Shown piece after piece: positions 1-64,000 of a DNA stretch of 64,000 nucleotides. The DNA comes from Vicinamibacteria bacterium. Its GTDB lineage: Bacteria > Acidobacteriota > Vicinamibacteria > Fen-336 > JAGNNV01. Within the stretch, counting starts at the first letter, position 1, and each line of letters begins with the position of its first letter. The position numbers and the translations under genes are program-made. The notes beneath the pieces are model-generated. The model worked only from the letters and a program-made list of their open reading frames with translations. It was not told the DNA's origin and ran no database searches. The stretch spans positions 61,182-125,181 of the forward strand of contig JANODX010000123.1 of assembly GCA_031412915.1 (NCBI GenBank), read 5' to 3'.

Positions 1-628
1 CCGATCGCATGAGTTGACGGAACGATTCCACCTGCTCGGCATCGAGGGCGCGGAAGTCATGAAGCGAATCGCCGAAGGTCTGATAGGGCTCCGCCTCCGA
101 GGGTTCGATCGAGGCGCGAATCCGGCTTCCCCGAATGCTTCGCACCACAAGGCGGACGCCGAAGCCGATGACGGCCAGGCGAAATCGAAATCGCTCCTGA
201 TAGCTGTTCAGAAGCTCGTGGAGCCACCGGGCGATCATGGCCAGGGATCGCGTCTCCGCGAGCTTGAACTGTGCCGGGGCCACGGGAGGCACGGGAACGA
301 TGGCTTCGGCCATTCGAGCGTAAACGGAGAGGGCGCGCAGCCGCCGGTGGCGGTCTTCGGCCGCCTCTTCGATGGTGTCAGCGGCGATCGCGAGCAGGCG
401 AACCGCCTCGTCATAGGAGAGGGAGGCCTTGCGCGTCAGGGCCAGACCATAGGCGTGGCTCGCTATCTCCGTGTCCTCGGCCAGACGGCTTCGGAGGGCC
501 TCCGTGGCCTTCTCCGCGCGCCCTGAGAGGACGAAACCCCAGCGCTTGAGGGCGCGGGTTCGGTCGAACCGGCCAAAGACCAGCACCACGACGGCCGCGG
601 CGACGGCCGCGAGGATGACCGGGGTCAC
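1..628 (-). CDS. hypothetical membrane-anchored protein (C-terminally truncated by window edge); last gene of GAF/Fis regulator operon
   Basis: Not in ORF track (runs off the edge). My manual minus-strand translation from GTG at 626-628 gives MTPVILAAVAAAVVVLVFGRFDRTRALKRWG... It stays open to position 1 with strong GC3 bias, unlike the antisense + ORF at 14..526. Its GTG start sits 1 nt after the upstream gene's TGA stop (ends 636). Confidence 0.55.
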   Translation of the reverse strand, partial: MTPVILAAVAAAVVVLVFGRFDRTRALKRWGFVLSGRAEKATEALRSRLAEDTEIASHAYGLALTRKASLSYDEAVRLLAIAADTIEEAAEDRHRRLRALSVYARMAEAIVPVPPVAPAQFKLAETRSLAMIARWLHELLNSYQERFRFRLAVIGFGVRLVVRSIRGSRIRASIEPSEAEPYQTFGDSLHDFRALDAEQVESFRQLMRS

Positions 629-635
629 TGCGGGC

Positions 636-1256
636 TCAGTCTTTCCGCCAGGCGGCGTAGGCCAGGTATGCAACCATGACATCGTAGGCCGCGGCATTCG
701 CCAGGTTCACTTCAGGAACTACCCCCCAGCCCTGGCGCCGGATGATGTCCACAAGGATGACGAACACAACCTGATAGGGAACGTACGCCATAACGATCGC
801 CTTCGTGAAAGCGGCAACCGGTATCTGGTACCAGACGATCAACAGCGAAACGCAGGTGAGGCACCAGACGCCCGCCGTGGTGACCGAAGGCTGATAGCGC
901 CAGAACTCCGAATACGCGGCCTGCGGGGTGAGAAGGAAGACGGCCGACGTGGAGACCAGGACCAGCCCCCCGAGGACCTTTCGAGCGCTGTCGGCAATGC
1001 CTCGAAACGCCGAAAACACCCGGAACGACAATTCGACAGACATGCCGAACAGAAGGGAGTCGTAGATGCCCTGCTTGGCCAAAAACGCGGCCGGCGTATA
1101 GCGGTTGGGAAAGAGTAGAAAAAAAGCCGTGAACCCTACCGAAGCAGCCATCAGCACCGAAAAGGAAACGCACGCCGTCGTCTTCCGCCTCCCGACAATC
1201 CCTAGAACCGCGGCGCCAGCGAGCCCGAGTCCAAGAAACGCAAGTGCTCGATGCAT
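636..1256 (-). CDS. polytopic membrane protein of unknown function
   Basis: 206-aa ORF with several hydrophobic helices; good GC3 bias. Lies between the regulator gene and the downstream membrane-anchored ORF on the same strand. Confidence 0.7.
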   Translation of the reverse strand: MHRALAFLGLGLAGAAVLGIVGRRKTTACVSFSVLMAASVGFTAFFLLFPNRYTPAAFLAKQGIYDSLLFGMSVELSFRVFSAFRGIADSARKVLGGLVLVSTSAVFLLTPQAAYSEFWRYQPSVTTAGVWCLTCVSLLIVWYQIPVAAFTKAIVMAYVPYQVVFVILVDIIRRQGWGVVPEVNLANAAAYDVMVAYLAYAAWRKD

Positions 1257-1278
1257 CCGTGGGCCGGTCCCCGCAGGG

Positions 1279-1869
1279 TCAGGCGGTCAAAGGCTTCGCC
1301 AGCCGCGGCACCTTCTTGCGCGCGATCCCAAACGCGGCGAGACGCATATAAAGCGTCCGTCTGGTGACCCCCAGTTCGCGAGAGACCCTGGCGATGTTCC
1401 AGTCGTTCTCTTCCAGGATACGGAGGATGTTGACGCGGTTGGCGTCGGCTCGATTGACGCTTTGAGCGCGGCTCGGGACAGTCTCGCCGAGGGCGCCCAC
1501 CGCCTTGGCCATTCCCAGCAGAAACGGGCGCAGTTCCTTCGCGTCCGCAGTACGCGGGTTCTCCAGATACACCCAGCCCAGGCGCGAATCACCGTCGCCC
1601 GTCACGGTGGCCAGAGCGAACCCGGGCGCCGAGACCACCTCGCCTTTGGCCAGCCGGGCGCGATGGTCCTGGAAGCGAATGGGCAGGCTCCCAAGACCAG
1701 CCAAAGACAGCCGGTACGAAAGGAACACACTCGCGTTGTCGCCCTGGGGCACGAGGACCGCCCCGCCTTCGGCTCCGGCGACATCGCACATCTTCGCCAA
1801 CAAACGATCGGCGGACCGGCGAGGGTCGTCGGCCACCAAGCTTTCAATCATTGATCCAAGTGAGTTCAT
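1279..1869 (-). CDS. GAF-domain transcriptional regulator with C-terminal Fis-type HTH
   Basis: C-terminus NILRILEENDWNIARVSRELGVTRRTLYMRL is a classic Fis/NtrC HTH_8 motif; the N-terminal ~150 aa is GAF-like. Confidence 0.8.
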   Translation of the reverse strand: MNSLGSMIESLVADDPRRSADRLLAKMCDVAGAEGGAVLVPQGDNASVFLSYRLSLAGLGSLPIRFQDHRARLAKGEVVSAPGFALATVTGDGDSRLGWVYLENPRTADAKELRPFLLGMAKAVGALGETVPSRAQSVNRADANRVNILRILEENDWNIARVSRELGVTRRTLYMRLAAFGIARKKVPRLAKPLTA

Positions 1870-1998
1870 AGGGCCGCAAGTCTGTCAAGAAAGGCTGGGA
1901 AAGACAAGACCTGAGTGTATACATACTGTATAGTGTCGTCAGTCGCCCGTTCTCCGCCCTCCAACACAGGGCACATCAAAAAAAGGGAAATCAAAGTC

Positions 1999-2145
1999 AT
2001 GCGAATCTTCTGGTCGATCTTCTTTCTTGGCTCACTCCTGCTCGTTGGCTTCGATGTCACAGAGCGGCGACAACTCGGCAACAGACCCCAGGCTTCCCCG
2101 GCGATAGCCGGAGACCCTTTGGGATTTCCAACACCAAACCAATAG
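1999..2145 (+). CDS. candidate small membrane protein (48 aa) in the long tkt/regulator intergenic region
   Basis: ATG at 1999, preceded by AAAGGGAAATCAAAGTC (AAGGGA about 10 nt upstream). Encodes MRIFWSIFFLGSLLLVGFDV... with one hydrophobic helix. GC3 is weak in the second half, so it may be non-coding. Confidence 0.25.
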   Translation: MRIFWSIFFLGSLLLVGFDVTERRQLGNRPQASPAIAGDPLGFPTPNQ

Positions 2146-2269
2146 GCAGATCGGCGGGGCTGGCCACGCCGTGCGCCGGACCCGCCATCTTGTTGTCATC
2201 ACGTCCCGCGGAGATTAGTGTTGCGCTTCGTTGCGGGAGACCGCAGCACTTCTTTCCCTGGGGATTTTG

Positions 2270-4333
2270 ATGACGACCACCGACGTAGACCAGCTTTCCG
2301 TAAATACCATCCGCACCCTGTCCATGGACGCGGTGCAACAGGCGAACTCCGGCCACCCGGGCACCCCCATGGCGATGGCGCCCGTCGCTTACACGCTCTG
2401 GCAGCGGCATCTGCGCTTCGATCCGAACCATCCAATCTGGCCGGACCGGGATCGTTTCGTTCTCTCGATGGGCCACGCTTCGATGCTGCTCTACTCGCTC
2501 CTGCATCTGGCGGGGGTGAAGGCGGTCAATCCAAAATACGAGACCCTGGGCGACCTGTCGGTGCCGCTCGACGACATCAAGCGGTTCCGCCAGCTCGACA
2601 GCCGTTGCCCCGGCCACCCGGAGTACCGCTGGACCTCGGGCATCGAAACGACGACCGGCCCGCTCGGGCAGGGCGTGGCCACCAGCGTCGGCATGGCCAT
2701 CGCTTCGAAGTGGCTGGCCTCCCGCTACAACAAACCCGGCTTCGAGATGTTCACCCACCGCGTCTATGCCATGGCGGGCGATGGTTGCATGATGGAAGGC
2801 ATCTCTCACGAGGCGGCGTCCCTCGCCGGCCACCTCCAACTCGACAACCTCTGCTGGATCTACGACAACAACAAGATCACCATCGAAGGCCACACCCACC
2901 TCGCCTTCAGCGAGGATGTGGCCACCCGCTTCATGGCCTACGGATGGAACGTAACCCGGGTGGGCGACGCCAACGATCTCGACATGCTCGATCGCGCCTA
3001 CCAGAACGCGAAGCAGACACAGGGGCGTCCGACCCTCATCATCGTGGACTCCCACATCGGCTACGGCGCTCCGACCAAGCAGGATTCGCACTCCGCTCAC
3101 GGCGAACCGCTCGGGGCCGCGGAGATCAAGGGCACCAAGCGCTTCTACGGCTGGCCCGAGGACGCGCAGTTCCTGGTTCCCCCCGAAGTCCCGGAGCACT
3201 TCGCCAGGAATATGGGCGCCCGCGGCGGCTCGCTCCGCAACGACTGGATCGCAAAACTGGCGGAGTACCGCAAAGCCAACCCGGGCCTCGCCGACGAACT
3301 CGACCGCATGCAGAAGCGGCAACTGCCGGAGGGCTGGGACAAGAACATACCGGTGTTCCCCACCGACGCCAAGGGCCTGGCCGGCCGCGATGCCTCCCAG
3401 AAGGTCCTGAACGCGCTGGCCCAGAGCGTGCCCTGGCTGCTGGGCGGCTCGGCTGATCTGGCCCCCTCCACCAAGACGCGGCTCACCTTCGAGGGCGCCG
3501 GCGACTTCCTCGCCGATTCCTATGGCGGCAGGAACTTCCACTTCGGCATTCGCGAACACGCGATGGGCGCGATCATGAACGGCCTGTCGCTCTCCAAGGT
3601 CCGGCCCTACGGCTCGGGCTTCCTGATCTTCAGCGACTACGGGCGCGCTCCCATTCGGCTCGCCGCGATCATGGAAATCCCGGTCATCTACGTGTTCACG
3701 CACGATTCCATCGGGGTGGGCGAAGATGGCCCGACCCACCAGCCGGTCGAACAGGTGCTCTCCCTGCGCGCCATCCCCGGCCTCATCACCATCCGTCCGG
3801 CCGACTCGAACGAGGTCGCGGAAGCGTGGCGATTCCTGATGCCCCAGAAGCACGAGCCGGTGGCTCTGATCCTCACCCGGCAGGCCTTGCCCACCCTGGA
3901 TCGCACGAAGTACGCAGCGGCCAGCGGATTGGCGAAGGGCGCTTACGTTCTTGCCGATGCTCCGGGCGGAAAGCCCGACGTCATCCTGATCGGCACGGGC
4001 AGCGAGGTTTCACTGTGCCTGCAGGCCTACGAGCAGCTCGCGAAGGATGGAGTCAAGAGCCGGGTGGTGAGCATGCCGTCGTGGGAACTCTTCGAGCATC
4101 AGTCTCAGGATTACCGCGATCAGGTTCTGCCGCCCTCGATCACCGCGCGCATTTCCGTGGAATTCGGCACGACCCTGGGGTGGAGCCAGTATGTCGGCAC
4201 GAAGGGCCAGGCCATCGGAATGAAGACCTTCGGCGCCTCGGCGCCCCTTCAGGAGTTGCAGAAGAAGTTCGGCTTCCGGATCGAGGACGTGGTCGCCGCG
4301 GCCAAGGCGCAGGTTTCGGGAGCGAAGGGCTGA
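2270..4333 (+). CDS. tkt: transketolase
   Basis: Unmistakable transketolase sequence (SGHPG, TPP-binding and C-terminal domains). ORF track starts at TTG 2231; the ATG at 2270 (MTTTDVDQLSVNTIR) is the likelier start. Confidence 0.95.
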   Translation: MTTTDVDQLSVNTIRTLSMDAVQQANSGHPGTPMAMAPVAYTLWQRHLRFDPNHPIWPDRDRFVLSMGHASMLLYSLLHLAGVKAVNPKYETLGDLSVPLDDIKRFRQLDSRCPGHPEYRWTSGIETTTGPLGQGVATSVGMAIASKWLASRYNKPGFEMFTHRVYAMAGDGCMMEGISHEAASLAGHLQLDNLCWIYDNNKITIEGHTHLAFSEDVATRFMAYGWNVTRVGDANDLDMLDRAYQNAKQTQGRPTLIIVDSHIGYGAPTKQDSHSAHGEPLGAAEIKGTKRFYGWPEDAQFLVPPEVPEHFARNMGARGGSLRNDWIAKLAEYRKANPGLADELDRMQKRQLPEGWDKNIPVFPTDAKGLAGRDASQKVLNALAQSVPWLLGGSADLAPSTKTRLTFEGAGDFLADSYGGRNFHFGIREHAMGAIMNGLSLSKVRPYGSGFLIFSDYGRAPIRLAAIMEIPVIYVFTHDSIGVGEDGPTHQPVEQVLSLRAIPGLITIRPADSNEVAEAWRFLMPQKHEPVALILTRQALPTLDRTKYAAASGLAKGAYVLADAPGGKPDVILIGTGSEVSLCLQAYEQLAKDGVKSRVVSMPSWELFEHQSQDYRDQVLPPSITARISVEFGTTLGWSQYVGTKGQAIGMKTFGASAPLQELQKKFGFRIEDVVAAAKAQVSGAKG

Positions 4334-4776
4334 TGCGCATCGTCGTCGGATCCGATCACGCGGGCTTCCTCCTCAAACAGGAGATCGCGGAAGCGCTTCG
4401 CAAAGAGGGCCATGACGTGGTCGATGTGGGCACCCACTCGACCGCCCCGGTCGACTATCCGGACTCGGCCGCCGCGGTCGGGCGCGCGGTGACCGAGGGA
4501 AGGGCCGAACGGGGCGTCTTGATCTGCGGCAGCGGGGTGGGCGCATCGGTCGCCGCGAACAAGGTCAAGGGCGTGCGGGCGGCCATCTGCCACGACACCT
4601 ATTCCGCGCACCAGGGCGTCGAGCACGACGACATGAACGTTCTGGTCCTGGGGGGAAGGATCGTCGGCCCCGCACTTGCCGGTGAGCTTGTCCGAGCGTT
4701 CGTGGGCGCACGGTATACCGCCGAGGAGCGGCACGCGCGGAGGCTCGCCAAGGTCACGGCCCTCGACAACCGATAG
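4333..4776 (+). CDS. rpiB: ribose-5-phosphate isomerase B
   Basis: MRIVVGSDHAGFLLKQEI...ICGSGVGASVAANKV...RIVG is the RpiB/LacAB family. Its ATG overlaps the tkt stop (TGATG), suggesting translational coupling. Confidence 0.9.
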   Translation: MRIVVGSDHAGFLLKQEIAEALRKEGHDVVDVGTHSTAPVDYPDSAAAVGRAVTEGRAERGVLICGSGVGASVAANKVKGVRAAICHDTYSAHQGVEHDDMNVLVLGGRIVGPALAGELVRAFVGARYTAEERHARRLAKVTALDNR

Positions 4777-4930
4777 AAGCGCGGGCCCCGCCACTCGCCC
4801 CGGGCACGAGCAGAGCCAGCCGGCCCAAGGAGGCGGGACGTCGGGGGCGAGTTTCTCGTGCCGTGGTTGGGGAAAGGCCGCTAGAATCCAGAGCCAACAC
4901 AGTCGACTATTCGACGGAGGCTTCAAGAAC

Positions 4931-5383
4931 ATGCGTCACGCCCTATCCATCCTCATTCTGCTGGCCGGCTCAACGGCGAGCCCGGCGCTCGACAAGGCCG
5001 CAGACCAGAAGAAGGCCCAGCAGGAAATCCAGGGCCTCCTGGCCCGCCTCACCGCTGCCGAGAACGCCGGCGATGCGGCGGCGGCGGCTCAGTGCTACGA
5101 GAGCGACGGTTTGCTGTTGCCCTCATCGGGCGAGCCCGTGAGGGGTCGAGAGGACATTACCAGGCGTTACGCCGCGATATTTGCCGGAAAGACCCCTCGG
5201 TCGCCGCTCGAGTCCGAGGAGCTTTGGGTGTTGGACGACCTGGCGGTCAGTCGCGGAGCCACAAAGGGGCCCGCACCTCGCCGAACCGTGCGGAACCGCT
5301 ACGTGATGACCCTCAAGCGTCACGGCGACGCGTGGGAGATTCACAGCCTCGTCTGGAACGCCGCGACCGCCGCCCTGAAGTAG
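4931..5383 (+). CDS. secreted NTF2/SnoaL-like (DUF4440-type) protein
   Basis: Signal peptide MRHALSILILLAGSTASPA, followed by an NTF2-like fold pattern (ITRRYAAIF..., ...WEIHSLVWN). Confidence 0.7.
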   Translation: MRHALSILILLAGSTASPALDKAADQKKAQQEIQGLLARLTAAENAGDAAAAAQCYESDGLLLPSSGEPVRGREDITRRYAAIFAGKTPRSPLESEELWVLDDLAVSRGATKGPAPRRTVRNRYVMTLKRHGDAWEIHSLVWNAATAALK

Positions 5384-5424
5384 TCCCCGAGGCCCGGGTC
5401 GCCCCGCGTCCCGCCCCCGGTTTC

Positions 5425-7170
5425 CTAGCGAATCTCAAAGCCGTAGGGAAGACGAGCCCACACCGTCCGCGACTGCTTCACAACCCTCGCGCGAAAACGG
5501 GCGGCCAGCGCTTCGGGCGAGAACGAGGCCTGGGCGCCCATGCCGTCCCATCCATCGGCGCTTTCGAACAGCCGATCGAAAGCGCCCTTCGGGGCGGGCA
5601 GGACGACCACGGCCACATCCTGAGCGGCCGCGAGTTTGGCCTTGTCCTTGGCCAGGGCCAGGGCGCGGTCGAAGCCGCCGAGTTCGTCCACCAGCCCGAC
5701 TCTCCTCGCTTCGGCACCCGTCCAGACACGCCCCTGCGCGATCTCGTGCACCGCGTCCACGTCCATGTGCCGATGCTCGGCCACCAGCGCCAGGAATCGA
5801 TCGTAGAACCGGGAGGCCAGGCCTTCGACCTTGGCCTGATCCTCGAGGGTCCACCGCCGCGAGGGGCTCGCGAACGATCCTCCCCGGCCGAAGTCGACGT
5901 AGTCGTTCGTGAGCCCGAGCTTTTCGAAGAGACCCTTCAGCACGAACTTGCCGAAGAACACGCCGATCGAGCCGGTGATGGTGGTAGGGCCGGCCACGAT
6001 GGCCGTCGCGGGCGCCGAGATGTAATAGCCGCCCGACGCGGCGTAATCGCCCATGCTCACAATGACCGGCTTTCGGGCCGCCGTGTTCTCGACTTCCCGG
6101 GCAATGACGTCGGAGGCCGAGCCGGAGCCGCCCGGAGAGTTCACTCTGAGAACAACCGCCTTGACCGAGTCGTCGGCCGTCGCATCCCTCAGCGCTTCGG
6201 CCACGGTGTCGGAGCCGGCCACCACGGAGGAGGCGAGACCCCCCCCTTGACTCTCCCCGGAGAGAATCTCGCCGTCGACGAAGATCAGAGCGATCTTTGG
6301 CCGGGTGTCGAAGACGCCGCCCTGGTCTCGAAAATCTCGGAGGTGACGGTGAGTTTCGCCCGCGGAGTCGAGCGCTTCTTCGGGATAGGCCAGTTTGTCC
6401 ACGAGTCCGGCATCGAGAGCCGAGGCGCCGTCGTAGGGGCCGGCTGAAATCAGTTCCTCGATCTCCGCTTCGGTCTTCTTCCTGGACTTGGACACCGCGG
6501 CGATGTACTCGTTGTAGAGACCGCCGACCAGGGACTCCATCTGTTCCCGGTGGGCCGCCGTGAACTTCTTCTCGGTGTACTGATTGGGCGCGTTCTTGTA
6601 CTTTCCCATCGCCACGAACTGGGCTTCGATCCCGAACTTGTCGAAGGCGCCCTTGAGAAACATCACCTCGGCCGAGAGGCCATGAATCTGCAGGATGGCT
6701 TCGGGCAGGACCACGATCTCGTCGGCCGCCGAGGCGATGTAGTACTCCATGTTGCCGCTGTCTTCGAGAAACGCGGTGATCTTCTTTCCCCTGGCGCGGA
6801 CCCGCAGGAGCGCGTCGCGGAGTTCGGCCGCGCGGGCCCAACCCAGATCGGCGGCCCCGATCCGGACGAAGACCGTCTTCAGATTCGGTTCGTTCGCGGC
6901 CCGGTCGATGGCTCGGATGACGCTCGGGAACGAGGGAGCGGTGTCTCCCGAAAACGACATCTGGAGGGTGGGCGAGGGATTCTCATCGAAAGCGCCGTCG
7001 AGCGATATCGACAGCACGTTCGAGTGACCGTCCGATTTTTCGTCCGAAGACGACAGCCCCTGCTGCTGGACAAAGTAGGCAAGCCCGCCGAGCACGGCGG
7101 CGGTGAAAGACCCCACGAGCACCAGGCCCACCGTGATCCAAAGAAAGCGTTTCCTGCGCGAGGTGGTCAT
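5425..7170 (-). CDS. sppA: signal peptide peptidase SppA (protease IV, 67K type)
   Basis: N-terminal TM, two ClpP/crotonase-like halves, and the motif SMGDYAASGGYYISAPATAIVAGPTTITGSIGV. Confidence 0.9.
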   Translation of the reverse strand: MTTSRRKRFLWITVGLVLVGSFTAAVLGGLAYFVQQQGLSSSDEKSDGHSNVLSISLDGAFDENPSPTLQMSFSGDTAPSFPSVIRAIDRAANEPNLKTVFVRIGAADLGWARAAELRDALLRVRARGKKITAFLEDSGNMEYYIASAADEIVVLPEAILQIHGLSAEVMFLKGAFDKFGIEAQFVAMGKYKNAPNQYTEKKFTAAHREQMESLVGGLYNEYIAAVSKSRKKTEAEIEELISAGPYDGASALDAGLVDKLAYPEEALDSAGETHRHLRDFRDQGGVFDTRPKIALIFVDGEILSGESQGGGLASSVVAGSDTVAEALRDATADDSVKAVVLRVNSPGGSGSASDVIAREVENTAARKPVIVSMGDYAASGGYYISAPATAIVAGPTTITGSIGVFFGKFVLKGLFEKLGLTNDYVDFGRGGSFASPSRRWTLEDQAKVEGLASRFYDRFLALVAEHRHMDVDAVHEIAQGRVWTGAEARRVGLVDELGGFDRALALAKDKAKLAAAQDVAVVVLPAPKGAFDRLFESADGWDGMGAQASFSPEALAARFRARVVKQSRTVWARLPYGFEIR

Positions 7171-7218
7171 GAGCGGGTCAATTCCTCTGTTCCTTCGGGC
7201 GCCGTCATCGCGACAGAC

Positions 7219-7938
7219 CTAGAGAGGTGCCAACTCGTCCACCTTCTTGCGCGCCTCCGGAGCGTAGGGGCTTTGGGGGTGCCGGTTGACGAGATCGGTG
7301 TAGGCCCGACGGGCTTCGAGCGCATCGCCCGAGGCCTCGAGAGACTCCGCGAGCCCGAAGAGAAGGCGGTCCTTGGGAAGGCCGGACGCCTCATCGGCGG
7401 ACAGGGTCTGGTAGAGAGAAGCGGCTTCTTTGAAGCGACCGGCTCGCAGCACGATTTCCGCGACGCGGAGACGGGCCATGGCGGGCTCGAGGGCGACCGG
7501 ATCGCGCAGGGCGGCGATCGGCTTGAGCGCCTGCTCGGCCTCGCTGAGCTTGCCGAGTTCGGCGAGGCACAGGGCCGAGTAGTAGCGAGCCCTTCGCCCC
7601 ACGGACATCGAGCCGTAGCTCGAGGCGACCTCATCGAACATGGTCTTGGCCTTTTGGAACTTGTCGTTTGCAGTCTTGAAGGTTTCCGCCGACCCGGGCG
7701 CTCCGGCGGCCGAGGCTCCGACCTCGGCGTGGAAAACCTCGGTGGCTCGGGCGAAGGCTGCTTCCGCCCTGGAGGCTCGGAATTTCTGGCCGTAGTAGAG
7801 GCCGAAGAGGACCAGGAAGAGGGCCAGGATCGCGAGCGCCGGCTTCACCACCTCCGCCCGTGAGAGGAAGGTGCGGGCCTCCTTGAGCGCGTCGCCCACT
7901 TCATCGCGACGCAGTTCGTTCTTGAGTTCCTTGTCCAA
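7219..7938 (-). CDS. TPR-repeat membrane-anchored protein (YfgM-like)
   Basis: N-terminal TM (PALAILALFLVLFGLYY) followed by TPR-like helical repeats. Confidence 0.7.
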   Translation of the reverse strand: MDKELKNELRRDEVGDALKEARTFLSRAEVVKPALAILALFLVLFGLYYGQKFRASRAEAAFARATEVFHAEVGASAAGAPGSAETFKTANDKFQKAKTMFDEVASSYGSMSVGRRARYYSALCLAELGKLSEAEQALKPIAALRDPVALEPAMARLRVAEIVLRAGRFKEAASLYQTLSADEASGLPKDRLLFGLAESLEASGDALEARRAYTDLVNRHPQSPYAPEARKKVDELAPL

Positions 7939-7966
7939 TGCCAGTCACCTGTGAGTTCGACGAATG

Positions 7967-8043
7967 TGGTGTGCCCGGAGGGACTTGAACCCCCAACCTT
8001 GAGCTTAGGATGCTCCTGCTCTATCCAGTTGAGCTACGGGCGC
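7967..8043 (-). tRNA. tRNA-Arg (anticodon CCT)
   Basis: Hand-folded cloverleaf on the minus strand: GCGCCCG-TA-GCTC-AACTGGATA-GAGC-A-GGAGC-ATCCTAA-GCTCA-AGGTT-GGGGG-TTCAAGT-CCCTC-CGGGCAC-A-CCA. T-loop TTCAAGT, U33, A37, CCA encoded. Caveats: one C:A mismatch at 2-71 and a G:A at 27-43. Confidence 0.75.
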
Positions 8044-8118
8044 GCGCGTGTGTGCGACGCTTCAGTTTACCCGCCCGGCGCGTCCCGAGAAGAGCCCGGT
8101 CGACATCTATCGGCGTCT

Positions 8119-8637
8119 TCAGTAGTGCAACACGCTGATAACGGGGTGAGGAGCGAGTCGGGAGCGGCCTTCGAGAGAGTCGAGTTCGATCAGAAACGCG
8201 AAGCCCGCCACCACGCCCGCCGAGCGACTCACCAGACGGCCGGCCGCCTCGGCGGTGCCGCCGGTGGCCAGAAGATCGTCCACGATCAGCGCCCTTTCCC
8301 CGGCAAGGAGAGCGTCTTCATGCATCTCCAGCGTGTCCTCCCCGTACTCGAGGGCGTACGTCTCCCGGACGGTGGCGCGCGGAAGTTTCCTCGGCTTGCG
8401 CATCGGAACGAAGCCACACTGCCGCTTTTGGGCGAGGGCGGCGCCGAAAATGAAGCCGCGGCTCTCGATGCCGACGATTCGCGTGTACGTGAGGCCCCGG
8501 GTGCATTGATCGAGTTGCTCGACCGCGGCCGCGAAGGCGAGGCCGTCGGCCAGCAGGGGGGTTATGTCCCGAAAGAGAATTCCCGGCTTGGGAAAATCCG
8601 GGACGTCGTGGATGAAGTCTTTCAGGTTGAGAGGCAT
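8119..8637 (-). CDS. apt: adenine phosphoribosyltransferase
   Basis: MPLNLKDFIHDVPDFPKPGILFRDITPLL...VDDLLATGGT is a canonical Apt/PRTase motif. Start set at the internal ATG (complement 8635-8637); the longer ORF-track N-terminus is not Apt-like. Confidence 0.9.
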   Translation of the reverse strand: MPLNLKDFIHDVPDFPKPGILFRDITPLLADGLAFAAAVEQLDQCTRGLTYTRIVGIESRGFIFGAALAQKRQCGFVPMRKPRKLPRATVRETYALEYGEDTLEMHEDALLAGERALIVDDLLATGGTAEAAGRLVSRSAGVVAGFAFLIELDSLEGRSRLAPHPVISVLHY

Positions 8638-8703
8638 GGTGCCGTGGATTCTATGACCGCGCCGACCTTGACCCCTGCTCGAACCGACAACTAACGTACG
8701 ACC

Positions 8704-11238
8704 GTGCTGAGGGGCTTCAAGGGAAACTGCTTCCGAACCGCGCGGTGGGCCGGTCTCGTCTTCGGACTCGTCCCCTTCGTCTCCGCCCAGACTCCGCCTC
8801 CGCACCTGATCGTGATCGTGGCGGAAGGCACGGGATTCCCCTTCGAGGATCCCTCCTTCGCGAAGCATCCAGCGCTGAGACGCCTGCGGATGAACTCACG
8901 GCCCTTCGACTCCACGTTCGCGAGCGATGCGGCCTGGACCCGGACGACCGAAACGCTGCTCGGCGGCGTGCGTGCGCCGGGCGGCGCGGCCTTGGTCGGG
9001 GCGCTCAAGGCCCGAAGGTATGTGTCGTCGTCCCTTACGCCCTCGGGAGGCGAGACCTGGGGCTTCGACCGCAGTGTGACGACCGGCCCCTCGGACATCG
9101 CGGCCCGCGCACTGGAGGCGGTTGACGCAGCGGGGAAACAGCCCGCGTTCGTTTTCGCCTTGCTGGACCTGAAGAACCTGGCCGGAGCCTTCCCTGGAAC
9201 CCCAGTGGAAGCACCGCCGCTAAGCGTCCCCGCGATTTCCCTTTTCGACAGGGGCGCTCTCGACGCGGTGGGCCTGCGGGCGATTCCGGCTCCCCGCGAC
9301 CCTGGAGATCGCGCAGCCCTCGCGGGCCGACGGAACGCCGCCTTCGGCGTCCTCGATCGCGAGGTCGCGGCACTGACGAAGGGCCTCGAGGCGCGCGGCC
9401 TTGGCTCGAAGACCGTGATCGCCCTGGTTTCGACCGGCCCGGCTCCAAGGCCCGAGCGCGCCGCACCGTCGCGGCCGGATCTGCTTTTCGAGGACTGGCT
9501 GCGCGGCCTCGTCCTGATCCAGGCGCCTGGCATGGTCGCACCGGGAGTCGCCGCCGCTTCCCTCGCCCTGGTGGCGGACCTGGCGCCCACGATCGCGGCA
9601 CTTGGCGGGGCGACCCTGGCGAAGGTTGCGGGCCTGGACCTCACCCCGGCGATTCGTGACCCGAAGCGACTCGTCCGGCAGACTCTTCTCCTGAGCGCCT
9701 CACGCGAACCCCCGCTCGTGGGCCGCAGCGTAAGGTCGCCGAACTTCAGGTTCACCCAGTGGCCGGACGGAAGTGAGGAACTCTTCGACGAGGACGCAGA
9801 TCCGAGAGAGTGGAAGAACCTCGCCAAAGTTCCCGCCATGCGGGGGCGAAGAAACGAGATGGCGAAGCGGCTCGTTCTCCCCGGCCGGCCGGCCCCCGCC
9901 TCCAAGGCGCGCCCCGCCCCGATCGGAGGGCGGCCCAACGTCCTCATGATCATCGTCGACGACCTCACCGCGCAATACCCGCAGTTCGGCCTGGCGAAGA
10001 CGCCCAACCTCGATCGCCTGCGCGCCCGCGGCCGGGTCTATGAGAAGGCGTATGCCCCAGCGCCTTTTTGCGTTCCGTCCCGCGCCGCCTTCCTCTCCGG
10101 ACTCTCGCCCGCTCGCCTCGAACTCCATCGCAAGGACGCCTTTGCCGAGGTCTTCACCGCTCGAATTCCGCTCATTCAGGAACAGTTCCGAACGAATGGC
10201 TACTTCACGGCCTCGGTCGGGAAGGTCTGGGACAGCCAGCCGGGCGAGAAGCGAGGGTGGGATGTGAACGAATGGCAGCCGCCGCTCCCGGAGGGCGCGA
10301 TCGAAGCCGCTCCTGAGCTGATGAAGAACATGCCGGTGGAGGCAGGGCCCACCGACAACGAGGACGAAGTCGAAGGAGACGGCCGCAGAGCGCGTTTCGC
10401 GGTCCAGGTTCTGGAGGAGAAACGCGACAAGCCCCTCTTTCTCGCTCTCGGCCTGGTCCGGCCCCATGTGGCCTGGGTGGCGCCCCGGAAATACTTCGAC
10501 CTCTACCCCGCCGATCAGATCAAGTTCACGCCCGCCCCCGCGGACGACACCAGCGACATCCCGGCGATCGCGATCAAGAATCGACCGCAGGCCCTGCCCG
10601 GCCTGATGCTGTCCGGCCGCGAGCCCGCGGGATTCTCGGACGACCCGGACGAGGCGCGGCGCGGCATCGCCGCCTATCTGGCCTGCGTGAGTTTCATGGA
10701 CGCTCAACTCGGCGTCGTTCTCGACGCTCTCGATCGACAGGACCTCTGGAAAAACACGATCGTCGTCTTCTTCGGAGACAACGGTCACCACTTCGGAGAT
10801 CACGGGGGCCTGTGGCGGAAAGACACGCTCTTCGAGGAATCGCTGCGCGTGCCAATGGTCATCGTAAGCCCGGGCCTGCCCCAGCCCGGCGCTTCCACCT
10901 CGGCCCTGGCGGATCTGATCGATGTGTATCCCACTCTCGTGGACCTCACGGGTATCGCCCGCCCGGGGACGCTGGACGGCGTCTCTCTCGCGCCCACCCT
11001 GAACGATCCCCTGGCGACGGTGCAGGACTCCTTGATTCAATACCGGCCGACCGAACCGTCCAGGACGGGCTACTCCCTTCGCACTCTGCAGTATCGCTAC
11101 ACCCTGTGGCCGGACGGCTCTGAGGAGCTGTACGACCTGGGTGTCGATCCCGCGGGGCGGAAAGACCTTTCTGAGGACTCCAAGCAGGCCGCGACCCTGG
11201 CCTCACTGAGGCGAAGAATCGAAGCCCGAGTCCGATAG
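8704..11238 (+). CDS. tandem-domain sulfatase: degenerate N-terminal sulfatase-like domain plus active C-terminal arylsulfatase domain; secreted
   Basis: GTG start and signal peptide. The C-terminal half has the sulfatase signature PFCVPSRAAFLSG (C-x-P-S-R), LMIIVDDL and GDHG. The N-terminal half is sulfatase-like but lacks the Cys/Ser-x-P-x-R motif (DAAWTRTTETL). Confidence 0.85.
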   Translation: MLRGFKGNCFRTARWAGLVFGLVPFVSAQTPPPHLIVIVAEGTGFPFEDPSFAKHPALRRLRMNSRPFDSTFASDAAWTRTTETLLGGVRAPGGAALVGALKARRYVSSSLTPSGGETWGFDRSVTTGPSDIAARALEAVDAAGKQPAFVFALLDLKNLAGAFPGTPVEAPPLSVPAISLFDRGALDAVGLRAIPAPRDPGDRAALAGRRNAAFGVLDREVAALTKGLEARGLGSKTVIALVSTGPAPRPERAAPSRPDLLFEDWLRGLVLIQAPGMVAPGVAAASLALVADLAPTIAALGGATLAKVAGLDLTPAIRDPKRLVRQTLLLSASREPPLVGRSVRSPNFRFTQWPDGSEELFDEDADPREWKNLAKVPAMRGRRNEMAKRLVLPGRPAPASKARPAPIGGRPNVLMIIVDDLTAQYPQFGLAKTPNLDRLRARGRVYEKAYAPAPFCVPSRAAFLSGLSPARLELHRKDAFAEVFTARIPLIQEQFRTNGYFTASVGKVWDSQPGEKRGWDVNEWQPPLPEGAIEAAPELMKNMPVEAGPTDNEDEVEGDGRRARFAVQVLEEKRDKPLFLALGLVRPHVAWVAPRKYFDLYPADQIKFTPAPADDTSDIPAIAIKNRPQALPGLMLSGREPAGFSDDPDEARRGIAAYLACVSFMDAQLGVVLDALDRQDLWKNTIVVFFGDNGHHFGDHGGLWRKDTLFEESLRVPMVIVSPGLPQPGASTSALADLIDVYPTLVDLTGIARPGTLDGVSLAPTLNDPLATVQDSLIQYRPTEPSRTGYSLRTLQYRYTLWPDGSEELYDLGVDPAGRKDLSEDSKQAATLASLRRRIEARVR

Positions 11239-11287
11239 GAGCCCGCTCTTATGGGCCGGCGACGACGGGGTCAGCCGCGCCTCAGGG

Positions 11288-11563
11288 CTACCGAATCTCG
11301 AAGCCCTGAAACCCCCGCGTCTTGACGGAGGTCACGACCGCCTCGTCCACCCGGCCGAAAGACGGGCCGCGACGGAGGTCGGCTTCGAAGGCGCTCAGCA
11401 CATGGGCGGCGCCTTCGGCACGCAACTCCACCGAGCCGTCGGGCAGGTTGCGGACAAAACCCGAAACCCCGAGCACCTCGGCCCGTTGGCGTGCGAAGTA
11501 CCGGAAGCCGACGCCCTGGACCCGCCCCCTGACCACCGCGTGAAACGAGAGAACATCTGCCAT
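11288..11563 (-). CDS. acyP: acylphosphatase
   Basis: 91 aa with the acylphosphatase signature: VxGxVQGVGFRYF ... GFVRNLPDGSVE. Confidence 0.85.
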   Translation of the reverse strand: MADVLSFHAVVRGRVQGVGFRYFARQRAEVLGVSGFVRNLPDGSVELRAEGAAHVLSAFEADLRRGPSFGRVDEAVVTSVKTRGFQGFEIR

Positions 11564-11632
11564 TTCGATCTTGCCAATTCTAAGAGCAAGGCGTTTGCGT
11601 GTTGTAGACTCGCCGCGCGTTTCAGGATCGAT

Positions 11633-11710
11633 CGGGGCGTGGCTCAGCCTGGCTAGAGCGCCTGGTTCGGGACCAGGAGGTCGGAGGTTCGAATCCTCCC
11701 GCCCCGACCA
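11633..11710 (+). tRNA. tRNA-Pro (anticodon CGG)
   Basis: CGGGGCG-TG-GCTC-AGCCTGGCTA-GAGC-G-CCTGG-TTCGGGA-CCAGG-AGGTC-GGAGG-TTCGAAT-CCTCC-CGCCCCG-A-CCA. Perfect 7-bp acceptor stem, G37, CCA encoded. Confidence 0.9.
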
Positions 11711-11733
11711 ATCTCGAGCGGTAGGACATCGGC

Positions 11734-11934
11734 GTGCCTCCGCAGCGCATCGGAGACATCGTGGCCGGTAAGCGCGCGATTACCGCCGACACCGATCTGC
11801 GGCTGTGCCGCTATTTTGGGCTGAGCGACGGATGGTGGCTTCGTGGACAGGCCAACTATGACACCGCGATCGCGCGTGAAGCGATGGGCCCAGCCCTCTC
11901 GCGCATTGCCCGGTGCCAACTCCTGGGTGCGTGA
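11734..11934 (+). pseudogene. 5'-truncated HigA-family antitoxin (XRE HTH) remnant immediately 3' of tRNA-Pro
   Basis: IVAGKRAITADTDLRLCRYFGLSDGWWLRGQANYD matches the C-terminal half of HigA antidote proteins (...GKRAISADTALRLARYFGTSAEFWLNLQAAYD). The first ~35-40 residues, including helix 1-2 of the HTH, are missing. It begins 24 bp after the tRNA end. Confidence 0.6.
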
Positions 11935-12054
11935 GTCCTCGCGTCCGACACGCGTCCTTTTTGGCCGCGGGTTCGGACCAGGCGCCCCGGGGCCGGGCGG
12001 CCGAAGGTGAACATGAACCGGGACGTCCGGTCAGGACTCCCGGTCGTCAGGGGA

Positions 12055-14790
12055 TCATCGCTCCGCACGCCCTTCGGGTGACGCCGGGCGAGCGCGGGCG
12101 GACCACTGCGCCGCCTTCTCCGGTTTCCCCCAGGCCTCGTACACCTGTGCGCAGTGCTGGCCGATCCGTCGCGCCTCCCAACTCTGATCGCCCCGCTTCG
12201 CCGACACCTGGGCATAGGCTGCGGTCGTCAGCTGCTCCGCCTCCTCAAAGCGCCCCCGCTTGCTGAGGCACAGGCCGAGGATGCTCTCCATCTCCGCGAT
12301 CTCGGGGTGGCCCATCGGCAGCTCCCGCGCCCGGATCGCCACCGCCTCTCGCGCCAAGGGTTCAGCCTCCGCACCTCGACCGGTCCCCGCGAGGAGAAGG
12401 CTCAGACCCCCGAGCGTCTCCGCAATGTCGTCGGAGGGAGATGCCCGCTGCAGGACGAGCGCTTCGCGCAGAAGCTGTTCCGCCTTCCCCTTTTGCGTTC
12501 CCTCCCAGAGAACGCCGGCCAGATTCGTCATGAGGTAGGGGACGTCCGGGTTCTTCTCTCCGAGGAGCTTGCGGGTCATCACGAGGGCGTCGCGGTAGAG
12601 CCGTTCCGACTCCGAGACACGACTCTGGTGCCTAAGAATGTTCGCGAGATTGCCCAGGCTGCGAGCCACCAGTGGACTCTCGGGGCCGAGCTTCGCACGC
12701 CGGATTGCAAGGGCCTCACGGTGCAGAGCTTCGGCTTCGACGTAGCCTCCCTCGTGGTCGAGGACGTTGGCGAGGTTGTTGAGCACGATTGCGACTCCGG
12801 GATGATCCGGGCCCAGGCGCGCACGTTGGACCGCGAGCGCCTTTCGCTGAAGGGACTCGGCCTCCCGATAGTCGCCCTTCGCGTTGAGAACGTTGGCCAG
12901 GTTCCCGAGGCTAGCGGTGGTTCGGGGATGATCGTCTCCCAGGAGCTTGCGGCGCAGAACCAGGGCCTCCCGGGCCGTCGCCTCGGCGCCTCGGAAGTCG
13001 CCCTTCTCTCGCTGCGCGCCACTGAGCGAATTCAAGACGCTAGCCACGGCATCGTCGTCCGGCTTGCCCCGGCGCCGGAATCTCGTCAAGGTCTCCTGTA
13101 ACAAGGTGACCGCTCCCGCGTGATCGCCTTTCCGGTTCAGGAGGTCGGCCAGGTTGTACTGGATCGACATGACAGAGTCATGGGAATCGCTGAAGATCCT
13201 TCGCCTCGCCTCCAGCGCCTCCCGGTAGAGAGCCTCCGCCCGATCCAGGTCGCCCGTGGACACGAGCAGGTTGGCGAGGCTGTTGATGGCCTGGGCCACC
13301 TCCGGGTCGTCCTCCCCGAGCCGGCGTCGAATGGCCAGGCTCTCCTCTACCAACGGAAGCGCCTGCCGGTACAGCCCGAGGTTGCGGTAGACGTTCCCGA
13401 TCGTCTCCATCATCGCCGCGCGAACGCCGGGCTGGTCCTGAAGGCTCGAGGCGACCTTCGTCGCGCCCCGGTCGAGGATCTCCCGCGCGGTGACGCTGTT
13501 GGCCTTGGCCTCGTTGGGATCGGAGACCTTGAACAGGTCTACCAGGAAACTCGAGACCTGGTCGGCCTTGTCCCGTTCCAGCGCCACTTGATCGCGCTCG
13601 CGGGCGAGGCGACTCGCCTGAAGGGCGCTCGTCACCGCGAAAGCAACCAGGAGAAGTGCTAGAAGCACGGCGCTTCCGACCCCGATTCGGTTCCGGGTCA
13701 CGAAGCGCCCGGCCCGGTAGGTCAGTCCACCTTTCCTCGCCTTCACCGGCAGGCCTTCGAGATGCCGCCGGACGTCCTCCGACAGCGCTTCGACGGAGGA
13801 GTAGCGCTTCGTGGCCTCCTTTCGCAAGGCCGTCATCACGATTGCATCGAGGTCGCCCCGCAGCCGCCGGCGCAAGCGATCCGGGGTGCCCTCGCGGGTT
13901 CGGCTCACGGATTCGGCGGTCACCGCGGCCTTCTCCACGCCGTCTGGCCCCACCGCGGGCTCAGCGCGATCGACCGCCGTGCTGGGTCGCTCAGGTTCTT
14001 CCTCGCGCACCGCGCGCAGAATCTCCAGCGGCTCACGGCTCCTGAGTCGGTAAGGGCGGTGGCCAGTGAGCAACTCGTAGAGGACGATGCCGAGGGAATA
14101 GACATCCGTGGCCGTGGTCACGGGCTCCCCCCGCGCCTGTTCGGGGCTCGCGTACGCCGGAGTCAGGGCCAGACCGCCGACGGTCGATCCCGCAAGGCCG
14201 GACATCTCAGCGTTCAGGAGTTTGGCTAGCCCGAAATCCAGGAGCTTGGGGCTGCCGTCCGCCGTGACCAGGATGTTGCCGGGCTTGATGTCGCGGTGAA
14301 CGACGAGGTTCCGATGGGCGTACTCGACCGCCGTGCACACGGAACGGAAGAGCCGGAGCCGCGCCGTGGTGGAGAGCCGATTCTCATCCGCGTACGTGTC
14401 GATCGCCTGGCCCTCGACATACTCGAGCGCGAAATAGGGCGATCCATCCTCGGTTGCGCCACCGTCCAGCAATCTCGCGATCCCTGGGTGCTCCATCCCG
14501 GCCAGGATTTGCCGCTCAAGCCGGAAGCGCTGGATCACGTTGTCGCCGCCGAGACCGGCCCGGATCACTTTGATGGCGACGCGCTTATGGTACTCCGTGT
14601 CGGCTCGCACGGCCAGGTAGACCTGACCCATGCCTCCGCGACCCAACTCGCGGATCAGCCGGTAGGGTCCGAGGCGCCGCTCTGGCTCGAAAGGCGGCCC
14701 CTCCAGCCCTGCGTGGGTGAGAGTTTCGTCGCCCCGCCTCGGGGGCGGTGTCTCACCACTACCCGACACGGGTTCCGCGAGAGAGGCCAA
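12055..14790 (-). CDS. Ser/Thr protein kinase with TM segment and C-terminal TPR (TPR_10/12) repeat array
   Basis: Hanks kinase motifs (GRGGMGQVY, VAIK, HRDIKPGNILV, DFG, SPEQ). A TM helix follows (~aa 370-390), then at least 10 TPR repeats (NLANVL..., recurring AL pattern). Confidence 0.9.
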   Translation of the reverse strand: MASLAEPVSGSGETPPPRRGDETLTHAGLEGPPFEPERRLGPYRLIRELGRGGMGQVYLAVRADTEYHKRVAIKVIRAGLGGDNVIQRFRLERQILAGMEHPGIARLLDGGATEDGSPYFALEYVEGQAIDTYADENRLSTTARLRLFRSVCTAVEYAHRNLVVHRDIKPGNILVTADGSPKLLDFGLAKLLNAEMSGLAGSTVGGLALTPAYASPEQARGEPVTTATDVYSLGIVLYELLTGHRPYRLRSREPLEILRAVREEEPERPSTAVDRAEPAVGPDGVEKAAVTAESVSRTREGTPDRLRRRLRGDLDAIVMTALRKEATKRYSSVEALSEDVRRHLEGLPVKARKGGLTYRAGRFVTRNRIGVGSAVLLALLLVAFAVTSALQASRLARERDQVALERDKADQVSSFLVDLFKVSDPNEAKANSVTAREILDRGATKVASSLQDQPGVRAAMMETIGNVYRNLGLYRQALPLVEESLAIRRRLGEDDPEVAQAINSLANLLVSTGDLDRAEALYREALEARRRIFSDSHDSVMSIQYNLADLLNRKGDHAGAVTLLQETLTRFRRRGKPDDDAVASVLNSLSGAQREKGDFRGAEATAREALVLRRKLLGDDHPRTTASLGNLANVLNAKGDYREAESLQRKALAVQRARLGPDHPGVAIVLNNLANVLDHEGGYVEAEALHREALAIRRAKLGPESPLVARSLGNLANILRHQSRVSESERLYRDALVMTRKLLGEKNPDVPYLMTNLAGVLWEGTQKGKAEQLLREALVLQRASPSDDIAETLGGLSLLLAGTGRGAEAEPLAREAVAIRARELPMGHPEIAEMESILGLCLSKRGRFEEAEQLTTAAYAQVSAKRGDQSWEARRIGQHCAQVYEAWGKPEKAAQWSARARPASPEGRAER

Positions 14791-15076
14791 ATCGCATCAC
14801 GGCCGCCGCCGGACCGTGCCGAGTATCGACGGAAAGAAACTGAAAATCCCTGACTTTGGCTGCATTCGACATCAGCACAGAAACGCGGGCCGTGTTTAGA
14901 AGGTCCCGATTACCGAGGTAGGGAAAACGCGGCGCATTCTTCTGATCTGCATCGTTGAGGCCACCGACCAAGTCGCTATTCGCGAACCGAACGTCCATGA
15001 ACCTGAGGATAGTCGAGATACTACCCGCTCCGTCGCTGCACCGCGTCGGTGTTGCGGCCCGCAAACCGTGCGGCCC

Positions 15077-16165
15077 CTACTGCAGGAAGCGGCTGAGCAG
15101 ACCGTGAAAATGGTGCAGGCCGTTCTCGCGCCGCACGGAGTAGCGCCCCGACCGATAGGTGCGGGAGCGGAGGCCTAGCTGCACAGCTTCGCAGATCGCG
15201 ATGTCCTCCCGCTGCACCTCGTCGCTCAACTCCAGTGAGCGGGCGAACTCCTCCTCCAGGCCAGGGCGGTGCTCGTCGGGGACGAACCACTCGAAACGGG
15301 TGAGGGTACGCTCGTGGCCCAGGGGCAGGATGACATTCGTCTGCAGATTGCCCGGGTAGAGGTTGAGCATGAGGTTCGGGAACACCCAGTAGTAAAGCGC
15401 CTCGGGTTCCGCCCCCTGCGTGAGGTTGCGTCGATACCGCGAGTCCTCGACCGCTCGCCGCCTGATGGGCGCGTGCTGCTTCGAAGAGTACTCCGATGTC
15501 TCCACGCGGTAGGCCCCGTAGTCCAGTTCGCGGAAGAGCCCGGGATGCACGAGGGGGATGTGGTAGCCCTCGAGGTAGTTGTCGACGTAGACCTTCCAGT
15601 TGCACGCGACCTCGTAGTCGATCTTCTTGTAAAGACGCATGTGGCCGAGCAACAGATGCCTCGTCTGCGCGGGGATCTCCCCCAGCACCCGGGCGAGTTC
15701 CGGCCCCTCCGGGGACAGGTTGACGAACACGAAGGCGGCCCACGTGGCCACGCGGACCGCGGGCAGACGGACCTGCGATTTGTCGAAGCACTTCACGTCC
15801 TCGAACTCGGGGGTCGTGAGCAGCGTCCCGTCCATGCCGTACGTCCAGCCGTGGTACGCGCATTGGAGCGATTTCCGGCTCCCTCCTCCCCGGGCCACCG
15901 GACCGGCGCGATGGCGGCACACGTTCGAGAACGCGCGGACGACACCGTCCGTGCCCCGGGCCACGACCAGCGGCTCTCCGGAGACGGTGCAGGTGAAGTA
16001 GTCGCCGGGCTCGCGCACCTCATCGGCGTGGCCCACGAGCTGCCAGGTGGCGCCGAAGATCTTCTCTTTCTCCCGGTCGAGCATGGCGGGGTCGAGATAC
16101 CACGAGGCGGGCAGGGTGGCGGCCCGCGAAAGATCCTGGTCGAACTCGTAGCGATCGCTCGTCAC
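15077..16165 (-). CDS. Rieske [2Fe-2S] non-heme iron oxygenase alpha subunit (GbcA/CntA-like)
   Basis: CRHRAGPV...CAYHGW Rieske motif plus a C-terminal catalytic (mononuclear iron) domain. No beta subunit gene adjacent. Confidence 0.85.
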   Translation of the reverse strand: MTSDRYEFDQDLSRAATLPASWYLDPAMLDREKEKIFGATWQLVGHADEVREPGDYFTCTVSGEPLVVARGTDGVVRAFSNVCRHRAGPVARGGGSRKSLQCAYHGWTYGMDGTLLTTPEFEDVKCFDKSQVRLPAVRVATWAAFVFVNLSPEGPELARVLGEIPAQTRHLLLGHMRLYKKIDYEVACNWKVYVDNYLEGYHIPLVHPGLFRELDYGAYRVETSEYSSKQHAPIRRRAVEDSRYRRNLTQGAEPEALYYWVFPNLMLNLYPGNLQTNVILPLGHERTLTRFEWFVPDEHRPGLEEEFARSLELSDEVQREDIAICEAVQLGLRSRTYRSGRYSVRRENGLHHFHGLLSRFLQ

Positions 16166-16243
16166 TTCGAATCGACTTTACCGTCGTTCCAATTCGTGGA
16201 CGGGCGGGACCTCCGAGGCGAAGCGACGCTCGAAAGAGCCCCG

Positions 16244-17125
16244 CTAGAAAAGGTTCTTCATGGGCGCCGAGATCAACCACGCGCCCGCAAGGCATACCGC
16301 GCATCCGATGGCGGAGATCGCGGCCACGTGTTCGCCGCGCACCATGACTCCGAGGGCAAGCGCCACCACCGGAATCAAGAACGTGCTGGCGGACGCTGTC
16401 GACGCGCCGAACTTCCCCGCGGCCCGGGCCATCAACACCTGGGCCGCCGCCGTGCCCAGGGATCCAAGGGCCAGCATGCACAAGGCGGATCGAAGCGTCC
16501 ACCGCGCTTCGAGCAGCGCGGGCAGGCCCAGAGGCGCGGTCAGGACCAGGGCCACGATCAACGCCCGAAAGATCACGGGCAGGCTGCCGTTCCTTCGCTG
16601 CAGAGGCTGAGCGATGTTGAGGGCGATCCCGTAGGACAGAAGTGCTGCCAGCACGAGGCCGATTCCAAGCACGCTGTTTCCGCCCTCCCCCAATCCGGGC
16701 CAGGCGATGAGCAAGGCTCCGGTCATTCCCACCCCGAGGCCGACCGTCACCGATCGCGACGGCATCCGGCGTGCGATCAGGGCCGCGACGATGACCACGA
16801 ACAGCGGGTTCGCGCCGTTCAACATGCCGGTCAGCGCGGAACTGATGTGCTGCTCCGCGAAGGGGAACATGCTCAACGGAAACGCCATCCACAAGAGGCC
16901 CACCCAGAAGACCCCCTTCCAGTCCTCACGCCGCACCGGCCCTCGCGCGGCCGGAAATACGGACAGGGTGGCGAGGCCGATGACGAGTCGGACGAAGGTC
17001 ACGCCGTTGGGGGCGAGCGACTCCAGCCCTTCCGCGATGAAGAGAAACGACGCGCCCCAGATGAGGCCCGGGGCCGCGAGGAGGAACCACTCGAAGGGCG
17101 TCCTTGGCGCTTTGGCGAAAGACAT
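16244..17125 (-). CDS. EamA/DMT-family transporter
   Basis: 293 aa, about 10 TM helices, two EamA-like repeats. Confidence 0.8.
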   Translation of the reverse strand: MSFAKAPRTPFEWFLLAAPGLIWGASFLFIAEGLESLAPNGVTFVRLVIGLATLSVFPAARGPVRREDWKGVFWVGLLWMAFPLSMFPFAEQHISSALTGMLNGANPLFVVIVAALIARRMPSRSVTVGLGVGMTGALLIAWPGLGEGGNSVLGIGLVLAALLSYGIALNIAQPLQRRNGSLPVIFRALIVALVLTAPLGLPALLEARWTLRSALCMLALGSLGTAAAQVLMARAAGKFGASTASASTFLIPVVALALGVMVRGEHVAAISAIGCAVCLAGAWLISAPMKNLF

Positions 17126-17185
17126 GGGCGCGCAAGACTACGCGACCTCGCCGTCCCCCAGGTGTCCCGCCCGGGCGCCCTGGCA

Positions 17186-18091
17186 CTACCAGACGGATCG
17201 GCTTCGCTGGTCCTCGCTGTCGGGTTCGACATGGATGACCACGTCCGCGAGTCCGTCGTATTGCCCGCACAGCCACAGCTCCAGGTCGCGAGCGATGGCG
17301 TGCCCTTTCTCGACGCTGATGGCCGGATCCACGAGGATGCTCATGTCCATGTGGATGATGGCGCCGGTGCCCCGCGATCGGATGTTGTGGCAGCCCTTCA
17401 CGCCCTCGAACGCGGTGACTTTCTTCATCACGTCATAGGGGTCGAGCCTCTGCTGGTCCGAGAAGGTCGTGTGCGCGCCCTTGAACACCTGGATGGCCGC
17501 CCAGACGATGGCGAAGGCCACGAACAGACCCACGATGGGGTCCGCGATGGGCACCCCGGACTTGACCAGGATCAGGGAGACCAGAACGCCCACGGTCACC
17601 CAAACATCGGACAGGGTGTGCTTCGCGTCGGCCTGCAGGATATCGCTGCCGAGGGCCTGACCACGACGGGTTTCGAACCACACTACGAAGATGTTGATGC
17701 CGAGGGTGACGATCATGACCGCGAAGGAGGTGGCCGTGACCTCGACCCTCGGATGAATCCCGCTCCGGGCGAACGCCGTGAGTGCTGCGACCGAACCGCT
17801 GACGACCTTCCAGGCCGCGAAGCACAGCATGAGTCCGATGGCCGCACTCGCGAACGCCTCGTACTTGTGATGGCCGTAGGGGTGGTCCGCGTCGGGGGGC
17901 TTCCGGGCGGCCTTCATGGCGATCAGGGCCACGATGTTTCCCGAGCCGTCGGTGAAGGAATGAATGCCGTCGGCCAGCATGGCGGTGGACCCGCTGACGA
18001 TCCCCCAGGCGGCCTTGGCGGAGGCCACGATCACGTTCAGGAAGAGGATCTGCCAAAGGACCCGGTTTATTCCCTCGGCGCGTGCCTGCAT
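17186..18091 (-). CDS. cation diffusion facilitator (CzcD-like) transporter
   Basis: CDF motifs (LADGIHSFTDGSGN, HPYGHHKYE). Start placed at the internal ATG (complement 18089-18091), which has a perfect GGAGG RBS 7 nt upstream; the ORF-track N-terminal 71 aa are not CDF-like. Confidence 0.88.
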   Translation of the reverse strand: MQARAEGINRVLWQILFLNVIVASAKAAWGIVSGSTAMLADGIHSFTDGSGNIVALIAMKAARKPPDADHPYGHHKYEAFASAAIGLMLCFAAWKVVSGSVAALTAFARSGIHPRVEVTATSFAVMIVTLGINIFVVWFETRRGQALGSDILQADAKHTLSDVWVTVGVLVSLILVKSGVPIADPIVGLFVAFAIVWAAIQVFKGAHTTFSDQQRLDPYDVMKKVTAFEGVKGCHNIRSRGTGAIIHMDMSILVDPAISVEKGHAIARDLELWLCGQYDGLADVVIHVEPDSEDQRSRSVW

Positions 18092-18191
18092 GTCCTTACC
18101 TCCAGGGCAGCCCTTCCCAGCAATTCGCCCGATGATCCACGCCCGACCCCCCAAATCATAGGGGATAAGCTCGGAGGGCATCAGGATCGCC

Positions 18192-19247
18192 ATGACCGAC
18201 GCCCCCCTCCCCGTCGCCGTCGTCAACAGCGTCGCCCCGATCCGCATCTGCGACAACGGGTGCTGGACCGACACCTGGTTCGCGGGCCACGGCCAGGTTT
18301 TCAACGTCGCGGTTTCCCCCGGCGCGGAGGTCCAGATCGCGGTCTATGCCCCTCACGACGGGGCGCCCCGCATCCTTGTCCACGCGGAGGACTTCGGGGA
18401 GCGGTACGAGGTGCGGAACGAAGCGCCGCCGTGGGGACCCCATCCCCTCCTCGAGGCCGCCATCTCCTACATGAAGGTCCCGCGCCACCTGCGGCTCGAG
18501 GTGACGATCCACTCCGAGACGCCGCCGGGCGCAGGCACGGGCACCTCGGCCGCGGTCACGGTGGCTCTCCTTGGCGCCCTCGACGCCCTGACGCCGGGGC
18601 GCCTCACGCCGCGCCAGGTCGCCGCCGCCGCTCACCGCGTCGAGACCGAGATGCTCGGCCGGCAGTGCGGCATCCAGGATCAGATCGCCTCCGCCTACGG
18701 TGGGATCAACCACATCGAAATGTTCGCCTACCCGCAGGCCACGGTTTCACCCGTTCGGGCGCCGGAACCGATCTGGTGGGAGTTCGAGCGGCGCCTCCTT
18801 CTCATCTACCTCGGCAAGTCGCACGACTCTTCGGCCATCCACGAATCGGTCATACGCGCGCTGGAAGACGCGGGGCCCGACTCCGCCGCCATCGCCCTGC
18901 TGCGCAGCAAAGCCTCTCGCTCGCGAGACGCCCTCCTCGCGGGCGACTTCGCTGGCCTCGGCCGGGCCATGACCGAGAGCACGGAAGCGCAGGCGAGACT
19001 CCACCCAGCACTCGTCGGCACGGAGGCCCGGAAGGTCATCGAGGTCGCGAAGTCGCATGGCGCCCTTGGATGGAAGGTCAACGGTGCGGGGGGCGAGGGC
19101 GGCTCGCTCACTCTGCTCTGCGGCACGAACTCGGCCGCGAAGCGCGCCCTCGTCCGCGATATCGAGCAGGCCCCCGAAGGGTTCCGGAACATTCCGATCC
19201 TCCTGAGCCCTCATGGTCTGCGCGTGTGGCGGCAGGACCTCGGCTGA
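18192..19247 (+). CDS. GHMP-family sugar kinase
   Basis: PPGAGTGTSAAVTVA matches the GHMP kinase ATP-binding motif (PxGSGLGSSAA). Confidence 0.8.
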   Translation: MTDAPLPVAVVNSVAPIRICDNGCWTDTWFAGHGQVFNVAVSPGAEVQIAVYAPHDGAPRILVHAEDFGERYEVRNEAPPWGPHPLLEAAISYMKVPRHLRLEVTIHSETPPGAGTGTSAAVTVALLGALDALTPGRLTPRQVAAAAHRVETEMLGRQCGIQDQIASAYGGINHIEMFAYPQATVSPVRAPEPIWWEFERRLLLIYLGKSHDSSAIHESVIRALEDAGPDSAAIALLRSKASRSRDALLAGDFAGLGRAMTESTEAQARLHPALVGTEARKVIEVAKSHGALGWKVNGAGGEGGSLTLLCGTNSAAKRALVRDIEQAPEGFRNIPILLSPHGLRVWRQDLG

Positions 19248-19402
19248 GGGTCATTCAATGATTGACGGACCGCACAACCTGCGGAAGGTCGGGACGAACT
19301 GACGCTCCAGCTGATGGGGCATTCGCCATCAAGAGATGAGGATCCCCTGGCCGGACAGGGGGTGCGCCTCGGCGAGTCGGGTTAGAGTGTCCGCTCCCGT
19401 TG

Positions 19403-20362
19403 ATGGAGGTGACCGTGCGCGAACTCTACCCCGCGATCGAACCGTTCGATGACGGCTTCCTGAGGGTCACGGACCTCCACACCGTCCACTATGAGCAAGT
19501 CGGCAACCCGAAGGGGAAGAAGGCTCTCTTCCTCCATGGCGGGCCCGGCGGCGGGCTCGACCAGGACTACCGGCGCTATTTCGACCCCGCGAAATGGCAC
19601 CTCACTCTCTACGACCAGCGCGGCAGCGGCAAGAGCACCCCCAACGCGGAGTTGCGCGAGAACACCACCTGGGACCTCGTAAAAGACGCGGAGCGCATCC
19701 GCGAGCGCCTCGGCATCGACAAATGGCTCCTCTTCGGCGGCAGCTGGGGCAGCACCCTTGCCCTCGCCTATGCGCAGAAACATCCGGAACGCGTGACCGG
19801 CCTCGTGTTGCGCGGCATATTCCTCCTGCGCCGGAAGGAGTTGCTGTGGTTCTACCAGGAGGGGGCGAGCTGGCTCTTCCCCGACGCCTGGGACGAGTAC
19901 CTGAAGCCGATCCCCGAGGTCGAGCGAGGCGACCTGATGAGTGCTTACTACCGGCGGCTCATCTCGGAGGATAAGGCGGTGCGAAGCACGGCGGCGAAGG
20001 CCTGGTCGATCTGGGAAGGCACGACGAGCAAACTCCACGTCGACCCCGACTATGTCGAGCGCTGCGGAGCCGACGCCTTCGCCGGTGCGTTCGCCCGGAT
20101 CGAGGCCCACTACTTCGTCCACGGGGCCTGGCTCAAGAGCGACACCCAACTCCTCGACGACGCCACGAAGATCGCGCACCTGCCGGGCGTGATCGTGCAG
20201 GGCCGCTACGACCTGGTGTGCCCGGCGGCGAGCGCCTGGGCGCTCCACCAGCGGTGGCCGAAGTCGAAGCTCGTGATCGTCCCCGACGCCGGCCACAGTA
20301 TCAAGGAGCCGGGGATCGTGAGCGCCCTCGTCCAGGCGACCGACGACTTCGCTAGCCTGTAG
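19403..20362 (+). CDS. pip: prolyl aminopeptidase (proline iminopeptidase, S33)
   Basis: HTVHYEQVGNPKGKKALFLHGGPGGG, GGSWGSTLALAYA and a C-terminal catalytic His region. Confidence 0.9.
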   Translation: MEVTVRELYPAIEPFDDGFLRVTDLHTVHYEQVGNPKGKKALFLHGGPGGGLDQDYRRYFDPAKWHLTLYDQRGSGKSTPNAELRENTTWDLVKDAERIRERLGIDKWLLFGGSWGSTLALAYAQKHPERVTGLVLRGIFLLRRKELLWFYQEGASWLFPDAWDEYLKPIPEVERGDLMSAYYRRLISEDKAVRSTAAKAWSIWEGTTSKLHVDPDYVERCGADAFAGAFARIEAHYFVHGAWLKSDTQLLDDATKIAHLPGVIVQGRYDLVCPAASAWALHQRWPKSKLVIVPDAGHSIKEPGIVSALVQATDDFASL

Positions 20363-20383
20363 GAGACGCTGGGCGCCGCATCC

Positions 20384-21295
20384 TCACCGGGCGAACGCCT
20401 CCAGCACCGGCTTACCGGTGAGGTCTAGGGGAAGGGTAAGGCCGAGGATGAATCCGACGGTCGCGGCCGTGTCCGTGGTCGAGATGGCCCCGGTGAGAGC
20501 GTAGGCCTCGCGAATCCTGGGCCCCGCAATGATCCACGGAATCGACATGTCGAGGCTGTCGTTGGTGCCGTGTCTGGAGGCGTGCCCGCCGTGGTCCGCG
20601 GTCAGGATCAACGTCGTGTTCTCCGGAAGAGCGCGCATGATGCGACCCAGCGCTTCATCGGCCTTCGCGACTCTATCTTTGTAGGTGGTGGACATCCACG
20701 CTGTGGCGTGTCCGGAGAGATCGACATCGGGGAGATGGACGAAGAGCAGGTCGACGCCGGTGTAGAGCTGCGCCACGGCCTGGTCGGCGACATCCGCGTC
20801 CGGGCGCGTGCCCCCCACGAAGACGTCCATCTCCACGGTGTCCCTGAATGTGTTGAACTTCTCCTTGCCGGCCACCATGGCGCTTCGCAGGCCGGCCTTG
20901 CGAGCGACGAGGAAGATCGTAGGCCCCTTGATGGGGCCGTTCGCGGGAAGGTATTCGTCCCAGGTGACTCCGTGCCTGGCCGGCAGGTAGCCCGTCAGCA
21001 TCGAAGCATGGGAAGGGAGTGTGTTCGACGGCGTGATGGTCCGGGCTCGCCAGGTGTAGGCCCCCTTGTTCGCCAACGCGTTCAGGTTCGGGGGGGCAAA
21101 TTGCTGCACGGCGTCCGGACGAAGGCCGTCGATCGACACGACCACGACCTTGGCGGACGGTGGAGGCGTCGGCGCGACCGTCGACGAAGCGACACTCGTG
21201 GGGGACGTTGCGCCACCGCACGCAACCAGCAGACCCACGAGGGCAACAACGGTAGACCCTGACGCTCGTATCATGGAATGGTCGGACTGTAACAT
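20384..21295 (-). CDS. type I phosphodiesterase / nucleotide pyrophosphatase (alkaline-phosphatase superfamily) lipoprotein
   Basis: Lipobox LVACGG; VVVVSIDGLRPD, ...DHGG motifs of the NPP/PhnA-like family. Confidence 0.8.
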   Translation of the reverse strand: MLQSDHSMIRASGSTVVALVGLLVACGGATSPTSVASSTVAPTPPPSAKVVVVSIDGLRPDAVQQFAPPNLNALANKGAYTWRARTITPSNTLPSHASMLTGYLPARHGVTWDEYLPANGPIKGPTIFLVARKAGLRSAMVAGKEKFNTFRDTVEMDVFVGGTRPDADVADQAVAQLYTGVDLLFVHLPDVDLSGHATAWMSTTYKDRVAKADEALGRIMRALPENTTLILTADHGGHASRHGTNDSLDMSIPWIIAGPRIREAYALTGAISTTDTAATVGFILGLTLPLDLTGKPVLEAFAR

Positions 21296-21321
21296 GGTCG
21301 AAGTATTCGACCCGATCCGGC

Positions 21322-23163
21322 CTACAGCGCGTTCCCGACGGGCGGCAACGGCGTTGCCTTCGGCGGCTCCTCGGTGAAATCCTCACCCGGGTTGATGAAC
21401 CGGTCGGTCTCGAACTTGTACTGCTTGTCGTAAAGCTGAAGGTAGCGGCCGTTCGCGGCGAGCAGTTCCCCGTGTTTGCCTCTCTCCACGATCACGCCGC
21501 CCTCGAGAACGAGGATCTGGTCCGAGCTACGGATCGTTGAGAGCCGGTGGGCGATCACGAACGTGGTGCGGCCGGCGCGCAGGTTCCGGAGGCCGTCCTG
21601 GATCATCTCCTCGCTCTCGCTGTCGAGGCTGGAGGTGGCCTCGTCGAGGATCAGGACGCGAGGATTCGCGAGGATGGCCCTCGCGATCGAGACACGCTGC
21701 CGCTGGCCGCCCGAGAGCTTGATCCCGCGCTCGCCGACCACGGTGTCGTAGCCCCGGGGAAAGGCTTTGATGAACTCGTCGCAGTGGGCCACGCGGCAGG
21801 CCTCGATGATCTCCTCGCGGGAAGCGCCCGGCCGCGCGTATCCGACGTTCTCGACGATCGTGCCGTCGAACAGGAAGTTCTCTTGAAGCACCGAGGCCAG
21901 CTGGCTTCGATACTCGCCTAGCCGAATGTCCGCGAGATCCCGTCCGTCCACCAGAATCCGGCCGGCGCTGGGGCGGTTGAAGGCCATCACGAGGCTGATG
22001 AGCGTGCTCTTGCCGGAGCCGCTCGATCCGACGAGCGCGGTGGTTGTCCCCGAGGCCGCGGTGAACGAAACATGCCTGAGGACGGGCACACCGGGGTTGT
22101 ACTCGAACGATACGTCCTCGAAGGCCACGTCGCCCCGGAGCCGTTCGATCGAGACACGACTCGCATCTTCGTCGGTCTCGGTGGGCATGTCGAGAATCTC
22201 CCGGATTCGATCGAGCCCGGCAAAGGCCTCCGTGATCTGGGTGCCGATGGAGGCGATGCTGACGAGGGGTGCGGCCACGAGACCGATGAAGAAGATGTAC
22301 ATGATGAGATCGCCGAGGGTCATCTGCCCCGCGAGGATGGCCTTGCCGCCGAGCCAGATCATCAGCACGCCGATGATGCCGATGATGACGGTGCTGCCGG
22401 CGGTGGTCGCGGAGACGCCGGTCATCGACTGCGCGATGTTGCGGAACAGGCGATGGGCGCCTTGCGTGAAGACGATCTCCTCCCGCTTCTCCGCGGTGTA
22501 CGACTTGACCACGCGTATGCCGCCGAGCGCTTCGGTGAGGCGCCCGATCACGTCCGCGGTGATCTTGCCGCGCTCCTTGAACAGGGGACGCAGCGTGTTG
22601 AACGCGTAGGCCATCCCGCCGCCGAAGGCCGCGAGGACCAGCATCGTCACCACGGTCAGATGCCAGTTCAGCCAGAACAGGACGGCGAGCCCCATGGCCG
22701 CGGTGAGGAAGCCGCCCACGAGTTGCACCAGCCCGGACCCGACCAGGTTCCGGATCCCTTCGGCGTCGTTCATGATCCTCGAGACGAGGATGCCGGTCTG
22801 GGTGGAGTCGAAGTAGCGGACGGGCAGGCGCATGACCCGGGCCTGGACGCGCTTGCGCATGTCGGTGATCGCTCGCTGGGCCGCCACCCCCAGGGTCTGC
22901 GAGAGCACGAACGATGTCACGGCCTGCACGAAGGTCGCAGCACCGGTGGCGAGGGCGATGGGCATGAGCAGGTCGGTGCGGTTCCTGCCGATGACCTCGT
23001 CGATGAGCCACTTCGAAGACGCGGGGAGCACCAGGCCCGCGACCCGACTGACGAGCATCAAGGCGAGGCCGAGGCTGAGGCGCCGCCGATGCGCCCAGAC
23101 CAGTTCCCGCGCCTCGCGCCAGGCGGCCGAACCGGACACGCGCGGCTTCTTCAGTGCACCCAT
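21322..23163 (-). CDS. ABC transporter, fused permease/ATP-binding (MsbA-like exporter)
   Basis: Six-TM N-terminal domain plus Walker A GSSGSGKST, signature LSGGQRQRVSIARA, and Walker B ILILDEATS. Confidence 0.9.
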   Translation of the reverse strand: MGALKKPRVSGSAAWREARELVWAHRRRLSLGLALMLVSRVAGLVLPASSKWLIDEVIGRNRTDLLMPIALATGAATFVQAVTSFVLSQTLGVAAQRAITDMRKRVQARVMRLPVRYFDSTQTGILVSRIMNDAEGIRNLVGSGLVQLVGGFLTAAMGLAVLFWLNWHLTVVTMLVLAAFGGGMAYAFNTLRPLFKERGKITADVIGRLTEALGGIRVVKSYTAEKREEIVFTQGAHRLFRNIAQSMTGVSATTAGSTVIIGIIGVLMIWLGGKAILAGQMTLGDLIMYIFFIGLVAAPLVSIASIGTQITEAFAGLDRIREILDMPTETDEDASRVSIERLRGDVAFEDVSFEYNPGVPVLRHVSFTAASGTTTALVGSSGSGKSTLISLVMAFNRPSAGRILVDGRDLADIRLGEYRSQLASVLQENFLFDGTIVENVGYARPGASREEIIEACRVAHCDEFIKAFPRGYDTVVGERGIKLSGGQRQRVSIARAILANPRVLILDEATSSLDSESEEMIQDGLRNLRAGRTTFVIAHRLSTIRSSDQILVLEGGVIVERGKHGELLAANGRYLQLYDKQYKFETDRFINPGEDFTEEPPKATPLPPVGNAL

Positions 23164-24503
23164 CAGGAGGGTCGGGTGGAGGTCTGCTTCGCCCGCTCGT
23201 TCCTGAAGACCTTGCCGCCCTTCATCACGAAGACCGGCTTCTCGGTGGCCCTGATGTCGGCGAGCACGTCGCCTGGAAGAGCCACGATGTCGGCCTGCTT
23301 TCCGGCTTCGATGGTTCCCGTCACCTTGCTCACGCCCAGAAGGGCCGCGGCCGAGGGGCCGGTAAGAAGGGCAGCGCCCGGAGTCATGCCGTGCTCGACC
23401 ATGAGCGCGTATTCCTCGGCGTTGCGGCCGTGCGGGCTCACCGCGGTGTCCGTGCCGAAGGCGATCTTCACGCCCATGGCGAGCGCCATCCTGAACGCCG
23501 CTGACCGGCCTTCGAGCGCAGCCTTCGCCTTGGCCGCGATCTCCGGCGGATACTGCCTTGTGGCCTTGCGCCCGCCCGCGTACTCGCCCGCCATCAAGGT
23601 GGGCACGAGATACGTACCCTTCTGTTTCATCATCTGAAGCGCCTCGTCGTCGAGGAAACTGCCGTGCTCGATGGAATCGATGCCCGCGCGGACCGCGACC
23701 TTCGCGCCAAGGGCCCCATGCGCATGGGCGGCCGTCTTCAGCCCAAGGCGGTGAGCCTCGTCCACCAGCGCGTCCAACTCTGCTTCAGTGAGCTGAGGCG
23801 AGTCGACCGCGTCGCCGAGGGAGAGCACACCGCCGGTCGCGCAGACCTTGATGACGTCCGCGCCGTATTTGTGCTGAATGCGCACCGCGTCGCGGAACTG
23901 ATCCGGGCCGCTCGCGATCCCCTCCACGATCCCCGACTCCTTGCCGAAGGCCATGTACGGGAATCCGCCGCTGTCGCAGTGGCCGCCGCGGGCGCCGAGT
24001 GAATGCGCGGCGGTGAGGATACGCGGACCGGGGACCACCTCCGCGTTGATGGAATTGCGCAGACCGATGTCGATCCAATCGCCCGAACCCACGTTCCGCA
24101 CGGTGGTGAACCCGGCTTCGAGCGTCCGCCGCGCGAAGACGGTGGCGCGAATCGCCTGCTCCGGCACGGTCTGCCGGAGGCCGTCAATGGTGTCTCGGTA
24201 CCAGTTGTCGCTCGACTCGGCGGTGAGGTGGACGTGCGCATCGATGAAGCCGGGTGCGAGTGTGGCATCGCCGAGATCGATCAGCCGAGCGCCGGCGGGG
24301 ATGGCCAGGCCCGAGCCCGCGGCCTTGATCTTCCCGCCTTCGACAATCACCACGCCATTCGCGACCGTCGTCTCGCGGGTGCCGTCGAAGAGGCGCGCGG
24401 CCTTGAGCGCAATGATCTCGGCCCTCGGCCCGGGCGGCGAAACCTGGGCCGAGGTCGTCCAGGGAACGAGAAGAGTGATGCCGAGAGCGATGCGCAGTTT
24501 CAT
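23163..24503 (-). CDS. secreted amidohydrolase-family metal-dependent hydrolase
   Basis: Signal peptide MKLRIALGITLLVPWTTSAQ; GFIDAHVHL motif (HxH metal ligands). Stop overlaps the downstream ABC gene start. Confidence 0.8.
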   Translation of the reverse strand: MKLRIALGITLLVPWTTSAQVSPPGPRAEIIALKAARLFDGTRETTVANGVVIVEGGKIKAAGSGLAIPAGARLIDLGDATLAPGFIDAHVHLTAESSDNWYRDTIDGLRQTVPEQAIRATVFARRTLEAGFTTVRNVGSGDWIDIGLRNSINAEVVPGPRILTAAHSLGARGGHCDSGGFPYMAFGKESGIVEGIASGPDQFRDAVRIQHKYGADVIKVCATGGVLSLGDAVDSPQLTEAELDALVDEAHRLGLKTAAHAHGALGAKVAVRAGIDSIEHGSFLDDEALQMMKQKGTYLVPTLMAGEYAGGRKATRQYPPEIAAKAKAALEGRSAAFRMALAMGVKIAFGTDTAVSPHGRNAEEYALMVEHGMTPGAALLTGPSAAALLGVSKVTGTIEAGKQADIVALPGDVLADIRATEKPVFVMKGGKVFRNERAKQTSTRPS

Positions 24504-24567
24504 GTGCGGAACTCTACCCGCAGCCCTGCGGTGATCCGGCAGGCCGGCTCATCAGGGCGGCGGCCGA

Positions 24568-24984
24568 TCAGTGAACCCGGGCTTCCCTGATCAGCATGTG
24601 GCCAACCAGTCTTCCGCTCTCGATCTTCTGGGTGGTGCGCACCCGAAGGTCGCGGCCGAGAAGCGTGATGAGAGATGCGTAGGAGACCTCGGGATGGTCC
24701 GGGTCCTTCCAGACCGAGACGATGTGCGAGCCGTCGAGATCGCGAGCGTGGCCGATAACGTGGGGATGCTGGTGGTGCAGGACACCTTCGGCATCGAAGG
24801 TTCCGAAGAACTCGCTCTCCGCGGCCCGGCCGTCCGGCCAGGCGCGCGTGGTGGTCTGAATCCAGCGGTCGCCTTCGCGCCGAGAGGTCACGGTGGCCTC
24901 GAAGCGGTCGATCTCACGGCCATGGCCGTCGATCACCACATGAGTGCCGCACCAGACGCCGACATGGTCATCGAACAGACCCAT
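24568..24984 (-). CDS. hypothetical protein (small beta-barrel/lipocalin-like DUF)
   Basis: 139 aa from the internal ATG. The ORF-track N-terminal extension is low-complexity and overlaps the GH42 gene end. Confidence 0.5.
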   Translation of the reverse strand: MGLFDDHVGVWCGTHVVIDGHGREIDRFEATVTSRREGDRWIQTTTRAWPDGRAAESEFFGTFDAEGVLHHQHPHVIGHARDLDGSHIVSVWKDPDHPEVSYASLITLLGRDLRVRTTQKIESGRLVGHMLIREARVH

Positions 24985-25063
24985 AAGGAACCTGCCTTGT
25001 CTTTCCTCGTCAATCCTCCTCCTAGAACGCGCCCAGCGCAAGTGGAGCGACGAAAGAAGGAGA

Positions 25064-27190
25064 TCATGGCCTTCTGTCTTTCCAGACCAGGACGCGGGCG
25101 GGCTCCAGGGGGTTAGTCCCCACCAGTATCCGGCTGGCTTGCCCCGTGGCGAGGCTGACCGGGGACGCGGAGTAGTTGACCCCCACGAAGAAGCCGTCCC
25201 GCCATTCCACGTAGACACCTCGGGGGAGATCTTCGATGGGCACCTGCGCCCGCTCGTAAACCTGGCGGACCAGACCGCGCTCCAGTGTGCCGTCCAGGGT
25301 CTCGACCCCGATGTAGGTGACCGTGCCCTTGCCCAGGCGCCGCGTCACCGCGGCGGAGGCGCCGGCGTAGAACTGATCGGTGTAGGTGGCGAGGGACGTG
25401 GCTTCGGAGTTGGGGCGAAGCAGGTCGGCCCAGGCGCGCCAGAGGAAGGGGACGCCCCCCATCGAGACAACGCCATTGGTATCTCCGGGCAGGGTGTCGA
25501 TGCCTTCCAGGCGAGCCCGAAGCAGCGGCTCCAGGCGCGCACCCAGGGGCACTTCCGGAAAGTGTCCATCCGCGTCTTTCTGCGCGGTGCGGGAGGTGAG
25601 GATCAAATGCCCGCCCCCCTGGACGTAGCGGGTCCACTTCTCGATGAGACCCGAGGAGGCCATTTGATAGGCCGGGGCGACCAGGAAGGGGTAGGCGCTG
25701 AAGTCATCCCCCTCGGCAATGAAGTCCAGGGGCGCGCCGGTGGATTTCACCGCGGTGGAATAGAAGTTACGGTGGCGCCAGGTTGACCAGTGCTCGCCCT
25801 GCTTCTGGAGGTCCAGGTCCCACATGCCGTCGTGACTCCATAGAAGGGCGGTGCGGCGAGCGGTGAGGGCCTTGGGAAGCGTAGCCTTGGGGTCGTAGTT
25901 GGCTTTCAGGGATTGAATCTCCGCCTGGGCCTGTACGAATTCCTTTCCGCCCTGGGACAGGGTTAGTCCATCCAGACCGACGATGCCCTCGTGGTACATC
26001 TCGCTGCCGAAACGCGGCTGCCGGTAGCGGTAGGTGCAGACGAAGGAAGAGCCGGCGGCGAAGGCATGCCACAGCCACATGTGGATCGCCCCCGGTTCGG
26101 GCTTGGGGTTAGTGGCGGCCCAATTGACCTGGCCAGGCTGCAACTCCATCACTCCCGTGACTCCGGCGATTGACCGGAAGTAGTCCCCCGCCTCCATCAG
26201 GCGGTAGGGGTTGCCGTAGCGGAAGGTTGGACCGCCAAGGAAATTGGCCCCCGCCACGGGGTACATCGTGAAAGTCGGAAAGTCCAGGGCCGTGGTGCGC
26301 CGGGGGTCGCTCGCCTGCGTGGCGTTCATGTAGTTCGAGGTCACCCACTGTTCGGGACGGATGTGCGGGCGAAGGATCCTGGCCTGCCGATCCAGGAAGG
26401 CGGTCTGCGTATCCGCGGTGAAGCGCTGGAAATCCAGGAGGGCGTGCGGGCTCAGTTTGTCTTCGCCGTTCATGGTCGGGTTGGGCGGATTCACCTGTTC
26501 GAAACGCGCGAAGCGCAGACTCCAGAAACTGCCGCCCCAGGCCTCGTTCAATTTCTCGATGCTTCCATACCGCTTGCCCAGCCAGGCCTGGAAGGCCGTG
26601 CGCGCGGAGGGGCTGTAGTCCGGGGTCGACTCCGGCTCGTTGTCGATCTGGAAGCCCCATACCCGAGGGTCCTTCCCGTAACGGCGGGCCATTTCCGTGA
26701 CAATCCGATCGACATAAAAGAGGAGGCGGGAGTTGGAGAGTGACCCATTCGCACGAGTGCCGTGCTCTCGCCTTCGGCCGTCGGGGCCGGTGAGCAGGAT
26801 CTCCGGATGCTTTTCCGTCATCCAGGCCGGAGGCGCTGCGGAGGGCGTGCACAGGATCACCTTGAGCCCGGACTTGTGGGCCAGGGCGATGGCTTCGTCC
26901 AGCCAGGCGAAGTCGAAACGCCCCTCTTCGGGCTCCAGGTAGGTCCACGCGAATTCAGCGTAGTGCGTGAACGAAAAGCCCAGTCGTCCGATGTTCTGCA
27001 GGTCCCTTGACCATTGGTCGCGCGGCCACTGCTCGGGGTAGTAGTAGACCCCGACCTCCATGAGATTGGCCTTGGGGAAGAACTTCTGAGACGGCTTTTC
27101 TGCGAGTGCGGACGATGATGGGGAGAGCAGGAGCCAGATGGAAAACGCGATGCCGGAAGTTGTGCGATTCATGTCAACCCCATTCATCAT
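25064..27190 (-). CDS. secreted GH42-family beta-galactosidase
   Basis: Signal peptide; YYYPEQWPRDQWSRD...FSFTHYAEFAWTYLEPEEGRFDFAWLD is the GH42 N-terminal TIM-barrel signature. Confidence 0.85.
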   Translation of the reverse strand: MMNGVDMNRTTSGIAFSIWLLLSPSSSALAEKPSQKFFPKANLMEVGVYYYPEQWPRDQWSRDLQNIGRLGFSFTHYAEFAWTYLEPEEGRFDFAWLDEAIALAHKSGLKVILCTPSAAPPAWMTEKHPEILLTGPDGRRREHGTRANGSLSNSRLLFYVDRIVTEMARRYGKDPRVWGFQIDNEPESTPDYSPSARTAFQAWLGKRYGSIEKLNEAWGGSFWSLRFARFEQVNPPNPTMNGEDKLSPHALLDFQRFTADTQTAFLDRQARILRPHIRPEQWVTSNYMNATQASDPRRTTALDFPTFTMYPVAGANFLGGPTFRYGNPYRLMEAGDYFRSIAGVTGVMELQPGQVNWAATNPKPEPGAIHMWLWHAFAAGSSFVCTYRYRQPRFGSEMYHEGIVGLDGLTLSQGGKEFVQAQAEIQSLKANYDPKATLPKALTARRTALLWSHDGMWDLDLQKQGEHWSTWRHRNFYSTAVKSTGAPLDFIAEGDDFSAYPFLVAPAYQMASSGLIEKWTRYVQGGGHLILTSRTAQKDADGHFPEVPLGARLEPLLRARLEGIDTLPGDTNGVVSMGGVPFLWRAWADLLRPNSEATSLATYTDQFYAGASAAVTRRLGKGTVTYIGVETLDGTLERGLVRQVYERAQVPIEDLPRGVYVEWRDGFFVGVNYSASPVSLATGQASRILVGTNPLEPARVLVWKDRRP

Positions 27191-27418
27191 TGATTAAAGA
27201 TTAATGATTAATGATCAATGACCAATAATCTAACTCGCGCAGGCAAACAGTCAGGGTTACGGCGATCGATCCATCGGAGCGTCGCGAGAAGGGTGAGACA
27301 AGGCCGCCGCATCGCGCCAACCACAGGCCAACCCTATCGTAAAGACAGCCGACCTGGTGCAATCGCCTATCATCCTTCACACAGTTGATGCTGATCTTCG
27401 GCCTTCGAGCCCCCTCCC
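27190..27418. promoter_or_regulatory. divergent promoter region (GH42 <-> galKT) containing an AT-rich palindromic operator-like element
   Basis: TCATCATTGATTAAAGATTAATGATTAATGATCAATGACCAATAATC (27186-27232) is a very AT-rich inverted/tandem TTAATGAT motif array in a 65 % GC genome. Confidence 0.5.
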
Positions 27419-28603
27419 TTGCCAGAAGGAGCTAGTGACCGCGGCCAGTCCCGTCGTATCCGCCGGGTTTTCGAGAACCACTACGGGGAACCCGCTCTCA
27501 TGGTCAGAGGTCCGGGACGGGTCAATCTCATCGGGGAACACACGGACTTCAACCTGGGCTTCGTGTTGCCGGGGGCCGTGGACAAGGGTATCTGGCTGGC
27601 CATACGTCCTCGGAAGGACGAGAGTTGTCGCTTCCACGCGGCGGACACAGGAGAATGCCTCGAAACCAGTACTCCCGGGCTGACCCGTTCCGAACTCGGC
27701 TGGCCCAACTACCTGCTGGGCGTCTACTCTGAGATTTCGCAAGACGGTCATTCCCCCCCGGGTGTGGACTGCGTATTCGGGGGAAACCTTCCCATCGGCA
27801 GCGGGATGTCCTCCTCCGCCGCGCTGGAATGCGCCTTCGCCTTCGGGCTGAACGAGCTCTTCTCGATCGGATACGACCGCCTTTCCCTGGCCCGCCTGGG
27901 TCAGCGCGTCGAGAACCGTTTCGTGGGCGTGAACTGCGGCATCATGGATCAATTCGCATCCCTTCTTGGCCGAGACCGTCACTTGATCCGCCTGGATTGC
28001 CGCGATCTCAGCTACGAGTACATTCCCTTCGCAGAGCCCGGCCTGGTCGTGGTTCTGTGCGATACCCGGATCCGTCGATCCCTCGCCACGGGCGGCGAAT
28101 ACAATGCGCGACGTGCCCAATGCGAAGCCGGTGCGGCTCTCCTGGGATCGCGCCACCGAGAGGTTCATAGCCTGCGGGACGTGACCGAGGACATGTTGGA
28201 AGCCGCGCGCCCAAGGATGGATCCGATCGTGTTCACCCGATGCTCGTACGTCATCCGGGAAAACCGGAGGGTCCTCGATGCGTGCGATGACCTCGCGAGG
28301 CAGGACTACGCGAGTTTCGGTCGACGCATGAACGAGAGCCACCGGGGTTTGCAGAACGATTACCAGGTCTCCTGCCCAGAGCTCGACATCCTGGCCGAAA
28401 GCGCCCAGGCCATCCCCGGCGTCCTGGGCAGCCGCATGATGGGCGCAGGCTTCGGGGGGTGCACCATCAACCTGGTCTGGGAGGCTGAACTGGAGTCCTT
28501 CCGGGCCCGGATGGCCGAGATCTACCATCACAAGCTCCTAAGCGAACCATGGCTCCATGTCTGCCGCTTGACCGGCGGAACCGAAATTGTTCAGGGACCG
28601 TGA
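27419..28603 (+). CDS. galK: galactokinase
   Basis: [25 protein letters not shown] and [19 protein letters not shown] (GHMP motif); collinear with E. coli GalK. TTG start. Confidence 0.92.
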
Positions 28604-28614
28604 CCAGACTCGAC

Positions 28615-29667
28615 ATGGAGACCCCCTTGTTCGATCGTCCGCATCGCCGCTTGAACCTGTTGACCGGGGAGTACGTTTTGGTGAGTCCGGAACGGACACA
28701 GCGCCCCTGGCAAGGCAGGATCGAACGCACCGCCGGGGAGGCCCGGCCCGCCTACGATCCGGGCTGCTACCTCTGCGCGGGCAACCTGCGGGCGGGGGGC
28801 CGCCGCAATCCGGACTACACGGGAACCTTCGTCTTCGACAACGACTTCGCCGCCCTCATGCCGAAGGAGAGCGGGAAAGCGCCCGCGGCCAGGGCCGGCC
28901 TGATGGTGGCCGAGCCCGAAAGCGGAGTCTGCCGGGTCGTGTGCTTCTCGCCCCGCCACGACCTGAGCGTGCCGGAGATGAGCGTGCCGGAACTCGTGGC
29001 CGTGCTGGACGCCTGGACCGAGGAAACCCGCAGCCTGGGCGCTCGCGCCGACATCGAGTGCGTGCAGATCTTCGAGAACAAGGGCGAGTTGATGGGTTGC
29101 TCCAATCCTCATCCCCACTCTCAGATCTGGGCCACGGAGCATCTGCCCAGCGAATCCGCCAAGGAGCTGGCTCGCCAGGTCAGCCACTTCGCGCGGTGCG
29201 GGCGGCCTCTGCTTTCCGATGTGCTGGCGGAGGAACTGGATCACGGACAGCGGATGGTCGTGGAGAACGAGAGCTTCGTCGCTTTCGTGCCCTTCTGGGC
29301 GGCCTGGCCCTTCGAGACCATCGTTGTCCCTCGCCGGCCCCTCCGCACCCTCCTGGACCTGGATGATCGGGATCGTCTTCGGTTGGCGGATCTGCTGAAG
29401 CGCCTCACCACTCGCTACGACAACCTTTTCGAGACCAGCTTCCCCTACAGCATGGGCTTCCACCAGGCACCCTTCGACGGGAAGGCCCACCCCGAGTGGA
29501 TCCTGCACCTGCACGTCTACCCGCCCCTCCTGCGCAGCGCCACGGTGCGGAAATTCATGGTCGGCTTCGAGATGCTGGGGATGCCCGGGCGCGACCTCAC
29601 GCCCGAACACGCCGCGGAGCGCCTGAGGGCGCTGTCGGACACCCACTACACCGAGGCGGGAAGCTGA
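28615..29667 (+). CDS. galT: galactose-1-phosphate uridylyltransferase
   Basis: [12 protein letters not shown] (HPH active site) and a zinc-binding N-terminal region. ATG at 28615 lies 11 nt after the galK stop. Confidence 0.92.
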
Positions 29668-29734
29668 TTCCAGGAGCCGCCGTTCGTGTGATGCCTGCGC
29701 CCCTCTCCGAGGGCAGGTTGGCTGGCCCCGCGGC

Positions 29735-30868
29735 CTATCGACTCGCCGGACGGAGGCGAGTGACCTGAGTCGAGACGGTTTGGTTCCCCCCGAAACCGCC
29801 GACGGTCCACCACGCGCCGCCCATCGCGACCAGGCCGCGATGATCCATCGATGGAGCGGGTAGCCGCGGACCCTCGACCCACACGTTGCGCTCGATGTCG
29901 TAGATCCAACTCGCGGCTTCGGGCTCCGAGGGCTGGCCGTCGTAGCCGACACCGTTGTAGTTGTAAGGGTTCGACGTCCCCCCCACGAACATGACGCCGA
30001 CCACGCCGCCCGTCTGCACGGCCCCGGCCGCGGCCCGGTATCGGGACCCACCGGGGTGAGAGGCGATCCGTCGCCAGGCCACGGCGGTCGGATCCAGGGG
30101 GTCGATGTCTCCTCGATAGCACTCGGGATTGATCGCGTACTTGGGAGACTTCGGAACCTGCACCTTGGCCCCGCCGCAGTAGACGATCGCGTCGCGGGCG
30201 ATTCCGCCCGCATGTCCAAACACCGGGGTTCCCGGAACCGGAGTGGCGCGCCTCCACCGGTCGAGGGCGGGATCGTAGACCTGAACCGCATCGATGTTGT
30301 TCGCGACCGACCAGCCGCTGATCAGAAAGATCAGGCGATCGCGCCACACCGCCGATACGGTGTCGTCCACCGGCACGGGTATGTCCGTGCCCCGCGAATA
30401 GCTGCGGTTCCGGACATCGTAGATGTCCACCGCCGGACTGGTCGTCTCCTTGCCGTCCGCGGCCACGGAATACCCGCCGAACACGTACACGCGCTCGCCG
30501 AAGGCCTGAGCGGTGGCGGCGAGCCGTCCCACCGGGCCCGGCACGTCCGGCAGCGCCTCCCACCGGCCCAGGGCGAGGTCGAGCGTCCAGGCATGGGTGG
30601 TGATGGCGCGGAAGTCCTTGCCCGCGGAGAGGCCCAGAAAGCTGAAGATCCGATCTCGCCCGTCCACCGTGGATCCGGCCACCGCGTTGTTCGCGAGCGC
30701 CTCGGGCAACGGTGGTCCGGCCTCGACCTTGAACGCCGGAGCCGCGGCCGCAGGCGAGGCCCGGTCCGCCCCTGAATCCGCCTGCCCGGTTGTGGGTCCG
30801 GGATCGCGGCACGCCGTCATCGCCGAAATCAGCAGGAGAAATACTTGTTTGAATCCGCGTGCGCTCAT
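29735..30868 (-). CDS. Kelch-repeat beta-propeller lipoprotein (NanM / galactose-oxidase-central-domain-like)
   Basis: Lipobox LLISAMTAC; repeated Kelch-like blades (VYVFGGY..., LIFLISGW..., IVYCGG..., VMFVGG..., LVAMGG...). Confidence 0.7.
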   Translation of the reverse strand: MSARGFKQVFLLLISAMTACRDPGPTTGQADSGADRASPAAAAPAFKVEAGPPLPEALANNAVAGSTVDGRDRIFSFLGLSAGKDFRAITTHAWTLDLALGRWEALPDVPGPVGRLAATAQAFGERVYVFGGYSVAADGKETTSPAVDIYDVRNRSYSRGTDIPVPVDDTVSAVWRDRLIFLISGWSVANNIDAVQVYDPALDRWRRATPVPGTPVFGHAGGIARDAIVYCGGAKVQVPKSPKYAINPECYRGDIDPLDPTAVAWRRIASHPGGSRYRAAAGAVQTGGVVGVMFVGGTSNPYNYNGVGYDGQPSEPEAASWIYDIERNVWVEGPRLPAPSMDHRGLVAMGGAWWTVGGFGGNQTVSTQVTRLRPASR

Positions 30869-30916
30869 CGGGCCGACGGTATCATGTCCGTATTCGAGCG
30901 CGACCCCGACGGGTCG

Positions 30917-31382
30917 CATCAGGAGGATGCCTATGCGTCAATGGTTACTACGAGGACTGCTTATCATGCTCGCCATCCCGGCGGCCGCCCAGACCTTGGA
31001 TTCGAAAGACGTCGTCGACGTCAAGGCCACGCTTGCAGCCATGTGGGACGCGGTGGAGAAGGGTGACGTCGACCGCTACGCGACATACGTGCATCCGGCT
31101 TTCACGTCGTTCGGCGAGAACGACACCTACATCACGGAAGGCAAGGAGGCGGAGGTCCGCAACTATCGCGACTATCTGCGCCGGGCCACCGGTGTGCACA
31201 CGGACATGCACCAGCCCGTGGTGACGGTGCGTGGCGAGGTCGCGTGGATCACCTACTACTGGACCGACTCGGGGCTGAGCGACGGCAAGCGCTTCAGTTC
31301 ACGCGGCAAGTCCACGCGCATCTTCGTCCGCGAGGGTGGTCGCTGGCTTTGCACCCACGGCCACTACACCGCGGTTCCCTGA
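30917..31382 (+). CDS. secreted NTF2/SnoaL-like (DUF4440-type) protein
   Basis: AGGAGG immediately upstream (a second ATG at 30923 has better spacing); signal peptide LLRGLLIMLAIPAAAQ; NTF2-like core. Confidence 0.7.
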
Positions 31383-31460
31383 GACGCTTGTTGCCACCCC
31401 GAGGGTCCAGGGCCGTGAGCCGACCATAGGACACGAGCGCCCTGCGCGCAGGAACTCGCG

Positions 31461-32219
31461 CTAGGTCGCGACGAGGAACCGGACGATCGAATCCACATCG
31501 GCGTGGGAGGTCGTGTCTTTTCCGAGGGGCGTGATGGAGACGTAGCCGGCGCGGATCGCGGCCATGTCGTCGCCATCGGCCGCGTCCCACTTGTCGAAGG
31601 GCTCGGCGATCCAATAGAACGAGCGCCCGCGGGAATCCTTCGTGACCGAAACACCCGAAGCATGACCGCGCATACCCTGCCGCGTCACTTTCACGCCCCG
31701 GATCTCGGAGGCGGATCCGTCCGGGACATTGAGATTCAGGAGCACTCCGGGCGTCGGTGGAGCGGTGAGCAACATCTCGCACACGCGCCTGGAATGCCTG
31801 GCCGCTTCGCTGAAGTCGATCGGGCGGCCTCGGGTGACGAGCGAACACGCCGCGGACGGAAGCCCCCAAAAGGCGGCTTCGCGCGCCCCCCCGACCGTGC
31901 CCGAATAGTAGACATCGTCACCCAGATTAGCGCCGCGGTTGATGCCGGAAAGAACCACATCCGGCTTCTGGGGCAAAAGGCTGGCGAGCGCCAGGACGAC
32001 GCAATCGGCCGGCGTCCCATCGACCGCATAGGTGGTCTCGTCGATTCTCTCCACGGTGAGAGGGCCTTTGATCGTGATGCCCTGTCCGCATGCGCTCCGC
32101 TCACGGTCGGGGGCTATGACCACGACGTCCCCGAGATCGGCCACCGCGTCCCGAAGGGCCAGAAGCCCAGGGGCCCGGTAGCCATCGTCGTTGGTGATAA
32201 GGATGAGCGGTCGAGACAT
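31461..32219 (-). CDS. surE: 5'/3'-nucleotidase SurE
   Basis: MSRPLILITNDDGYRAPGL...GINRGANLGDDVYYSGTV is canonical SurE. Confidence 0.92.
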   Translation of the reverse strand: MSRPLILITNDDGYRAPGLLALRDAVADLGDVVVIAPDRERSACGQGITIKGPLTVERIDETTYAVDGTPADCVVLALASLLPQKPDVVLSGINRGANLGDDVYYSGTVGGAREAAFWGLPSAACSLVTRGRPIDFSEAARHSRRVCEMLLTAPPTPGVLLNLNVPDGSASEIRGVKVTRQGMRGHASGVSVTKDSRGRSFYWIAEPFDKWDAADGDDMAAIRAGYVSITPLGKDTTSHADVDSIVRFLVAT

Positions 32220-32319
32220 CCCTTCAGCCTATCGGGTTTCGGGGACGCTACAAAGAGCGAGACGCGAGGGCTGAAGAGGGGGCCGGGACGCGAAGGGCGA
32301 GGGCTGCGACCTCGCTCCC

Positions 32320-32529
32320 TCAGGCCGCGTAGTAGCGCACCGCCGTGAAGTGGCAGAAGGTGCCTGCGAGCACGAACAGGTGCCAGACGAAATGGCCGAA
32401 GCGAAGGCCCTTCGCGGCGTAGAACGCCACACCCGCCGTGTTGGCGTGCGGCACGCCGCCGCAGATCACGGCGATGGCAACCGAGCTGGCCAAAGCCGGC
32501 CCCCAGTGCCTCACCACCTTTTTTGCCAA
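32320..32529 (-). pseudogene. C-terminal fragment of a hemolysin-III/PAQR-family channel protein gene
   Basis: AFYAAKGLRFGHFVWHLFVLAGTFCHFTAVRYYAA matches the conserved C-terminus of HlyIII family proteins (...HEIWHLFVLAGSACHF.AV..Y). The upstream about 170 codons are absent. Confidence 0.55.
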
Positions 32530-32689
32530 CCTGCGGGCCGCGCACCTGGCGCCCGTGCTAGAAACGGAGCCGGCCGTCCCGGTTTACGACACCGTGAGCC
32601 CGGCGGTGTGGGAATCGCTGCGCCTGTGCGGCGTGGACACCGCACGTGTGAAGGATTGGGGCAACTTGTTCAACGAGGAGATCGCATGA
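32438..32689 (+). other. orphan ORF/gene fragment at left edge of the high-GC block (antisense to the hlyIII fragment)
   Basis: 83-aa ORF with very high GC3 (block-like codon usage); no recognisable family. Could be the C-terminus of a gene lost at the junction. Confidence 0.3.
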
Positions 32690-32825
32690 AACATCCGATG
32701 TCAACCTGTTCCTTGCGGGCCGCTGCGCCGAGCCGCCCCGAGCCAAACCCGACCCAGGGCCACGCGGGCGGGCCTTCGCGGCCCTCGGAGGGTCGATCCC
32801 CGTACTCGGCGATCAGGGGGCGGTC

Positions 32826-34289
32826 ATGAGCGTGGCCTTTGACCTCATCGTGCGCAACGCCCAGACAGCCACGGCGGCCGACCTGTTCCGCTGCGACATC
32901 GGCATTCGCGGCGGGCGCATCACTGCACTGAGCGAGCAGCTGCCGGCCGGCGCGGGCACGCGCGAGATCGACGCCGCGGGGCGTTATGTCACCCCGGGCG
33001 GTGTCGACTCCCACTGCCACATCGACCAGCCCATGCTGCCGCCGATCCGCATGGCCGACAACTTCGAAACCGGCACGCGTTCGGCCGCCTGCGGGGGCAC
33101 CACCACCGTGATCCCGTTCGCGGCGCAGCAGCGGGGGCAGGGCGTGCAGGCGGCCGTCGACGACTACCACCGCCGCGCCGAGGGCAACGCAAGTGTTGAC
33201 TATGCCTTCCACCTGATCGTGAGCGACCCCACGCCCGAGGTCCTCAACATCGAGTTGCCGGCGCTGATCGAACGCGGGTACACGTCGTTCAAGCTCTACA
33301 TGACCTATGAAGACCTGAAGCTCGACGACCGGCAGATTCTTGAGCTGCTGGAGGTGGCACGCCGCCATGGGGCGATGGTGATGATCCACGCCGAGAACAC
33401 CGACGCGATCACCTACCTCAGCGAGCGCCTGCTGGCCGTGGGCAAGAGTGCGCCGCGCTACCACGGGCTGTCGCGGCCCTCGCCGGTGGAGCGCGAGGCC
33501 ACGCACCGCGCGATCACGCTGGCCGAGCTGCTCGACGTGCCCATCCTGCTGGTGCATGTGTCGGGCGCCGAGGCGGTGGAGCAGATCCGCTGGGCACGGG
33601 GCAAGGGGCTCAACGTGCAGGCCGAGACCTGCCCGCAGTACCTCTTTCTCACCCAGGACGACCTGGCCTTGCCCGGCTTCCATGGAGCGCGCGGCGTGTG
33701 CAGCCCGCCGCCACGCGACAAGGCCAACCAGCAAGTGATCTGGGACGGCCTGGTCGACGGTCTGTTCAGTGTCTTCTCTTCGGACCATGCGCCTTTCAAC
33801 TACGACGACGACTCGGGTAAACGCCTGGGCGGCAAGGAGCCCGCGTTCCCGCACATCCCGAACGGTGTGCCGGGCATCGAGACGCGCATGGCCTTGCTGT
33901 TCTCGGAGGGGGTGCTCGCGGGGCGCATGCCCATCCAGCAGTTCGTCGCCCTCACGGCCACCAATGCGGCGCGCCTGTATGGCCTCTACCCCCGGAAGGG
34001 CACGATTGCCATCGGCAGCGACGCCGATCTGGTGATCTGGAACAGCGGCACGCCTTACACCATCCGCAATGAAGCGCTGCACCACGCCGTCGACCACACG
34101 CCTTACGAGGGCCGAGAGCTGCGGGCCTGGCCTGCGATGACGCTGCTGCGTGGCGAGGTGGTCTGGGACGGCGAGCGTTTTCTCGGCCGCGCCGGTGGGG
34201 GCCAGTTCCTGCGCTGTGAGCGGCCCGAGGCGGCACGCCCGCGACCGCGCGCGCAGACCTGGCGGCGTTTTATGGAACTGGAAGACTGA
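32826..34289 (+). CDS. D-hydantoinase / dihydropyrimidinase-family cyclic amidohydrolase
   Basis: GGVDSHCHID metal-binding motif, ...FKLYMTY..., VHVSG.EAVE... and SDHAPF are all typical of the dihydropyrimidinase/hydantoinase family. Confidence 0.85.
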   Translation: MSVAFDLIVRNAQTATAADLFRCDIGIRGGRITALSEQLPAGAGTREIDAAGRYVTPGGVDSHCHIDQPMLPPIRMADNFETGTRSAACGGTTTVIPFAAQQRGQGVQAAVDDYHRRAEGNASVDYAFHLIVSDPTPEVLNIELPALIERGYTSFKLYMTYEDLKLDDRQILELLEVARRHGAMVMIHAENTDAITYLSERLLAVGKSAPRYHGLSRPSPVEREATHRAITLAELLDVPILLVHVSGAEAVEQIRWARGKGLNVQAETCPQYLFLTQDDLALPGFHGARGVCSPPPRDKANQQVIWDGLVDGLFSVFSSDHAPFNYDDDSGKRLGGKEPAFPHIPNGVPGIETRMALLFSEGVLAGRMPIQQFVALTATNAARLYGLYPRKGTIAIGSDADLVIWNSGTPYTIRNEALHHAVDHTPYEGRELRAWPAMTLLRGEVVWDGERFLGRAGGGQFLRCERPEAARPRPRAQTWRRFMELED

Positions 34290-34291
34290 GC

Positions 34292-34714
34292 GTGACGAAC
34301 CGACTCTTGATAACCGTCGCGGGCCACCGCTTCATTGCGGAGGCGCACCCTGATGCGCCCCAGACCTTTGCGGCCTTCGCCCGGCTGCTGCCCTACCGGC
34401 AGAAGCTGATCCACGTGCGCTGGAGCGGCGAAGCGGTGTGGGTGCCGCTCGGCGACTTTCATCTCGGCGTGGGCTACGAGAACCACACCAGCCACCCGTC
34501 GGTGGGCGACGTGCTTTTCTACCCTGGCGGCTTCAGTGAAACCGAGCTGCTCATCGCCTATGGCGCTTGCAGCTTTTCCAGCAAAATGGGGCCACTGGCG
34601 GGCAACCACTTTCTGCGCATCGTCAAAGGACAGGAGCAACTGGCGGCGCTGGGGCGCAAGGTGCTGTGGGAAGGCGCACAAGACGGGCTGTTCGAGTGGG
34701 AGCCACACGTGTAG
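34292..34714 (+). CDS. hypothetical protein (DUF commonly found beside hydantoinases)
   Basis: 140 aa. Start overlaps the hydantoinase stop region; same codon-usage regime as its neighbours. Confidence 0.6.
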   Translation: MTNRLLITVAGHRFIAEAHPDAPQTFAAFARLLPYRQKLIHVRWSGEAVWVPLGDFHLGVGYENHTSHPSVGDVLFYPGGFSETELLIAYGACSFSSKMGPLAGNHFLRIVKGQEQLAALGRKVLWEGAQDGLFEWEPHV

Positions 34715-34824
34715 GCGAGGTTTGCGGCACGCCAACGGTGGCCCCGCCCACGAGAAACCCCTTGCGCGCATGACCGTGGCTACTTCTGCGATCCGGCGCC
34801 GTGATTGATAATGAGCGGGTGCGC

Positions 34825-35763
34825 ATGCGAGTAACCCTGATTCTGACGGCGGTGTTCGTCCCGTGCCTGCTGGGCGGAACCGCCGCCCGAGCCGCGCAGG
34901 ACGCGCCGTGGTGGAAGGCGCTGCCTCGTCCGATCTACCGCGAGCTGGAGCGGGTAAAGGTGGACTCGCACTGGTTCGAGGTGTACCGAGTGGCTCCGGG
35001 CACGACGGCGCTCTATGAACCAGGACACTGGCAGGAGGCGATTTCCTATCTCATCGAAGGCGGCGAGCGCGCCGTCCTGTTCGACACCGGTCTCGGCATC
35101 GCCAACATCAAGGCCGTCGTCGATCAGTTGACGACCCTCCCCGTGACGGTTGTGAACTCGCACGAGCACTTCGACCACATTGGCGGCGATCGCCTGTTCA
35201 CCGAGGTCGCCGTCGCGGACAATCCGGCGGCCCTCGCGCGATTGGCGCGCGGCACGGGCAGCCTGGCGGGCGAGATCACAGCCGAGACCGTCTGGATGCC
35301 GCTGCCGGCGGGCTTCGACCGGGCGCGTTACGAGACGCCGCCGATTCGGCCGACGCGGCGGCTCATCGACGGCGAGCGTCTCGACCTTGGCGGGCGCACG
35401 CTCGAGGTCGTCCTCACGCCGGGGCATACGCCGGGCAGTCTGTGCCTGCTCGACCGCGGGCGCCGCCTGCTGTTCACGGGCGATACGCTGTATCCCGCGA
35501 CATTGTACGCGCACGCCCCCGAGTCGAACCTCCGAGACTACGTGCGCTCCGCGGCGCGCCTCGGCGCACTTGGCGACCTGGTCGACATGCTGTGCCCGGG
35601 CCACAACGAGGCGAAGGTATCGGCCACGCTGCTGACCCGCTTCGCGAGGGCGTTTGCCGCCATCGGTCGCGGGGAGGTGTCCGCCGCGCGTGAACGCCCC
35701 GGCGTCGTTCGCTACGACTCGGAGGGGATCGTCTTGCTCGCGCGGGACGAGCAGAAGAAGTAG
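34825..35763 (+). CDS. secreted MBL-fold metallo-hydrolase
   Basis: Signal peptide MRVTLILTAVFVPCLLGGTAARAAQ; SHEHFDHIGG (HxHxDH) and downstream His/Asp ligands. Confidence 0.8.
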   Translation: MRVTLILTAVFVPCLLGGTAARAAQDAPWWKALPRPIYRELERVKVDSHWFEVYRVAPGTTALYEPGHWQEAISYLIEGGERAVLFDTGLGIANIKAVVDQLTTLPVTVVNSHEHFDHIGGDRLFTEVAVADNPAALARLARGTGSLAGEITAETVWMPLPAGFDRARYETPPIRPTRRLIDGERLDLGGRTLEVVLTPGHTPGSLCLLDRGRRLLFTGDTLYPATLYAHAPESNLRDYVRSAARLGALGDLVDMLCPGHNEAKVSATLLTRFARAFAAIGRGEVSAARERPGVVRYDSEGIVLLARDEQKK

Positions 35764-35824
35764 CCCGGCGGCCCGTCGACCGCGTCCGGCGAACGCCAGG
35801 GCCGCTCGACGGTATCCTTCGTTC

Positions 35825-37162
35825 ATGAATCGACGCCAGTTCCTGAACCACGGCGTCCTCGCGGTGTCCGGCCTGGCCGTGACGGCGCCACCGGCGGGCG
35901 CGCAACCCTCCGGTGCCGCGGCCCTCGACGCCGCGCGCGCGCTGGCCCTGGCCCAGACCCGCCGCGCGGAGCTCGTGGACCTGCTCTCGCGGCTCATCGC
36001 CGTTTCGAGCCCGCTCGGCGAATCGGCCGAGCAGGCGCAGCGCCTGGTCGCCGACTACTTGAACACGCGCGGCTATCGCTCGGAGTTGACCACCGACGAT
36101 CCCACGGCGTACACCTCGCATCCCGATTACATGGCGCCCGCCACGCCGTATCCCGCCCCGGCCGTCAACCTCGTGGCCCGGGCGGCATCACGTCCGTCGA
36201 AAGTGGGGCTGTTCGCTCACATCGACACCGAAGGCGCGGGCGCCGGCTGGACCTCCCCGCCGCTCACGGCCACGGTGCGCGACGGCCGTCTGTACGGACT
36301 AGGCGCCGCTGACGACAAGGGCGGCGTGGCCGCCATGGCCGTGGCCGCCGCGATCCTGCAGGCCAACGGGCGGCCGAGCCCGCTCGTGATGAGCCTGCAC
36401 GGCAAGGGCGGTGGGAGTCGTGGCAGCCTGCCCACGTTCGCCCGCCTGCGCGAGTTCTCGCAGGTGCTCTACGTGCATCCGGCCGAGACGGGGCGCGGAT
36501 TCGCCGACATCAAGCACATCGTGCGCGGCGTGCTCGACATGCGCCTCACGGTAACCGGCTGGCGCGGCGACGTGCGCGAGCTCGGGAGCCCGGACAGCGC
36601 GTCGTTCTCCGAGGGTGGGGACGCCCTGCAGGCGGCGCTGGCGATGGTCGACGCGTGGCGGACGGGACCGCTCAAGGGCGCCGAGGTGAACGTAGGCGAG
36701 ATCGCGGCCGGCGACCGCGTGGGCTCGGTGCCGGCGCAGGCCCGCGCCCGTGTACGCGTGCTCTTCGACGACGCACGCGCCTTCGGCGAGGTGCTTTTGG
36801 ACGCGCGTCGCGAGTGCGACCGGGTGGCGGCCGCGCGCAGCCGCGGCGACCACAAGATCACGGTTACGCTCGAGCGCGCCGGCCTGGGCGCCAACCACGC
36901 CTCCGTGCCGTGGGATTCGCCGGCGTGCCGCGTGCTGCGCGCCTCGATTGAAGACGTCACCGGCCGCGCGCCGGCGTCGTATCCGACCCACTTCGCCGGC
37001 GACATCCGGTATCCGATTCGCCTGGCCGGGGTGCCGGCCTTCGGCATGGGCTCGCTCGCCGGCGGCTTCTACGGCGCCGACGAGTGGGTGGATATCGACG
37101 ACCTGGTGCGGCTCGTCGCCATCGTGATGGTGTGCGCCGACCGTTGGGCGGCGTTGCCCTAG
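35825..37162 (+). CDS. TAT-secreted M20-family peptidase / amidohydrolase (ArgE/DapE/N-carbamoyl-amino-acid hydrolase-like)
   Basis: Twin-arginine motif MNRRQFLNHGVLAVSGLAV; M20 metal-binding region GLGAADDKGGVAAM. Confidence 0.8.
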   Translation: MNRRQFLNHGVLAVSGLAVTAPPAGAQPSGAAALDAARALALAQTRRAELVDLLSRLIAVSSPLGESAEQAQRLVADYLNTRGYRSELTTDDPTAYTSHPDYMAPATPYPAPAVNLVARAASRPSKVGLFAHIDTEGAGAGWTSPPLTATVRDGRLYGLGAADDKGGVAAMAVAAAILQANGRPSPLVMSLHGKGGGSRGSLPTFARLREFSQVLYVHPAETGRGFADIKHIVRGVLDMRLTVTGWRGDVRELGSPDSASFSEGGDALQAALAMVDAWRTGPLKGAEVNVGEIAAGDRVGSVPAQARARVRVLFDDARAFGEVLLDARRECDRVAAARSRGDHKITVTLERAGLGANHASVPWDSPACRVLRASIEDVTGRAPASYPTHFAGDIRYPIRLAGVPAFGMGSLAGGFYGADEWVDIDDLVRLVAIVMVCADRWAALP

Positions 37163-37404
37163 GATCTGGGACTCCGCCGATCAGGATCATGCCCTCGCTC
37201 GTTGCCTCACGCGCCACCGCAGAATGGGCCTTGAGGTCGGGCTTGTTCGAGTAGGCGCAGCCCTTCTGGCGCGGCGCTCAATGAGAGCACGCTCTCCGCC
37301 GTGCGCTTCGACCTCAAACACCTGGCCGCGCTCGTTTCGCTTACGCTCCGAGAGATCATGGCCTGGTCAACCGGCGCAGGGTGAGCCCGGCAAGCGCCAC
37401 CACT

Positions 37405-37593
37405 TCACTCGGTGCGGAGCGCGTTGAGTGGGTTGAGTGGGTTGACGCGGGTCGCCCGGCGGGCAGGAATGTAACAGGCGAGCAACGCCACCAGACTCAA
37501 CACAAGCGGAGCGGCGATGAAGGTCAAGGGGACTGGTTCTGTAGAGCATGCCCGCAACCACCTGGCCGAGGCCCGTGGAGGCCGTACATCCAA
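37405..37593 (-). pseudogene. C-terminal fragment of an FtsX/MacB-like ABC transporter permease gene
   Basis: Ends ...[33 protein letters not shown]. This is the hallmark C-terminus (YPA.RAARL.PVEALR.E) of FtsX-family permeases, here with an internal NPL duplication caused by a GAGTGGGTT tandem repeat. No upstream permease body. Confidence 0.5.
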
Positions 37594-37834
37594 GGCGCGG
37601 TTCGTCTATGCGGGCGCTGGAAAAGCACCGGACGCGTCGCTACCAGCCCGCGAACGCGCTCACCGCCGACGTTCGCCGGCATCTGAACAGCGAGCGCCCT
37701 AAGTGACCGACTCTCATCAACGAGCAGGGTGGGAGCCTCGGCTCGCGCTGCAACCCCCGTGCAACCCCAGAAGGAATGGCGTGGGGGGCGAGAACCGCCG
37801 AAACTCACGAAACCAGCGTCGATACTGGGGAAAG

Positions 37835-37912
37835 ATGGTCGGGATGGGAGGATTTGAACCTCCGACCCCCTGCACCCCAAGCAGGTGCGCTATCCAGGCT
37901 GCGCTACATCCC
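37835..37912 (-). tRNA. tRNA-Pro (anticodon GGG)
   Basis: CGGGATG-TA-GCGC-AGCCTGGATA-GCGC-A-CCTGC-TTGGGGT-GCAGG-GGGTC-GGAGG-TTCAAAT-CCTCC-CATCCCG-A-CCA. Perfect stems, G37, CCA encoded. Confidence 0.9.
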
Positions 37913-37982
37913 GATGTACGTCGACGTCAAGGGGGCGGAGTCTACCAGCGTTCCGGGGATCGGTACGACGCCCTTGGCGGCC

Positions 37983-38471
37983 CTATTTGCGTTCTAGAAC
38001 GTTGAGAAGCGCCTTCAGCTCTTCCTTGACTTCCTGGAGGATGGCGCGCGTCTTGTCGTCCCGGGCCACCGCCGGCTCCCCCGACGTGTCCGGATGGGCC
38101 ATGGCCGCCCGGATCGCGGCGGCCGACGGAGTAGGCCCGATTTTCGCGTCCGGCTCGGCGCCGTCGAAAGCGCTCTCCAATGCGGCGGGCGAAACCGGCG
38201 TCACGACTCGGCCCGCCTGCTCCTGCTCGATCTTCTTGCGCGCGCCGGCCACCGTGAAGCCTTCGCCATAGAGCAGTTCTTTGATCCGGATGACCGTCTC
38301 GATGTCTCGACGCCGGTAGATCCGCTGACCGGAACTGTTCTTGGCGGGCGCCAGGGTCGGGAACTCGGTCTCCCAGTACCGCAACACGTAGGGCTGGATG
38401 TCCGTGAGTTCGCAGACCTCGCCGATCTTGAAGAACAGCTTGTTCGGTATCTTGCGCTCGGTCACGTGCAT
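37983..38471 (-). CDS. MerR-family transcriptional regulator
   Basis: N-terminal FKIGEVCELTDIQPYVLRYWETEFP is a MerR HTH. Lies downstream of ihfA, as in many bacteria. Confidence 0.8.
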   Translation of the reverse strand: MHVTERKIPNKLFFKIGEVCELTDIQPYVLRYWETEFPTLAPAKNSSGQRIYRRRDIETVIRIKELLYGEGFTVAGARKKIEQEQAGRVVTPVSPAALESAFDGAEPDAKIGPTPSAAAIRAAMAHPDTSGEPAVARDDKTRAILQEVKEELKALLNVLERK

Positions 38472-38488
38472 TCAGACTCGGGCCGACA

Positions 38489-38782
38489 TCAAGCGGAGGC
38501 TTCCGGTGAAATCGCGGCCGCCTCAACCTGGGGAGAAGACCTGAAAAAGATCGACTTCCGCGACCGGATGGCGATGATGTCGCCGGTCTTGGGGTTTCGG
38601 CCCCGGCGCTCGCGGCGAGTCTTGACGAGAAACGTCCCGAATCCCGTGATTTGGACCTTTTCACCACGCAGCAGACGCTCGCGAAGGAGGCGAAAGAAGG
38701 TGTCGACAAGGCGCGCAGCTTCACGACTGGACAGGCCGCCGTGACGTTCGTACACGGCGCGGGCGATGTCGGCCTTGGTCAA
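38489..38782 (-). CDS. ihfA: integration host factor subunit alpha (HU/IHF family)
   Basis: 97 aa; MTKADIARAV..., GFGTF and RNPKTGD HU/IHF motifs. Confidence 0.85.
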   Translation of the reverse strand: MTKADIARAVYERHGGLSSREAARLVDTFFRLLRERLLRGEKVQITGFGTFLVKTRRERRGRNPKTGDIIAIRSRKSIFFRSSPQVEAAAISPEASA

Positions 38783-38885
38783 ACGAAGACTCCTAACCTG
38801 GAGACGAGGGGAGGGGGGGTCGGAATGAAGAGAGCGGAGAAAAATTCACTACATCAGCGCTTTAGACCGATGCAATTAAACGAGA

Positions 38886-40385
38886 TTATGAATGGCGGAC
38901 AGATCGCTTGTCAATCCGAGTTTTTCGAACCTCTAAATGACTTGAACTGTCCTGAGGTATCTCTTTTCCGCTGTTTGGTTTACCATCGGTTCTGGGCCTG
39001 GGAATCGCCTTCCTCATCTTGAACGACTGAGGTCCGGAGCGGGAGCGCCGCACCCTGAGCCAGATCCGAATCGGCGACCCCTCGAACCCGAATTCCTTTC
39101 GCAGGCAGTTGATCAGAAAGCGTTCGGACGAGAAGTGCAGCTCGCCCTCCCGATTGACCGAGAGTGTGAACGTGGGCGGGTCGACGCGGATTTGCGCGGC
39201 GTAGAGAAGGTTGACGCCCTCGGCGCCCTTCTTGAACCTTATGGGATTCCGAGCCACCGCGTCCTGAAGGCAGCGGTTGAGGGGTCCGGTGGGAACCCGG
39301 CGCGACCACTCCACCCGGGCGTGGTCGATGGCCGTGAAAAGGTCTTTCCGCCCCATCCCGGTCTTGGCGGAGACGAGCACGACCGGCGCGTACTCGAGGA
39401 ACTTGACGCGATAGGAGAACTCTTCGCGCATCTGGGCCGACGTCTTGTTCAGCGTCTTCGCGAGGTCCCACTTGTTCACCGCCACCACCACCGCCCGGCC
39501 CGACTCCTGAATCAGGCCGGCAATCGTCGCATCCATTTCGCGCATGCCGTCCTCGGCCGAAACCAGGAGGACGCAGACTTCAGCCCGATCGATGGCTCGC
39601 TTGGCCTGGACCACGGCCACATGATCCGCCCCGTCCTCCAGCAACCGGACTTTACGGATGCCGGCGGTATCGACGAAAAGGTACGGCTTGCCCTGCCAGG
39701 CGACCAGGGAGTCGACGGCATCCCGGGTGGTCCCGGAAACCGGGGAGACGATCGAGCGCTCCTCGCCCACGAGGCGGTTGAGCATCGACGATTTCCCGAC
39801 GTTGGTGCGGCCAACCAGGGCCACTCGAACGGGATGGACGTTCTCGTCCTTTTCCTGTATCTCGGGCGCCTTCACGACCTTGCAGACGAGGTCGAGAAGA
39901 TCGCCGATCCCCTCGTTGTGTTCGGCTGAGATCGGGAATGGTTCGCCAAAACCAAGGCGAGCGAACTCGTTGGTCTCGCGCCGGCTCGCTTCCGCCTTGT
40001 TGATGACCAGTAGAACGGGCTTGCCTGAAGAGCGGACCTTCCGAGCGAGAGCCTGGTCGTCCGGGAGGAGGCCGGACTGCGCATCGACAAGCAGGACGAC
40101 CAGGGCGGCCTGACCGATGGCCACATCGGCCTGGGCTTTGCTCAGCTTGAGGAAGAGTTCGTCGGCCCCCGGGGATAGCCCGCCCGTATCGACGATCCTG
40201 AACTCCTTTCTCTGCCATTCGACCCGGCCGTAGGCCCGGTCCCGGGTGGACCCCGGCTTGGAATCGACAATGGCCTGCCTTCGCCCGGTAAGCCGATTGA
40301 AAAGAGTGGACTTACCCACATTGGGCCGGCCTACCACCGCAACCAGCGGTAAAGCGTCGATTTCGGTTGTGGATTCAGGCGTCAC
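38886..40385 (-). CDS. der: ribosome-associated GTPase Der (EngA), double GTPase
   Basis: Two G domains (VAVVGRPNVGKSTLFN and VALVGRTNVGKSSMLN), a KH-like C-terminal domain, plus a basic tail. Confidence 0.95.
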   Translation of the reverse strand: MTPESTTEIDALPLVAVVGRPNVGKSTLFNRLTGRRQAIVDSKPGSTRDRAYGRVEWQRKEFRIVDTGGLSPGADELFLKLSKAQADVAIGQAALVVLLVDAQSGLLPDDQALARKVRSSGKPVLLVINKAEASRRETNEFARLGFGEPFPISAEHNEGIGDLLDLVCKVVKAPEIQEKDENVHPVRVALVGRTNVGKSSMLNRLVGEERSIVSPVSGTTRDAVDSLVAWQGKPYLFVDTAGIRKVRLLEDGADHVAVVQAKRAIDRAEVCVLLVSAEDGMREMDATIAGLIQESGRAVVVAVNKWDLAKTLNKTSAQMREEFSYRVKFLEYAPVVLVSAKTGMGRKDLFTAIDHARVEWSRRVPTGPLNRCLQDAVARNPIRFKKGAEGVNLLYAAQIRVDPPTFTLSVNREGELHFSSERFLINCLRKEFGFEGSPIRIWLRVRRSRSGPQSFKMRKAIPRPRTDGKPNSGKEIPQDSSSHLEVRKTRIDKRSVRHS

Positions 40386-40479
40386 ATCGTCTATCCTAAT
40401 TGCAAGAGCCCTTGCTGCTAGCCAGGGAGCTAATGAACGTAGGCGTTTCCTGCCCTAGAAATCCGCAGAAGGAAGTCCG

Positions 40480-40794
40480 ATGAGCCTCATCAAGGCCGAT
40501 CTCATTGATCAGATTGCACTAGCAGCCGATCTCACCCGCGTCCGGGCCGAGATGGCCGCCGAAGCCGTCATCGAGTCGTTCAAGGAAGCGCTCCTGAGCT
40601 CGCAGCGCATCGAGATCCGCGGATTTGGCGTGTTCATCATTCGGCCCCGGAAGCGCGGGATCGGCCGGAATCCCAGAACGGGCCAGGAGGTTCCGATTCC
40701 TCCCGGTCGCAGCATCCGCTTCAAGCCCGGCAAAGAGATCGAGTCGACCGAGATCGTCTCCTCGCCCCCCGAAACCCCAAAACCCACAGAGTAG
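40480..40794 (+). CDS. ihfB: HU/IHF-family DNA-binding protein (probably IHF beta)
   Basis: 104 aa; GFGVF...RNPRTG HU/IHF fold motifs. Confidence 0.85.
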   Translation: MSLIKADLIDQIALAADLTRVRAEMAAEAVIESFKEALLSSQRIEIRGFGVFIIRPRKRGIGRNPRTGQEVPIPPGRSIRFKPGKEIESTEIVSSPPETPKPTE

Positions 40795-40805
40795 CGAGGC
40801 CTGGG

Positions 40806-40962
40806 CCCTTCGACGCTTCGACAGGCTCAGCGCAGGCAAGCTCAGGGACCCTGGCAGACTGCAAACGGTGGCTGAGCTCGTCGAAGCCACCGTCGATCCC
40901 TTCGACGCTTCGACAGGCTCAGCGCAGGCAAGCTCAGGGACCCTTCGACAGGCTCAGGGACC
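40806..40962. repeat. REP-like interspersed repeat cluster (two 45-bp units and one 20-bp partial unit) downstream of ihfB
   Basis: CCCTTCGACGCTTCGACAGGCTCAGCGCAGGCAAGCTCAGGGACC occurs at 40806-40850 and 40898-40942. CTTCGACAGGCTCAGGGACC follows at 40943-40962. The same family occurs inverted at 62172-62262. Confidence 0.85.
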
Positions 40963-40989
40963 CCAGGCAGACCCTGGTACCGCCGCCTT

Positions 40990-43461
40990 CTACATGAGGC
41001 TCATGGGGTCCACATCGACCGCGAGGCCCGGGAATCGCAAGGGGCCAAACTCCGCGATCAGCGCTTCATGGACGGTCTGGTGGATGAGGCTCCGCTTGCC
41101 TCGTACGACCACTTGATAGCGGAACTCGTCTCGAACCTTCGACAACGGTGAGGGCGCTGGGCCGAGGACGCCCGCCTTCAACGTCGCCTTCAGACGCCGA
41201 GCGATGCTTCGCGCGTTCTTCGCCACCTCATCCTCGACCGGGCCGCGAAACTGCAGGTTGATCATGGCCTCGTGAGGCGGGTAGCCCATGGTGCGTCGGA
41301 ACTCCATCTCACGATCGAAGAATGCGTCGTAGTCCTGGTTCTGGGCGAATTCGATCGCGTAGTGCCTGGGATTGTGGGTCTGGAGCAGAACCTCGCCCGG
41401 AAGGTCGGCCCGCCCCGCCCGGCCCGCCACCTGAGTGAGCAGCGCAAACGTCCGCTCGGCGGATCTGAAGTCGGGAAGGCCAAGGCCGACGTCGGCGTCG
41501 ATCACGCCCACCAGGGTGACCTTGGGGAAATCATGGCCCTTCGCGATCATCTGGGTTCCCACCAGGATGTCGGTCTCGTGACCCTCGAACCGGTGCAGGA
41601 CGTTCTCGACCGCGCGCCTCCGGGCCGCGATGTCGCGGTCGATCCGGTCGATGCGCGAGTCGGGGAACGCGGCCTGGAGGACCTCGGCCACCCGCTGCGT
41701 GCCGTACCCCTGAAGGCGAAGATAGTCGCCTCGACAGGCCGAGCAACGGCTGGGCGTTGCCTTCGTCAGACCGCAGTAGTGACACTGCGCCTGTTCGCCG
41801 CGGCGGTGAAGGACAAGAGCCACCGAGCAGTGCGGGCACTGCGCGGAGGCCCCGCACTCGCGGCACACCAGGCTCGTCGCATAGCCGCGCCGGTTCAGGA
41901 GCAACACCGTCTGCTCCTTCCTGACCAGGCGTTCGCCAATGGCGTCGATGAGGGGCGGGGTGAGGATCGCGGTCGGAACCTTCAGTTTCTTCCGGTCGAT
42001 AATGTGGACGCGGGCCAGGCCCATGGGGCCCACCCGCGTTCGCAGGCGCAGCCAGGCGTAGCGACCCTTGATGGCGTTCAGGCGCGACTCCATCGAAGGG
42101 GTGGCCGAACCCAGCAGGATCACCGCCTTCTCGAGCCGGGCGCGATAGACCGCGACATCCCGGCCGTGGTAGCGCGGCGCATCTTCCTGCTTGTAGGCCG
42201 AGTCATGTTCTTCATCGACCACGATGAGGCCCAGGTTCTTTAGGGGCGCGAACACCGCCGACCGCGCTCCCACCACGACCCTAGCCTCGCCGCGTCGCGC
42301 TCGCCACCATTCGTCGTGCCGGACACCCTCGGCCATATCGCTGTGGAGCACGCTCACCGCATCGCCGAACCGCTCGCGCGCGGCCCGCACCAAAGTCGAG
42401 GTGAGACCGATCTCCGGAACCAGGAGAAGTGCCGTCTTGCCGAGTTCCAGCGCCTTCTGGGCGGCGCGGAGGTAGATCTCGGTCTTGCCGCTTCCCGTCA
42501 CCCCTTCAAGAAGAATGGGCGCGAACTCGGATTCGCCGAGAGCGACCGCGACTTTCGTGTCGGCCTCCGACTGCTCGGGGGTGAGAATGCGCTCCTCGGG
42601 CCGCACGGGGCGGAGGGCGCGCTCAACATTGGGGTCGGGCCGGCGTTCGGACACTTCCATGCCGATGGTCACGAGACCCTTCTTCTCGAGCGATTTCAAG
42701 GCCTGACGCCTCGACGCCACTTCACCGACGATGTCTCGAACCGCCGCGGAGCCACCTCTCTCCTTCAACCGCGCCGCCACTTCCAGGGCCCGGCCGCTCA
42801 ATTCCGCAGCCTCAATCCCGGGCTCCGCCGTCGCGACCTGCACTCGCTGAAAATCGGTGGTCGCAAGTTCCGCCTCGAATTCGATGAGGCCCAACTGGTC
42901 GAGTTTCAGGAGACGAGCGGTTACATCCTTATCGAGGCGCGCGGCCAAACCCCCAACCGACATCTGACCCCCGGCGTCCCGAAGCGCTTGAAGCACGGGA
43001 TCGCTCGCGGCCGCAGTGAGACTCCCGGGCGACCCCACAGCCTTCAGCCGGACGAGGCGTTTCGAAGCCCGCACACCCCCGGGCGGAGCCACCAGACGCG
43101 TGGCCTGACCTATCGGACCGATGTAGTAATCGGCCACCCACAGGGCCAGTTCCAGCAGACGTTCCGTGACGAGGGGTTCTTCGTCCAGGACTGCGGTGAG
43201 GTTCTTGGAGACGACGCCTTCCTTGGGCCTCGCCTCCCCGTTTACCACGACACCCATCACCCGCCGCTTGCCGAAGGGAGCTTCAACGCGCGACCCCCTC
43301 GGCACATCGGGCCATCCCGGGGGGACGCGATACGTCATGGGCTGCATCAATGGCAGGGGAAGGGCCACGTCGACGAAACGATCGGAGGCGGCCTCGGGCT
43401 CGGTCAGATCAGGAAGGGATTTCTGCTGCATGGCGCGGGCTCTCCTACCGGTGGCCTGCAC
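40990..43461 (-). CDS. priA: primosomal protein N' (replication restart helicase PriA)
   Basis: Helicase motifs (LLEGVTGSGKTE, DEEH), a Cys4 zinc finger (CRECGASAQCPHCSVAL...CHYCG) and the C-terminal helicase domain. Confidence 0.95.
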   Translation of the reverse strand: MQATGRRARAMQQKSLPDLTEPEAASDRFVDVALPLPLMQPMTYRVPPGWPDVPRGSRVEAPFGKRRVMGVVVNGEARPKEGVVSKNLTAVLDEEPLVTERLLELALWVADYYIGPIGQATRLVAPPGGVRASKRLVRLKAVGSPGSLTAAASDPVLQALRDAGGQMSVGGLAARLDKDVTARLLKLDQLGLIEFEAELATTDFQRVQVATAEPGIEAAELSGRALEVAARLKERGGSAAVRDIVGEVASRRQALKSLEKKGLVTIGMEVSERRPDPNVERALRPVRPEERILTPEQSEADTKVAVALGESEFAPILLEGVTGSGKTEIYLRAAQKALELGKTALLLVPEIGLTSTLVRAARERFGDAVSVLHSDMAEGVRHDEWWRARRGEARVVVGARSAVFAPLKNLGLIVVDEEHDSAYKQEDAPRYHGRDVAVYRARLEKAVILLGSATPSMESRLNAIKGRYAWLRLRTRVGPMGLARVHIIDRKKLKVPTAILTPPLIDAIGERLVRKEQTVLLLNRRGYATSLVCRECGASAQCPHCSVALVLHRRGEQAQCHYCGLTKATPSRCSACRGDYLRLQGYGTQRVAEVLQAAFPDSRIDRIDRDIAARRRAVENVLHRFEGHETDILVGTQMIAKGHDFPKVTLVGVIDADVGLGLPDFRSAERTFALLTQVAGRAGRADLPGEVLLQTHNPRHYAIEFAQNQDYDAFFDREMEFRRTMGYPPHEAMINLQFRGPVEDEVAKNARSIARRLKATLKAGVLGPAPSPLSKVRDEFRYQVVVRGKRSLIHQTVHEALIAEFGPLRFPGLAVDVDPMSLM

Positions 43462-43471
43462 AAAGCCCTTG

Positions 43472-44278
43472 CTAGTCGGCGCGCGGACCCAGCATGTCCA
43501 TCACGAGTTTCAGATCTTCCCAGACCGTCTTTTTAGCGGACGGATTTCGGAGCAGGTATGCCGGGTGGTACGTCGGCATTACGGGAATGCCGTCCCACGA
43601 AGCGAAGCGGCCCCGGAACCTTGAAATAGGATCCGCGGTTTTCGCCATGAACTTTCCCGCGGTGGCGCCCAGCGCCACGATCACCCTTGGCTGAATGGCC
43701 TTGATCTGCGCTTCGAGGAAGGGCTGGCAGGTCAGGATCTCATCCGTCTCGGGCGGCCGATTGCCCGGGGGCCGGCACTTGATGACGTTCGCGATGAAGA
43801 CATCCGCCCGCTTCATTTTCATGCCCTTCTCGACCATGTCGGTCAGCAGTTGGCCGGCCCGACCCACGAAGGCGAGCCCTTGAACGTCCTCATCGGCACC
43901 CGGCGCCTCGCCCACGAACATCAACTCCGCGGCCGCGTTCCCCTGGCCGTGCACGATCTTGGTGCGGCCTTCACAGAGTCGGCATCGCTTACAGTCGCCG
44001 ATGTCGTCCTTTATCGACTGCAGCGCGATTTCGATGGCGCCGGCATCGCGCTCGACACCAGCGTTGCGAGCCTCCAGGGTGGCAAGCGTCTCTGGAGCGG
44101 CCACCCGCATCGGCGGGATCGGCGCGGGCGCGGCGGACGCGGTCAGGGCGGGAGGGATCTTGCGCCCGGCTTGACGGCCCCTCTTCTCCGCCTTGACCCC
44201 GATGCGGTCGAGCGATCCGAGGAACTTCCCCATCGCCACGAGGTCGTGCAGAACCGGATCATCCATGGGGCAGAGCAT
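43472..44278 (-). CDS. uracil-DNA glycosylase, family 4 (Fe-S type) with N-terminal extension
   Basis: CKRCRLC...LMFVGEAPGADED...FVGRAG motifs of UDG family 4. Confidence 0.8.
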   Translation of the reverse strand: MLCPMDDPVLHDLVAMGKFLGSLDRIGVKAEKRGRQAGRKIPPALTASAAPAPIPPMRVAAPETLATLEARNAGVERDAGAIEIALQSIKDDIGDCKRCRLCEGRTKIVHGQGNAAAELMFVGEAPGADEDVQGLAFVGRAGQLLTDMVEKGMKMKRADVFIANVIKCRPPGNRPPETDEILTCQPFLEAQIKAIQPRVIVALGATAGKFMAKTADPISRFRGRFASWDGIPVMPTYHPAYLLRNPSAKKTVWEDLKLVMDMLGPRAD

Positions 44279-44330
44279 AAGAGGGACTCAAGGCTTGCCG
44301 GGTCCCAACGCGGAGATGGCCTTCCGAGAA

Positions 44331-45005
44331 TCAGTCTCCCTCCCCCACCGCCGTAATGTCGGCGACCGTCAATTCCGTCAACGAGTCGATCACATAGTGT
44401 GCATCCTTTAACTGCTCCCGCGGATGAGAGTTCGTCACCCCGACCACGCGCAGCGCGGCCGCTCGCGCCGAGGCGATTCCGTGGATCGAGTCCTCGAAGG
44501 CCACGACACCCTGAGCTGAATGGACGGCATCGACAAGCCCCCGCGCTTTCAGGTAAGACTCCGGATGCGGCTTCCTGTGGCTGACGTCGTTGACGGACAC
44601 GATTCCCCGGAACATGCCCAGGAGGTGGTCCCGGCGCAGGAGGGACTCAATCTCGCTTCGCGGCGACCCCGACGCTATCGCCAGGGGCACGCCGGCTTCG
44701 CTCAGGAACCCGATCACTGCCTTGGCACCGGGGAGAAAGCCGATAGACGAGAACAGGCCGGCGAAAACCTCCTTCTTTCGCGCCGCGAGGTGATCGACCA
44801 GCGCCGGACCCGCGCCTTGCCCGTGCTTCCGAAGGGCATGTCGGATTACGCCATGGTCGTCGTGGACCATGTAGTGCTCGGCGTATTCGCTGAAGGCGAT
44901 CTCGATCCCTGCCCCCTCGGCGAGGACGGCCCGGAATCCCTCGAAATGCACCTTCTCGCTGTCCACCAGAACGCCGTCGAAGTCGAAGATCACGCCCCGC
45001 AGCAC
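44331..45005 (-). CDS. HAD-IA family hydrolase (beta-phosphoglucomutase/phosphatase-like)
   Basis: MLRGVIFDFDGVLVDSE (DxD nucleophile motif) and downstream HAD motifs. Confidence 0.8.
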   Translation of the reverse strand: MLRGVIFDFDGVLVDSEKVHFEGFRAVLAEGAGIEIAFSEYAEHYMVHDDHGVIRHALRKHGQGAGPALVDHLAARKKEVFAGLFSSIGFLPGAKAVIGFLSEAGVPLAIASGSPRSEIESLLRRDHLLGMFRGIVSVNDVSHRKPHPESYLKARGLVDAVHSAQGVVAFEDSIHGIASARAAALRVVGVTNSHPREQLKDAHYVIDSLTELTVADITAVGEGD

Positions 45006-45324
45006 GGCCGTAGCCTACAGAAACGCGGTACTCGCTCAAGGCCCGCCGGCAAGACTTTGAACCCGATAGGCTCTCTCGCTCCCCCGGGGCGTTCAAGCGG
45101 ATCGAATTGGTGACACAGGGCCGCTCTATTTCGTTCCCAGGGACACCAACCTGTCCTGCGCCTCGGCGGCGTCCCGGGGCTTCACGAATGTCCAGACGTC
45201 CGTGTCCCTGGCCTCGCCCTCCATGGGCAGGATCATCACGTCAAAACCGCCCGCCACGATTCCAGGCCCGGTCGCGGTGTCGCAGATTGCGGCCCTTCGC
45301 CTTCGGAGGTTAGAGTCTGAGCAG

Positions 45325-46107
45325 TTGAGAGTTGCAGCGATCATCCCGGCGCGGTATGCCTCGACGAGGCTCCCGGGGAAACCTCTCTCCCTCATTCACG
45401 GCTGGCCGATGGTCCGCCATGTCTACGAACGGACCAGGAGGGCGAAAACCGTGGACGAAGTCGTGATCGCCACCGATGACGAGCGCGTGATGGCCGCGGT
45501 GCGGGGCTTCGGCGGGCGAGGGCTCCTGACCTCGCCCGCATGCCCAACCGGGACAGACCGTCTGGCCGAGGCCTCGAAACAGATCGAAGCCGATATCTAC
45601 GTCAACGTTCAGGGCGACGAACCGATGATCGACCCCCTCATGATCGACGTCGCGGTCAATGCCCTCACGTCCGATTCCAGCGCCTCCATCTCGACGCTCT
45701 CTCTTCCCCTCAGGCATTTCGACGAAATGATGTCGGACGCGGTGGTGAAAGTCGTCACCGACGCGCGGGGGCATGCCCTGTACTTCTCGCGCAGTCCCAT
45801 CCCCCACGTGCGCACCGCCGAGCGAACCCTCGAGGCCGCGGCCCGGGCGGCGATCGCCACTGGTCTCACCCGGAAGCACGTCGGCCTGTACGCCTTCCGC
45901 CGCGACGCTCTCGCCGTGTTCGCAGCACTCCCGCCCTCGCCCCTCGAAGCGCTGGAACAACTCGAACAGCTTCGCGCCCTGCACCACGGCATGAAGATCC
46001 TGGTCGAGCCCACGGCCGGCGAGGGGACGGTCGCGGTCGACACCCCGGCCGACCTCGAACGGGTTCGCGCCCTCATGGCTCCTGAACCCATCCCCACCAC
46101 CCGCTAG
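45325..46107 (+). CDS. kdsB: 3-deoxy-manno-octulosonate cytidylyltransferase (CMP-KDO synthetase)
   Basis: AAIIPARYASTRLPGKPL and the rest is KdsB-like. Start is uncertain: TTG at 45325 just before the conserved core. The ORF track begins at ATG 45202, but that 41-aa extension has poor GC3. Confidence 0.85.
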   Translation: MRVAAIIPARYASTRLPGKPLSLIHGWPMVRHVYERTRRAKTVDEVVIATDDERVMAAVRGFGGRGLLTSPACPTGTDRLAEASKQIEADIYVNVQGDEPMIDPLMIDVAVNALTSDSSASISTLSLPLRHFDEMMSDAVVKVVTDARGHALYFSRSPIPHVRTAERTLEAAARAAIATGLTRKHVGLYAFRRDALAVFAALPPSPLEALEQLEQLRALHHGMKILVEPTAGEGTVAVDTPADLERVRALMAPEPIPTTR

Positions 46108-46120
46108 CGGAGGCTGCTGA

Positions 46121-48609
<2,489 letters not shown>

Positions 48610-48611
48610 AC

Positions 48612-49571
48612 ATGAACTACGAAACGGCTCGCAAAGTCCTGCAAATCGAGGCCGACGCCATTCGCGAGCTGATTCCGAAGGTGGGCGAGACATTCGGTCA
48701 CGCCGTCGACATGCTCTTCGGCTGCACCGGGCGGGTGGTGACCACGGGCATGGGCAAAAGCGGGTTCATAGCCCAGAAGCTGTCGGCCACCCTGTCCTCG
48801 ACCGGAACTCCGTCTCTCTTCCTGCACCCGGCCGAGGCTATCCACGGCGATCTGGGACGGATCGTCAAGGGGGACGTGGTGATCGCCATCTCGTACAGCG
48901 GCGAGACCGAGGAGATCGTCGCCCTCCTCCCCACCTTGAAGCGGATCGGCGTTCCCGTCATCGCCCTCACCGGACGCATCGACTCGGCCATCGCCCTGGC
49001 TTCCGAAATCCACCTGGACGTCTCCATCCGCGAAGAGGCGTGCCCCCTGCGCCTCGCCCCCACCGCGTCCACGACCGCAGCCCTCGCCATGGGGGACGCT
49101 CTGGCCATGGTCCTGACGGAAAGGCGCGGTTTCACGGTCGAGGAATTCGCGGACCTCCATCCCGGCGGACGGCTGGGTCGCAAACTCCTGCGCGTCGAGG
49201 ACATCATGCACAAAGGGGACGACACGCCGCGGGTGCGGCCGAAAACGCCGCTCAAGGACGTTCTGTTCGAGATGACCACCAAGCGGCTCGGGATGACCAC
49301 GGTGACCGACGAGGACGGCCTCCTCCTTGGCGTGATCTCCGACGGAGACCTCCGCCGCCTGATGGAGCGGTTCGGCGCCTCGGTTCTCGGCCTTCCCGCG
49401 GAGCAGGGCATGACCAGGACGCCTCACGTCATCGCCGCAAGAGAGATCGCCACCCGCGCTCTCGACCTCATGGAGACGAACAAGATCACCGCTCTCGTGG
49501 TGGTCGACGCCGACCGGCGCGTCGAGGGCGTGATCCACCTCCACGATCTGTGGAAGACGGAGATGGTCTAG
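48612..49571 (+). CDS. kdsD: arabinose-5-phosphate isomerase (SIS + tandem CBS)
   Basis: MNYETARKVLQIEADAI..., SIS domain (VVTTGMGKSGFIAQK) and two CBS domains at the C-terminus. Confidence 0.9.
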   Translation: MNYETARKVLQIEADAIRELIPKVGETFGHAVDMLFGCTGRVVTTGMGKSGFIAQKLSATLSSTGTPSLFLHPAEAIHGDLGRIVKGDVVIAISYSGETEEIVALLPTLKRIGVPVIALTGRIDSAIALASEIHLDVSIREEACPLRLAPTASTTAALAMGDALAMVLTERRGFTVEEFADLHPGGRLGRKLLRVEDIMHKGDDTPRVRPKTPLKDVLFEMTTKRLGMTTVTDEDGLLLGVISDGDLRRLMERFGASVLGLPAEQGMTRTPHVIAAREIATRALDLMETNKITALVVVDADRRVEGVIHLHDLWKTEMV

Positions 49572-49573
49572 CC

Positions 49574-50806
49574 CTAGGCCAGGTAGTCCGGTTCCATCGC
49601 GGCGGGAGCGCCGAACGGGTAGCCCGTGACTTCGAGAAGGTGCATCCTCCTCAACTCTGGCCGGGCGTGGATCTGCCGGATCTGCTCGTTCTGCTTCTCG
49701 ATAAAGGCCGCTGAGTTCTCCTCGGCCGCCATCTCCAATTCGAGGGCCGCCTGATGATTGCGGGCGATGATTCGATCGAACAGAGGCTTCTGCAGTTTCT
49801 GATAGTTGAGCAACGCCTGCCGCACCTTTTCCGCAGCCGAGACCTCGGCCACCGAGGGCAGACAGTCGATGAGACGGGGCAGGCTCAAAAGCCCCATGTT
49901 CAGCCCCTGCCCGCGGGCGGGATGGACGGAATGCGCGGCGTCGCCGACCAGAACCGTGTTGCCGCTCACGTAGTCGAGGGCATGGATCATTCGCACCGGG
50001 TAGAAACCCGCGATCTCCGATTCGAAGCTCTTCAGGACGTCTGCGCGCCGACCCAGAAGCTGCGCCCGTCCTTCCCTGGTCGACTTCTTCCACCACGGAA
50101 TTCCCTCGGCTCCGACGGGGAGAGTCACCTTGATGCCGTCGTCCATGCGTTGCTGGATGGACAGGACGCCGTGAGGACCGGAGTAGCGGAAGAGATTGTC
50201 GTCGGGCTTCAGGCGAGCGGGGCGTTTTCCGAAGAGAGCGACCATCGGATGACGGTAGGGGTGTTCGAAGGTGGCGAATTTGAGGGTCGAGCGGACGACC
50301 GAATTCGTCCCATCGGCGCCCACCACGATGTGGGGTTTGATCAGGACCTCCTCATCGCCGGCGTGAATCTTCAACGAGCGTATCCGTCCGTCGACCACCT
50401 TGAACTCCCGGGCCACCGCCGGTTTGAACAGATCGAAATTCGAACCCTCCGAAGCGATTTCGAGGAAGATGTCGGCGAGCAACTCATGGTTGCACACGAG
50501 GAAATAGGGATAGGGGATGGGGAGTTCGGAGTAGTCGGCCTTGAGGAGCGGCTCTCCGCAGCAGGTGCGGTACTCATGGCCATTGCGGTGGGTGGCGCCG
50601 CGGGCGTGGAAGCGATCCAAAACGCCCCACCGCGCGAGGGAATCGACATTGCACGGCTGCAGGTGATCGCCGAGGGCGGTGTCGAGCGGGCCCTTCCGCT
50701 GGTCGACGAGAACGACCCAGTACCCGCTGTCGCGGAGGGCGCAGGCTAGAGCCGTGCCCGCAGTGCCGCCCCCCACGATGAGGACATCGGTCTCCACGGT
50801 CTTCAT
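49574..50806 (-). CDS. FAD-dependent monooxygenase (UbiH/Coq6/geranylgeranyl-reductase-like)
   Basis: DVLIVGGGTAGTALA Rossmann motif, DG and GD FAD-binding motifs. ATG start at complement 50804-50806; the ORF-track TTG start lies further upstream. Confidence 0.8.
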   Translation of the reverse strand: MKTVETDVLIVGGGTAGTALACALRDSGYWVVLVDQRKGPLDTALGDHLQPCNVDSLARWGVLDRFHARGATHRNGHEYRTCCGEPLLKADYSELPIPYPYFLVCNHELLADIFLEIASEGSNFDLFKPAVAREFKVVDGRIRSLKIHAGDEEVLIKPHIVVGADGTNSVVRSTLKFATFEHPYRHPMVALFGKRPARLKPDDNLFRYSGPHGVLSIQQRMDDGIKVTLPVGAEGIPWWKKSTREGRAQLLGRRADVLKSFESEIAGFYPVRMIHALDYVSGNTVLVGDAAHSVHPARGQGLNMGLLSLPRLIDCLPSVAEVSAAEKVRQALLNYQKLQKPLFDRIIARNHQAALELEMAAEENSAAFIEKQNEQIRQIHARPELRRMHLLEVTGYPFGAPAAMEPDYLA

Positions 50807-51020
50807 CGCACCAAAACTAGAATCGACGGGACCGCCGGTCAATAGTTCATTTGAATCTGGCCTCCTGACCCCGCCGAATCAGCTCGGTCGGGTGTCCTCT
50901 GACGCCTCCGCCCAAGGGTCTTGAGGAGTCCCTCGCGATTCGGTCCTCGCCGCGTCCGGTCAGGACCTTTCGAATGTGGGCGGCCATGGGTGTAGGCATG
51001 GAGCCCCGAGCATGTCTCGA

Positions 51021-52148
51021 CTAAGAGGTCAGGACCCGAAGATGAACGCGACCGTCTTTGGGAAACTGAATCGGGGTCGGCTTCTTGGTGACGGCGCAGG
51101 ACTGGCAGATCGGCTCGCCCCCGGTCTTGCTGTCCCAAGTGCGGTGGCGATGCGCGTTTCGCAGGCGTTCGAAATTCTCGGACAGCCAGGCCTTCTGCAC
51201 CGTGGTCATCGGAGCGTCGGCTCCCGCCACGACCGGACCGCCGTCTATCTCCAGAGTGAACCCCTGGCAGCACGGCATGGTGTGCCGCCCGTCCCAGGTC
51301 ACCACCATCCGCCGGAACGGATCGGAACACTGGAACTCGGCGGCGCTGAGATCGGTCCAGTGCGCGGCCTGCCACGAGTGCTGGGCCCCCGCCGGCAGGT
51401 AGCACTCGGAAACCGACATCCAATCGACGCCCATCTCCTTGCGCCAGAACTCCTCCATCCGGCCGGAGTCGAGATCATCGGCGTTGATCTTGGTGCGCAC
51501 CACCGAAGCGCGGATCTTGAGATCTTTAGCACCCTTGCCCTCATTGCGGGCGTTGACCGACTCGCGGACCGAGTGGAGCAGAATGTCCCACTGCCCGCCC
51601 ACGCGCTGCCGGTGGTACGTCGTTTCATCGCAGGCGTCCACGGAAAACATCAGATCGGTGATGCCGGCTTCGACGACCTGGCGGAAGAGTTTCTTGTTCT
51701 TGCGCGCCCCGCCGTTCCCGTTCGTGTTCATCATCAGATCCGGAAAGCCGAGGGCTCTCGCCTCGCGGATGAAAGACACGATGCGCGGATGGAGCGACGG
51801 TTCGCCGCGATAGTTGAACTTGATCGAGGAGACGCCGATGTCGGCGCACTGCTGGATCAGACGGCCGTAGAGAACCGGGTCCATGTAGCCCCGCTGGTAG
51901 GAGAAGTCCTCCATCCCCTGCATGCGGATGTGCTCGTGGGTCCAGATCTGGCAGAACCCCTTCGGGTCTTCCTCGGTGCTGCCGCAGCGCAGATCGCACA
52001 CCGCCACGGTCTCGATGTCGGCGTGCACCGGATGGTCGGAGGCATCGAGGTCGGTTTCGCGACGATCCCATTCCTGCCGGTACGCCTCGTAAACGTTCGA
52101 TCGTCTGGGCGCGTCGACGAGGACTCGGAAGGTAGGGTCTTTGGACAT
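51021..52148 (-). CDS. radical-SAM-fold enzyme with non-canonical CX3CX10C cluster motif and Cys-rich C-terminal (twitch/SPASM-like) tail
   Basis: Radical-SAM core elements present: NYRGEPSLHP (GGE-like), DLMMNTNGN, SVDACDETTYHRQR. But the Fe-S loop is VAVCDLRCGSTEEDPKGFCQ. C-terminus has CC...CxxC. Confidence 0.65.
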   Translation of the reverse strand: MSKDPTFRVLVDAPRRSNVYEAYRQEWDRRETDLDASDHPVHADIETVAVCDLRCGSTEEDPKGFCQIWTHEHIRMQGMEDFSYQRGYMDPVLYGRLIQQCADIGVSSIKFNYRGEPSLHPRIVSFIREARALGFPDLMMNTNGNGGARKNKKLFRQVVEAGITDLMFSVDACDETTYHRQRVGGQWDILLHSVRESVNARNEGKGAKDLKIRASVVRTKINADDLDSGRMEEFWRKEMGVDWMSVSECYLPAGAQHSWQAAHWTDLSAAEFQCSDPFRRMVVTWDGRHTMPCCQGFTLEIDGGPVVAGADAPMTTVQKAWLSENFERLRNAHRHRTWDSKTGGEPICQSCAVTKKPTPIQFPKDGRVHLRVLTS

Positions 52149-52198
52149 GGAGCACTTCAGTCTAGGCGGGAGCGGCCGAAAACGCCGCGGCCCGGGAG

Positions 52199-53002
52199 TC
52201 AGGAAACAGGCATGACCTCGATCTCAAACACCCAGGGCCACTTCTTGCCGGTCACGAAGATTCGATCGCCGGCTTTATCCCAGGCGATGCCGTTCAGGAC
52301 GTCTCCCTCGGGACCGCGGGCTTCCGGACGGAGGAGACCGGTGAGATCGATCCAGCCCTTGACCTGTCCGGTGTGGGGATTGATCCTTGCGATCCGGTCC
52401 GTCTGCCAGACGTTGGCCCAGAGTTCCCCGCGCACGAATTCAAGTTCGTTGAGCCGCTCCACCGGCCGCTGGCCTTCGAGGACTTGAACACTGCGCACGG
52501 GCTTCTGGGTCCTGGGGTCGAGGAAGAAGAGCCGCGACGAGCCATCGCTCATGACCAGCGACTTTCCGTCGGACGCCATGCCCCATCCTTCGGTGGGATA
52601 GGTGAAGGTTCGCAGGCGCTTCAGGGTGGTCTTATCGTGGACAAAGCCCACGTTCTCCTCCCAGGTCAGCTGGAGCAACTCGTTGCCGACGAGGGCCAGA
52701 CCCTCCGCGAAGTACTGAGCCTCGACGGGTATCTGCTGGATCACCCTGCCCGTCGCCGGAGTCACCTTGCGCAAGGTCGAATGCCCGCGCAGGCCCGTGC
52801 TCTCGTAGAAGATCCCGTCCGCGAAGACGAGCCCTTGCGTGAAGGCGGTCGGATCGTGCGGAAAGGCTTTGACCACTCGGAAGCTGAACCGAGGCGTCCG
52901 CGGATCGGGCCGGGCCTGAAAAGCGAACAGAGCGATCGCGGGAGCCACGAGGACGGAGATGGTGGTCGCAGACAGGCGGCGGGACAACCGGGGCAGAGGC
53001 AC
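52199..53002 (-). CDS. secreted glutaminyl-peptide cyclotransferase (plant/bacterial beta-propeller type)
   Basis: Signal peptide. Matches the PF05096-type QC pattern: FRVVKAFPHDPTAFTQGLVFADGIFYESTGLRGHSTLRKV..., LNELEFVRGELWANVWQTDRIARINPHTGQV. Confidence 0.75.
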   Translation of the reverse strand: MPLPRLSRRLSATTISVLVAPAIALFAFQARPDPRTPRFSFRVVKAFPHDPTAFTQGLVFADGIFYESTGLRGHSTLRKVTPATGRVIQQIPVEAQYFAEGLALVGNELLQLTWEENVGFVHDKTTLKRLRTFTYPTEGWGMASDGKSLVMSDGSSRLFFLDPRTQKPVRSVQVLEGQRPVERLNELEFVRGELWANVWQTDRIARINPHTGQVKGWIDLTGLLRPEARGPEGDVLNGIAWDKAGDRIFVTGKKWPWVFEIEVMPVS

Positions 53003-53040
53003 GGGCGGAATCTAGCGCCTTGGGACCGTCGGGCGGGTGC

Positions 53041-53520
53041 TCACCAGGATTTCACCCTGCGGGCGACGGCGAGCAGGGCGGAACAAGCCGCCCAGGTCGC
53101 AAGGGGCAGGATGAGCGCCCCCGCAAAAAGGACATGGGCTGCCGCGTGCGCCCAGTTCTTCCCATCGATGGGAAGCGGCGTCCCCCCTTCAGAAGCGGGA
53201 TAGAAGTCGGGGACCGTGTAGATGTTGTCGTGGCCGGTGAAGATGGCCAGGACGATCGCAAGCGCCACCAGGGACTGCGAGAACAGACCCTGGACGAAGC
53301 ACATGGCGTAGAGGTGCTTAAAGGTCAGGCCTTCGCGCTTGGCGACGAGGGCGTAGTAGGGAAGCGCCAGGATCAGGACGAAGGTGATGCTGAGGATCTT
53401 CCCCGCGGAGTCGGGCACGCCGCCCGTCGACATGACGAGGCGGATGAGAAAGACCACGAAGATGGCGATCAGGGCCGGCGCCTGAAGGCCGAGGTAGTAA
53501 GTCAGGGGCTTGCCGAACAT
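53041..53520 (-). CDS. hypothetical 4-TM membrane protein
   Basis: 159 aa, four hydrophobic helices, good GC3. Confidence 0.65.
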   Translation of the reverse strand: MFGKPLTYYLGLQAPALIAIFVVFLIRLVMSTGGVPDSAGKILSITFVLILALPYYALVAKREGLTFKHLYAMCFVQGLFSQSLVALAIVLAIFTGHDNIYTVPDFYPASEGGTPLPIDGKNWAHAAAHVLFAGALILPLATWAACSALLAVARRVKSW

Positions 53521-53595
53521 GAGGGTCTCCTTGAGAGTCGGGCCGTCTCCGCGAGGACGTTAACACCAGGCACGATGCGCGGGCCCGACGGGCGT

Positions 53596-54723
53596 CTACC
53601 GTGGCACGGCCGGCTGGTTGTATCCGATGTCGGTCAGGGAGAGCTGAATGTAGTCGTAGGGATCGCCTCCCTCGGGATGCCAGCGGCCCGCGCCAGAGGC
53701 ACTTACGGTATGAGCGCCGAAGGTCTGGTAACCGCCGAGCGGGGTCGACCACCGCATGGCCGTGAACGATTTCCCGTCGGCGGACCCGGCAAGCCGATCG
53801 TCGGACACGAAATCGACGAGTTCGCCCGCCTCGTTGAAAGTCAGCACCGCCTGAATGGTGACGCCGGCGTTCGTGAACGCGCCGCTGAGGTTTTGGGCAT
53901 CGATCTCCCGCCATTGGATCTTCGGGTCGATCAGCGACCCGGGAGCGAAGACGCACATGTCGTTGAAGAGGGTGACGGTCTCGGCCTTCGTCATCTCGGG
54001 GCCCTTTGCGTCGACGATGGAGAAGATCGACGCCACCTTGACCCGCATCCTGGCCGTGCCGTCCTCGAAGCGATGGAGGGCCTGGACCGGAATGCCGTAC
54101 ATCGAGGCGTCCATGATGAAGAAGCGCGCAGGCCGATCGAGAAAATTGTACTGCTCGCCGGTGAAGCTCATCCACGGCGCGGTGGGGCCGCTGCGGATCC
54201 GGCCTTTGAAGGTGAGATGAAAATTCTGAATTCGGGGCTGGCCCAAGGCGCCGGTGAGTGCCAGGTACTTCCGAAGAGCGGCCGGCAAGGAGGCGATGTC
54301 TGTCTCGGCCAGGACCGGCTGCGGTGCGGATCGGCCGAGACCGGCCAGCGCCTGCCTTTCGAACTCCGCACGGAAGCTCAGGGGGCCATGCGAAGCGAAG
54401 CCGAAAATCACTCCGGCGAGGACGATGATGTTGGCGATGGTCCCGAACTTCGCGTCCGTCCAGGACGCCATGATCACAACCTGCGAGACGGCGACGGCCA
54501 GGGCGCCGACCATCCACCATGTCCGTGGCCAGGCAAAGAGTGCGCCGAGAGTGGCGAGAAGAAGGCCGGTCGCCAGGAGCCAGCCGAAACCCAGGGGACG
54601 GGAGATGGGCTCTTTGAGCTGCGGGAGTTGGGCGTAGGCAAACGCCTTCGCGAACCCCATCAGGTGGATGAGGCCATGAACCAGGAGAAGTGCTGCGAAA
54701 AGCCATTTCATGGATCCCTCCAT
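53596..54723 (-). CDS. hypothetical membrane protein: DoxX-like 4-TM N-terminal domain plus about 230-aa C-terminal domain of unknown function
   Basis: N-terminus LLLVHGLIHLMGFAKAF... plus 3 more TM helices; a soluble C-terminal domain with no family I can name. Confidence 0.7.
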   Translation of the reverse strand: MEGSMKWLFAALLLVHGLIHLMGFAKAFAYAQLPQLKEPISRPLGFGWLLATGLLLATLGALFAWPRTWWMVGALAVAVSQVVIMASWTDAKFGTIANIIVLAGVIFGFASHGPLSFRAEFERQALAGLGRSAPQPVLAETDIASLPAALRKYLALTGALGQPRIQNFHLTFKGRIRSGPTAPWMSFTGEQYNFLDRPARFFIMDASMYGIPVQALHRFEDGTARMRVKVASIFSIVDAKGPEMTKAETVTLFNDMCVFAPGSLIDPKIQWREIDAQNLSGAFTNAGVTIQAVLTFNEAGELVDFVSDDRLAGSADGKSFTAMRWSTPLGGYQTFGAHTVSASGAGRWHPEGGDPYDYIQLSLTDIGYNQPAVPR

Positions 54724-54823
54724 GGCCGGCCAGGTGAGGCCGGCGAACGATTGTCGTCCAACGGACTATGCCTCCGGACACCTTCGCATGAAATGGTTCA
54801 AACGCTTCCTTGTCATGATGCAG

Positions 54824-55140
54824 CCGGGGTTTTTGGGGGGGCCGGGTCCGTGTCTGGCCCCTGGGCCCGGGCACTTGGCCGCAGCCTCGGCGACCCCGGA
54901 ATCGATTTGCCGGATTCACTCGGGCAAATCGAGCGTAATGACGACTCGACGAGGCGGAGGCCGGGGGGTTGTAGGGGGGGCCGGGTCCGTGTCTGGCCCT
55001 TGGGCCCGGACACTTGGCCGCAGCCTCGGCGACTCCGAAGTCGATCCGCCTGATTCACTCGGGCGGATCGAGCATGATGACGACTCGACGAGGCGGAGGC
55101 CGGGGGGTTGTAGGGGGGGCCGGGTCCGTGTCTGGCCCCC
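54824..55140. repeat. 138-bp tandem repeat, 2.3 copies, each with a conserved hairpin showing compensatory base changes and G7-8 homopolymer tracts
   Basis: Copies at about 54824-54961 and 54962-55099, with a partial third at 55100-55140. Hairpin GATTTGCC-ggattcactcg-GGCAAATC in copy 1 versus GATCCGCC-tgattcactcg-GGCGGATC in copy 2. Confidence 0.85.
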
Positions 55141-55150
55141 CCTACCTAAA

Positions 55151-55930
55151 CTACGTCCCCGGCACCGCACCACCATCGACGGAAAGGCAGTGCCCGCTGA
55201 TGAAGCTTGCCTGGTCGCTGGCCAGGAACACGTAGGCCGCCGCGATGTCCTCGACCCGGCCCATGCGACCGAGCGGGGTGTGCTGGACCATCGATTCCAG
55301 CGCCTTTTGAGGCATCTGCCGCACCATCTCGGTCTCGATGAACCCCGGCGCAATCGCGTTCACACGAATGCCATGCTTCCCCATCTCCCGGGCCCAGACC
55401 TTCGTCATTCCGATGACCCCGGCCTTGGTGGCGACATAGTTGGTCTGGCCGAAGTTTCCGTAGAGGCCGACCACCGAGGAGGCGGAAATGATCACCCCGG
55501 ACTTTCGCCCGATCATGTGGGGGGCCACCGCGCGCGTGCAGAGGAAAACGCCGCGCAGGTTGGCGTCGATGACCAGGTCGAACTGTTCGTCGGACATGAC
55601 CGAGACCTGGCCGTCCTTGACCTTGACCAGCATGCCGTCACGCAGAATCCCCGCGTTGTTGATCAGGACGTCTATCTGACCGAAGGCTTCCAGCACTTTC
55701 GCGGTCGCGGCCTGGACGAGCGCGGCGTCCGCCACGGAGACGCGCGTGAACGTAGCTTGGGGGGCTCCCGCGGCTTTCAGTTCGGAGACGATCGCCCCCT
55801 CGTCGCCCTTCACGTCCCACACCGCCACCCGGCATCCCTCGGTCGCAAAGGCCCTGGCCGCGCCTTGGCCGATGCCCGCCGCTCCACCGGTGATCACGAC
55901 AACTTTGTTCTTGAGACCTGTATCAATCAT
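55151..55930 (-). CDS. SDR-family oxidoreductase (FabG-like)
   Basis: VVVITGGAAGIGQG (TGxxxGxG), catalytic YxxxK region, and the PG motif. Confidence 0.9.
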   Translation of the reverse strand: MIDTGLKNKVVVITGGAAGIGQGAARAFATEGCRVAVWDVKGDEGAIVSELKAAGAPQATFTRVSVADAALVQAATAKVLEAFGQIDVLINNAGILRDGMLVKVKDGQVSVMSDEQFDLVIDANLRGVFLCTRAVAPHMIGRKSGVIISASSVVGLYGNFGQTNYVATKAGVIGMTKVWAREMGKHGIRVNAIAPGFIETEMVRQMPQKALESMVQHTPLGRMGRVEDIAAAYVFLASDQASFISGHCLSVDGGAVPGT

Positions 55931-56001
55931 GGGATTGCGGTTTTAGCAGAAGAGACCATGCCGGACGCCTCGCTCTCAAGAAGGGATCCGAAGGGCTGCC
56001 G

Positions 56002-57657
56002 CTACTGGACTCTTCCCTCGCTCCGCCGCAGATCGATCACGTTGAGGCCCAGTTTCGGGAGGCTGATTTCCAGGCCATCGGGAGCGCCCGGCTCCAGAAT
56101 CACGTTGGTGACGCCCCAGGACAGAAGGGTGGCCGCGAACCTCTCGGGCCGATGGTCGAGCAGATCACCCAGGCCATTCACGTGGTCGGCGAGGGCTTGA
56201 GATCGCCGCGACACCAGACCGGTCACGATCTTCCTTCGGTGCTGGGTCTGAAGCAGGACGGCGAAACCATCGAGCGTGGTCAGGGGAATGTTGCAGACCT
56301 CTCCGGGCACGAGTCGAGTCAGGTCGAGCGGGGAGACGAAGGGCTTCGCGAGCGACCGGGGCGACCACATTTCGAGGCCGGCGCCCACCGCAAGCAGGCC
56401 GACCAGAGCGGCGCCTCGCCGGCTCTTCCGCTCGACCTGGGACAGGAGCCGGGCTGCGGGAATGGTCAGGAAGAACAAGGCGAACAGCACGCAGCGAACC
56501 GGCGTCCTCCCCATGGAAAAGGGCGGAACGGACATCAGAAAGGAGTACGGCATCGGGATACCGGGATCGGATCCAAACACCTTGAGCGACGGTCCAAGAC
56601 TCAGGACCAGAAACCCCAGGGCGAACCCGCCGCACAACCGGGTCCAGAAGTCCCGGAAGCGGATGAGACCGAAGACTGCGGAGCCTGCCAGTACGAATCC
56701 CAGAAAGGCCTCCCGGCCGCCGACACCCTTTCCGATCCAGCCATGCACCGGAGCCATGAACGACAGCCACGGCTGGGTGACCGGATCGGGGACGAGAAAG
56801 GCGGCGAGGTTGGCCGACCAGAACCCCGCCTGTCGCACGTTCATCGGCTGAGCCCCGCTGCTCGCCCAGGCGACGGCGAAAGGCGAAACAAGGATCGCGG
56901 CCAGAGCGAGGGCCAGAGACATGCGTTGGAGCCCGAGGGCGCGCAAACGCGTGGACACCTCGAGGCGCGTTCCCGCGCGCGCCAGCAGAATCGCGCCCAT
57001 GACGAGGAACGCCGCCCAGGCGAAGGCGATCAGCTCACCGAAATAGGGACCGCCGCCGAACAGGAACGCCACCAGGAGAACCGGCCCCATCCTCGGGCGC
57101 TCCCACAGACTCACCAGGCACCGGCCGACGAGGGGGAGGATGGCGGCCACGGCAAGATGGTTCAGGTGCGGGGCGTGGAGCTGATTGAAAGGCGAAAACG
57201 CGTAGCCGATGGTGACGGCGAGGGCGCTGAGCGCGCCGGACCCGATCCTTCGGAGGAAGGCATAGGTGGCGAAGGTGATCGCGACGTAGCACAGGCCAAT
57301 GGCGACCTTGTACGCGATCAACGGATAAAGGAGGTCATCCGGATCCCCCGGGACAGGTTCCGTCCACCCGCGCCAGAGCTTCACCATCGCCGTGACCGGA
57401 AAAAAGGCCGGGGTGAGAACGTGGGCGGCGAGCGAGGTTCCGACGGGGTGAAAGACGATGTCCGAATGAAGAGGCGATTGAAAGGAAGAAATCGCCCGAT
57501 CCACGCTCCACATGTTCCACACCAGCTGCCCGTAGTCCGTGCCCAGAACGGGAAGGCCGTCGAGCGGGAGGACCTGGGTCCAGGTGAAGAGCAGGGCGAG
57601 CGGAACGGAGAGAAGGGCCGCGATTCCAAGCTCCCTTCGGGAGGGAGACGAGGTCAC
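56002..57657 (-). CDS. large polytopic membrane protein, GT-C-like (putative membrane glycosyl/arabinosyltransferase or DUF2079-type)
   Basis: 551 aa with more than 10 TM helices and loop regions; no catalytic motif I can assign. Confidence 0.6.
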   Translation of the reverse strand: MTSSPSRRELGIAALLSVPLALLFTWTQVLPLDGLPVLGTDYGQLVWNMWSVDRAISSFQSPLHSDIVFHPVGTSLAAHVLTPAFFPVTAMVKLWRGWTEPVPGDPDDLLYPLIAYKVAIGLCYVAITFATYAFLRRIGSGALSALAVTIGYAFSPFNQLHAPHLNHLAVAAILPLVGRCLVSLWERPRMGPVLLVAFLFGGGPYFGELIAFAWAAFLVMGAILLARAGTRLEVSTRLRALGLQRMSLALALAAILVSPFAVAWASSGAQPMNVRQAGFWSANLAAFLVPDPVTQPWLSFMAPVHGWIGKGVGGREAFLGFVLAGSAVFGLIRFRDFWTRLCGGFALGFLVLSLGPSLKVFGSDPGIPMPYSFLMSVPPFSMGRTPVRCVLFALFFLTIPAARLLSQVERKSRRGAALVGLLAVGAGLEMWSPRSLAKPFVSPLDLTRLVPGEVCNIPLTTLDGFAVLLQTQHRRKIVTGLVSRRSQALADHVNGLGDLLDHRPERFAATLLSWGVTNVILEPGAPDGLEISLPKLGLNVIDLRRSEGRVQ

Positions 57658-59792
57658 GCCTTGCTGTCGCGCTTGATCGGCTCGAGGGTGAGAGGCGCCG
57701 CCCTGAGCTTGTCGGCCCGACCCTTCGCGTCTTCGTAGAGCCTGGTCTGGGCACGGGAGGGTTCCTCGCCCTTCCCCGCTTTGCGACGGCGGTACGTCCC
57801 GTCCGGCTCCAGAACGCGGGCCTTCTGGTTTTCCTCGAACACCCAGTCCAAGACGGTGGAAAGCCGCTCGATCGCCTCTTTCGAGGTGATGCGCGTCATC
57901 AACTCGATGCGCCGGTCCAGGTTTCGCGGCATCCAGTCGGCACTCGCGATGTAGTGCTCCTCATCCCCCGCGTTCGAGAAGTGATAGATCCTCGAGTGTT
58001 CGAGGTATCGGTCGACGATCGAAACCACCTCGATGTTCTCGGAGATGCCCTTGAGTCCGGGCCGCAGACAGCAGATGCCCCGCACGTTGAGCTTTATCCT
58101 CACTCCCGCCTTCGAGGCCGCATACAACGCGCGGATGATGTCCTCGTCGACGAGGGCATTCATCCTGGCCCGGATGAGGCCGGCCTGGCCTTCTTCGGCG
58201 CGACGGCGCTCCCGGTCGATCATCGAGAGAATGCGGGTGCGAAGGGCCATCGGGGCCATGGTGAGGTGCTGCATGGTGGGAGGGTCGGAAAACCCCGTGA
58301 TGGCGTTGAAGAAGGCCGAGAGGTCGCGCCCCAGGATTTCGTCCGACGAGAGAAGGCCTATGTCCGTATAGAGCTTCGAGGTCTTCTCGTTGTAGTTGCC
58401 GGTGGACAGGTGCACATAGCGCCTGATCCCCTGCGGTTCGCGACGCACGACCAGGGTGGCCTTGGCGTGGGTCTTCAGGCCCCGGATGCCGTAGATGACA
58501 TGGGCGCCCGCATCCTCGAGCCTTCGCGCCCAGCGGATGTTCGAGGCTTCGTCGAAGCGGGCGGTCAGTTCCACCACCACCGTCACCTGCTTGCCCGATT
58601 CGGCGGCGGCGGCGAGCGCCTTGATCACCTCGGAATCGGGAGCCGGGCGATAGAGGGTCTGCTTGATGGCCAGCACCTGGGAGTCGGAGGCCGCCTGCCG
58701 GACGAAATCGATGACCGTCTCGAACGATTCATAGGGGTGGTGCAGGAGCACATCGCGGCCGGAGAGCACAGCGAACAGGTCGGCCGATTCCGAGGGCACC
58801 AGGGCGACCTGGGGCCGCTGAGCGGGGTCCCGGAAGGAGTCGAGGGTCGGAAGGTCGAGGATCTGGAAGAAGAGCCGGAGATCGAGAGGACCGCTGATTC
58901 GGTAGACGAGGGGCTCGGCGCCGGGGAATCGAGCCGTCAATTGCGCGAGCAGCCCCTCCGACGCCTTCGCATCGATGTCGAGACGGATCACCTGCGATCG
59001 GCGCCGGCCCTTGACTTCGTCCTCCACCAGGGAGAGAAAGTCGTCGCCGCCGCCTTCGTCGTCGATGTCGAGTTCGGCGTCTCTGAGAACCCGGAACGCG
59101 CACGCATCTCGCACGGCCTGGCCGGGGAAGAGCGCACTCAACTGGGACAAAACGACGGTTTCGAGCCTGACGTAGGTGGACTCGGCGCCCGACACCCGGA
59201 CCAGACGCGGCAAAACGGCCGGCACCGGCACCACCCCGAGTCTGGGGTCGCCCCCGGTCGTCTCCGGCTCGAGGAGAACCGCGATATTCATCGACAGGGA
59301 AGGCAGCATCGGGAAGGGTCGCGCGGCGTCGATCCCGAGCGGCGTCACCACGGGCTGGACCTCGTCCTTGAAGAAACGCACCACCCCGGGCCGCAGGGAC
59401 GCGTCGAGATCCGCGAAGTCGACGATGCGAATCCCGATCGCCTCCAGGCTGGGCAGGACATCGCGTTCGGAGAGCTCATGCAGACGCTTCAGCTGCAGAG
59501 CCGCCATCTCCTTCACCACCGCCAACTGCTGGGCGGGCGAGAGCCCGGCGGAATCAGGCGTGGTATCGCCCTCGGCAATGGCGTTCTTGAGGGAAGCCAC
59601 CCGGACCATGAAAAATTCGTCCAGATTGTTCGTGACGATGGCCATGAACTTGGCCCGCTCGGCCAGCGGCGTGGCGGCATCTTCCGCCTCCTCGAGGACT
59701 CGGGAGTTGAACGAAAGCCACGAAAGCTCGCGGTTGAAGAAGATCTCCGGATCCTGGGCCTTTCGCCGGAGCTTCGACTTGCTCTTCATCAC
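57654..59792 (-). CDS. ppk: polyphosphate kinase 1
   Basis: FFNRELSWLSFNSRVLEEA..., two PLD-like C-terminal domains; full PPK1 length. Confidence 0.95.
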   Translation of the reverse strand: MMKSKSKLRRKAQDPEIFFNRELSWLSFNSRVLEEAEDAATPLAERAKFMAIVTNNLDEFFMVRVASLKNAIAEGDTTPDSAGLSPAQQLAVVKEMAALQLKRLHELSERDVLPSLEAIGIRIVDFADLDASLRPGVVRFFKDEVQPVVTPLGIDAARPFPMLPSLSMNIAVLLEPETTGGDPRLGVVPVPAVLPRLVRVSGAESTYVRLETVVLSQLSALFPGQAVRDACAFRVLRDAELDIDDEGGGDDFLSLVEDEVKGRRRSQVIRLDIDAKASEGLLAQLTARFPGAEPLVYRISGPLDLRLFFQILDLPTLDSFRDPAQRPQVALVPSESADLFAVLSGRDVLLHHPYESFETVIDFVRQAASDSQVLAIKQTLYRPAPDSEVIKALAAAAESGKQVTVVVELTARFDEASNIRWARRLEDAGAHVIYGIRGLKTHAKATLVVRREPQGIRRYVHLSTGNYNEKTSKLYTDIGLLSSDEILGRDLSAFFNAITGFSDPPTMQHLTMAPMALRTRILSMIDRERRRAEEGQAGLIRARMNALVDEDIIRALYAASKAGVRIKLNVRGICCLRPGLKGISENIEVVSIVDRYLEHSRIYHFSNAGDEEHYIASADWMPRNLDRRIELMTRITSKEAIERLSTVLDWVFEENQKARVLEPDGTYRRRKAGKGEEPSRAQTRLYEDAKGRADKLRAAPLTLEPIKRDSKA

Positions 59793-61396
59793 GACTCCCC
59801 CCTCGCAACTTCCCGAAAGATCACGCGCCGGCCGAAAGCATCCTGGAAGAAGTCGCTGCGCGCGAGTGTGGCCAGCCGTTCCATGGTCAGGTCGCCCGCC
59901 CCTTCCACTTCCAGGGCGATGACCGAGCCCTCCTGCCTCACCCGGAGGTTCTTGACCTTCTGCTGATGGTCGGAGTCGAGGGCATTGGCGAGGCGCAGGA
60001 TGGCGGCCAGCTTGTTGACCACGATCTTGGCCTCCCGATCGAGGGCCATGTAGGGAATGTGGGAGCGCTGGGGAAGGCCCCGCCGGTGATAGCGGGCGAT
60101 GTTCGAAACCACCAGAAGATCGTCGCGCGACAACCCGAAGATCTCCGCAGCCGAGATCAGATACTGGGAATGCTTGTGATGGGCCCGAAGGTTCACGAAC
60201 AGTCCGATGTCGTGGAGGAGGGCGGCGACCTCCAGGAGAAGGCGATCGCGCGGATCGAGACCGTGCTCCGACTTAAGTTCGTCAAAGAGGCGCAGGGACA
60301 CGAAGGCGATGTGGCGCGCGTGCCTGGCGTCGTAGTTGTACTTCTCCCCCAGGGCATGAGCGCTGGCCAGAACCTGGCGGGAGAAGCCTTCGAGCCCAAG
60401 CCCTGCCTCCGAGCGGGCGAGATCGAAGATCAGGCCATGCCGCAGGGTGGCGTTCGAAACCGTGATGGTGAGAGCCTTAGTGGCTCGGACGAGTTCCGAG
60501 TAGACGAGGAGGGCCGGGGTCAGGGTCTCGGCTTCGGCCTGGGACAGGTTGTACGCGCCGAGTATGGTGTCGACGTCCTTGGCCGCTATCTCGCCGCAAA
60601 CCTTGAGGAAAGCCTCGCGGGGAATGGCCGACGACGGCTGGGCCTCTCCTGATCCCAGCACCCGGGCCACCAGACGAGCATCGGCGCCCAGGGCAATGAA
60701 GTGTTTCACCTGGTCCAGCGGGAGTTCGCGGCGGATGTCCGCGATGACGTTCTTGATGTGCCGAAGGATGAGCCGCTGGAAGTGCGCGGACGTGCCCTGA
60801 AACGCGGCGAAGCTCTGTCGCAATCGGATCGATCCGATGGCGTAGGTTCCCGAGTGGGTCGGCTCGCCTTCATGCAGGGTTGAAAGGTCCGCGCTGCCTC
60901 CGCCCACCTCCGCAACCAGGCAGGTTTCGGTCGCGATCTCGGGCATGGATTTGAGCGACTCGCGGATCGCGAGGTAGGTCAACCGGTTCTCTTCCGAGCC
61001 ATCGATGACCTCGACGTCGATCCCGGTCCGAACCCGGATACGGTCGAGGACGGTGTCGCGGTTGGTGGCCTCGCGGAGGGCGGAAGTGGCGACGGCGCGG
61101 TACCGAACCACCCCGAAGGTATCCATGATCGCCCGGAAGCCCTCCATGGCCTTCAGCACCGCTTCGACGGTGGGCTGGCCGATGCGGCCGCTGGTGAAAG
61201 CGTCCTTGCCGATGAGAACGCCGCGTGAGGCCTCTTCGACGATCCGCATGGAGTCGCCCTCACCTTCGGCGATGATCAGGCGAACCGCCGAGGCGCCGAG
61301 GTCCAGAGCCGCGAATGGCTTGGGCAACTCCTTGGGCGGCGGGGGGGCGTCGTCCTTGGGCTTTCGGGTGAGGGTTCGCTTGCGGGGGGCGGCCAT
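59789..61396 (-). CDS. ppx: exopolyphosphatase / guanosine pentaphosphate phosphohydrolase (Ppx/GppA) with C-terminal HD domain
   Basis: ASKHA fold (LDLGASAVRL, IDGSEENR) plus HD motif (HDIGLFVNLRAHHKHS). Overlaps the ppk start by 4 nt. Confidence 0.9.
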   Translation of the reverse strand: MAAPRKRTLTRKPKDDAPPPPKELPKPFAALDLGASAVRLIIAEGEGDSMRIVEEASRGVLIGKDAFTSGRIGQPTVEAVLKAMEGFRAIMDTFGVVRYRAVATSALREATNRDTVLDRIRVRTGIDVEVIDGSEENRLTYLAIRESLKSMPEIATETCLVAEVGGGSADLSTLHEGEPTHSGTYAIGSIRLRQSFAAFQGTSAHFQRLILRHIKNVIADIRRELPLDQVKHFIALGADARLVARVLGSGEAQPSSAIPREAFLKVCGEIAAKDVDTILGAYNLSQAEAETLTPALLVYSELVRATKALTITVSNATLRHGLIFDLARSEAGLGLEGFSRQVLASAHALGEKYNYDARHARHIAFVSLRLFDELKSEHGLDPRDRLLLEVAALLHDIGLFVNLRAHHKHSQYLISAAEIFGLSRDDLLVVSNIARYHRRGLPQRSHIPYMALDREAKIVVNKLAAILRLANALDSDHQQKVKNLRVRQEGSVIALEVEGAGDLTMERLATLARSDFFQDAFGRRVIFREVARGES

Positions 61397-61506
61397 GAAC
61401 CTCTCAGTTTAGTCCTCCTGGACGGCGGCCCGGCCCCGTTCTCCGGCGCCCCTGAGGCGAATGGTTTAAGCGTCCTGTTGTGCGGAGTGGGAGATACTGC
61501 AGATCC

Positions 61507-62103
61507 ATGACCGCCCGCATTGCCCCTCTCGACGAACCTCTGAATCGTTTTCTCGAACTCTTCGAAAAAGCCAGGAAGGTGGAGGCCAACGACGCGACGG
61601 CGGTGGCGCTCGCCACCGCGACCATGCACGGGCGCCCCTCCCTGCGCATGGTGCTGCTGAAGGACTTCGATCTCCGCGGCTTCGTGTTCTTCACCAACTA
61701 TCAAAGCCGTAAGGCCACGGAACTCGAATCCAATTCCCAGGCCGCGATGACGTTCTACTGGCCCGGGATGCATGTGCAGGTGAGAGTCGAAGGCACGGTG
61801 GACCGGGTGAGCGCCGAAGAATCGGACGCCTACTTCGACTCCCGCCCGGTCGGGCACCGGCTCGGGGCGTGGTCTTCCGATCAATCGCGCGAGATCGAGT
61901 CGAAGGCGGATCTTTTCGCGAAGTTCGAGGAGGTCGAGAGGCGCTTCGCCGGCCACGAGGTTCCAAGACCCGCCCACTGGGGCGGCTATCGAATCACGCC
62001 GGAGTCGATCGAGTTCTGGTTCGGCAAGGAAAACCGGATGCACGAGCGCGATATCTACACCCGGGCAGGAAACGGCTGGACGGTGAAGCTGCTGCAGCCG
62101 TAG
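61507..62103 (+). CDS. pdxH: pyridoxamine 5'-phosphate oxidase
   Basis: RMVLLKDFDLRGFVFFTNYQSRKA...FYWP...IEFW...RLHDR-like C-terminus. ATG at 61507 (the ORF track's earlier ATG adds 9 aa). Confidence 0.9.
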   Translation: MTARIAPLDEPLNRFLELFEKARKVEANDATAVALATATMHGRPSLRMVLLKDFDLRGFVFFTNYQSRKATELESNSQAAMTFYWPGMHVQVRVEGTVDRVSAEESDAYFDSRPVGHRLGAWSSDQSREIESKADLFAKFEEVERRFAGHEVPRPAHWGGYRITPESIEFWFGKENRMHERDIYTRAGNGWTVKLLQP

Positions 62104-62171
62104 CTCCTCCGCTCCCATTGCGAGCGCAGGGCGGACTATGTCCGTGACTGTTTGGAAGAACGCGGCCCAAC

Positions 62172-62262
62172 GGACCCTGAGCCTGTCGAAGGGTGGACCC
62201 TGAGCCTGCGTGCGCTGAGCTGGTCGAAGCGTCGAAGGGTGGACCCTGAGCCTGTCGAAGGG
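62172..62262. repeat. REP-like interspersed repeat cluster (same family as 40806-40962, opposite orientation) downstream of pdxH
   Basis: GGACCCTGAGCCTGTCGAAGGG, TGGACCCTGAGCCTGCGTGCGCTGAGCTGGTCGAAGCGTCGAAGGG and TGGACCCTGAGCCTGTCGAAGGG are reverse complements of the 40.8-kb units. Confidence 0.85.
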
Positions 62263-62339
62263 CTCTCGGAGGTGTTTCTCAGGAGCGGAGGGATCTCCAA
62301 GTGAACAACAAGCATCTTCAACCCACCTATGCCGAATTG

Positions 62340-63949
62340 CCGTCACCATCACAGGCCCAACCCGCGGGTCCCAAGGGCGAGGCGGGCATGCCCTCCGGCG
62401 GGACCGCTCCTCACCTCGGGCTGAACCACGAAACTCCGGAATCGCTACTCGGCTCGTCGCTTAGTTGGGCGGAAGGTTCAGACAGACACCGGCGACTCCG
62501 CCCAAAATCCCGCAGGATGGGCACGCCCGCCTCACCCACGGGACCCGCTCCATTCTCATGGCTGGCACGAGGATCAGATAGCACCAAGGAAGCAGTCGAG
62601 GCGGCCGGCGAGCATCGACCCAACGGTGATCGAAAGGATTCAGCGTACGATAGTCATTGGGGCTCGTCAATGAACCACCCACTCAGCCGGAAGAATTGCA
62701 AGCCCGCAGTCGGCCAGAAGTTTGCAGCTGGCGGGGACGACTACCTCGTCGCAGGCAAACTCGGGAATGGCGCTGTGGGCCTCGTACGGAAGGTCCGGCG
62801 ACAACGCGATGGTCGTGGCTTCGCAATGAAGCTGCTGGCACCAGATCCCAAGTACATCGACGTTGAGGCGTTCGACGACGTTGCCGCCCGATTCAAACGC
62901 GAGGGCGAGCGTGGGACGAAGCTGGAACACCGGGGTCTCGTGGGGGTAGAGGCGTACGTTGAGAATGCCAACGGCAGCGCGTTCGCTCTTCGGCGACCGA
63001 GCAATCCTTTCATTGTCATGGAATGGGTGCGAGGCTCCACGCTGGAAAGCCATATCAGAAGGGAGGAGCGACGGCGCGTTGAGAAGAACGAGCGTAGGAG
63101 CTTCTTCGTGACGCCCGAAAGGCTTTCGATCGCCATCGAAGTCGTGGGTGCGCTCCGCTATCTGCACCAGAAGAAGCTGGTTCATCGCGATGTCAAGCCC
63201 GCCAACATCTTCTTGCCGCCGGTAAACGACATCTCCCGCCGCCGTGCCAAGCTTGGCGATTTCGGGATTATGAAATGGGGTGACTTCCAAGCCTCGATCA
63301 GCAGCGGGACCTTGACGGTTACGACGCAACGAGGCCTTGGCACACTCAAGTACATGTCGCCTGAGCAGGCTCTTGCCCCGAAAGACGTCACGGTTCGTAG
63401 CGACGTCTACTCGCTTGGTATCACCCTCTTCGAGCTCTTCACAACGCAGATCCTTCCAACGCCTCACCACGTTTTTGAGGTGCTGAACGCACGCCTCACC
63501 CGGGGAACCACGACCAGCCGCTATATGGTCATGGGCTACGCTCTCAGTGCCGAGGATGCGGGCGTCGCCGAACTTGTCATGGACATGCACCTCCGAGGTG
63601 CCTCTGGAAGACCCCCGATAGACAAGGTTGCAGGCCGACTCGTCTGGGAATGGGAACAGCGGACCGGGTCGGAGTGGTAGTTGGTCCCTGCTGCCTTGGC
63701 CTCGCGGGTTGGTCAAGAGCCCCAGCCACAAGAATGGAGCGGTTCCCGGGGGCGAGGCGGGCGTGCCCATCCTGCGGGATTTTGGGCCCGAGTCGCCGGA
63801 TTCCGTCAGCGGTGTTCGGGCCCAATAAGCGACGAGCCGAGTAGCGATTCCGGAGTCTCGCCGTTCAGCCCGAGGTGAGGAGCGCTCCCGCTGGAGGGCA
63901 TGCCCGCCTCGCCCTTGGGAACCGCGGGTTGGGCCTGTGATGGTGACGG
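62340..63949. mobile_element. 1.6-kb foldback/MITE-like composite element: about 228-bp imperfect terminal inverted repeats (62340-62565 and 63722-63949) enclosing a single Ser/Thr kinase gene
   Basis: The reverse complement of 62340-62565 aligns with 63722-63949 at roughly 85-90 % identity over the outer about 90 bp and inner about 70 bp, with a diverged middle. Sharp outer termini CCGTCACCATCACAGGCCCAACCCGCGGG. No transposase inside. Confidence 0.6.
62670..63680 (+). CDS. standalone eukaryotic-like Ser/Thr protein kinase (336 aa) carried between the inverted repeats
   Basis: GKLGNGAVGLV (G-loop), AMK, HRDVKPANIF, KLGDFG, KYMSPEQ, DVYSLG are all present. The ORF track's upstream extension (from GTG 62301) runs through the left inverted repeat and is low-complexity, so I start at ATG 62670. 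Confidence 0.8.
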   Translation: MNHPLSRKNCKPAVGQKFAAGGDDYLVAGKLGNGAVGLVRKVRRQRDGRGFAMKLLAPDPKYIDVEAFDDVAARFKREGERGTKLEHRGLVGVEAYVENANGSAFALRRPSNPFIVMEWVRGSTLESHIRREERRRVEKNERRSFFVTPERLSIAIEVVGALRYLHQKKLVHRDVKPANIFLPPVNDISRRRAKLGDFGIMKWGDFQASISSGTLTVTTQRGLGTLKYMSPEQALAPKDVTVRSDVYSLGITLFELFTTQILPTPHHVFEVLNARLTRGTTTSRYMVMGYALSAEDAGVAELVMDMHLRGASGRPPIDKVAGRLVWEWEQRTGSEW

Positions 63950-64000
63950 AGCAACCCGACCAAGGGAGCCGGGTGTGCCTGACAAACCTGCGCAGAACCT

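Follow-up and report, generated by a model that had tools for sequence, protein, structure and literature searches.

Genomic islands smaller than 10 kb are termed genomic islets (Juhas et al. 2009, FEMS Microbiol Rev, PMC2704930). The block studied here resembles such islets in its absence from relatives, its deviant nucleotide statistics, its position next to a tRNA gene, its metabolic or accessory cargo and its size of 5.6 kb. Unlike the genomic islands of that account, it contains no integrase, transposase, IS or flanking direct repeats, and it is a patchwork from two donors and not one element. Its left part corresponds to a known racemase-hydA-DUF3830 operon, which occurs in Piscinibacter gummiphilus (CP136336.1) and on megaplasmids of Azospirillum and Paraburkholderia. 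Its right part corresponds to MBL-M20 gene pairs on two other Acidobacteriota contigs, L031 and L027, and is followed by a stump of the acidobacterial duplicated orphan permease (ADOP, TIGR03434).

The window, which is the whole 64-kb stretch of DNA analysed, belongs to a soil member of the Vicinamibacteria (Acidobacteriota). The block lies between the following features:

31461–32219, minus strand: surE, conserved left anchor (Pfam SurE, 5.7e-60; synteny)
32191–32261, plus strand: left breakpoint zone, retaining ~15 codons from the start of a small ORF conserved in relatives
37836–37913, minus strand: tRNA-Pro(GGG), conserved right anchor (similarity to relatives restarts at 37831)

The SurE protein shares 82–92 % amino acid identity with those of Vicinamibacteria relatives, and the surE and merR genes share 77–83 % identity at the DNA level with those of other Vicinamibacteria. 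In nine relatives (L009, L011, L014, L018, L019, L037, L038, L072 and L032), the order merR–tRNA-Pro(GGG)–spacer–surE is found without the block, the spacer measuring 0.1–1.3 kb, and in the window the outer flanks on both sides keep the Vicinamibacteria synteny. Since the block is absent from these nine related genomes, ~32262–37830 represents a lineage-specific replacement, which also removed most of the small ORF (~95–106 codons in relatives, divergent from surE, without a Pfam match). Similarity to the relatives ends on the left at 32241–32261, about 20–40 nt upstream of surE, and on the right at 37831, 5 nt past the tRNA, whose 3' end is 37836 because the gene lies on the minus strand. A preliminary description of this DNA had placed tRNA-Pro(GGG) at the right end of the block, with foreign DNA immediately 3' of it, and had counted four intact genes (hydantoinase, a DUF gene, here DUF3830, MBL-fold hydrolase and M20 peptidase); all of this was confirmed. 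In L021 and L017 this site holds different cargo, and the contigs of many relatives' MAGs break shortly after tRNA-Pro(GGG).

When 2.5-kb sliding windows were compared with the mean of the 64-kb window, the tetranucleotide distance exceeded z = 2 solely at 32.5–38.5 kb and peaked at z = 4.9 at 35.0–37.5 kb. The codons CTG for Leu (0.62–0.63) and CGC for Arg (0.57–0.66) are frequent in the hydantoinase, DUF3830 and M20 genes. The anomalous composition proposed earlier stood for tetranucleotides, CTG and CGC, but not for GC3, GCC or a block-wide high GC: the GC3 of the four block genes (0.82–0.88) falls within the window range (0.75–0.90), GCC for Ala is not elevated, and only 35–37 kb is clearly GC-rich (GC 0.71–0.73).

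Module 1 (32455–34714) consists of a truncated Asp/Glu-racemase gene followed by the genes of a dihydropyrimidinase/D-hydantoinase and a DUF3830 protein:

32455–32689, plus strand: 3' remnant of an Asp/Glu-racemase (EutA/Amdase-like) gene, ~78 codons, left end of module 1 (homology and profile)
32690–32824, plus strand: 135-bp insertion from the racemase stop to the hydantoinase start, with a flanking CATGA duplication
32826–34289, plus strand: intact dihydropyrimidinase/D-hydantoinase gene (NF009941, 765 bits, cut-off 647; TIGR02033, 519 bits)
34292–34714, plus strand: DUF3830 gene, right end of module 1 (Pfam PF12903, 7.8e-31)

Module 1 shares 84–88 % nucleotide identity with Burkholderiales operons, which exceeds the identity of surE and merR to other Vicinamibacteria, and its best named matches are Piscinibacter, Rhizobacter and Methylibium (Burkholderiales). 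The hydantoinase is 92 % identical in amino acids to that of Methylibium petroleiphilum and 88 % to that of P. gummiphilus, the DUF3830 protein is 82–89 % identical to those of L023 and L026, and the similarity to donor-type loci extends to 34700. The racemase remnant matches positions 167–237 of 239 of TIGR02990 (EutA, E 1.3e-4), with 77–80 % nucleotide and 69–72 % amino acid identity to L023–L026; it lies within what had been called an orphan ORF (32438–32689), a label that no longer applies, as the racemase gene precedes the hydantoinase gene in Burkholderiales. The donor-type order is GntR-racemase-hydA-DUF3830, found at ~70 % on proteobacterial megaplasmids too. Like the proteobacterial operon, module 1 retains this gene order and orientation (hydA 88–92 %, DUF3830 82–89 % at the amino acid level) and a recognisable overlapping ATGA junction. 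Unlike it, module 1 has no GntR regulator, roughly two thirds of its racemase gene are gone, the 135-bp insert parts the racemase stump from hydA, and the host belongs to the Acidobacteriota; the amidase, amidohydrolase and ABC-transporter genes that adjoin the operon at the donor locus did not come along either. The racemase and hydantoinase genes overlap (ATGA) in L024 and L026, and L023 has its own short insert there. In tetranucleotides, module 1 correlates better with the Piscinibacter flanks (r = 0.957) than with the host (0.854). Judged from these sequence comparisons, the hydantoinase and DUF3830 genes are of Burkholderiales origin and were transferred together, and the truncation of the donor operon in the window gives the direction of transfer. 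As the best match of module 1 reaches 88 % in nucleotides, the actual donors are unsampled, so that we infer the timing and route of transfer.

Module 2 follows in the same orientation:

34781–37377, plus strand: module 2 as a unit, putatively exported MBL-fold hydrolase and TAT-signal M20 peptidase (L031 alignment)
34825–35763, plus strand: MBL-fold hydrolase gene, true start 34825, 312 aa (Pfam Lactamase_B, 4.6e-24)
35825–37162, plus strand: M20 metallopeptidase gene, true start 35825, 445 aa (Pfam M20; homologues 442–445 aa)

The Vicinamibacteria contig L031 matches it with 99.0 % nucleotide identity over 34781–37216 and over a further 52 nt at 37326–37377 (96 %), with 37217–37325 missing from L031. 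The flanks of L031 are Vicinamibacteria by tetranucleotides (r = 0.98) and by named homologues, and module 2 sits there at another locus than in the window. The pair in L027 is 92 % identical, and both L031 and L027 match over both genes with equal spacing. The genes are shared but their flanks are not related: MazE-PIN lies upstream of the pair in L027, and L031 has different fragments. No accompanying mobility gene was found in any of the three contexts (window, L027, L031). M20 orthologues at 80 % nucleotide identity have stable gene neighbourhoods in a lineage that carries the label Acidobacteriota, and the tetranucleotides of module 2 correlate better with the L027/L028 lineage (r = 0.95) than with the host (0.874). 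By composition and by its closest homologues, module 2 appears to derive from a high-GC Acidobacteriota lineage. The Betaproteobacteria origin suggested for all four genes is retained for hydantoinase and DUF3830 but not for the MBL and M20 genes, which appear to be from Acidobacteriota. The notion of an old and degraded island is contradicted by the donor tetranucleotide signature still present in both modules and by the 99 %-identical copy of module 2 elsewhere. Module 2 is now near-identical between Vicinamibacteria genomes.

Gene stumps flank the modules, as the preliminary description had noticed:

32323–32442, minus strand: C-terminal remnant of a TrhA/hemolysin-III gene, ~37–40 codons (NF011669 positions 163–199 of 199, E 3.6e-11)
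37408–37530, minus strand: C-terminal remnant of an ADOP-family (FtsX-type) permease gene, 41 codons (TIGR03434 positions 766–803 of 803, E 2e-10)
37531–37835, no strand: spacer, no family match in any frame, no similarity to relatives

The TrhA remnant also matches positions 184–224 of 224 of Pfam HlyIII (E 0.013) and has no counterpart at this site in any relative. A hemolysin-III tail had been recognised correctly, but its length of ~57 codons shrinks to ~37–40, the rest being antisense of the racemase remnant. The FtsX-like remnant and its duplication were borne out: the stump matches the last 38 profile positions and is 62 % identical to the ADOP gene adjoining merR in L017, and GAGTGGGTT is duplicated in it at 37426–37443, giving NPLNPL. 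L017 has a full but frameshifted ADOP gene, located between merR and tRNA-Pro(GGG); unlike full ADOP genes, the 41-codon stump with its 9-bp tandem duplication is non-functional.

We estimate a probability of about 0.8 that ~32262–37830 is a genuine lineage-specific islet in a Vicinamibacteria chromosome, built by illegitimate recombination from at least two acquisitions. Non-site-specific recombination in the rearrangement-prone tRNA-Pro(GGG)-surE spacer would have replaced the native spacer of ~0.45–0.55 kb, made up of a hairpin-repeat element that directly follows the tRNA and of the small conserved ORF. Module 1 would be a piece of a Burkholderiales racemase-hydA-DUF3830 operon, cut within the racemase gene and without the GntR regulator, and module 2 a 2.6-kb MBL/M20 pair acquired independently. 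The TrhA and ADOP stumps would be leftovers of earlier occupants, truncated by later events. Such an islet reflects horizontal gene transfer of an ordinary kind, with one donor from another phylum (Burkholderiales).

We infer illegitimate recombination because mobility signatures are absent, and an integrase may have acted in trans or been deleted since. Insertion of one element by a tyrosine integrase into the 3' end of tRNA-Pro(GGG), with int and the distal att decayed, is unlikely. The block does abut the tRNA 3' end, is atypical in composition and absent from relatives, and the other cargo in L021 and L017 and the contig breaks past the tRNA would fit such a site. However, as already stated in the preliminary description, integrase and direct tRNA repeat are missing: domain and profile searches revealed no integrase-like domain in any frame, and the sole other copy of the tRNA 3' end is the paralogous tRNA-Pro(CGG) gene, not an att repeat. 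The block has no phage match and no close plasmid match, its two modules have different donors and their own internal breakpoints, and next to the tRNA it carries a host-type ADOP stump and no int gene. Similarity to relatives merely ends with the constrained sequence, at the tRNA as at the other boundary upstream of surE, which does not support a classical integration point at the end of the block. Moreover, the modules look unameliorated, which leaves little time for complete loss of int and att.

Selected adjacency of the four genes in one cyclic-amide pathway, with the M20 enzyme as N-carbamoyl-amino-acid amidohydrolase and the MBL enzyme as accessory, is quite improbable. The M20 family includes L-carbamoylases of hydantoin pathways, and all four genes are intact and share one orientation. 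However, the modules come from different donors and are found apart elsewhere: hydA-DUF3830 without MBL/M20 in Burkholderiales, MBL-M20 without hydA in L027 and L031. The best NCBIfam match of the M20 protein is an ArgE/DapE deacylase far under the cut-off (92 bits vs 376), and nothing in NCBIfam matches the MBL-fold hydrolase above cut-off. Signal peptides are absent from the hydantoinase and DUF3830 proteins, while inspection by eye suggests a putative twin-arginine signal (RRQFL in MNRRQFL...) for M20 and a putative Sec-type signal peptide for MBL, whose hydrophobic N-terminus ends in ARA|AQ. One periplasmic cyclic-amide module, as proposed earlier, is at odds with these signals and the separate arrivals. 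In the favoured reading, the hydantoinase would be a cytoplasmic enzyme that opens the rings of 5-substituted hydantoins or dihydropyrimidines, MBL and M20 would act outside the cytoplasm, and the modules would be adjacent by accident of insertion, without a joint pathway.

An assembly or binning chimera, in which reads from Burkholderiales and elsewhere would have been wrongly joined to a Vicinamibacteria contig, had also been considered. The contig derives from a metagenome, module 1 is 84–88 % identical to Burkholderiales DNA, and the right junction (37378–37835) lies beyond the Logan contigs, which both stop inside the M20 gene. These contigs (SRR20217196 and SRR20217205), two independent single-run assemblies, are 100 % identical to the window from DUF4440/surE to the M20 5' end and follow the same path through the TrhA and racemase stumps, hydA, DUF3830 and MBL, which makes a chimera very unlikely. 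The block is internal, with both outer flanks in conserved Vicinamibacteria order, its junctions are unique truncated genes without shared repeats, and a second Vicinamibacteria contig also holds module 2. An ancestral presence of the block in Vicinamibacteria, followed by its deletion in the sampled relatives, is hardly credible: the locus is prone to deletion and inversion and the contigs of the closest relatives (Der 91–94 % identical) end at the tRNA, but the compact state is common to nine relatives, which also have the small ORF lost in the window, the composition resembles the donors, the truncated donor operon gives the transfer direction, and the 92 % amino acid identity of the hydantoinase to Burkholderiales is incompatible with vertical descent across phyla.

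The left flank had been regarded as core. This applies to the conserved surE, but 11711–31460 is window-specific, so the flank is not simply core; this second segment, of 19.7 kb, lies on the far side of surE and adjoins tRNA-Pro(CGG).

Since the Der protein (38886-40385, minus strand) shares 86-94 % identity with 19 loci in Vicinamibacteria and Acidobacteriota MAGs, the window is a segment of a Vicinamibacteria chromosome. In the four relatives with sufficient flanks (comparison loci L009, L011, L014 and L018), the common order is der-HU-merR-tRNA-Pro(GGG)-surE-tRNA-Pro(CGG)-acylphosphatase-sulfatase-tRNA-Arg-TPR-S49 peptidase, and it runs on to DUF4440 and transketolase in L009 and L018, where the sequence is long enough. 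The window has this order plus two segments, Segment A (~32262-37830), hereafter the block, and Segment B (11711-31460). Three tRNA genes were called in the window by ARAGORN; they are listed here with the parts of the block.

7967-8043, minus strand, tRNA-Arg(CCT)
11633-11710, plus strand, tRNA-Pro(CGG)
32323-32442, minus strand, C-terminus of a TrhA/HlyIII gene, ~40 codons
32455-32689, 3' end of a racemase gene (Module 1)
32826-34289, hydantoinase gene hydA (Module 1)
34292-34714, DUF3830 gene (Module 1)
34825-35763, MBL-fold hydrolase gene (Module 2)
35825-37162, M20 peptidase gene (Module 2)
37408-37530, minus strand, C-terminus of an ADOP-family permease gene
37836-37913, minus strand, tRNA-Pro(GGG)

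The compact merR/tRNA/surE arrangement was also found in L019 by the genome scan and in L037, L038, L072 and L032 by the metagenome scan, the SurE of L072 being 92 % identical to that of the window. The block is absent at this locus in all nine relatives with the compact arrangement. Nucleotide homology to the relatives ends at 37831, 5 nt beyond the 3' end of tRNA-Pro(GGG), and picks up again at 32241-32261, slightly upstream of the surE start (32219). The tRNA-surE spacer of the relatives measures ~450-570 bp in most (0.1-1.1 kb overall) and carries a small ORF that points away from surE, is ~95-106 codons long and matches no Pfam family; only its first ~15 codons are left in the window. Therefore, the event was a replacement and the window holds the derived state; the block is a real insertion/replacement. 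Directly after tRNA-Pro(GGG), most relatives also carry a G/C-rich hairpin element of ~60-80 nt in 1-3 tandem copies (GCTGGGGGGCG...CGCCCCCCAGACCCCC...; L009 12557-12780, L021 1777-1990, L013 4702-5030, and after the tRNA in L014, L018 and L011), and a 21-mer from this element had no match in the window even at 3 mismatches.

Plain GC rises modestly in the block, to 0.67-0.68 at 32-35 kb and 0.71-0.73 at 35-37 kb, compared with ~0.65 elsewhere. The preliminary description had set near-saturated GC3 in the block against mixed third positions in the flanks, but the values of the four block genes (0.82-0.88) do not leave the range of the window as a whole (0.75-0.90), and we rejected GC3 as a discriminator. 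Of the codon bias reported at the same time, CTG for Leu and CGC for Arg were raised in three of the four genes, while GCC for Ala was not. Tetranucleotide composition is not uniform: in 2.5-kb windows the distance exceeds z=2 solely at 32.5-38.5 kb, with a peak of z=4.9. Module 1 (32455-34714) correlates at 0.957 with the Piscinibacter flanks versus 0.854 with the host, and Module 2 (34781-37377) at 0.95 with the lineage of L027 and L028, two loci with homologues of this module, versus 0.874 with the host. The deviant composition expected of a genomic island is thus seen in both the tetranucleotide z and the donor-like correlations, and the values by module agree with a two-donor picture.

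In Module 1, 32825-34700 shares 84-88 % nucleotide identity with the GntR-Asp/Glu racemase-dihydropyrimidinase-DUF3830 operon of Piscinibacter gummiphilus (CP136336.1, L023) and of three metagenome contigs (L024-L026). The hydantoinase is 92 % identical to a Methylibium petroleiphilum protein over all 487 residues and shares a 90 % cluster with Rhizobacter proteins, and every named best match belongs to Burkholderiales. What had been read as an orphan ORF at the left junction consists of the final ~78 racemase codons, an EutA-like C-terminus, and therefore the transferred fragment starts within the racemase gene. The racemase stop and the hydA start overlap (ATGA) in L024 and L026; in the window they are parted by a 135-bp insert (within 32685-32829) with a CATGA duplication on its flanks, and no second copy of this insert was found in the window or any fetched locus. 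P. gummiphilus is interrupted there too, by an independent insert of ~48 bp (L023 9937-10011) that has an 11-bp duplication (ATGAGCACCGC) on its flanks. The hydantoinase is full length and leaderless, and profile scores of 765 bits for NF009941 (cut-off 647) and 519.5 for TIGR02033 (cut-off 393), with residues 4-478 of 487 aligned, classify it above curated cut-offs as a genuine dihydropyrimidinase/D-hydantoinase family protein. The DUF3830 gene accompanies the hydantoinase in the donor loci; a literature search on DUF3830 found no papers. Among plasmid records, matches reached only ~70 %, to the proteobacterial racemase-hydA-DUF3830 operon, and no vector was found.

Module 2 is 99.0 % identical over 34781-37216 to L031, with an additional 52-nt match (96 %) at 37326-37377, and 91.8 % identical to L027 over 34885-37163. 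The flanks of L031 have a tetranucleotide correlation of 0.98 to the window's host sequence, which points to Vicinamibacteria, as do the named homologues of one of its flanking genes, and its neighbour genes are unrelated to those of the window. M20 orthologues (~80 % nt) occur in differing, stable contexts in L028-L030, and the neighbour genes in L029 cluster with proteins labelled Acidobacteriota. Downstream of M20, a 109-bp stretch (37217-37325) is missing from L031. An imperfect ~25-nt direct repeat (GCCCTCGCTCGTTGCCTCACGCGCC / GCCGCGCTCGTTTCGCTTACGCTCC) borders this stretch, which suggests a repeat-mediated indel. When both boundaries of Module 2 were inspected by eye, no terminal inverted repeats and no target-site duplication were seen. 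An FtsX fragment downstream of M20 in L031 was rejected as a counterpart of the remnant in the window, being of another FtsX type and with no homology past 37377. In L027, a MazE-PIN toxin-antitoxin pair (79-782) lies directly upstream of the 92 %-identical MBL-M20 copy, a hint that this pair also sits within accessory DNA. The MBL protein matched no specific NCBIfam family above cut-off; assignment to the subclass B3 metallo-beta-lactamases was rejected (bla_subclass_B3, 47 bits versus a cut-off of 240), leaving a generic MBL-fold hydrolase for which no resistance claim is justified. For M20, solely ArgE/DapE deacylase models matched, far under their cut-offs.

Both edges of the block carry gene stumps. 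The hemolysin-III remnant described earlier does have its C-terminal tail on the left, but with ~40 codons instead of 57, as the upstream part of the ORF simply reads the racemase remnant in antisense; this TrhA stump has no counterpart in the relatives' spacers or in all 111 fetched loci. On the right, the FtsX-like sequence covers only positions 766-803 of the TIGR03434 profile, far from a full-length (~800 aa) duplicated FtsX permease, and is a remnant rather than a member gene; the 9-bp duplication previously seen in it is present. ADOP is an acidobacterial family. Because of this, and because L017 holds a frameshifted ADOP gene between merR and an inverted tRNA-Pro(GGG), the stump is plausibly a former resident of the site. 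The L017 interval (4130-7188) comprises a 182-aa ORF and the ADOP permease in two ORFs. Family, Rfam and relative comparisons gave no identity for 37531-37835; the six small ORFs of 37187-37835 matched no Pfam families (E<=10), Rfam on 30-40 kb returned tRNA only, and a promoter/terminator consensus scan gave nothing above shuffles.

Juhas et al. (2009; PMC2704930) define a genomic islet as <10 kb, and by these criteria the block is a genomic islet. Like genomic islands, it is missing from relatives and deviates in composition, and it lies beside a tRNA gene, but it is without the 16-20-bp flanking direct repeats (attL/attR) and the mobility genes that are among the island criteria (PMC2704930). 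The block starts 1-5 nt past the 3' end of tRNA-Pro(GGG), which is neither split nor duplicated, and its adjacency may be the mere limit of constrained sequence. The preliminary description had found neither an integrase nor a direct repeat of the tRNA 3' end, and both observations held up. The paralogous tRNA-Pro(CGG) gene was the sole match of a partial-repeat search with the tRNA-Pro 3' end (30-mer, <=3 mismatches), and the direct and inverted repeats found across 31.4-38.6 kb were short and at chance level. By Pfam (E<=10), no integrase, transposase or conjugation gene was found in any ORF or debris frame, and phage records had no match to the block.

Both outer breakpoints fall at edges of selectively constrained sequence, namely the tRNA and the surE start region, and each internal junction cuts a gene. 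L017, L019 and L032 have an inverted tRNA-Pro(GGG), and L011, L034, L035 and L037 an inverted acylphosphatase-tRNA-Pro(CGG) unit, which marks the surE locus as inversion-prone. Given that integration marks are absent, that the breakpoints lie at constrained edges, that genes are cut at the junctions and that the locus is unstable, we infer that the block would have been built by stepwise illegitimate recombination at a hotspot, and not from a decayed integrative element. The two tRNA-Pro genes bracketing surE are ~80 % identical. In L021, the same site after tRNA-Pro(GGG) has a different cargo, a class-V aminotransferase gene (484 aa, 2082-3536). Many MAG contigs of related Vicinamibacteria (L006, L007, L008, L010, L012 and L015) end within ~40-210 bp past tRNA-Pro(GGG), which is consistent with strain-level variability or with assembly-breaking repeats.

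Alternatively, an integrase acting in trans may have inserted the block. It has also to be considered that the surE locus between the two tRNA-Pro genes is a dedicated, integrase-independent hotspot for capture and shuffling in Vicinamibacteria and the 2.6-kb MBL-M20 segment a cargo cassette that passes between genomes and loci without a known mobility gene or repeat; the 99 % identity of MBL-M20 at two unrelated loci, the other cargo in L017 and L021 and the tRNA inversions speak for this, and we regard it as improbable. An assembly chimera, the other option initially raised, is very unlikely because Logan contigs (independent single-run assemblies) from SRR20217196 and SRR20217205 reproduce the window at 100 % identity from DUF4440/surE to the M20 5' end, through the left junction, the insert between racemase and hydA and the junction of the modules, because the Vicinamibacteria order is conserved on both outer flanks, and because Module 2 resides in another Vicinamibacteria contig; this independent support spans surE to the M20 5' end, and the residual uncertainty lies mainly at the right junction, for which exact-protein look-ups with M20 (P0251) and MerR returned no record.

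The block had been taken for a single periplasmic cyclic-amide degradation module, a view that does not suit two modules that differ in origin, occur apart elsewhere and have products that probably act in different compartments. In a hyu-type pathway cluster, an intact racemase and an N-carbamoyl-amino-acid amidohydrolase stand beside the hydantoinase; here the racemase is only 78 codons long, and M20 is predicted to be TAT-exported, has an origin of its own and falls below cut-off even for the ArgE/DapE models, the only ones that it matches. Judging from the gene content, the cell would have acquired a cytoplasmic amidohydrolase for ring opening that came without its racemase, its regulator and the downstream enzymes and, separately, an exported metallohydrolase pair (MBL and M20). 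For annotation, it would be wrong to label the four genes a single pathway or MBL a beta-lactamase, and the stumps of TrhA, racemase and ADOP are best recorded as pseudogene fragments.

The islet adds one more case to a well-known phenomenon and opens no new biological question. It represents a well-bounded inter-phylum HGT from Burkholderiales to Acidobacteriota in a poorly studied soil lineage, in which the donor operon, the breakpoints and the empty site are all identifiable. It stands out for a donor from another phylum at 92 % protein identity, for its mosaic of DNA from two donors, and for a Module 2 that recurs with 99 % identity at a locus unrelated to this one. It also illustrates that compositional outliers of MAG contigs can be real and that a tRNA-adjacent block does not imply integrase-mediated insertion.

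On the other side of surE, the window-specific Segment B extends over 19.7 kb from the tRNA-Pro(CGG) 3' end to the surE stop. Its 14 genes encode a Ser/Thr kinase-TPR protein, Rieske oxygenase, EamA, CDF transporter, GHMP kinase, alpha/beta hydrolase, phosphodiesterase, ABC exporter, amidohydrolase, GH42 beta-galactosidase, galK, galT, a Kelch protein and DUF4440. Because its composition is host-like (tetranucleotide correlation with the host, 0.992), Segment B probably arose by rearrangement or insertion within the lineage. With the variable Segments A and B on either side, surE stands alone as a conserved gene. The distance from surE to the tRNA-Pro(CGG)/acylphosphatase unit is <= ~400 bp in L009, L014, L018, L011, L036 and L037, and in L035 a CDF transporter gene 90 % identical to window 17186-18304 lies immediately 3' of tRNA-Pro(CGG).

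Follow-up and report, generated by a model that had tools for sequence, protein, structure and literature searches.

A putative accessory kinase insertion bracketed by two inverted copies of a hairpin repeat unit in a Vicinamibacteria bacterium

Introduction

Mobile DNA in Acidobacteriota has, to our knowledge, received little study. Near the end of a 64-kb stretch of DNA from a soil Vicinamibacteria bacterium (64,000 nt, hereafter the window), a 1.6-kb block consists of an arm, a Ser/Thr kinase gene and a second, inverted arm, with one intact open reading frame (ORF) as its cargo. This arrangement raises the question of whether the arms are the ends of a transposable element that carries the kinase, or whether repeats and kinase came together in some other way. 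An earlier note, made from the sequence alone, had proposed either a MITE pair with kinase cargo or a foldback element controlling the kinase, and had suggested a role in defence. Here, we address the question through the structure and distribution of the arms, the kinase family, and the corresponding locus in related genomes.

Results

Layout of the Block

The features of the locus are given below by position, strand and description. L026, from the metagenome assembly ERZ25039524, has the same arrangement, and empty-site relatives are genomes in which the site lacks it.

61507..62103, plus strand: pdxH (pyridoxamine 5'-phosphate oxidase), the left core flank (Pfam PNPOx_N 1e-23 plus PNP_phzG_C)
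62104..62339: region of the REP-like repeat cluster, which neither L026 nor the empty-site relatives have
62340..62565, plus strand: left arm, a complete "L-type" copy of a ~226-nt hairpin unit (nhmmer E 7e-69)
62566..62669, plus strand: 104-nt spacer 5' of the kinase start, which accompanies the kinase, not the arm, in the L026 comparison
62670..63680, plus strand: intact, kinase-domain-only Hanks-type Ser/Thr kinase of 336 aa (Pfam Pkinase 3e-31)
62490..63683: tract of low divergence between window and L026 (from substitution positions and from per-feature and sliding identity)
63681..63721: 41-nt spacer from the kinase stop to the right arm (36/41 identical to L026)
63722..63949, minus strand: right arm, a complete "R-type" copy, inverted (nhmmer E 3e-67)
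63950..64000: 51-nt window tail, without a match to the relatives' RND genes

BLASTN aligned 62340-62565 with 63722-63949 as an inverted repeat (226 vs 228 nt, 88.6% identity with indels, E 2.7e-80), which a repeat search reported as two segment pairs, 62340-62474/63815-63949 (135 nt, 93%) and 62500-62565/63722-63787 (66 nt, 92%). The outer 28 nt (CCGTCACCATCACAGGCCCAACCCGCGG) are the same in both window arms, though the arms differ by 11% overall, in agreement with the earlier description of imperfect arms with exact outer termini; the outer ends of the unit read CCGTCACCATCACAGG…. The cargo between the arms is the kinase gene, with no transposase, and the other ORFs of the block, including a 367-aa antisense ORF, had no Pfam match. 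BLASTN detected no third arm copy within the 64-kb window. The REP-like cluster previously noticed after pdxH was also recovered, as four copies of a 23-nt unit (GGACCCTGAGCCTGTCGAAGGGT) at 62172-62262, and an extra copy of this motif lies at 40941-40961.

Searches for expression signals returned neither a sigma-70-like promoter in the 62566-62669 spacer nor any other promoter-like or terminator-like site. Rfam 15 gave no covariance-model match at E <= 1 over 61900-64000, and the arm alone yielded only chance matches to eukaryotic miRNA and lncRNA models (E 0.7-9). All minus-strand frames of the window tail (63950-64000) are free of stop codons, and its nucleotide sequence does not resemble the RND 3' ends of L026 or of the empty-site relative L022. 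The right end of the variable region falls past the end of the window.

The Arms Belong to a Family of Hairpin Repeats

One feature went beyond the earlier note: each arm is itself a long hairpin and a complete copy of a unit found elsewhere. The two arms fold by themselves into long branched hairpins (MFE -110 and -135 kcal/mol, z -4.9 and -7.8), with a very stable predicted fold on either strand. The unit measures 226 nt, carries subterminal inverted segments of 30-41 nt and matches no protein family; the internal inverted repeat of the left arm lies at 62364-62393/62519-62548. The consensus structure of the unit contains 66 pairs, with pairing kept in 93.9% of cells. Changes on both sides affect six consensus pairs, a count reached by only 3 of 500 shuffles, and in a variable helix (columns 129-137 with 162-171 of alignment A3) four of the nine pairs are compensated. 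Across copies, a near-invariant core of 80 nt is 89-95% identical, and whole units are 71-89% identical. Folding energies and G-U pair counts give contradictory signals for the strand of any RNA, with the outer stem pointing to one strand and the apical domain to the opposite one. The 226-nt unit, with covariation-supported helices and no Rfam match, appears to be a new hairpin repeat.

In genome and metagenome collections, exact 23-mer or 20-mer words from the core located only three true extra copies, all of them solo, on one metagenome contig and in two MAGs of Vicinamibacteria, and a peptide search with the arm's open frame added a further solo copy (P0251). Three other metagenome matches to core words were chance 20-mers, not unit copies. 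Solo copies sit after genes for a Rho-like ATPase (L002) and a cupin (L001) and after rpsU (L012), with no kinase nearby. The unit shares the orientation of its upstream gene and lies 0-38 nt past the stop codon of the Rho-like, cupin and, in L026, pdxH and RND genes; in L012, it lies 278 nt past rpsU. Altogether, copies occupy five different loci in at least five genomes or contigs, with no more than one pair per sequence stretch searched. There were no additional copies in 62 kb of the window plus 150 kb of the loci and few matches in very large sequence collections, and the family looks low-copy. Exact-word scans of plasmid, phage and viral-contig collections found no arm copy. Solo copies at unrelated loci in other Vicinamibacteria support the part of the earlier note's reading that would place the arms in a dispersed MITE- or REP-like family, with no more than these two copies in the 64-kb window.

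Because each arm comprises a complete ~226-nt unit that also occurs singly elsewhere, the "terminal inverted repeats" are family members bracketing cargo. That is, the arms are two members of a MITE/REPIN-like non-coding repeat family rather than the termini of a single dedicated transposon. The distinction between L-type and R-type arms predates the separation of the window and L026 lineages, so the pair either is old or was assembled from two different family members. Both window arms share a derived AACCC where all other copies have AATCC, a pattern as compatible with gene conversion between the two arms as with functional ends.

The Kinase Is a Foreign-Looking Singleton

From its family-length start (ATG 62670) to its stop (63680), the cargo gene encodes 336 aa and scores 109.2 bits against Pfam Pkinase (PF00069; gathering cut-off 31.7, E 3e-31). 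Its catalytic motifs are complete (Gly-rich loop, VAIK Lys, alphaC Glu, HRD, catalytic-loop Asn, DFG and APE-like), and it keeps all residues invariant across 16 family members (G29/G32/G34, K54, E78, H172-R173-D174, N179, D197-F198-G199 and S230-P231-E232). Pfam and this 16-member comparison agree with the original reading of one intact small kinase. The GC3 of the gene is 0.71, vs 0.82-0.85 in neighbouring genes.

Members of the kinase family are about 335-340 aa long, share 55-70% identity, occur in several phyla and are always singletons. The ten homologue loci have ten different neighbourhoods, and no neighbour gene was common to the eight gene neighbourhoods compared. Flanking inverted repeats were absent from the six homologue loci checked, the arm unit was absent from all ten, and the 62566-62669 spacer is not common to the upstream regions of homologues. 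Neighbours include an integrase plus CBASS, the PDC-S32 candidate defence gene, RelB, a DUF433/DUF5615 pair, type I R-M, and prophage portal and terminase genes; the homologue at L003 adjoins CBASS and that at L027 type I R-M. No homologue was found on plasmids at E 1e-40, and phages gave matches only at <= 30% identity. The family is thus probably a mobile singleton, and foreign composition together with the near-identity of its tract in two genomes (see below) makes the window kinase look horizontally acquired.

We also compared the kinase with known defence kinases. The PD-T4-6 HMMs of PADLOC matched it at 4e-42 with ~73% of the model covered, and the Stk2 HMM matched at E 2.5e-16 over only 124/500 model positions. 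As a control, the kinase domain of Mycobacterium tuberculosis PknB scored 1.5e-175 on the PD-T4-6 HMMs, far above the window kinase, and NCBIfam MAD6 gave the window kinase 94 bits against a cut-off of 460. Matches in PADLOC, NCBIfam and PHROGs therefore indicate generic kinase similarity only, not specific membership in PD-T4-6 or Stk2, and the idea that HMMs would reveal an Stk2-like defence kinase was not sustained. No defence gene lies next to the kinase in the window. Because its homologues adjoin CBASS, type I R-M and toxin-antitoxin genes and integrases, the kinase would most plausibly be accessory and of a defence-island or toxin-like type, and the only hint of a phage-defence role comes from the gene neighbourhoods of some homologues.

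The Block Is Present or Absent as a Whole in Relatives

In L018, L019/L020 and L022, the ppk-ppx-pdxH order is kept and the gene for an RND efflux pump follows 126, 284 and 98 nt after pdxH, respectively, with no arm and no kinase; ppx-pdxH of L022 is 98.5% identical to that of the window. Alignments of the window to L018, L019 and L022 end at 62099-62103, and that to L026 ends at the pdxH stop (62103). The pdxH-RND site holds different REP-like repeats in every relative, and the lack of relationship between the spacer sequences prevents base-level mapping of the insertion junctions.

The pdxH/RND site of L026, orthologous to that of the window, holds arm-kinase-arm with a kinase shortened by a 435-nt deletion, and the flanks match the window at 92.9% identity across 7.3 kb. 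In this genome, 26 nt separate the pdxH stop from the left arm, the stop codon of the minus-strand RND pump gene lies 38 nt past the right arm, and the outer 8-15 nt of the arms differ. Both kinase-bearing genomes carry both arms, and every empty-site relative is without both. This distribution suggests that the block is an accessory, strain-variable insertion between the convergent pdxH and RND genes.

The Kinase Tract Is Far Less Diverged Than the Arms

Window and L026 are identical at 537/538 plus 38/38 positions of the kinase and at 103/104 positions of the upstream spacer, vs ~93% in the flanks. The left arm is 94.5% identical to L026:9677-9895 and the right arm 92.0% identical to L026:10620-10830, both being orthologous; among flank genes, pdxH is 94.3% and ppx 93.3% identical. 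The arms have therefore diverged by 6-8%, like the flanks, vs 0.4% for the kinase tract. Since only three substitutions fall within 62490-63683 away from the deletion junction, this tract was probably exchanged recently by recombination, and the arms would be older than its last exchange. The 99.6% identity of the kinase tract has to be read with the nature of L026 in mind, a metagenome assembly with fragmented genes, in which a chimeric consensus could mimic such a tract.

The Block Lacks Signs of Transposition as a Unit

Two element copies bracket cargo, and the site is empty in close relatives, as in a composite transposon. No target-site duplication surrounds the composite, where only a 4-nt CCGA occurs at shifts of 4 and 6 nt, and none is consistent around single units, where isolated 5-6-nt matches are within chance. 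The best direct repeat, the 6-nt ACGAGG, flanks only the left arm of L026, and direct repeats of at least 5 nt occur by chance in 22% of random position pairs. Arm-kinase-arm was not found at a second genomic site, the L026 copy being at the orthologous one. Comparison of pdxH loci thus supplied the empty sites that the MITE reading anticipates (L018, L019/L020 and L022) but not the duplication. The block has the look of a composite transposon, with no sign of unit transposition.

Discussion

With a little better than even confidence, we interpret the block as an accessory insertion with composite-transposon-like architecture, made of a foreign kinase cassette and two inverted, diverged hairpin units. 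The cassette would be an intact foreign kinase gene together with roughly 100 nt from its own upstream region. The arms are inverted, already diverged copies of a non-coding unit that occurs singly downstream of unrelated Vicinamibacteria genes. A further step, that arm-kinase-arm came in as one piece and is now spread and homogenised among related strains by homologous recombination rather than transposition, is more tentative, and we place it somewhat short of an even chance. Both the function of the kinase and any part that the arms play in capturing or moving it are matters that we infer, whereas the repeat family and its conserved structure, the presence or absence of the block at the locus, the foreign composition of the kinase and the near-identity of its tract in two diverged genomes are observed directly.

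A competing account, unlikely in our judgement though a substantial possibility, involves independent events: the arms inserted separately at the 3' ends of pdxH and the RND gene, the kinase landed between them, and the inverted layout simply mirrors the convergent genes. It draws on the co-orientation of units with upstream genes close to the stop codon (more distantly in L012), on the divergence of L and R types before the window/L026 split, on the possible 6-nt direct repeat around the L026 left arm alone, on arms that diverge like the flanks when the kinase tract does not, and on a site that gathers different REP-like repeats in every relative. Against it, arms and kinase follow an all-or-none pattern across genomes, and three hits by low-copy elements inside 1.9 kb would be improbable if the site were not a strong hotspot. 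Position relative to stop codons does not separate the accounts, as insertion of arm-kinase-arm as a unit into a 50-100-nt convergent spacer would also put both arms near stops. In a variant of this account, an inverted unit doublet preceded the kinase, which it then captured in its middle.

We consider it improbable that the block is an active MITE-pair composite transposon, in which a transposase encoded elsewhere would recognise the outer arm ends and move arm-kinase-arm as a defence or regulatory module. Besides the Acinetobacter elements considered here, integron mobilisation units are a further example of MITE pairs flanking cargo. In Acinetobacter, such pairs are described as "comparable to a composite transposon," with a 439-bp MITE around class 1 integrons and a MITE-297 pair around a 76-kb mer region (PMC6382973). 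As in that precedent, two short non-coding repeat copies here bracket transposase-less cargo that looks horizontally acquired and is absent from close relatives; the identical outer 28 nt of otherwise diverged arms and the association of the kinase family with integrases, prophages and defence genes point the same way. The Acinetobacter copies, however, are near-identical, have target-site duplications and occupy several sites, often on plasmids, whereas the present arms differ by 11%, show no duplication, bracket a kinase and are confined to one chromosomal locus where recombinational exchange is the only movement documented. Arms are also no more alike between genomes than core DNA, their termini are eroded or different in L026, no copy was seen in plasmid, phage or viral collections, and the shared AACCC is equally explained by gene conversion. 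Of the MITE-pair proposal in the earlier note, the dispersed repeat family, the empty sites and the foreign kinase thus stand, and the absent duplication, the single locus and the differing L026 termini tell against the rest.

Very improbable, in our view, is a cis-regulatory foldback, in which the arms act on kinase expression as leader and 3' hairpins or through inter-arm double-stranded RNA. The stable folds on either strand, the covarying helices and a right arm that begins 41 nt past the kinase stop would suit such a role. Four other loci, however, have units without the kinase and ten kinase-homologue loci have no units, the arms and the kinase tract have not evolved in step, promoter-like and terminator-like sites were not found, and the strand signals for any RNA conflict.

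Two last readings are effectively refuted: a diverged duplicated small gene, whose frame (…PKGEAGMPSSGTAPHLGLN.ETPESLLGSSL…) is open over the first ~135 nt in five copies but is broken by single-base indels in L001 and the L026 right arm, and an assembly artefact or duplication, which is countered by the divergence of the arms and the same arrangement in the independent L026 assembly. Frame-breaking indels had already led the earlier note to doubt the small gene; in addition, Pfam gave no match, and among 5.8 + 1.8 billion proteins the open-frame peptide matched nothing beyond the 31-aa ORF called in the window itself and a single spurious ORF, which is the further unit copy.

With regard to known repeats, REP/REPIN sequences are extragenic palindromes, usually 20-40 nt in length or about 100 nt when doubled, present in tens to hundreds of copies in genomes with a RAYT gene. 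Like REP/BIME/REPIN, ERIC and Correia repeats, the present unit is non-coding, forms hairpins and lies just after genes or between convergent genes, and, as in REP-type settings, the pdxH site also holds other REP-like repeats. Unlike them, the unit is much longer (226 nt) and branched, combines an almost invariant core of 80 nt with a variable helix that covaries, and is apparently low-copy rather than present in hundreds of copies. The kinase resembles Stk2 of Staphylococcus and PD-T4-6 of E. coli as a stand-alone Hanks-type kinase with no sensor domain, and its family shares with defence kinases a patchy distribution, recurrently next to integrases, prophage genes, CBASS, type I R-M and toxin-antitoxin genes. 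It differs from Stk2 and PD-T4-6 in having no specific sequence relationship to them, and we know of no defence phenotype for its family. On the boldest reading, the unit could be an undescribed structured element marking gene 3' ends, and the inverted pair a portable capture-and-exchange module holding a single-gene anti-phage kinase from an uncharacterised, widely spread family, a speculation to which we assign a low probability.

Our comparison has one practical consequence, namely that the PADLOC PD-T4-6 models fail to separate defence kinases from the housekeeping kinase PknB. The unit is absent from Rfam and, given its covariation support, can be pursued as an RNA or a DNA structure. The neighbourhoods of the kinase homologues make it reasonable to treat the kinase family as a candidate single-gene defence or toxin system. 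For Acidobacteriota, the locus offers an example of an accessory gene that sits in the spacer of convergent genes, between small structured repeats, and is apparently swapped among strains by recombination.

A long inverted repeat encloses one kinase gene

A repeat search of the window found a long inverted repeat in 62340-63949, as two collinear arm pairs, and BLASTN with the left arm (62340-62565) merged both into a single 228-nt alignment to the right arm (63722-63949; 88.6% identity, E 2.7e-80), bearing out the inverted-repeat arms that the earlier note had described around a kinase. BLASTN detected no further left-arm copies within the 64-kb window.

Features of the block and its pdxH side
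62172-62262: tandem cluster after pdxH, 4 copies of the 23-nt REP-like motif GGACCCTGAGCCTGTCGAAGGGT
62340-62474 with 63815-63949: outer arm pair, inverted, 135 nt, 93%
62500-62565 with 63722-63787: inner arm pair, inverted, 66 nt, 92%
62670-63680: kinase gene, 336 aa

The DNA between the arms holds one real gene, that of the kinase, which is intact as had been proposed: its product matches Pfam Pkinase (E 3e-31) and retains all family-invariant residues, and no ORF overlapping or antisense to it has a protein-family match. A long ORF (62301-63680) runs across the left arm; we set the kinase start at the ATG at 62670 because all homologues (333-355 aa) start at the equivalent position. An exact-sequence look-up places the window kinase on a 145,618-nt NCBI contig. 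Its composition is foreign, with a GC3 of 0.71 versus 0.82-0.85 in neighbouring genes.

The REP-like cluster noted after pdxH is also real. Its motif recurs once on the minus strand (40941-40961), 21 kb from the pdxH cluster, and is a second small repeat family separate from the arm unit. A 139-nt tandem repeat occurs in 2.3 copies at 54826-55139; a second genome carrying the block, L026, has many more (1540-2685), as judged from a BLAST-hit ladder over ~1.1 kb, and the array is intergenic and copy-number-variable.

The arms belong to a structured repeat family

Every arm is a long hairpin in its own right. In the left arm, 62364-62393 forms an internal inverted repeat with 62519-62548, and the right arm has the mirror pair; the two arms fold at -110 and -135 kcal/mol (z-scores -4.9 and -7.8). 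Exact-word scans using the most conserved core segment yielded the following extra copies.

Solo copies of the unit
L001, Vicinamibacteria MAG, minus strand: starts 6 nt past a cupin gene stop, upstream of an oxygenase gene
L002, Vicinamibacteria MAG: starts at most 7 nt past a Rho-like ATPase gene stop, convergent with an amino-acid permease gene
L012, JGI metagenome contig: 278 nt past rpsU, unit cut off by the contig end

No kinase is present at these solo loci. Each arm is therefore a full copy of a ~226-nt unit that occurs dispersed. The family is apparently low-copy: a profile search of the window and of ~150 kb from other loci turned up no more copies. Just upstream of the L012 unit (3032-3232), two overlapping ORF translations both contain LWRMDG.S.DRCAHS, which suggests a short direct repeat adjoining the unit.

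Copies of the unit agree at 89-95% over a common 80-nt core but at only 71-89% over their full length. Folded as a consensus, six copies give 66 pairs; 93.9% of cells are paired, and both-side changes occur in six consensus pairs, a number reached by only 3 of 500 shuffles. In the helix formed by columns 129-137 and 162-171 of alignment A3, four of nine pairs are compensated; by our reading of A3, this helix occurs as four different sequences, each still helix-forming. No Rfam family matches the region or an arm. Opposite strands of the arms fold no less well, and G-U pairs point both ways, so the structure may matter either as RNA or as DNA.

The possibility that the unit is a gene was rejected, as the earlier note had argued: one reading frame is open across the first 135 nt, indels break it in two copies, and protein searches give spurious ORF calls only.

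Both window arms read AACCC, a derived state, at a point where every other copy in the family reads AATCC, and their outer 28 nt (62340-62367 and 63922-63949) are identical despite 11% overall arm divergence. These common features suggest gene conversion between the two arms within the window genome.

The block is absent from pdxH loci of relatives

Among the many pdxH orthologues (75-99% identity), the following face an RND pump gene with neither arm nor kinase, and thus provide the empty orthologous sites that the earlier note had proposed to look for.

pdxH loci without the block
L018 (GCA_031362685.1): 81.6% nt identity over 6.1 kb, ppk-ppx-pdxH kept; 126 nt, then convergent RND pump gene
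L019/L020: about 80% nt identity, ppk-ppx-pdxH kept; 284 nt (L019), then RND gene
L022: 98.5% nt identity over window 61247-62102; 98 nt, then RND C-terminus

In all of them, similarity to the window stops at the pdxH stop codon, and each pdxH/RND spacer has its own, different REP-like palindromes. The ancestral state thus lacked the block, which is an insertion that is polymorphic among close relatives.

A second genome carries the block

The window kinase falls in a 90% cluster whose representative is a truncated, 193-aa version from the 221.5-kb ENA contig of L026, whose ppk-ppx-pdxH region is 92.9% identical to the window over 7.3 kb. There, the pdxH stop is followed by 26 nt, the left arm, a spacer, the kinase, the right arm, 38 nt and the RND pump gene stop codon; the window's REP-like cluster is absent. 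The L026 kinase (10001-10582) has a 435-nt internal deletion (window 63208-63642) plus a frameshifted tail and is thus dispensable there; it is a deletion pseudogene. Left-type (L-type) and right-type (R-type) arms match type-to-type between the genomes, so the arms diverged from each other before the two lineages split.

Identity between the window and L026
ppx: 93.3%
pdxH: 94.3%
Left arm: 94.5%
Spacer upstream of kinase: 103/104
Kinase 5' part: 537/538
Kinase 3' part: 38/38
Spacer downstream of kinase: 36/41
Right arm: 92.0%

Of the substitutions, 11 lie in 62356-62489 and 16 in 63684-63934, whereas 62490-63683 has 3 outside the deletion junction. Because the L026 copy is a deletion pseudogene, purifying selection on it cannot account for the near-identity of the kinases. 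The kinase tract was exchanged recently between the two lineages by recombination, unless L026 is a chimeric consensus; many of its genes are fragmented, like those of error-prone long-read assemblies, which suggests indel errors. At the pdxH/RND locus, the arms predate the most recent movement of the kinase tract.

Kinase family and a possible role in defence

The kinase family is well defined: the best 120 matches are mostly ~335-340 aa and 54-71% identical over 88-100% of the length, and the few of them with source names are labelled Acidobacteria, Blastocatellales, Planctomycetota and Desulfobacteraceae. Non-catalytic conserved motifs include an N-terminal HPLSRxxCxP and KWGDFQAS after DFG.

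The Stk2-like defence link raised earlier was not upheld by HMM searches, as only 124 of 500 Stk2 model positions matched. The window kinase matches mad6 (1e-44) and PD-T4-6 (4e-42) in PADLOC and PknB (2e-38) in NCBIfam. However, the kinase domain of the housekeeping M. tuberculosis PknB, our control, scores 1.5e-175 on the PADLOC PD-T4-6 models. These matches are therefore uninformative on defence, and a PD-T4-6 match should not count as evidence for a defence kinase.

Ten kinase-homologue loci represent ten different neighbourhoods, with no common partner gene or flanking repeats among the loci checked.

Neighbourhoods of kinase homologues
L003: integrase, then kinase homologue, then CBASS (4TM effector 2e-21, cyclase 7e-48)
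L015: with candidate defence gene PDC-S32
L007 and L024: with RelB and a DUF433/DUF5615 pair
L027 (viral-contig collection), 127-5993: hsdM-hsdS-hsdR, then kinase directly behind hsdR
L028 (viral-contig collection), 374-10081: portal and terminase genes, then kinase, then hsdM-hsdS
L023: among housekeeping genes (tig-clpP-clpX-lon, UDG gene)

At L003, an integrase-bounded island (1-8956) holds the kinase homologue (67% identical) beside a type I CBASS, which comprises a 4TM effector and a CD-NTase. This island adjoins a RecA-like/ImuB-type polymerase/DnaE2 mutagenesis cassette, and at least 25 contigs on record carry the L003 homologue. The L027 and L028 kinases are full-length family members (49-50% identical), and that of L027 may be frameshifted because its ORF ends short of the protein match.

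Gene context is more suggestive of defence than the model matches, and a putative defence or toxin-like role is a reasonable, if tentative, guess. No supporting neighbour lies adjacent to the kinase in the window.

Mobility of the block

The nearest known description of the block is the MITE pair with cargo that the earlier note had proposed: in Acinetobacter, MITE pairs flank integrons or a mer region and have been called comparable to composite transposons (PMC6382973), an architecture that the block resembles. However, no target-site duplication above chance was found, both occupied sites are one and the same locus, and L026 does not preserve the outer ends of the arms. Arm similarity between the two genomes is no higher than that of core DNA.

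We favour, quite tentatively, insertion of arm-kinase-arm as a single piece. In a rival reading of real weight, the arms are inverted only because the flanking genes converge: each L026 arm follows its core neighbour's stop codon and shares that gene's orientation, at a spacing similar to that of the solo copies after the Rho-like and cupin genes. Against this, each of the five locus alleles seen has either all parts of the block or none, and it is improbable that three low-copy elements would have inserted within 1.9 kb. Independent or pair-first origins of arms and kinase are only a little less probable than the single-piece insertion.

The structure seen by the earlier note is real and unusual. 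Its arms belong to an independent family of structured repeats, and the movement that can be documented from these comparisons consists of insertion/deletion polymorphism and recombinational exchange, not transposition.
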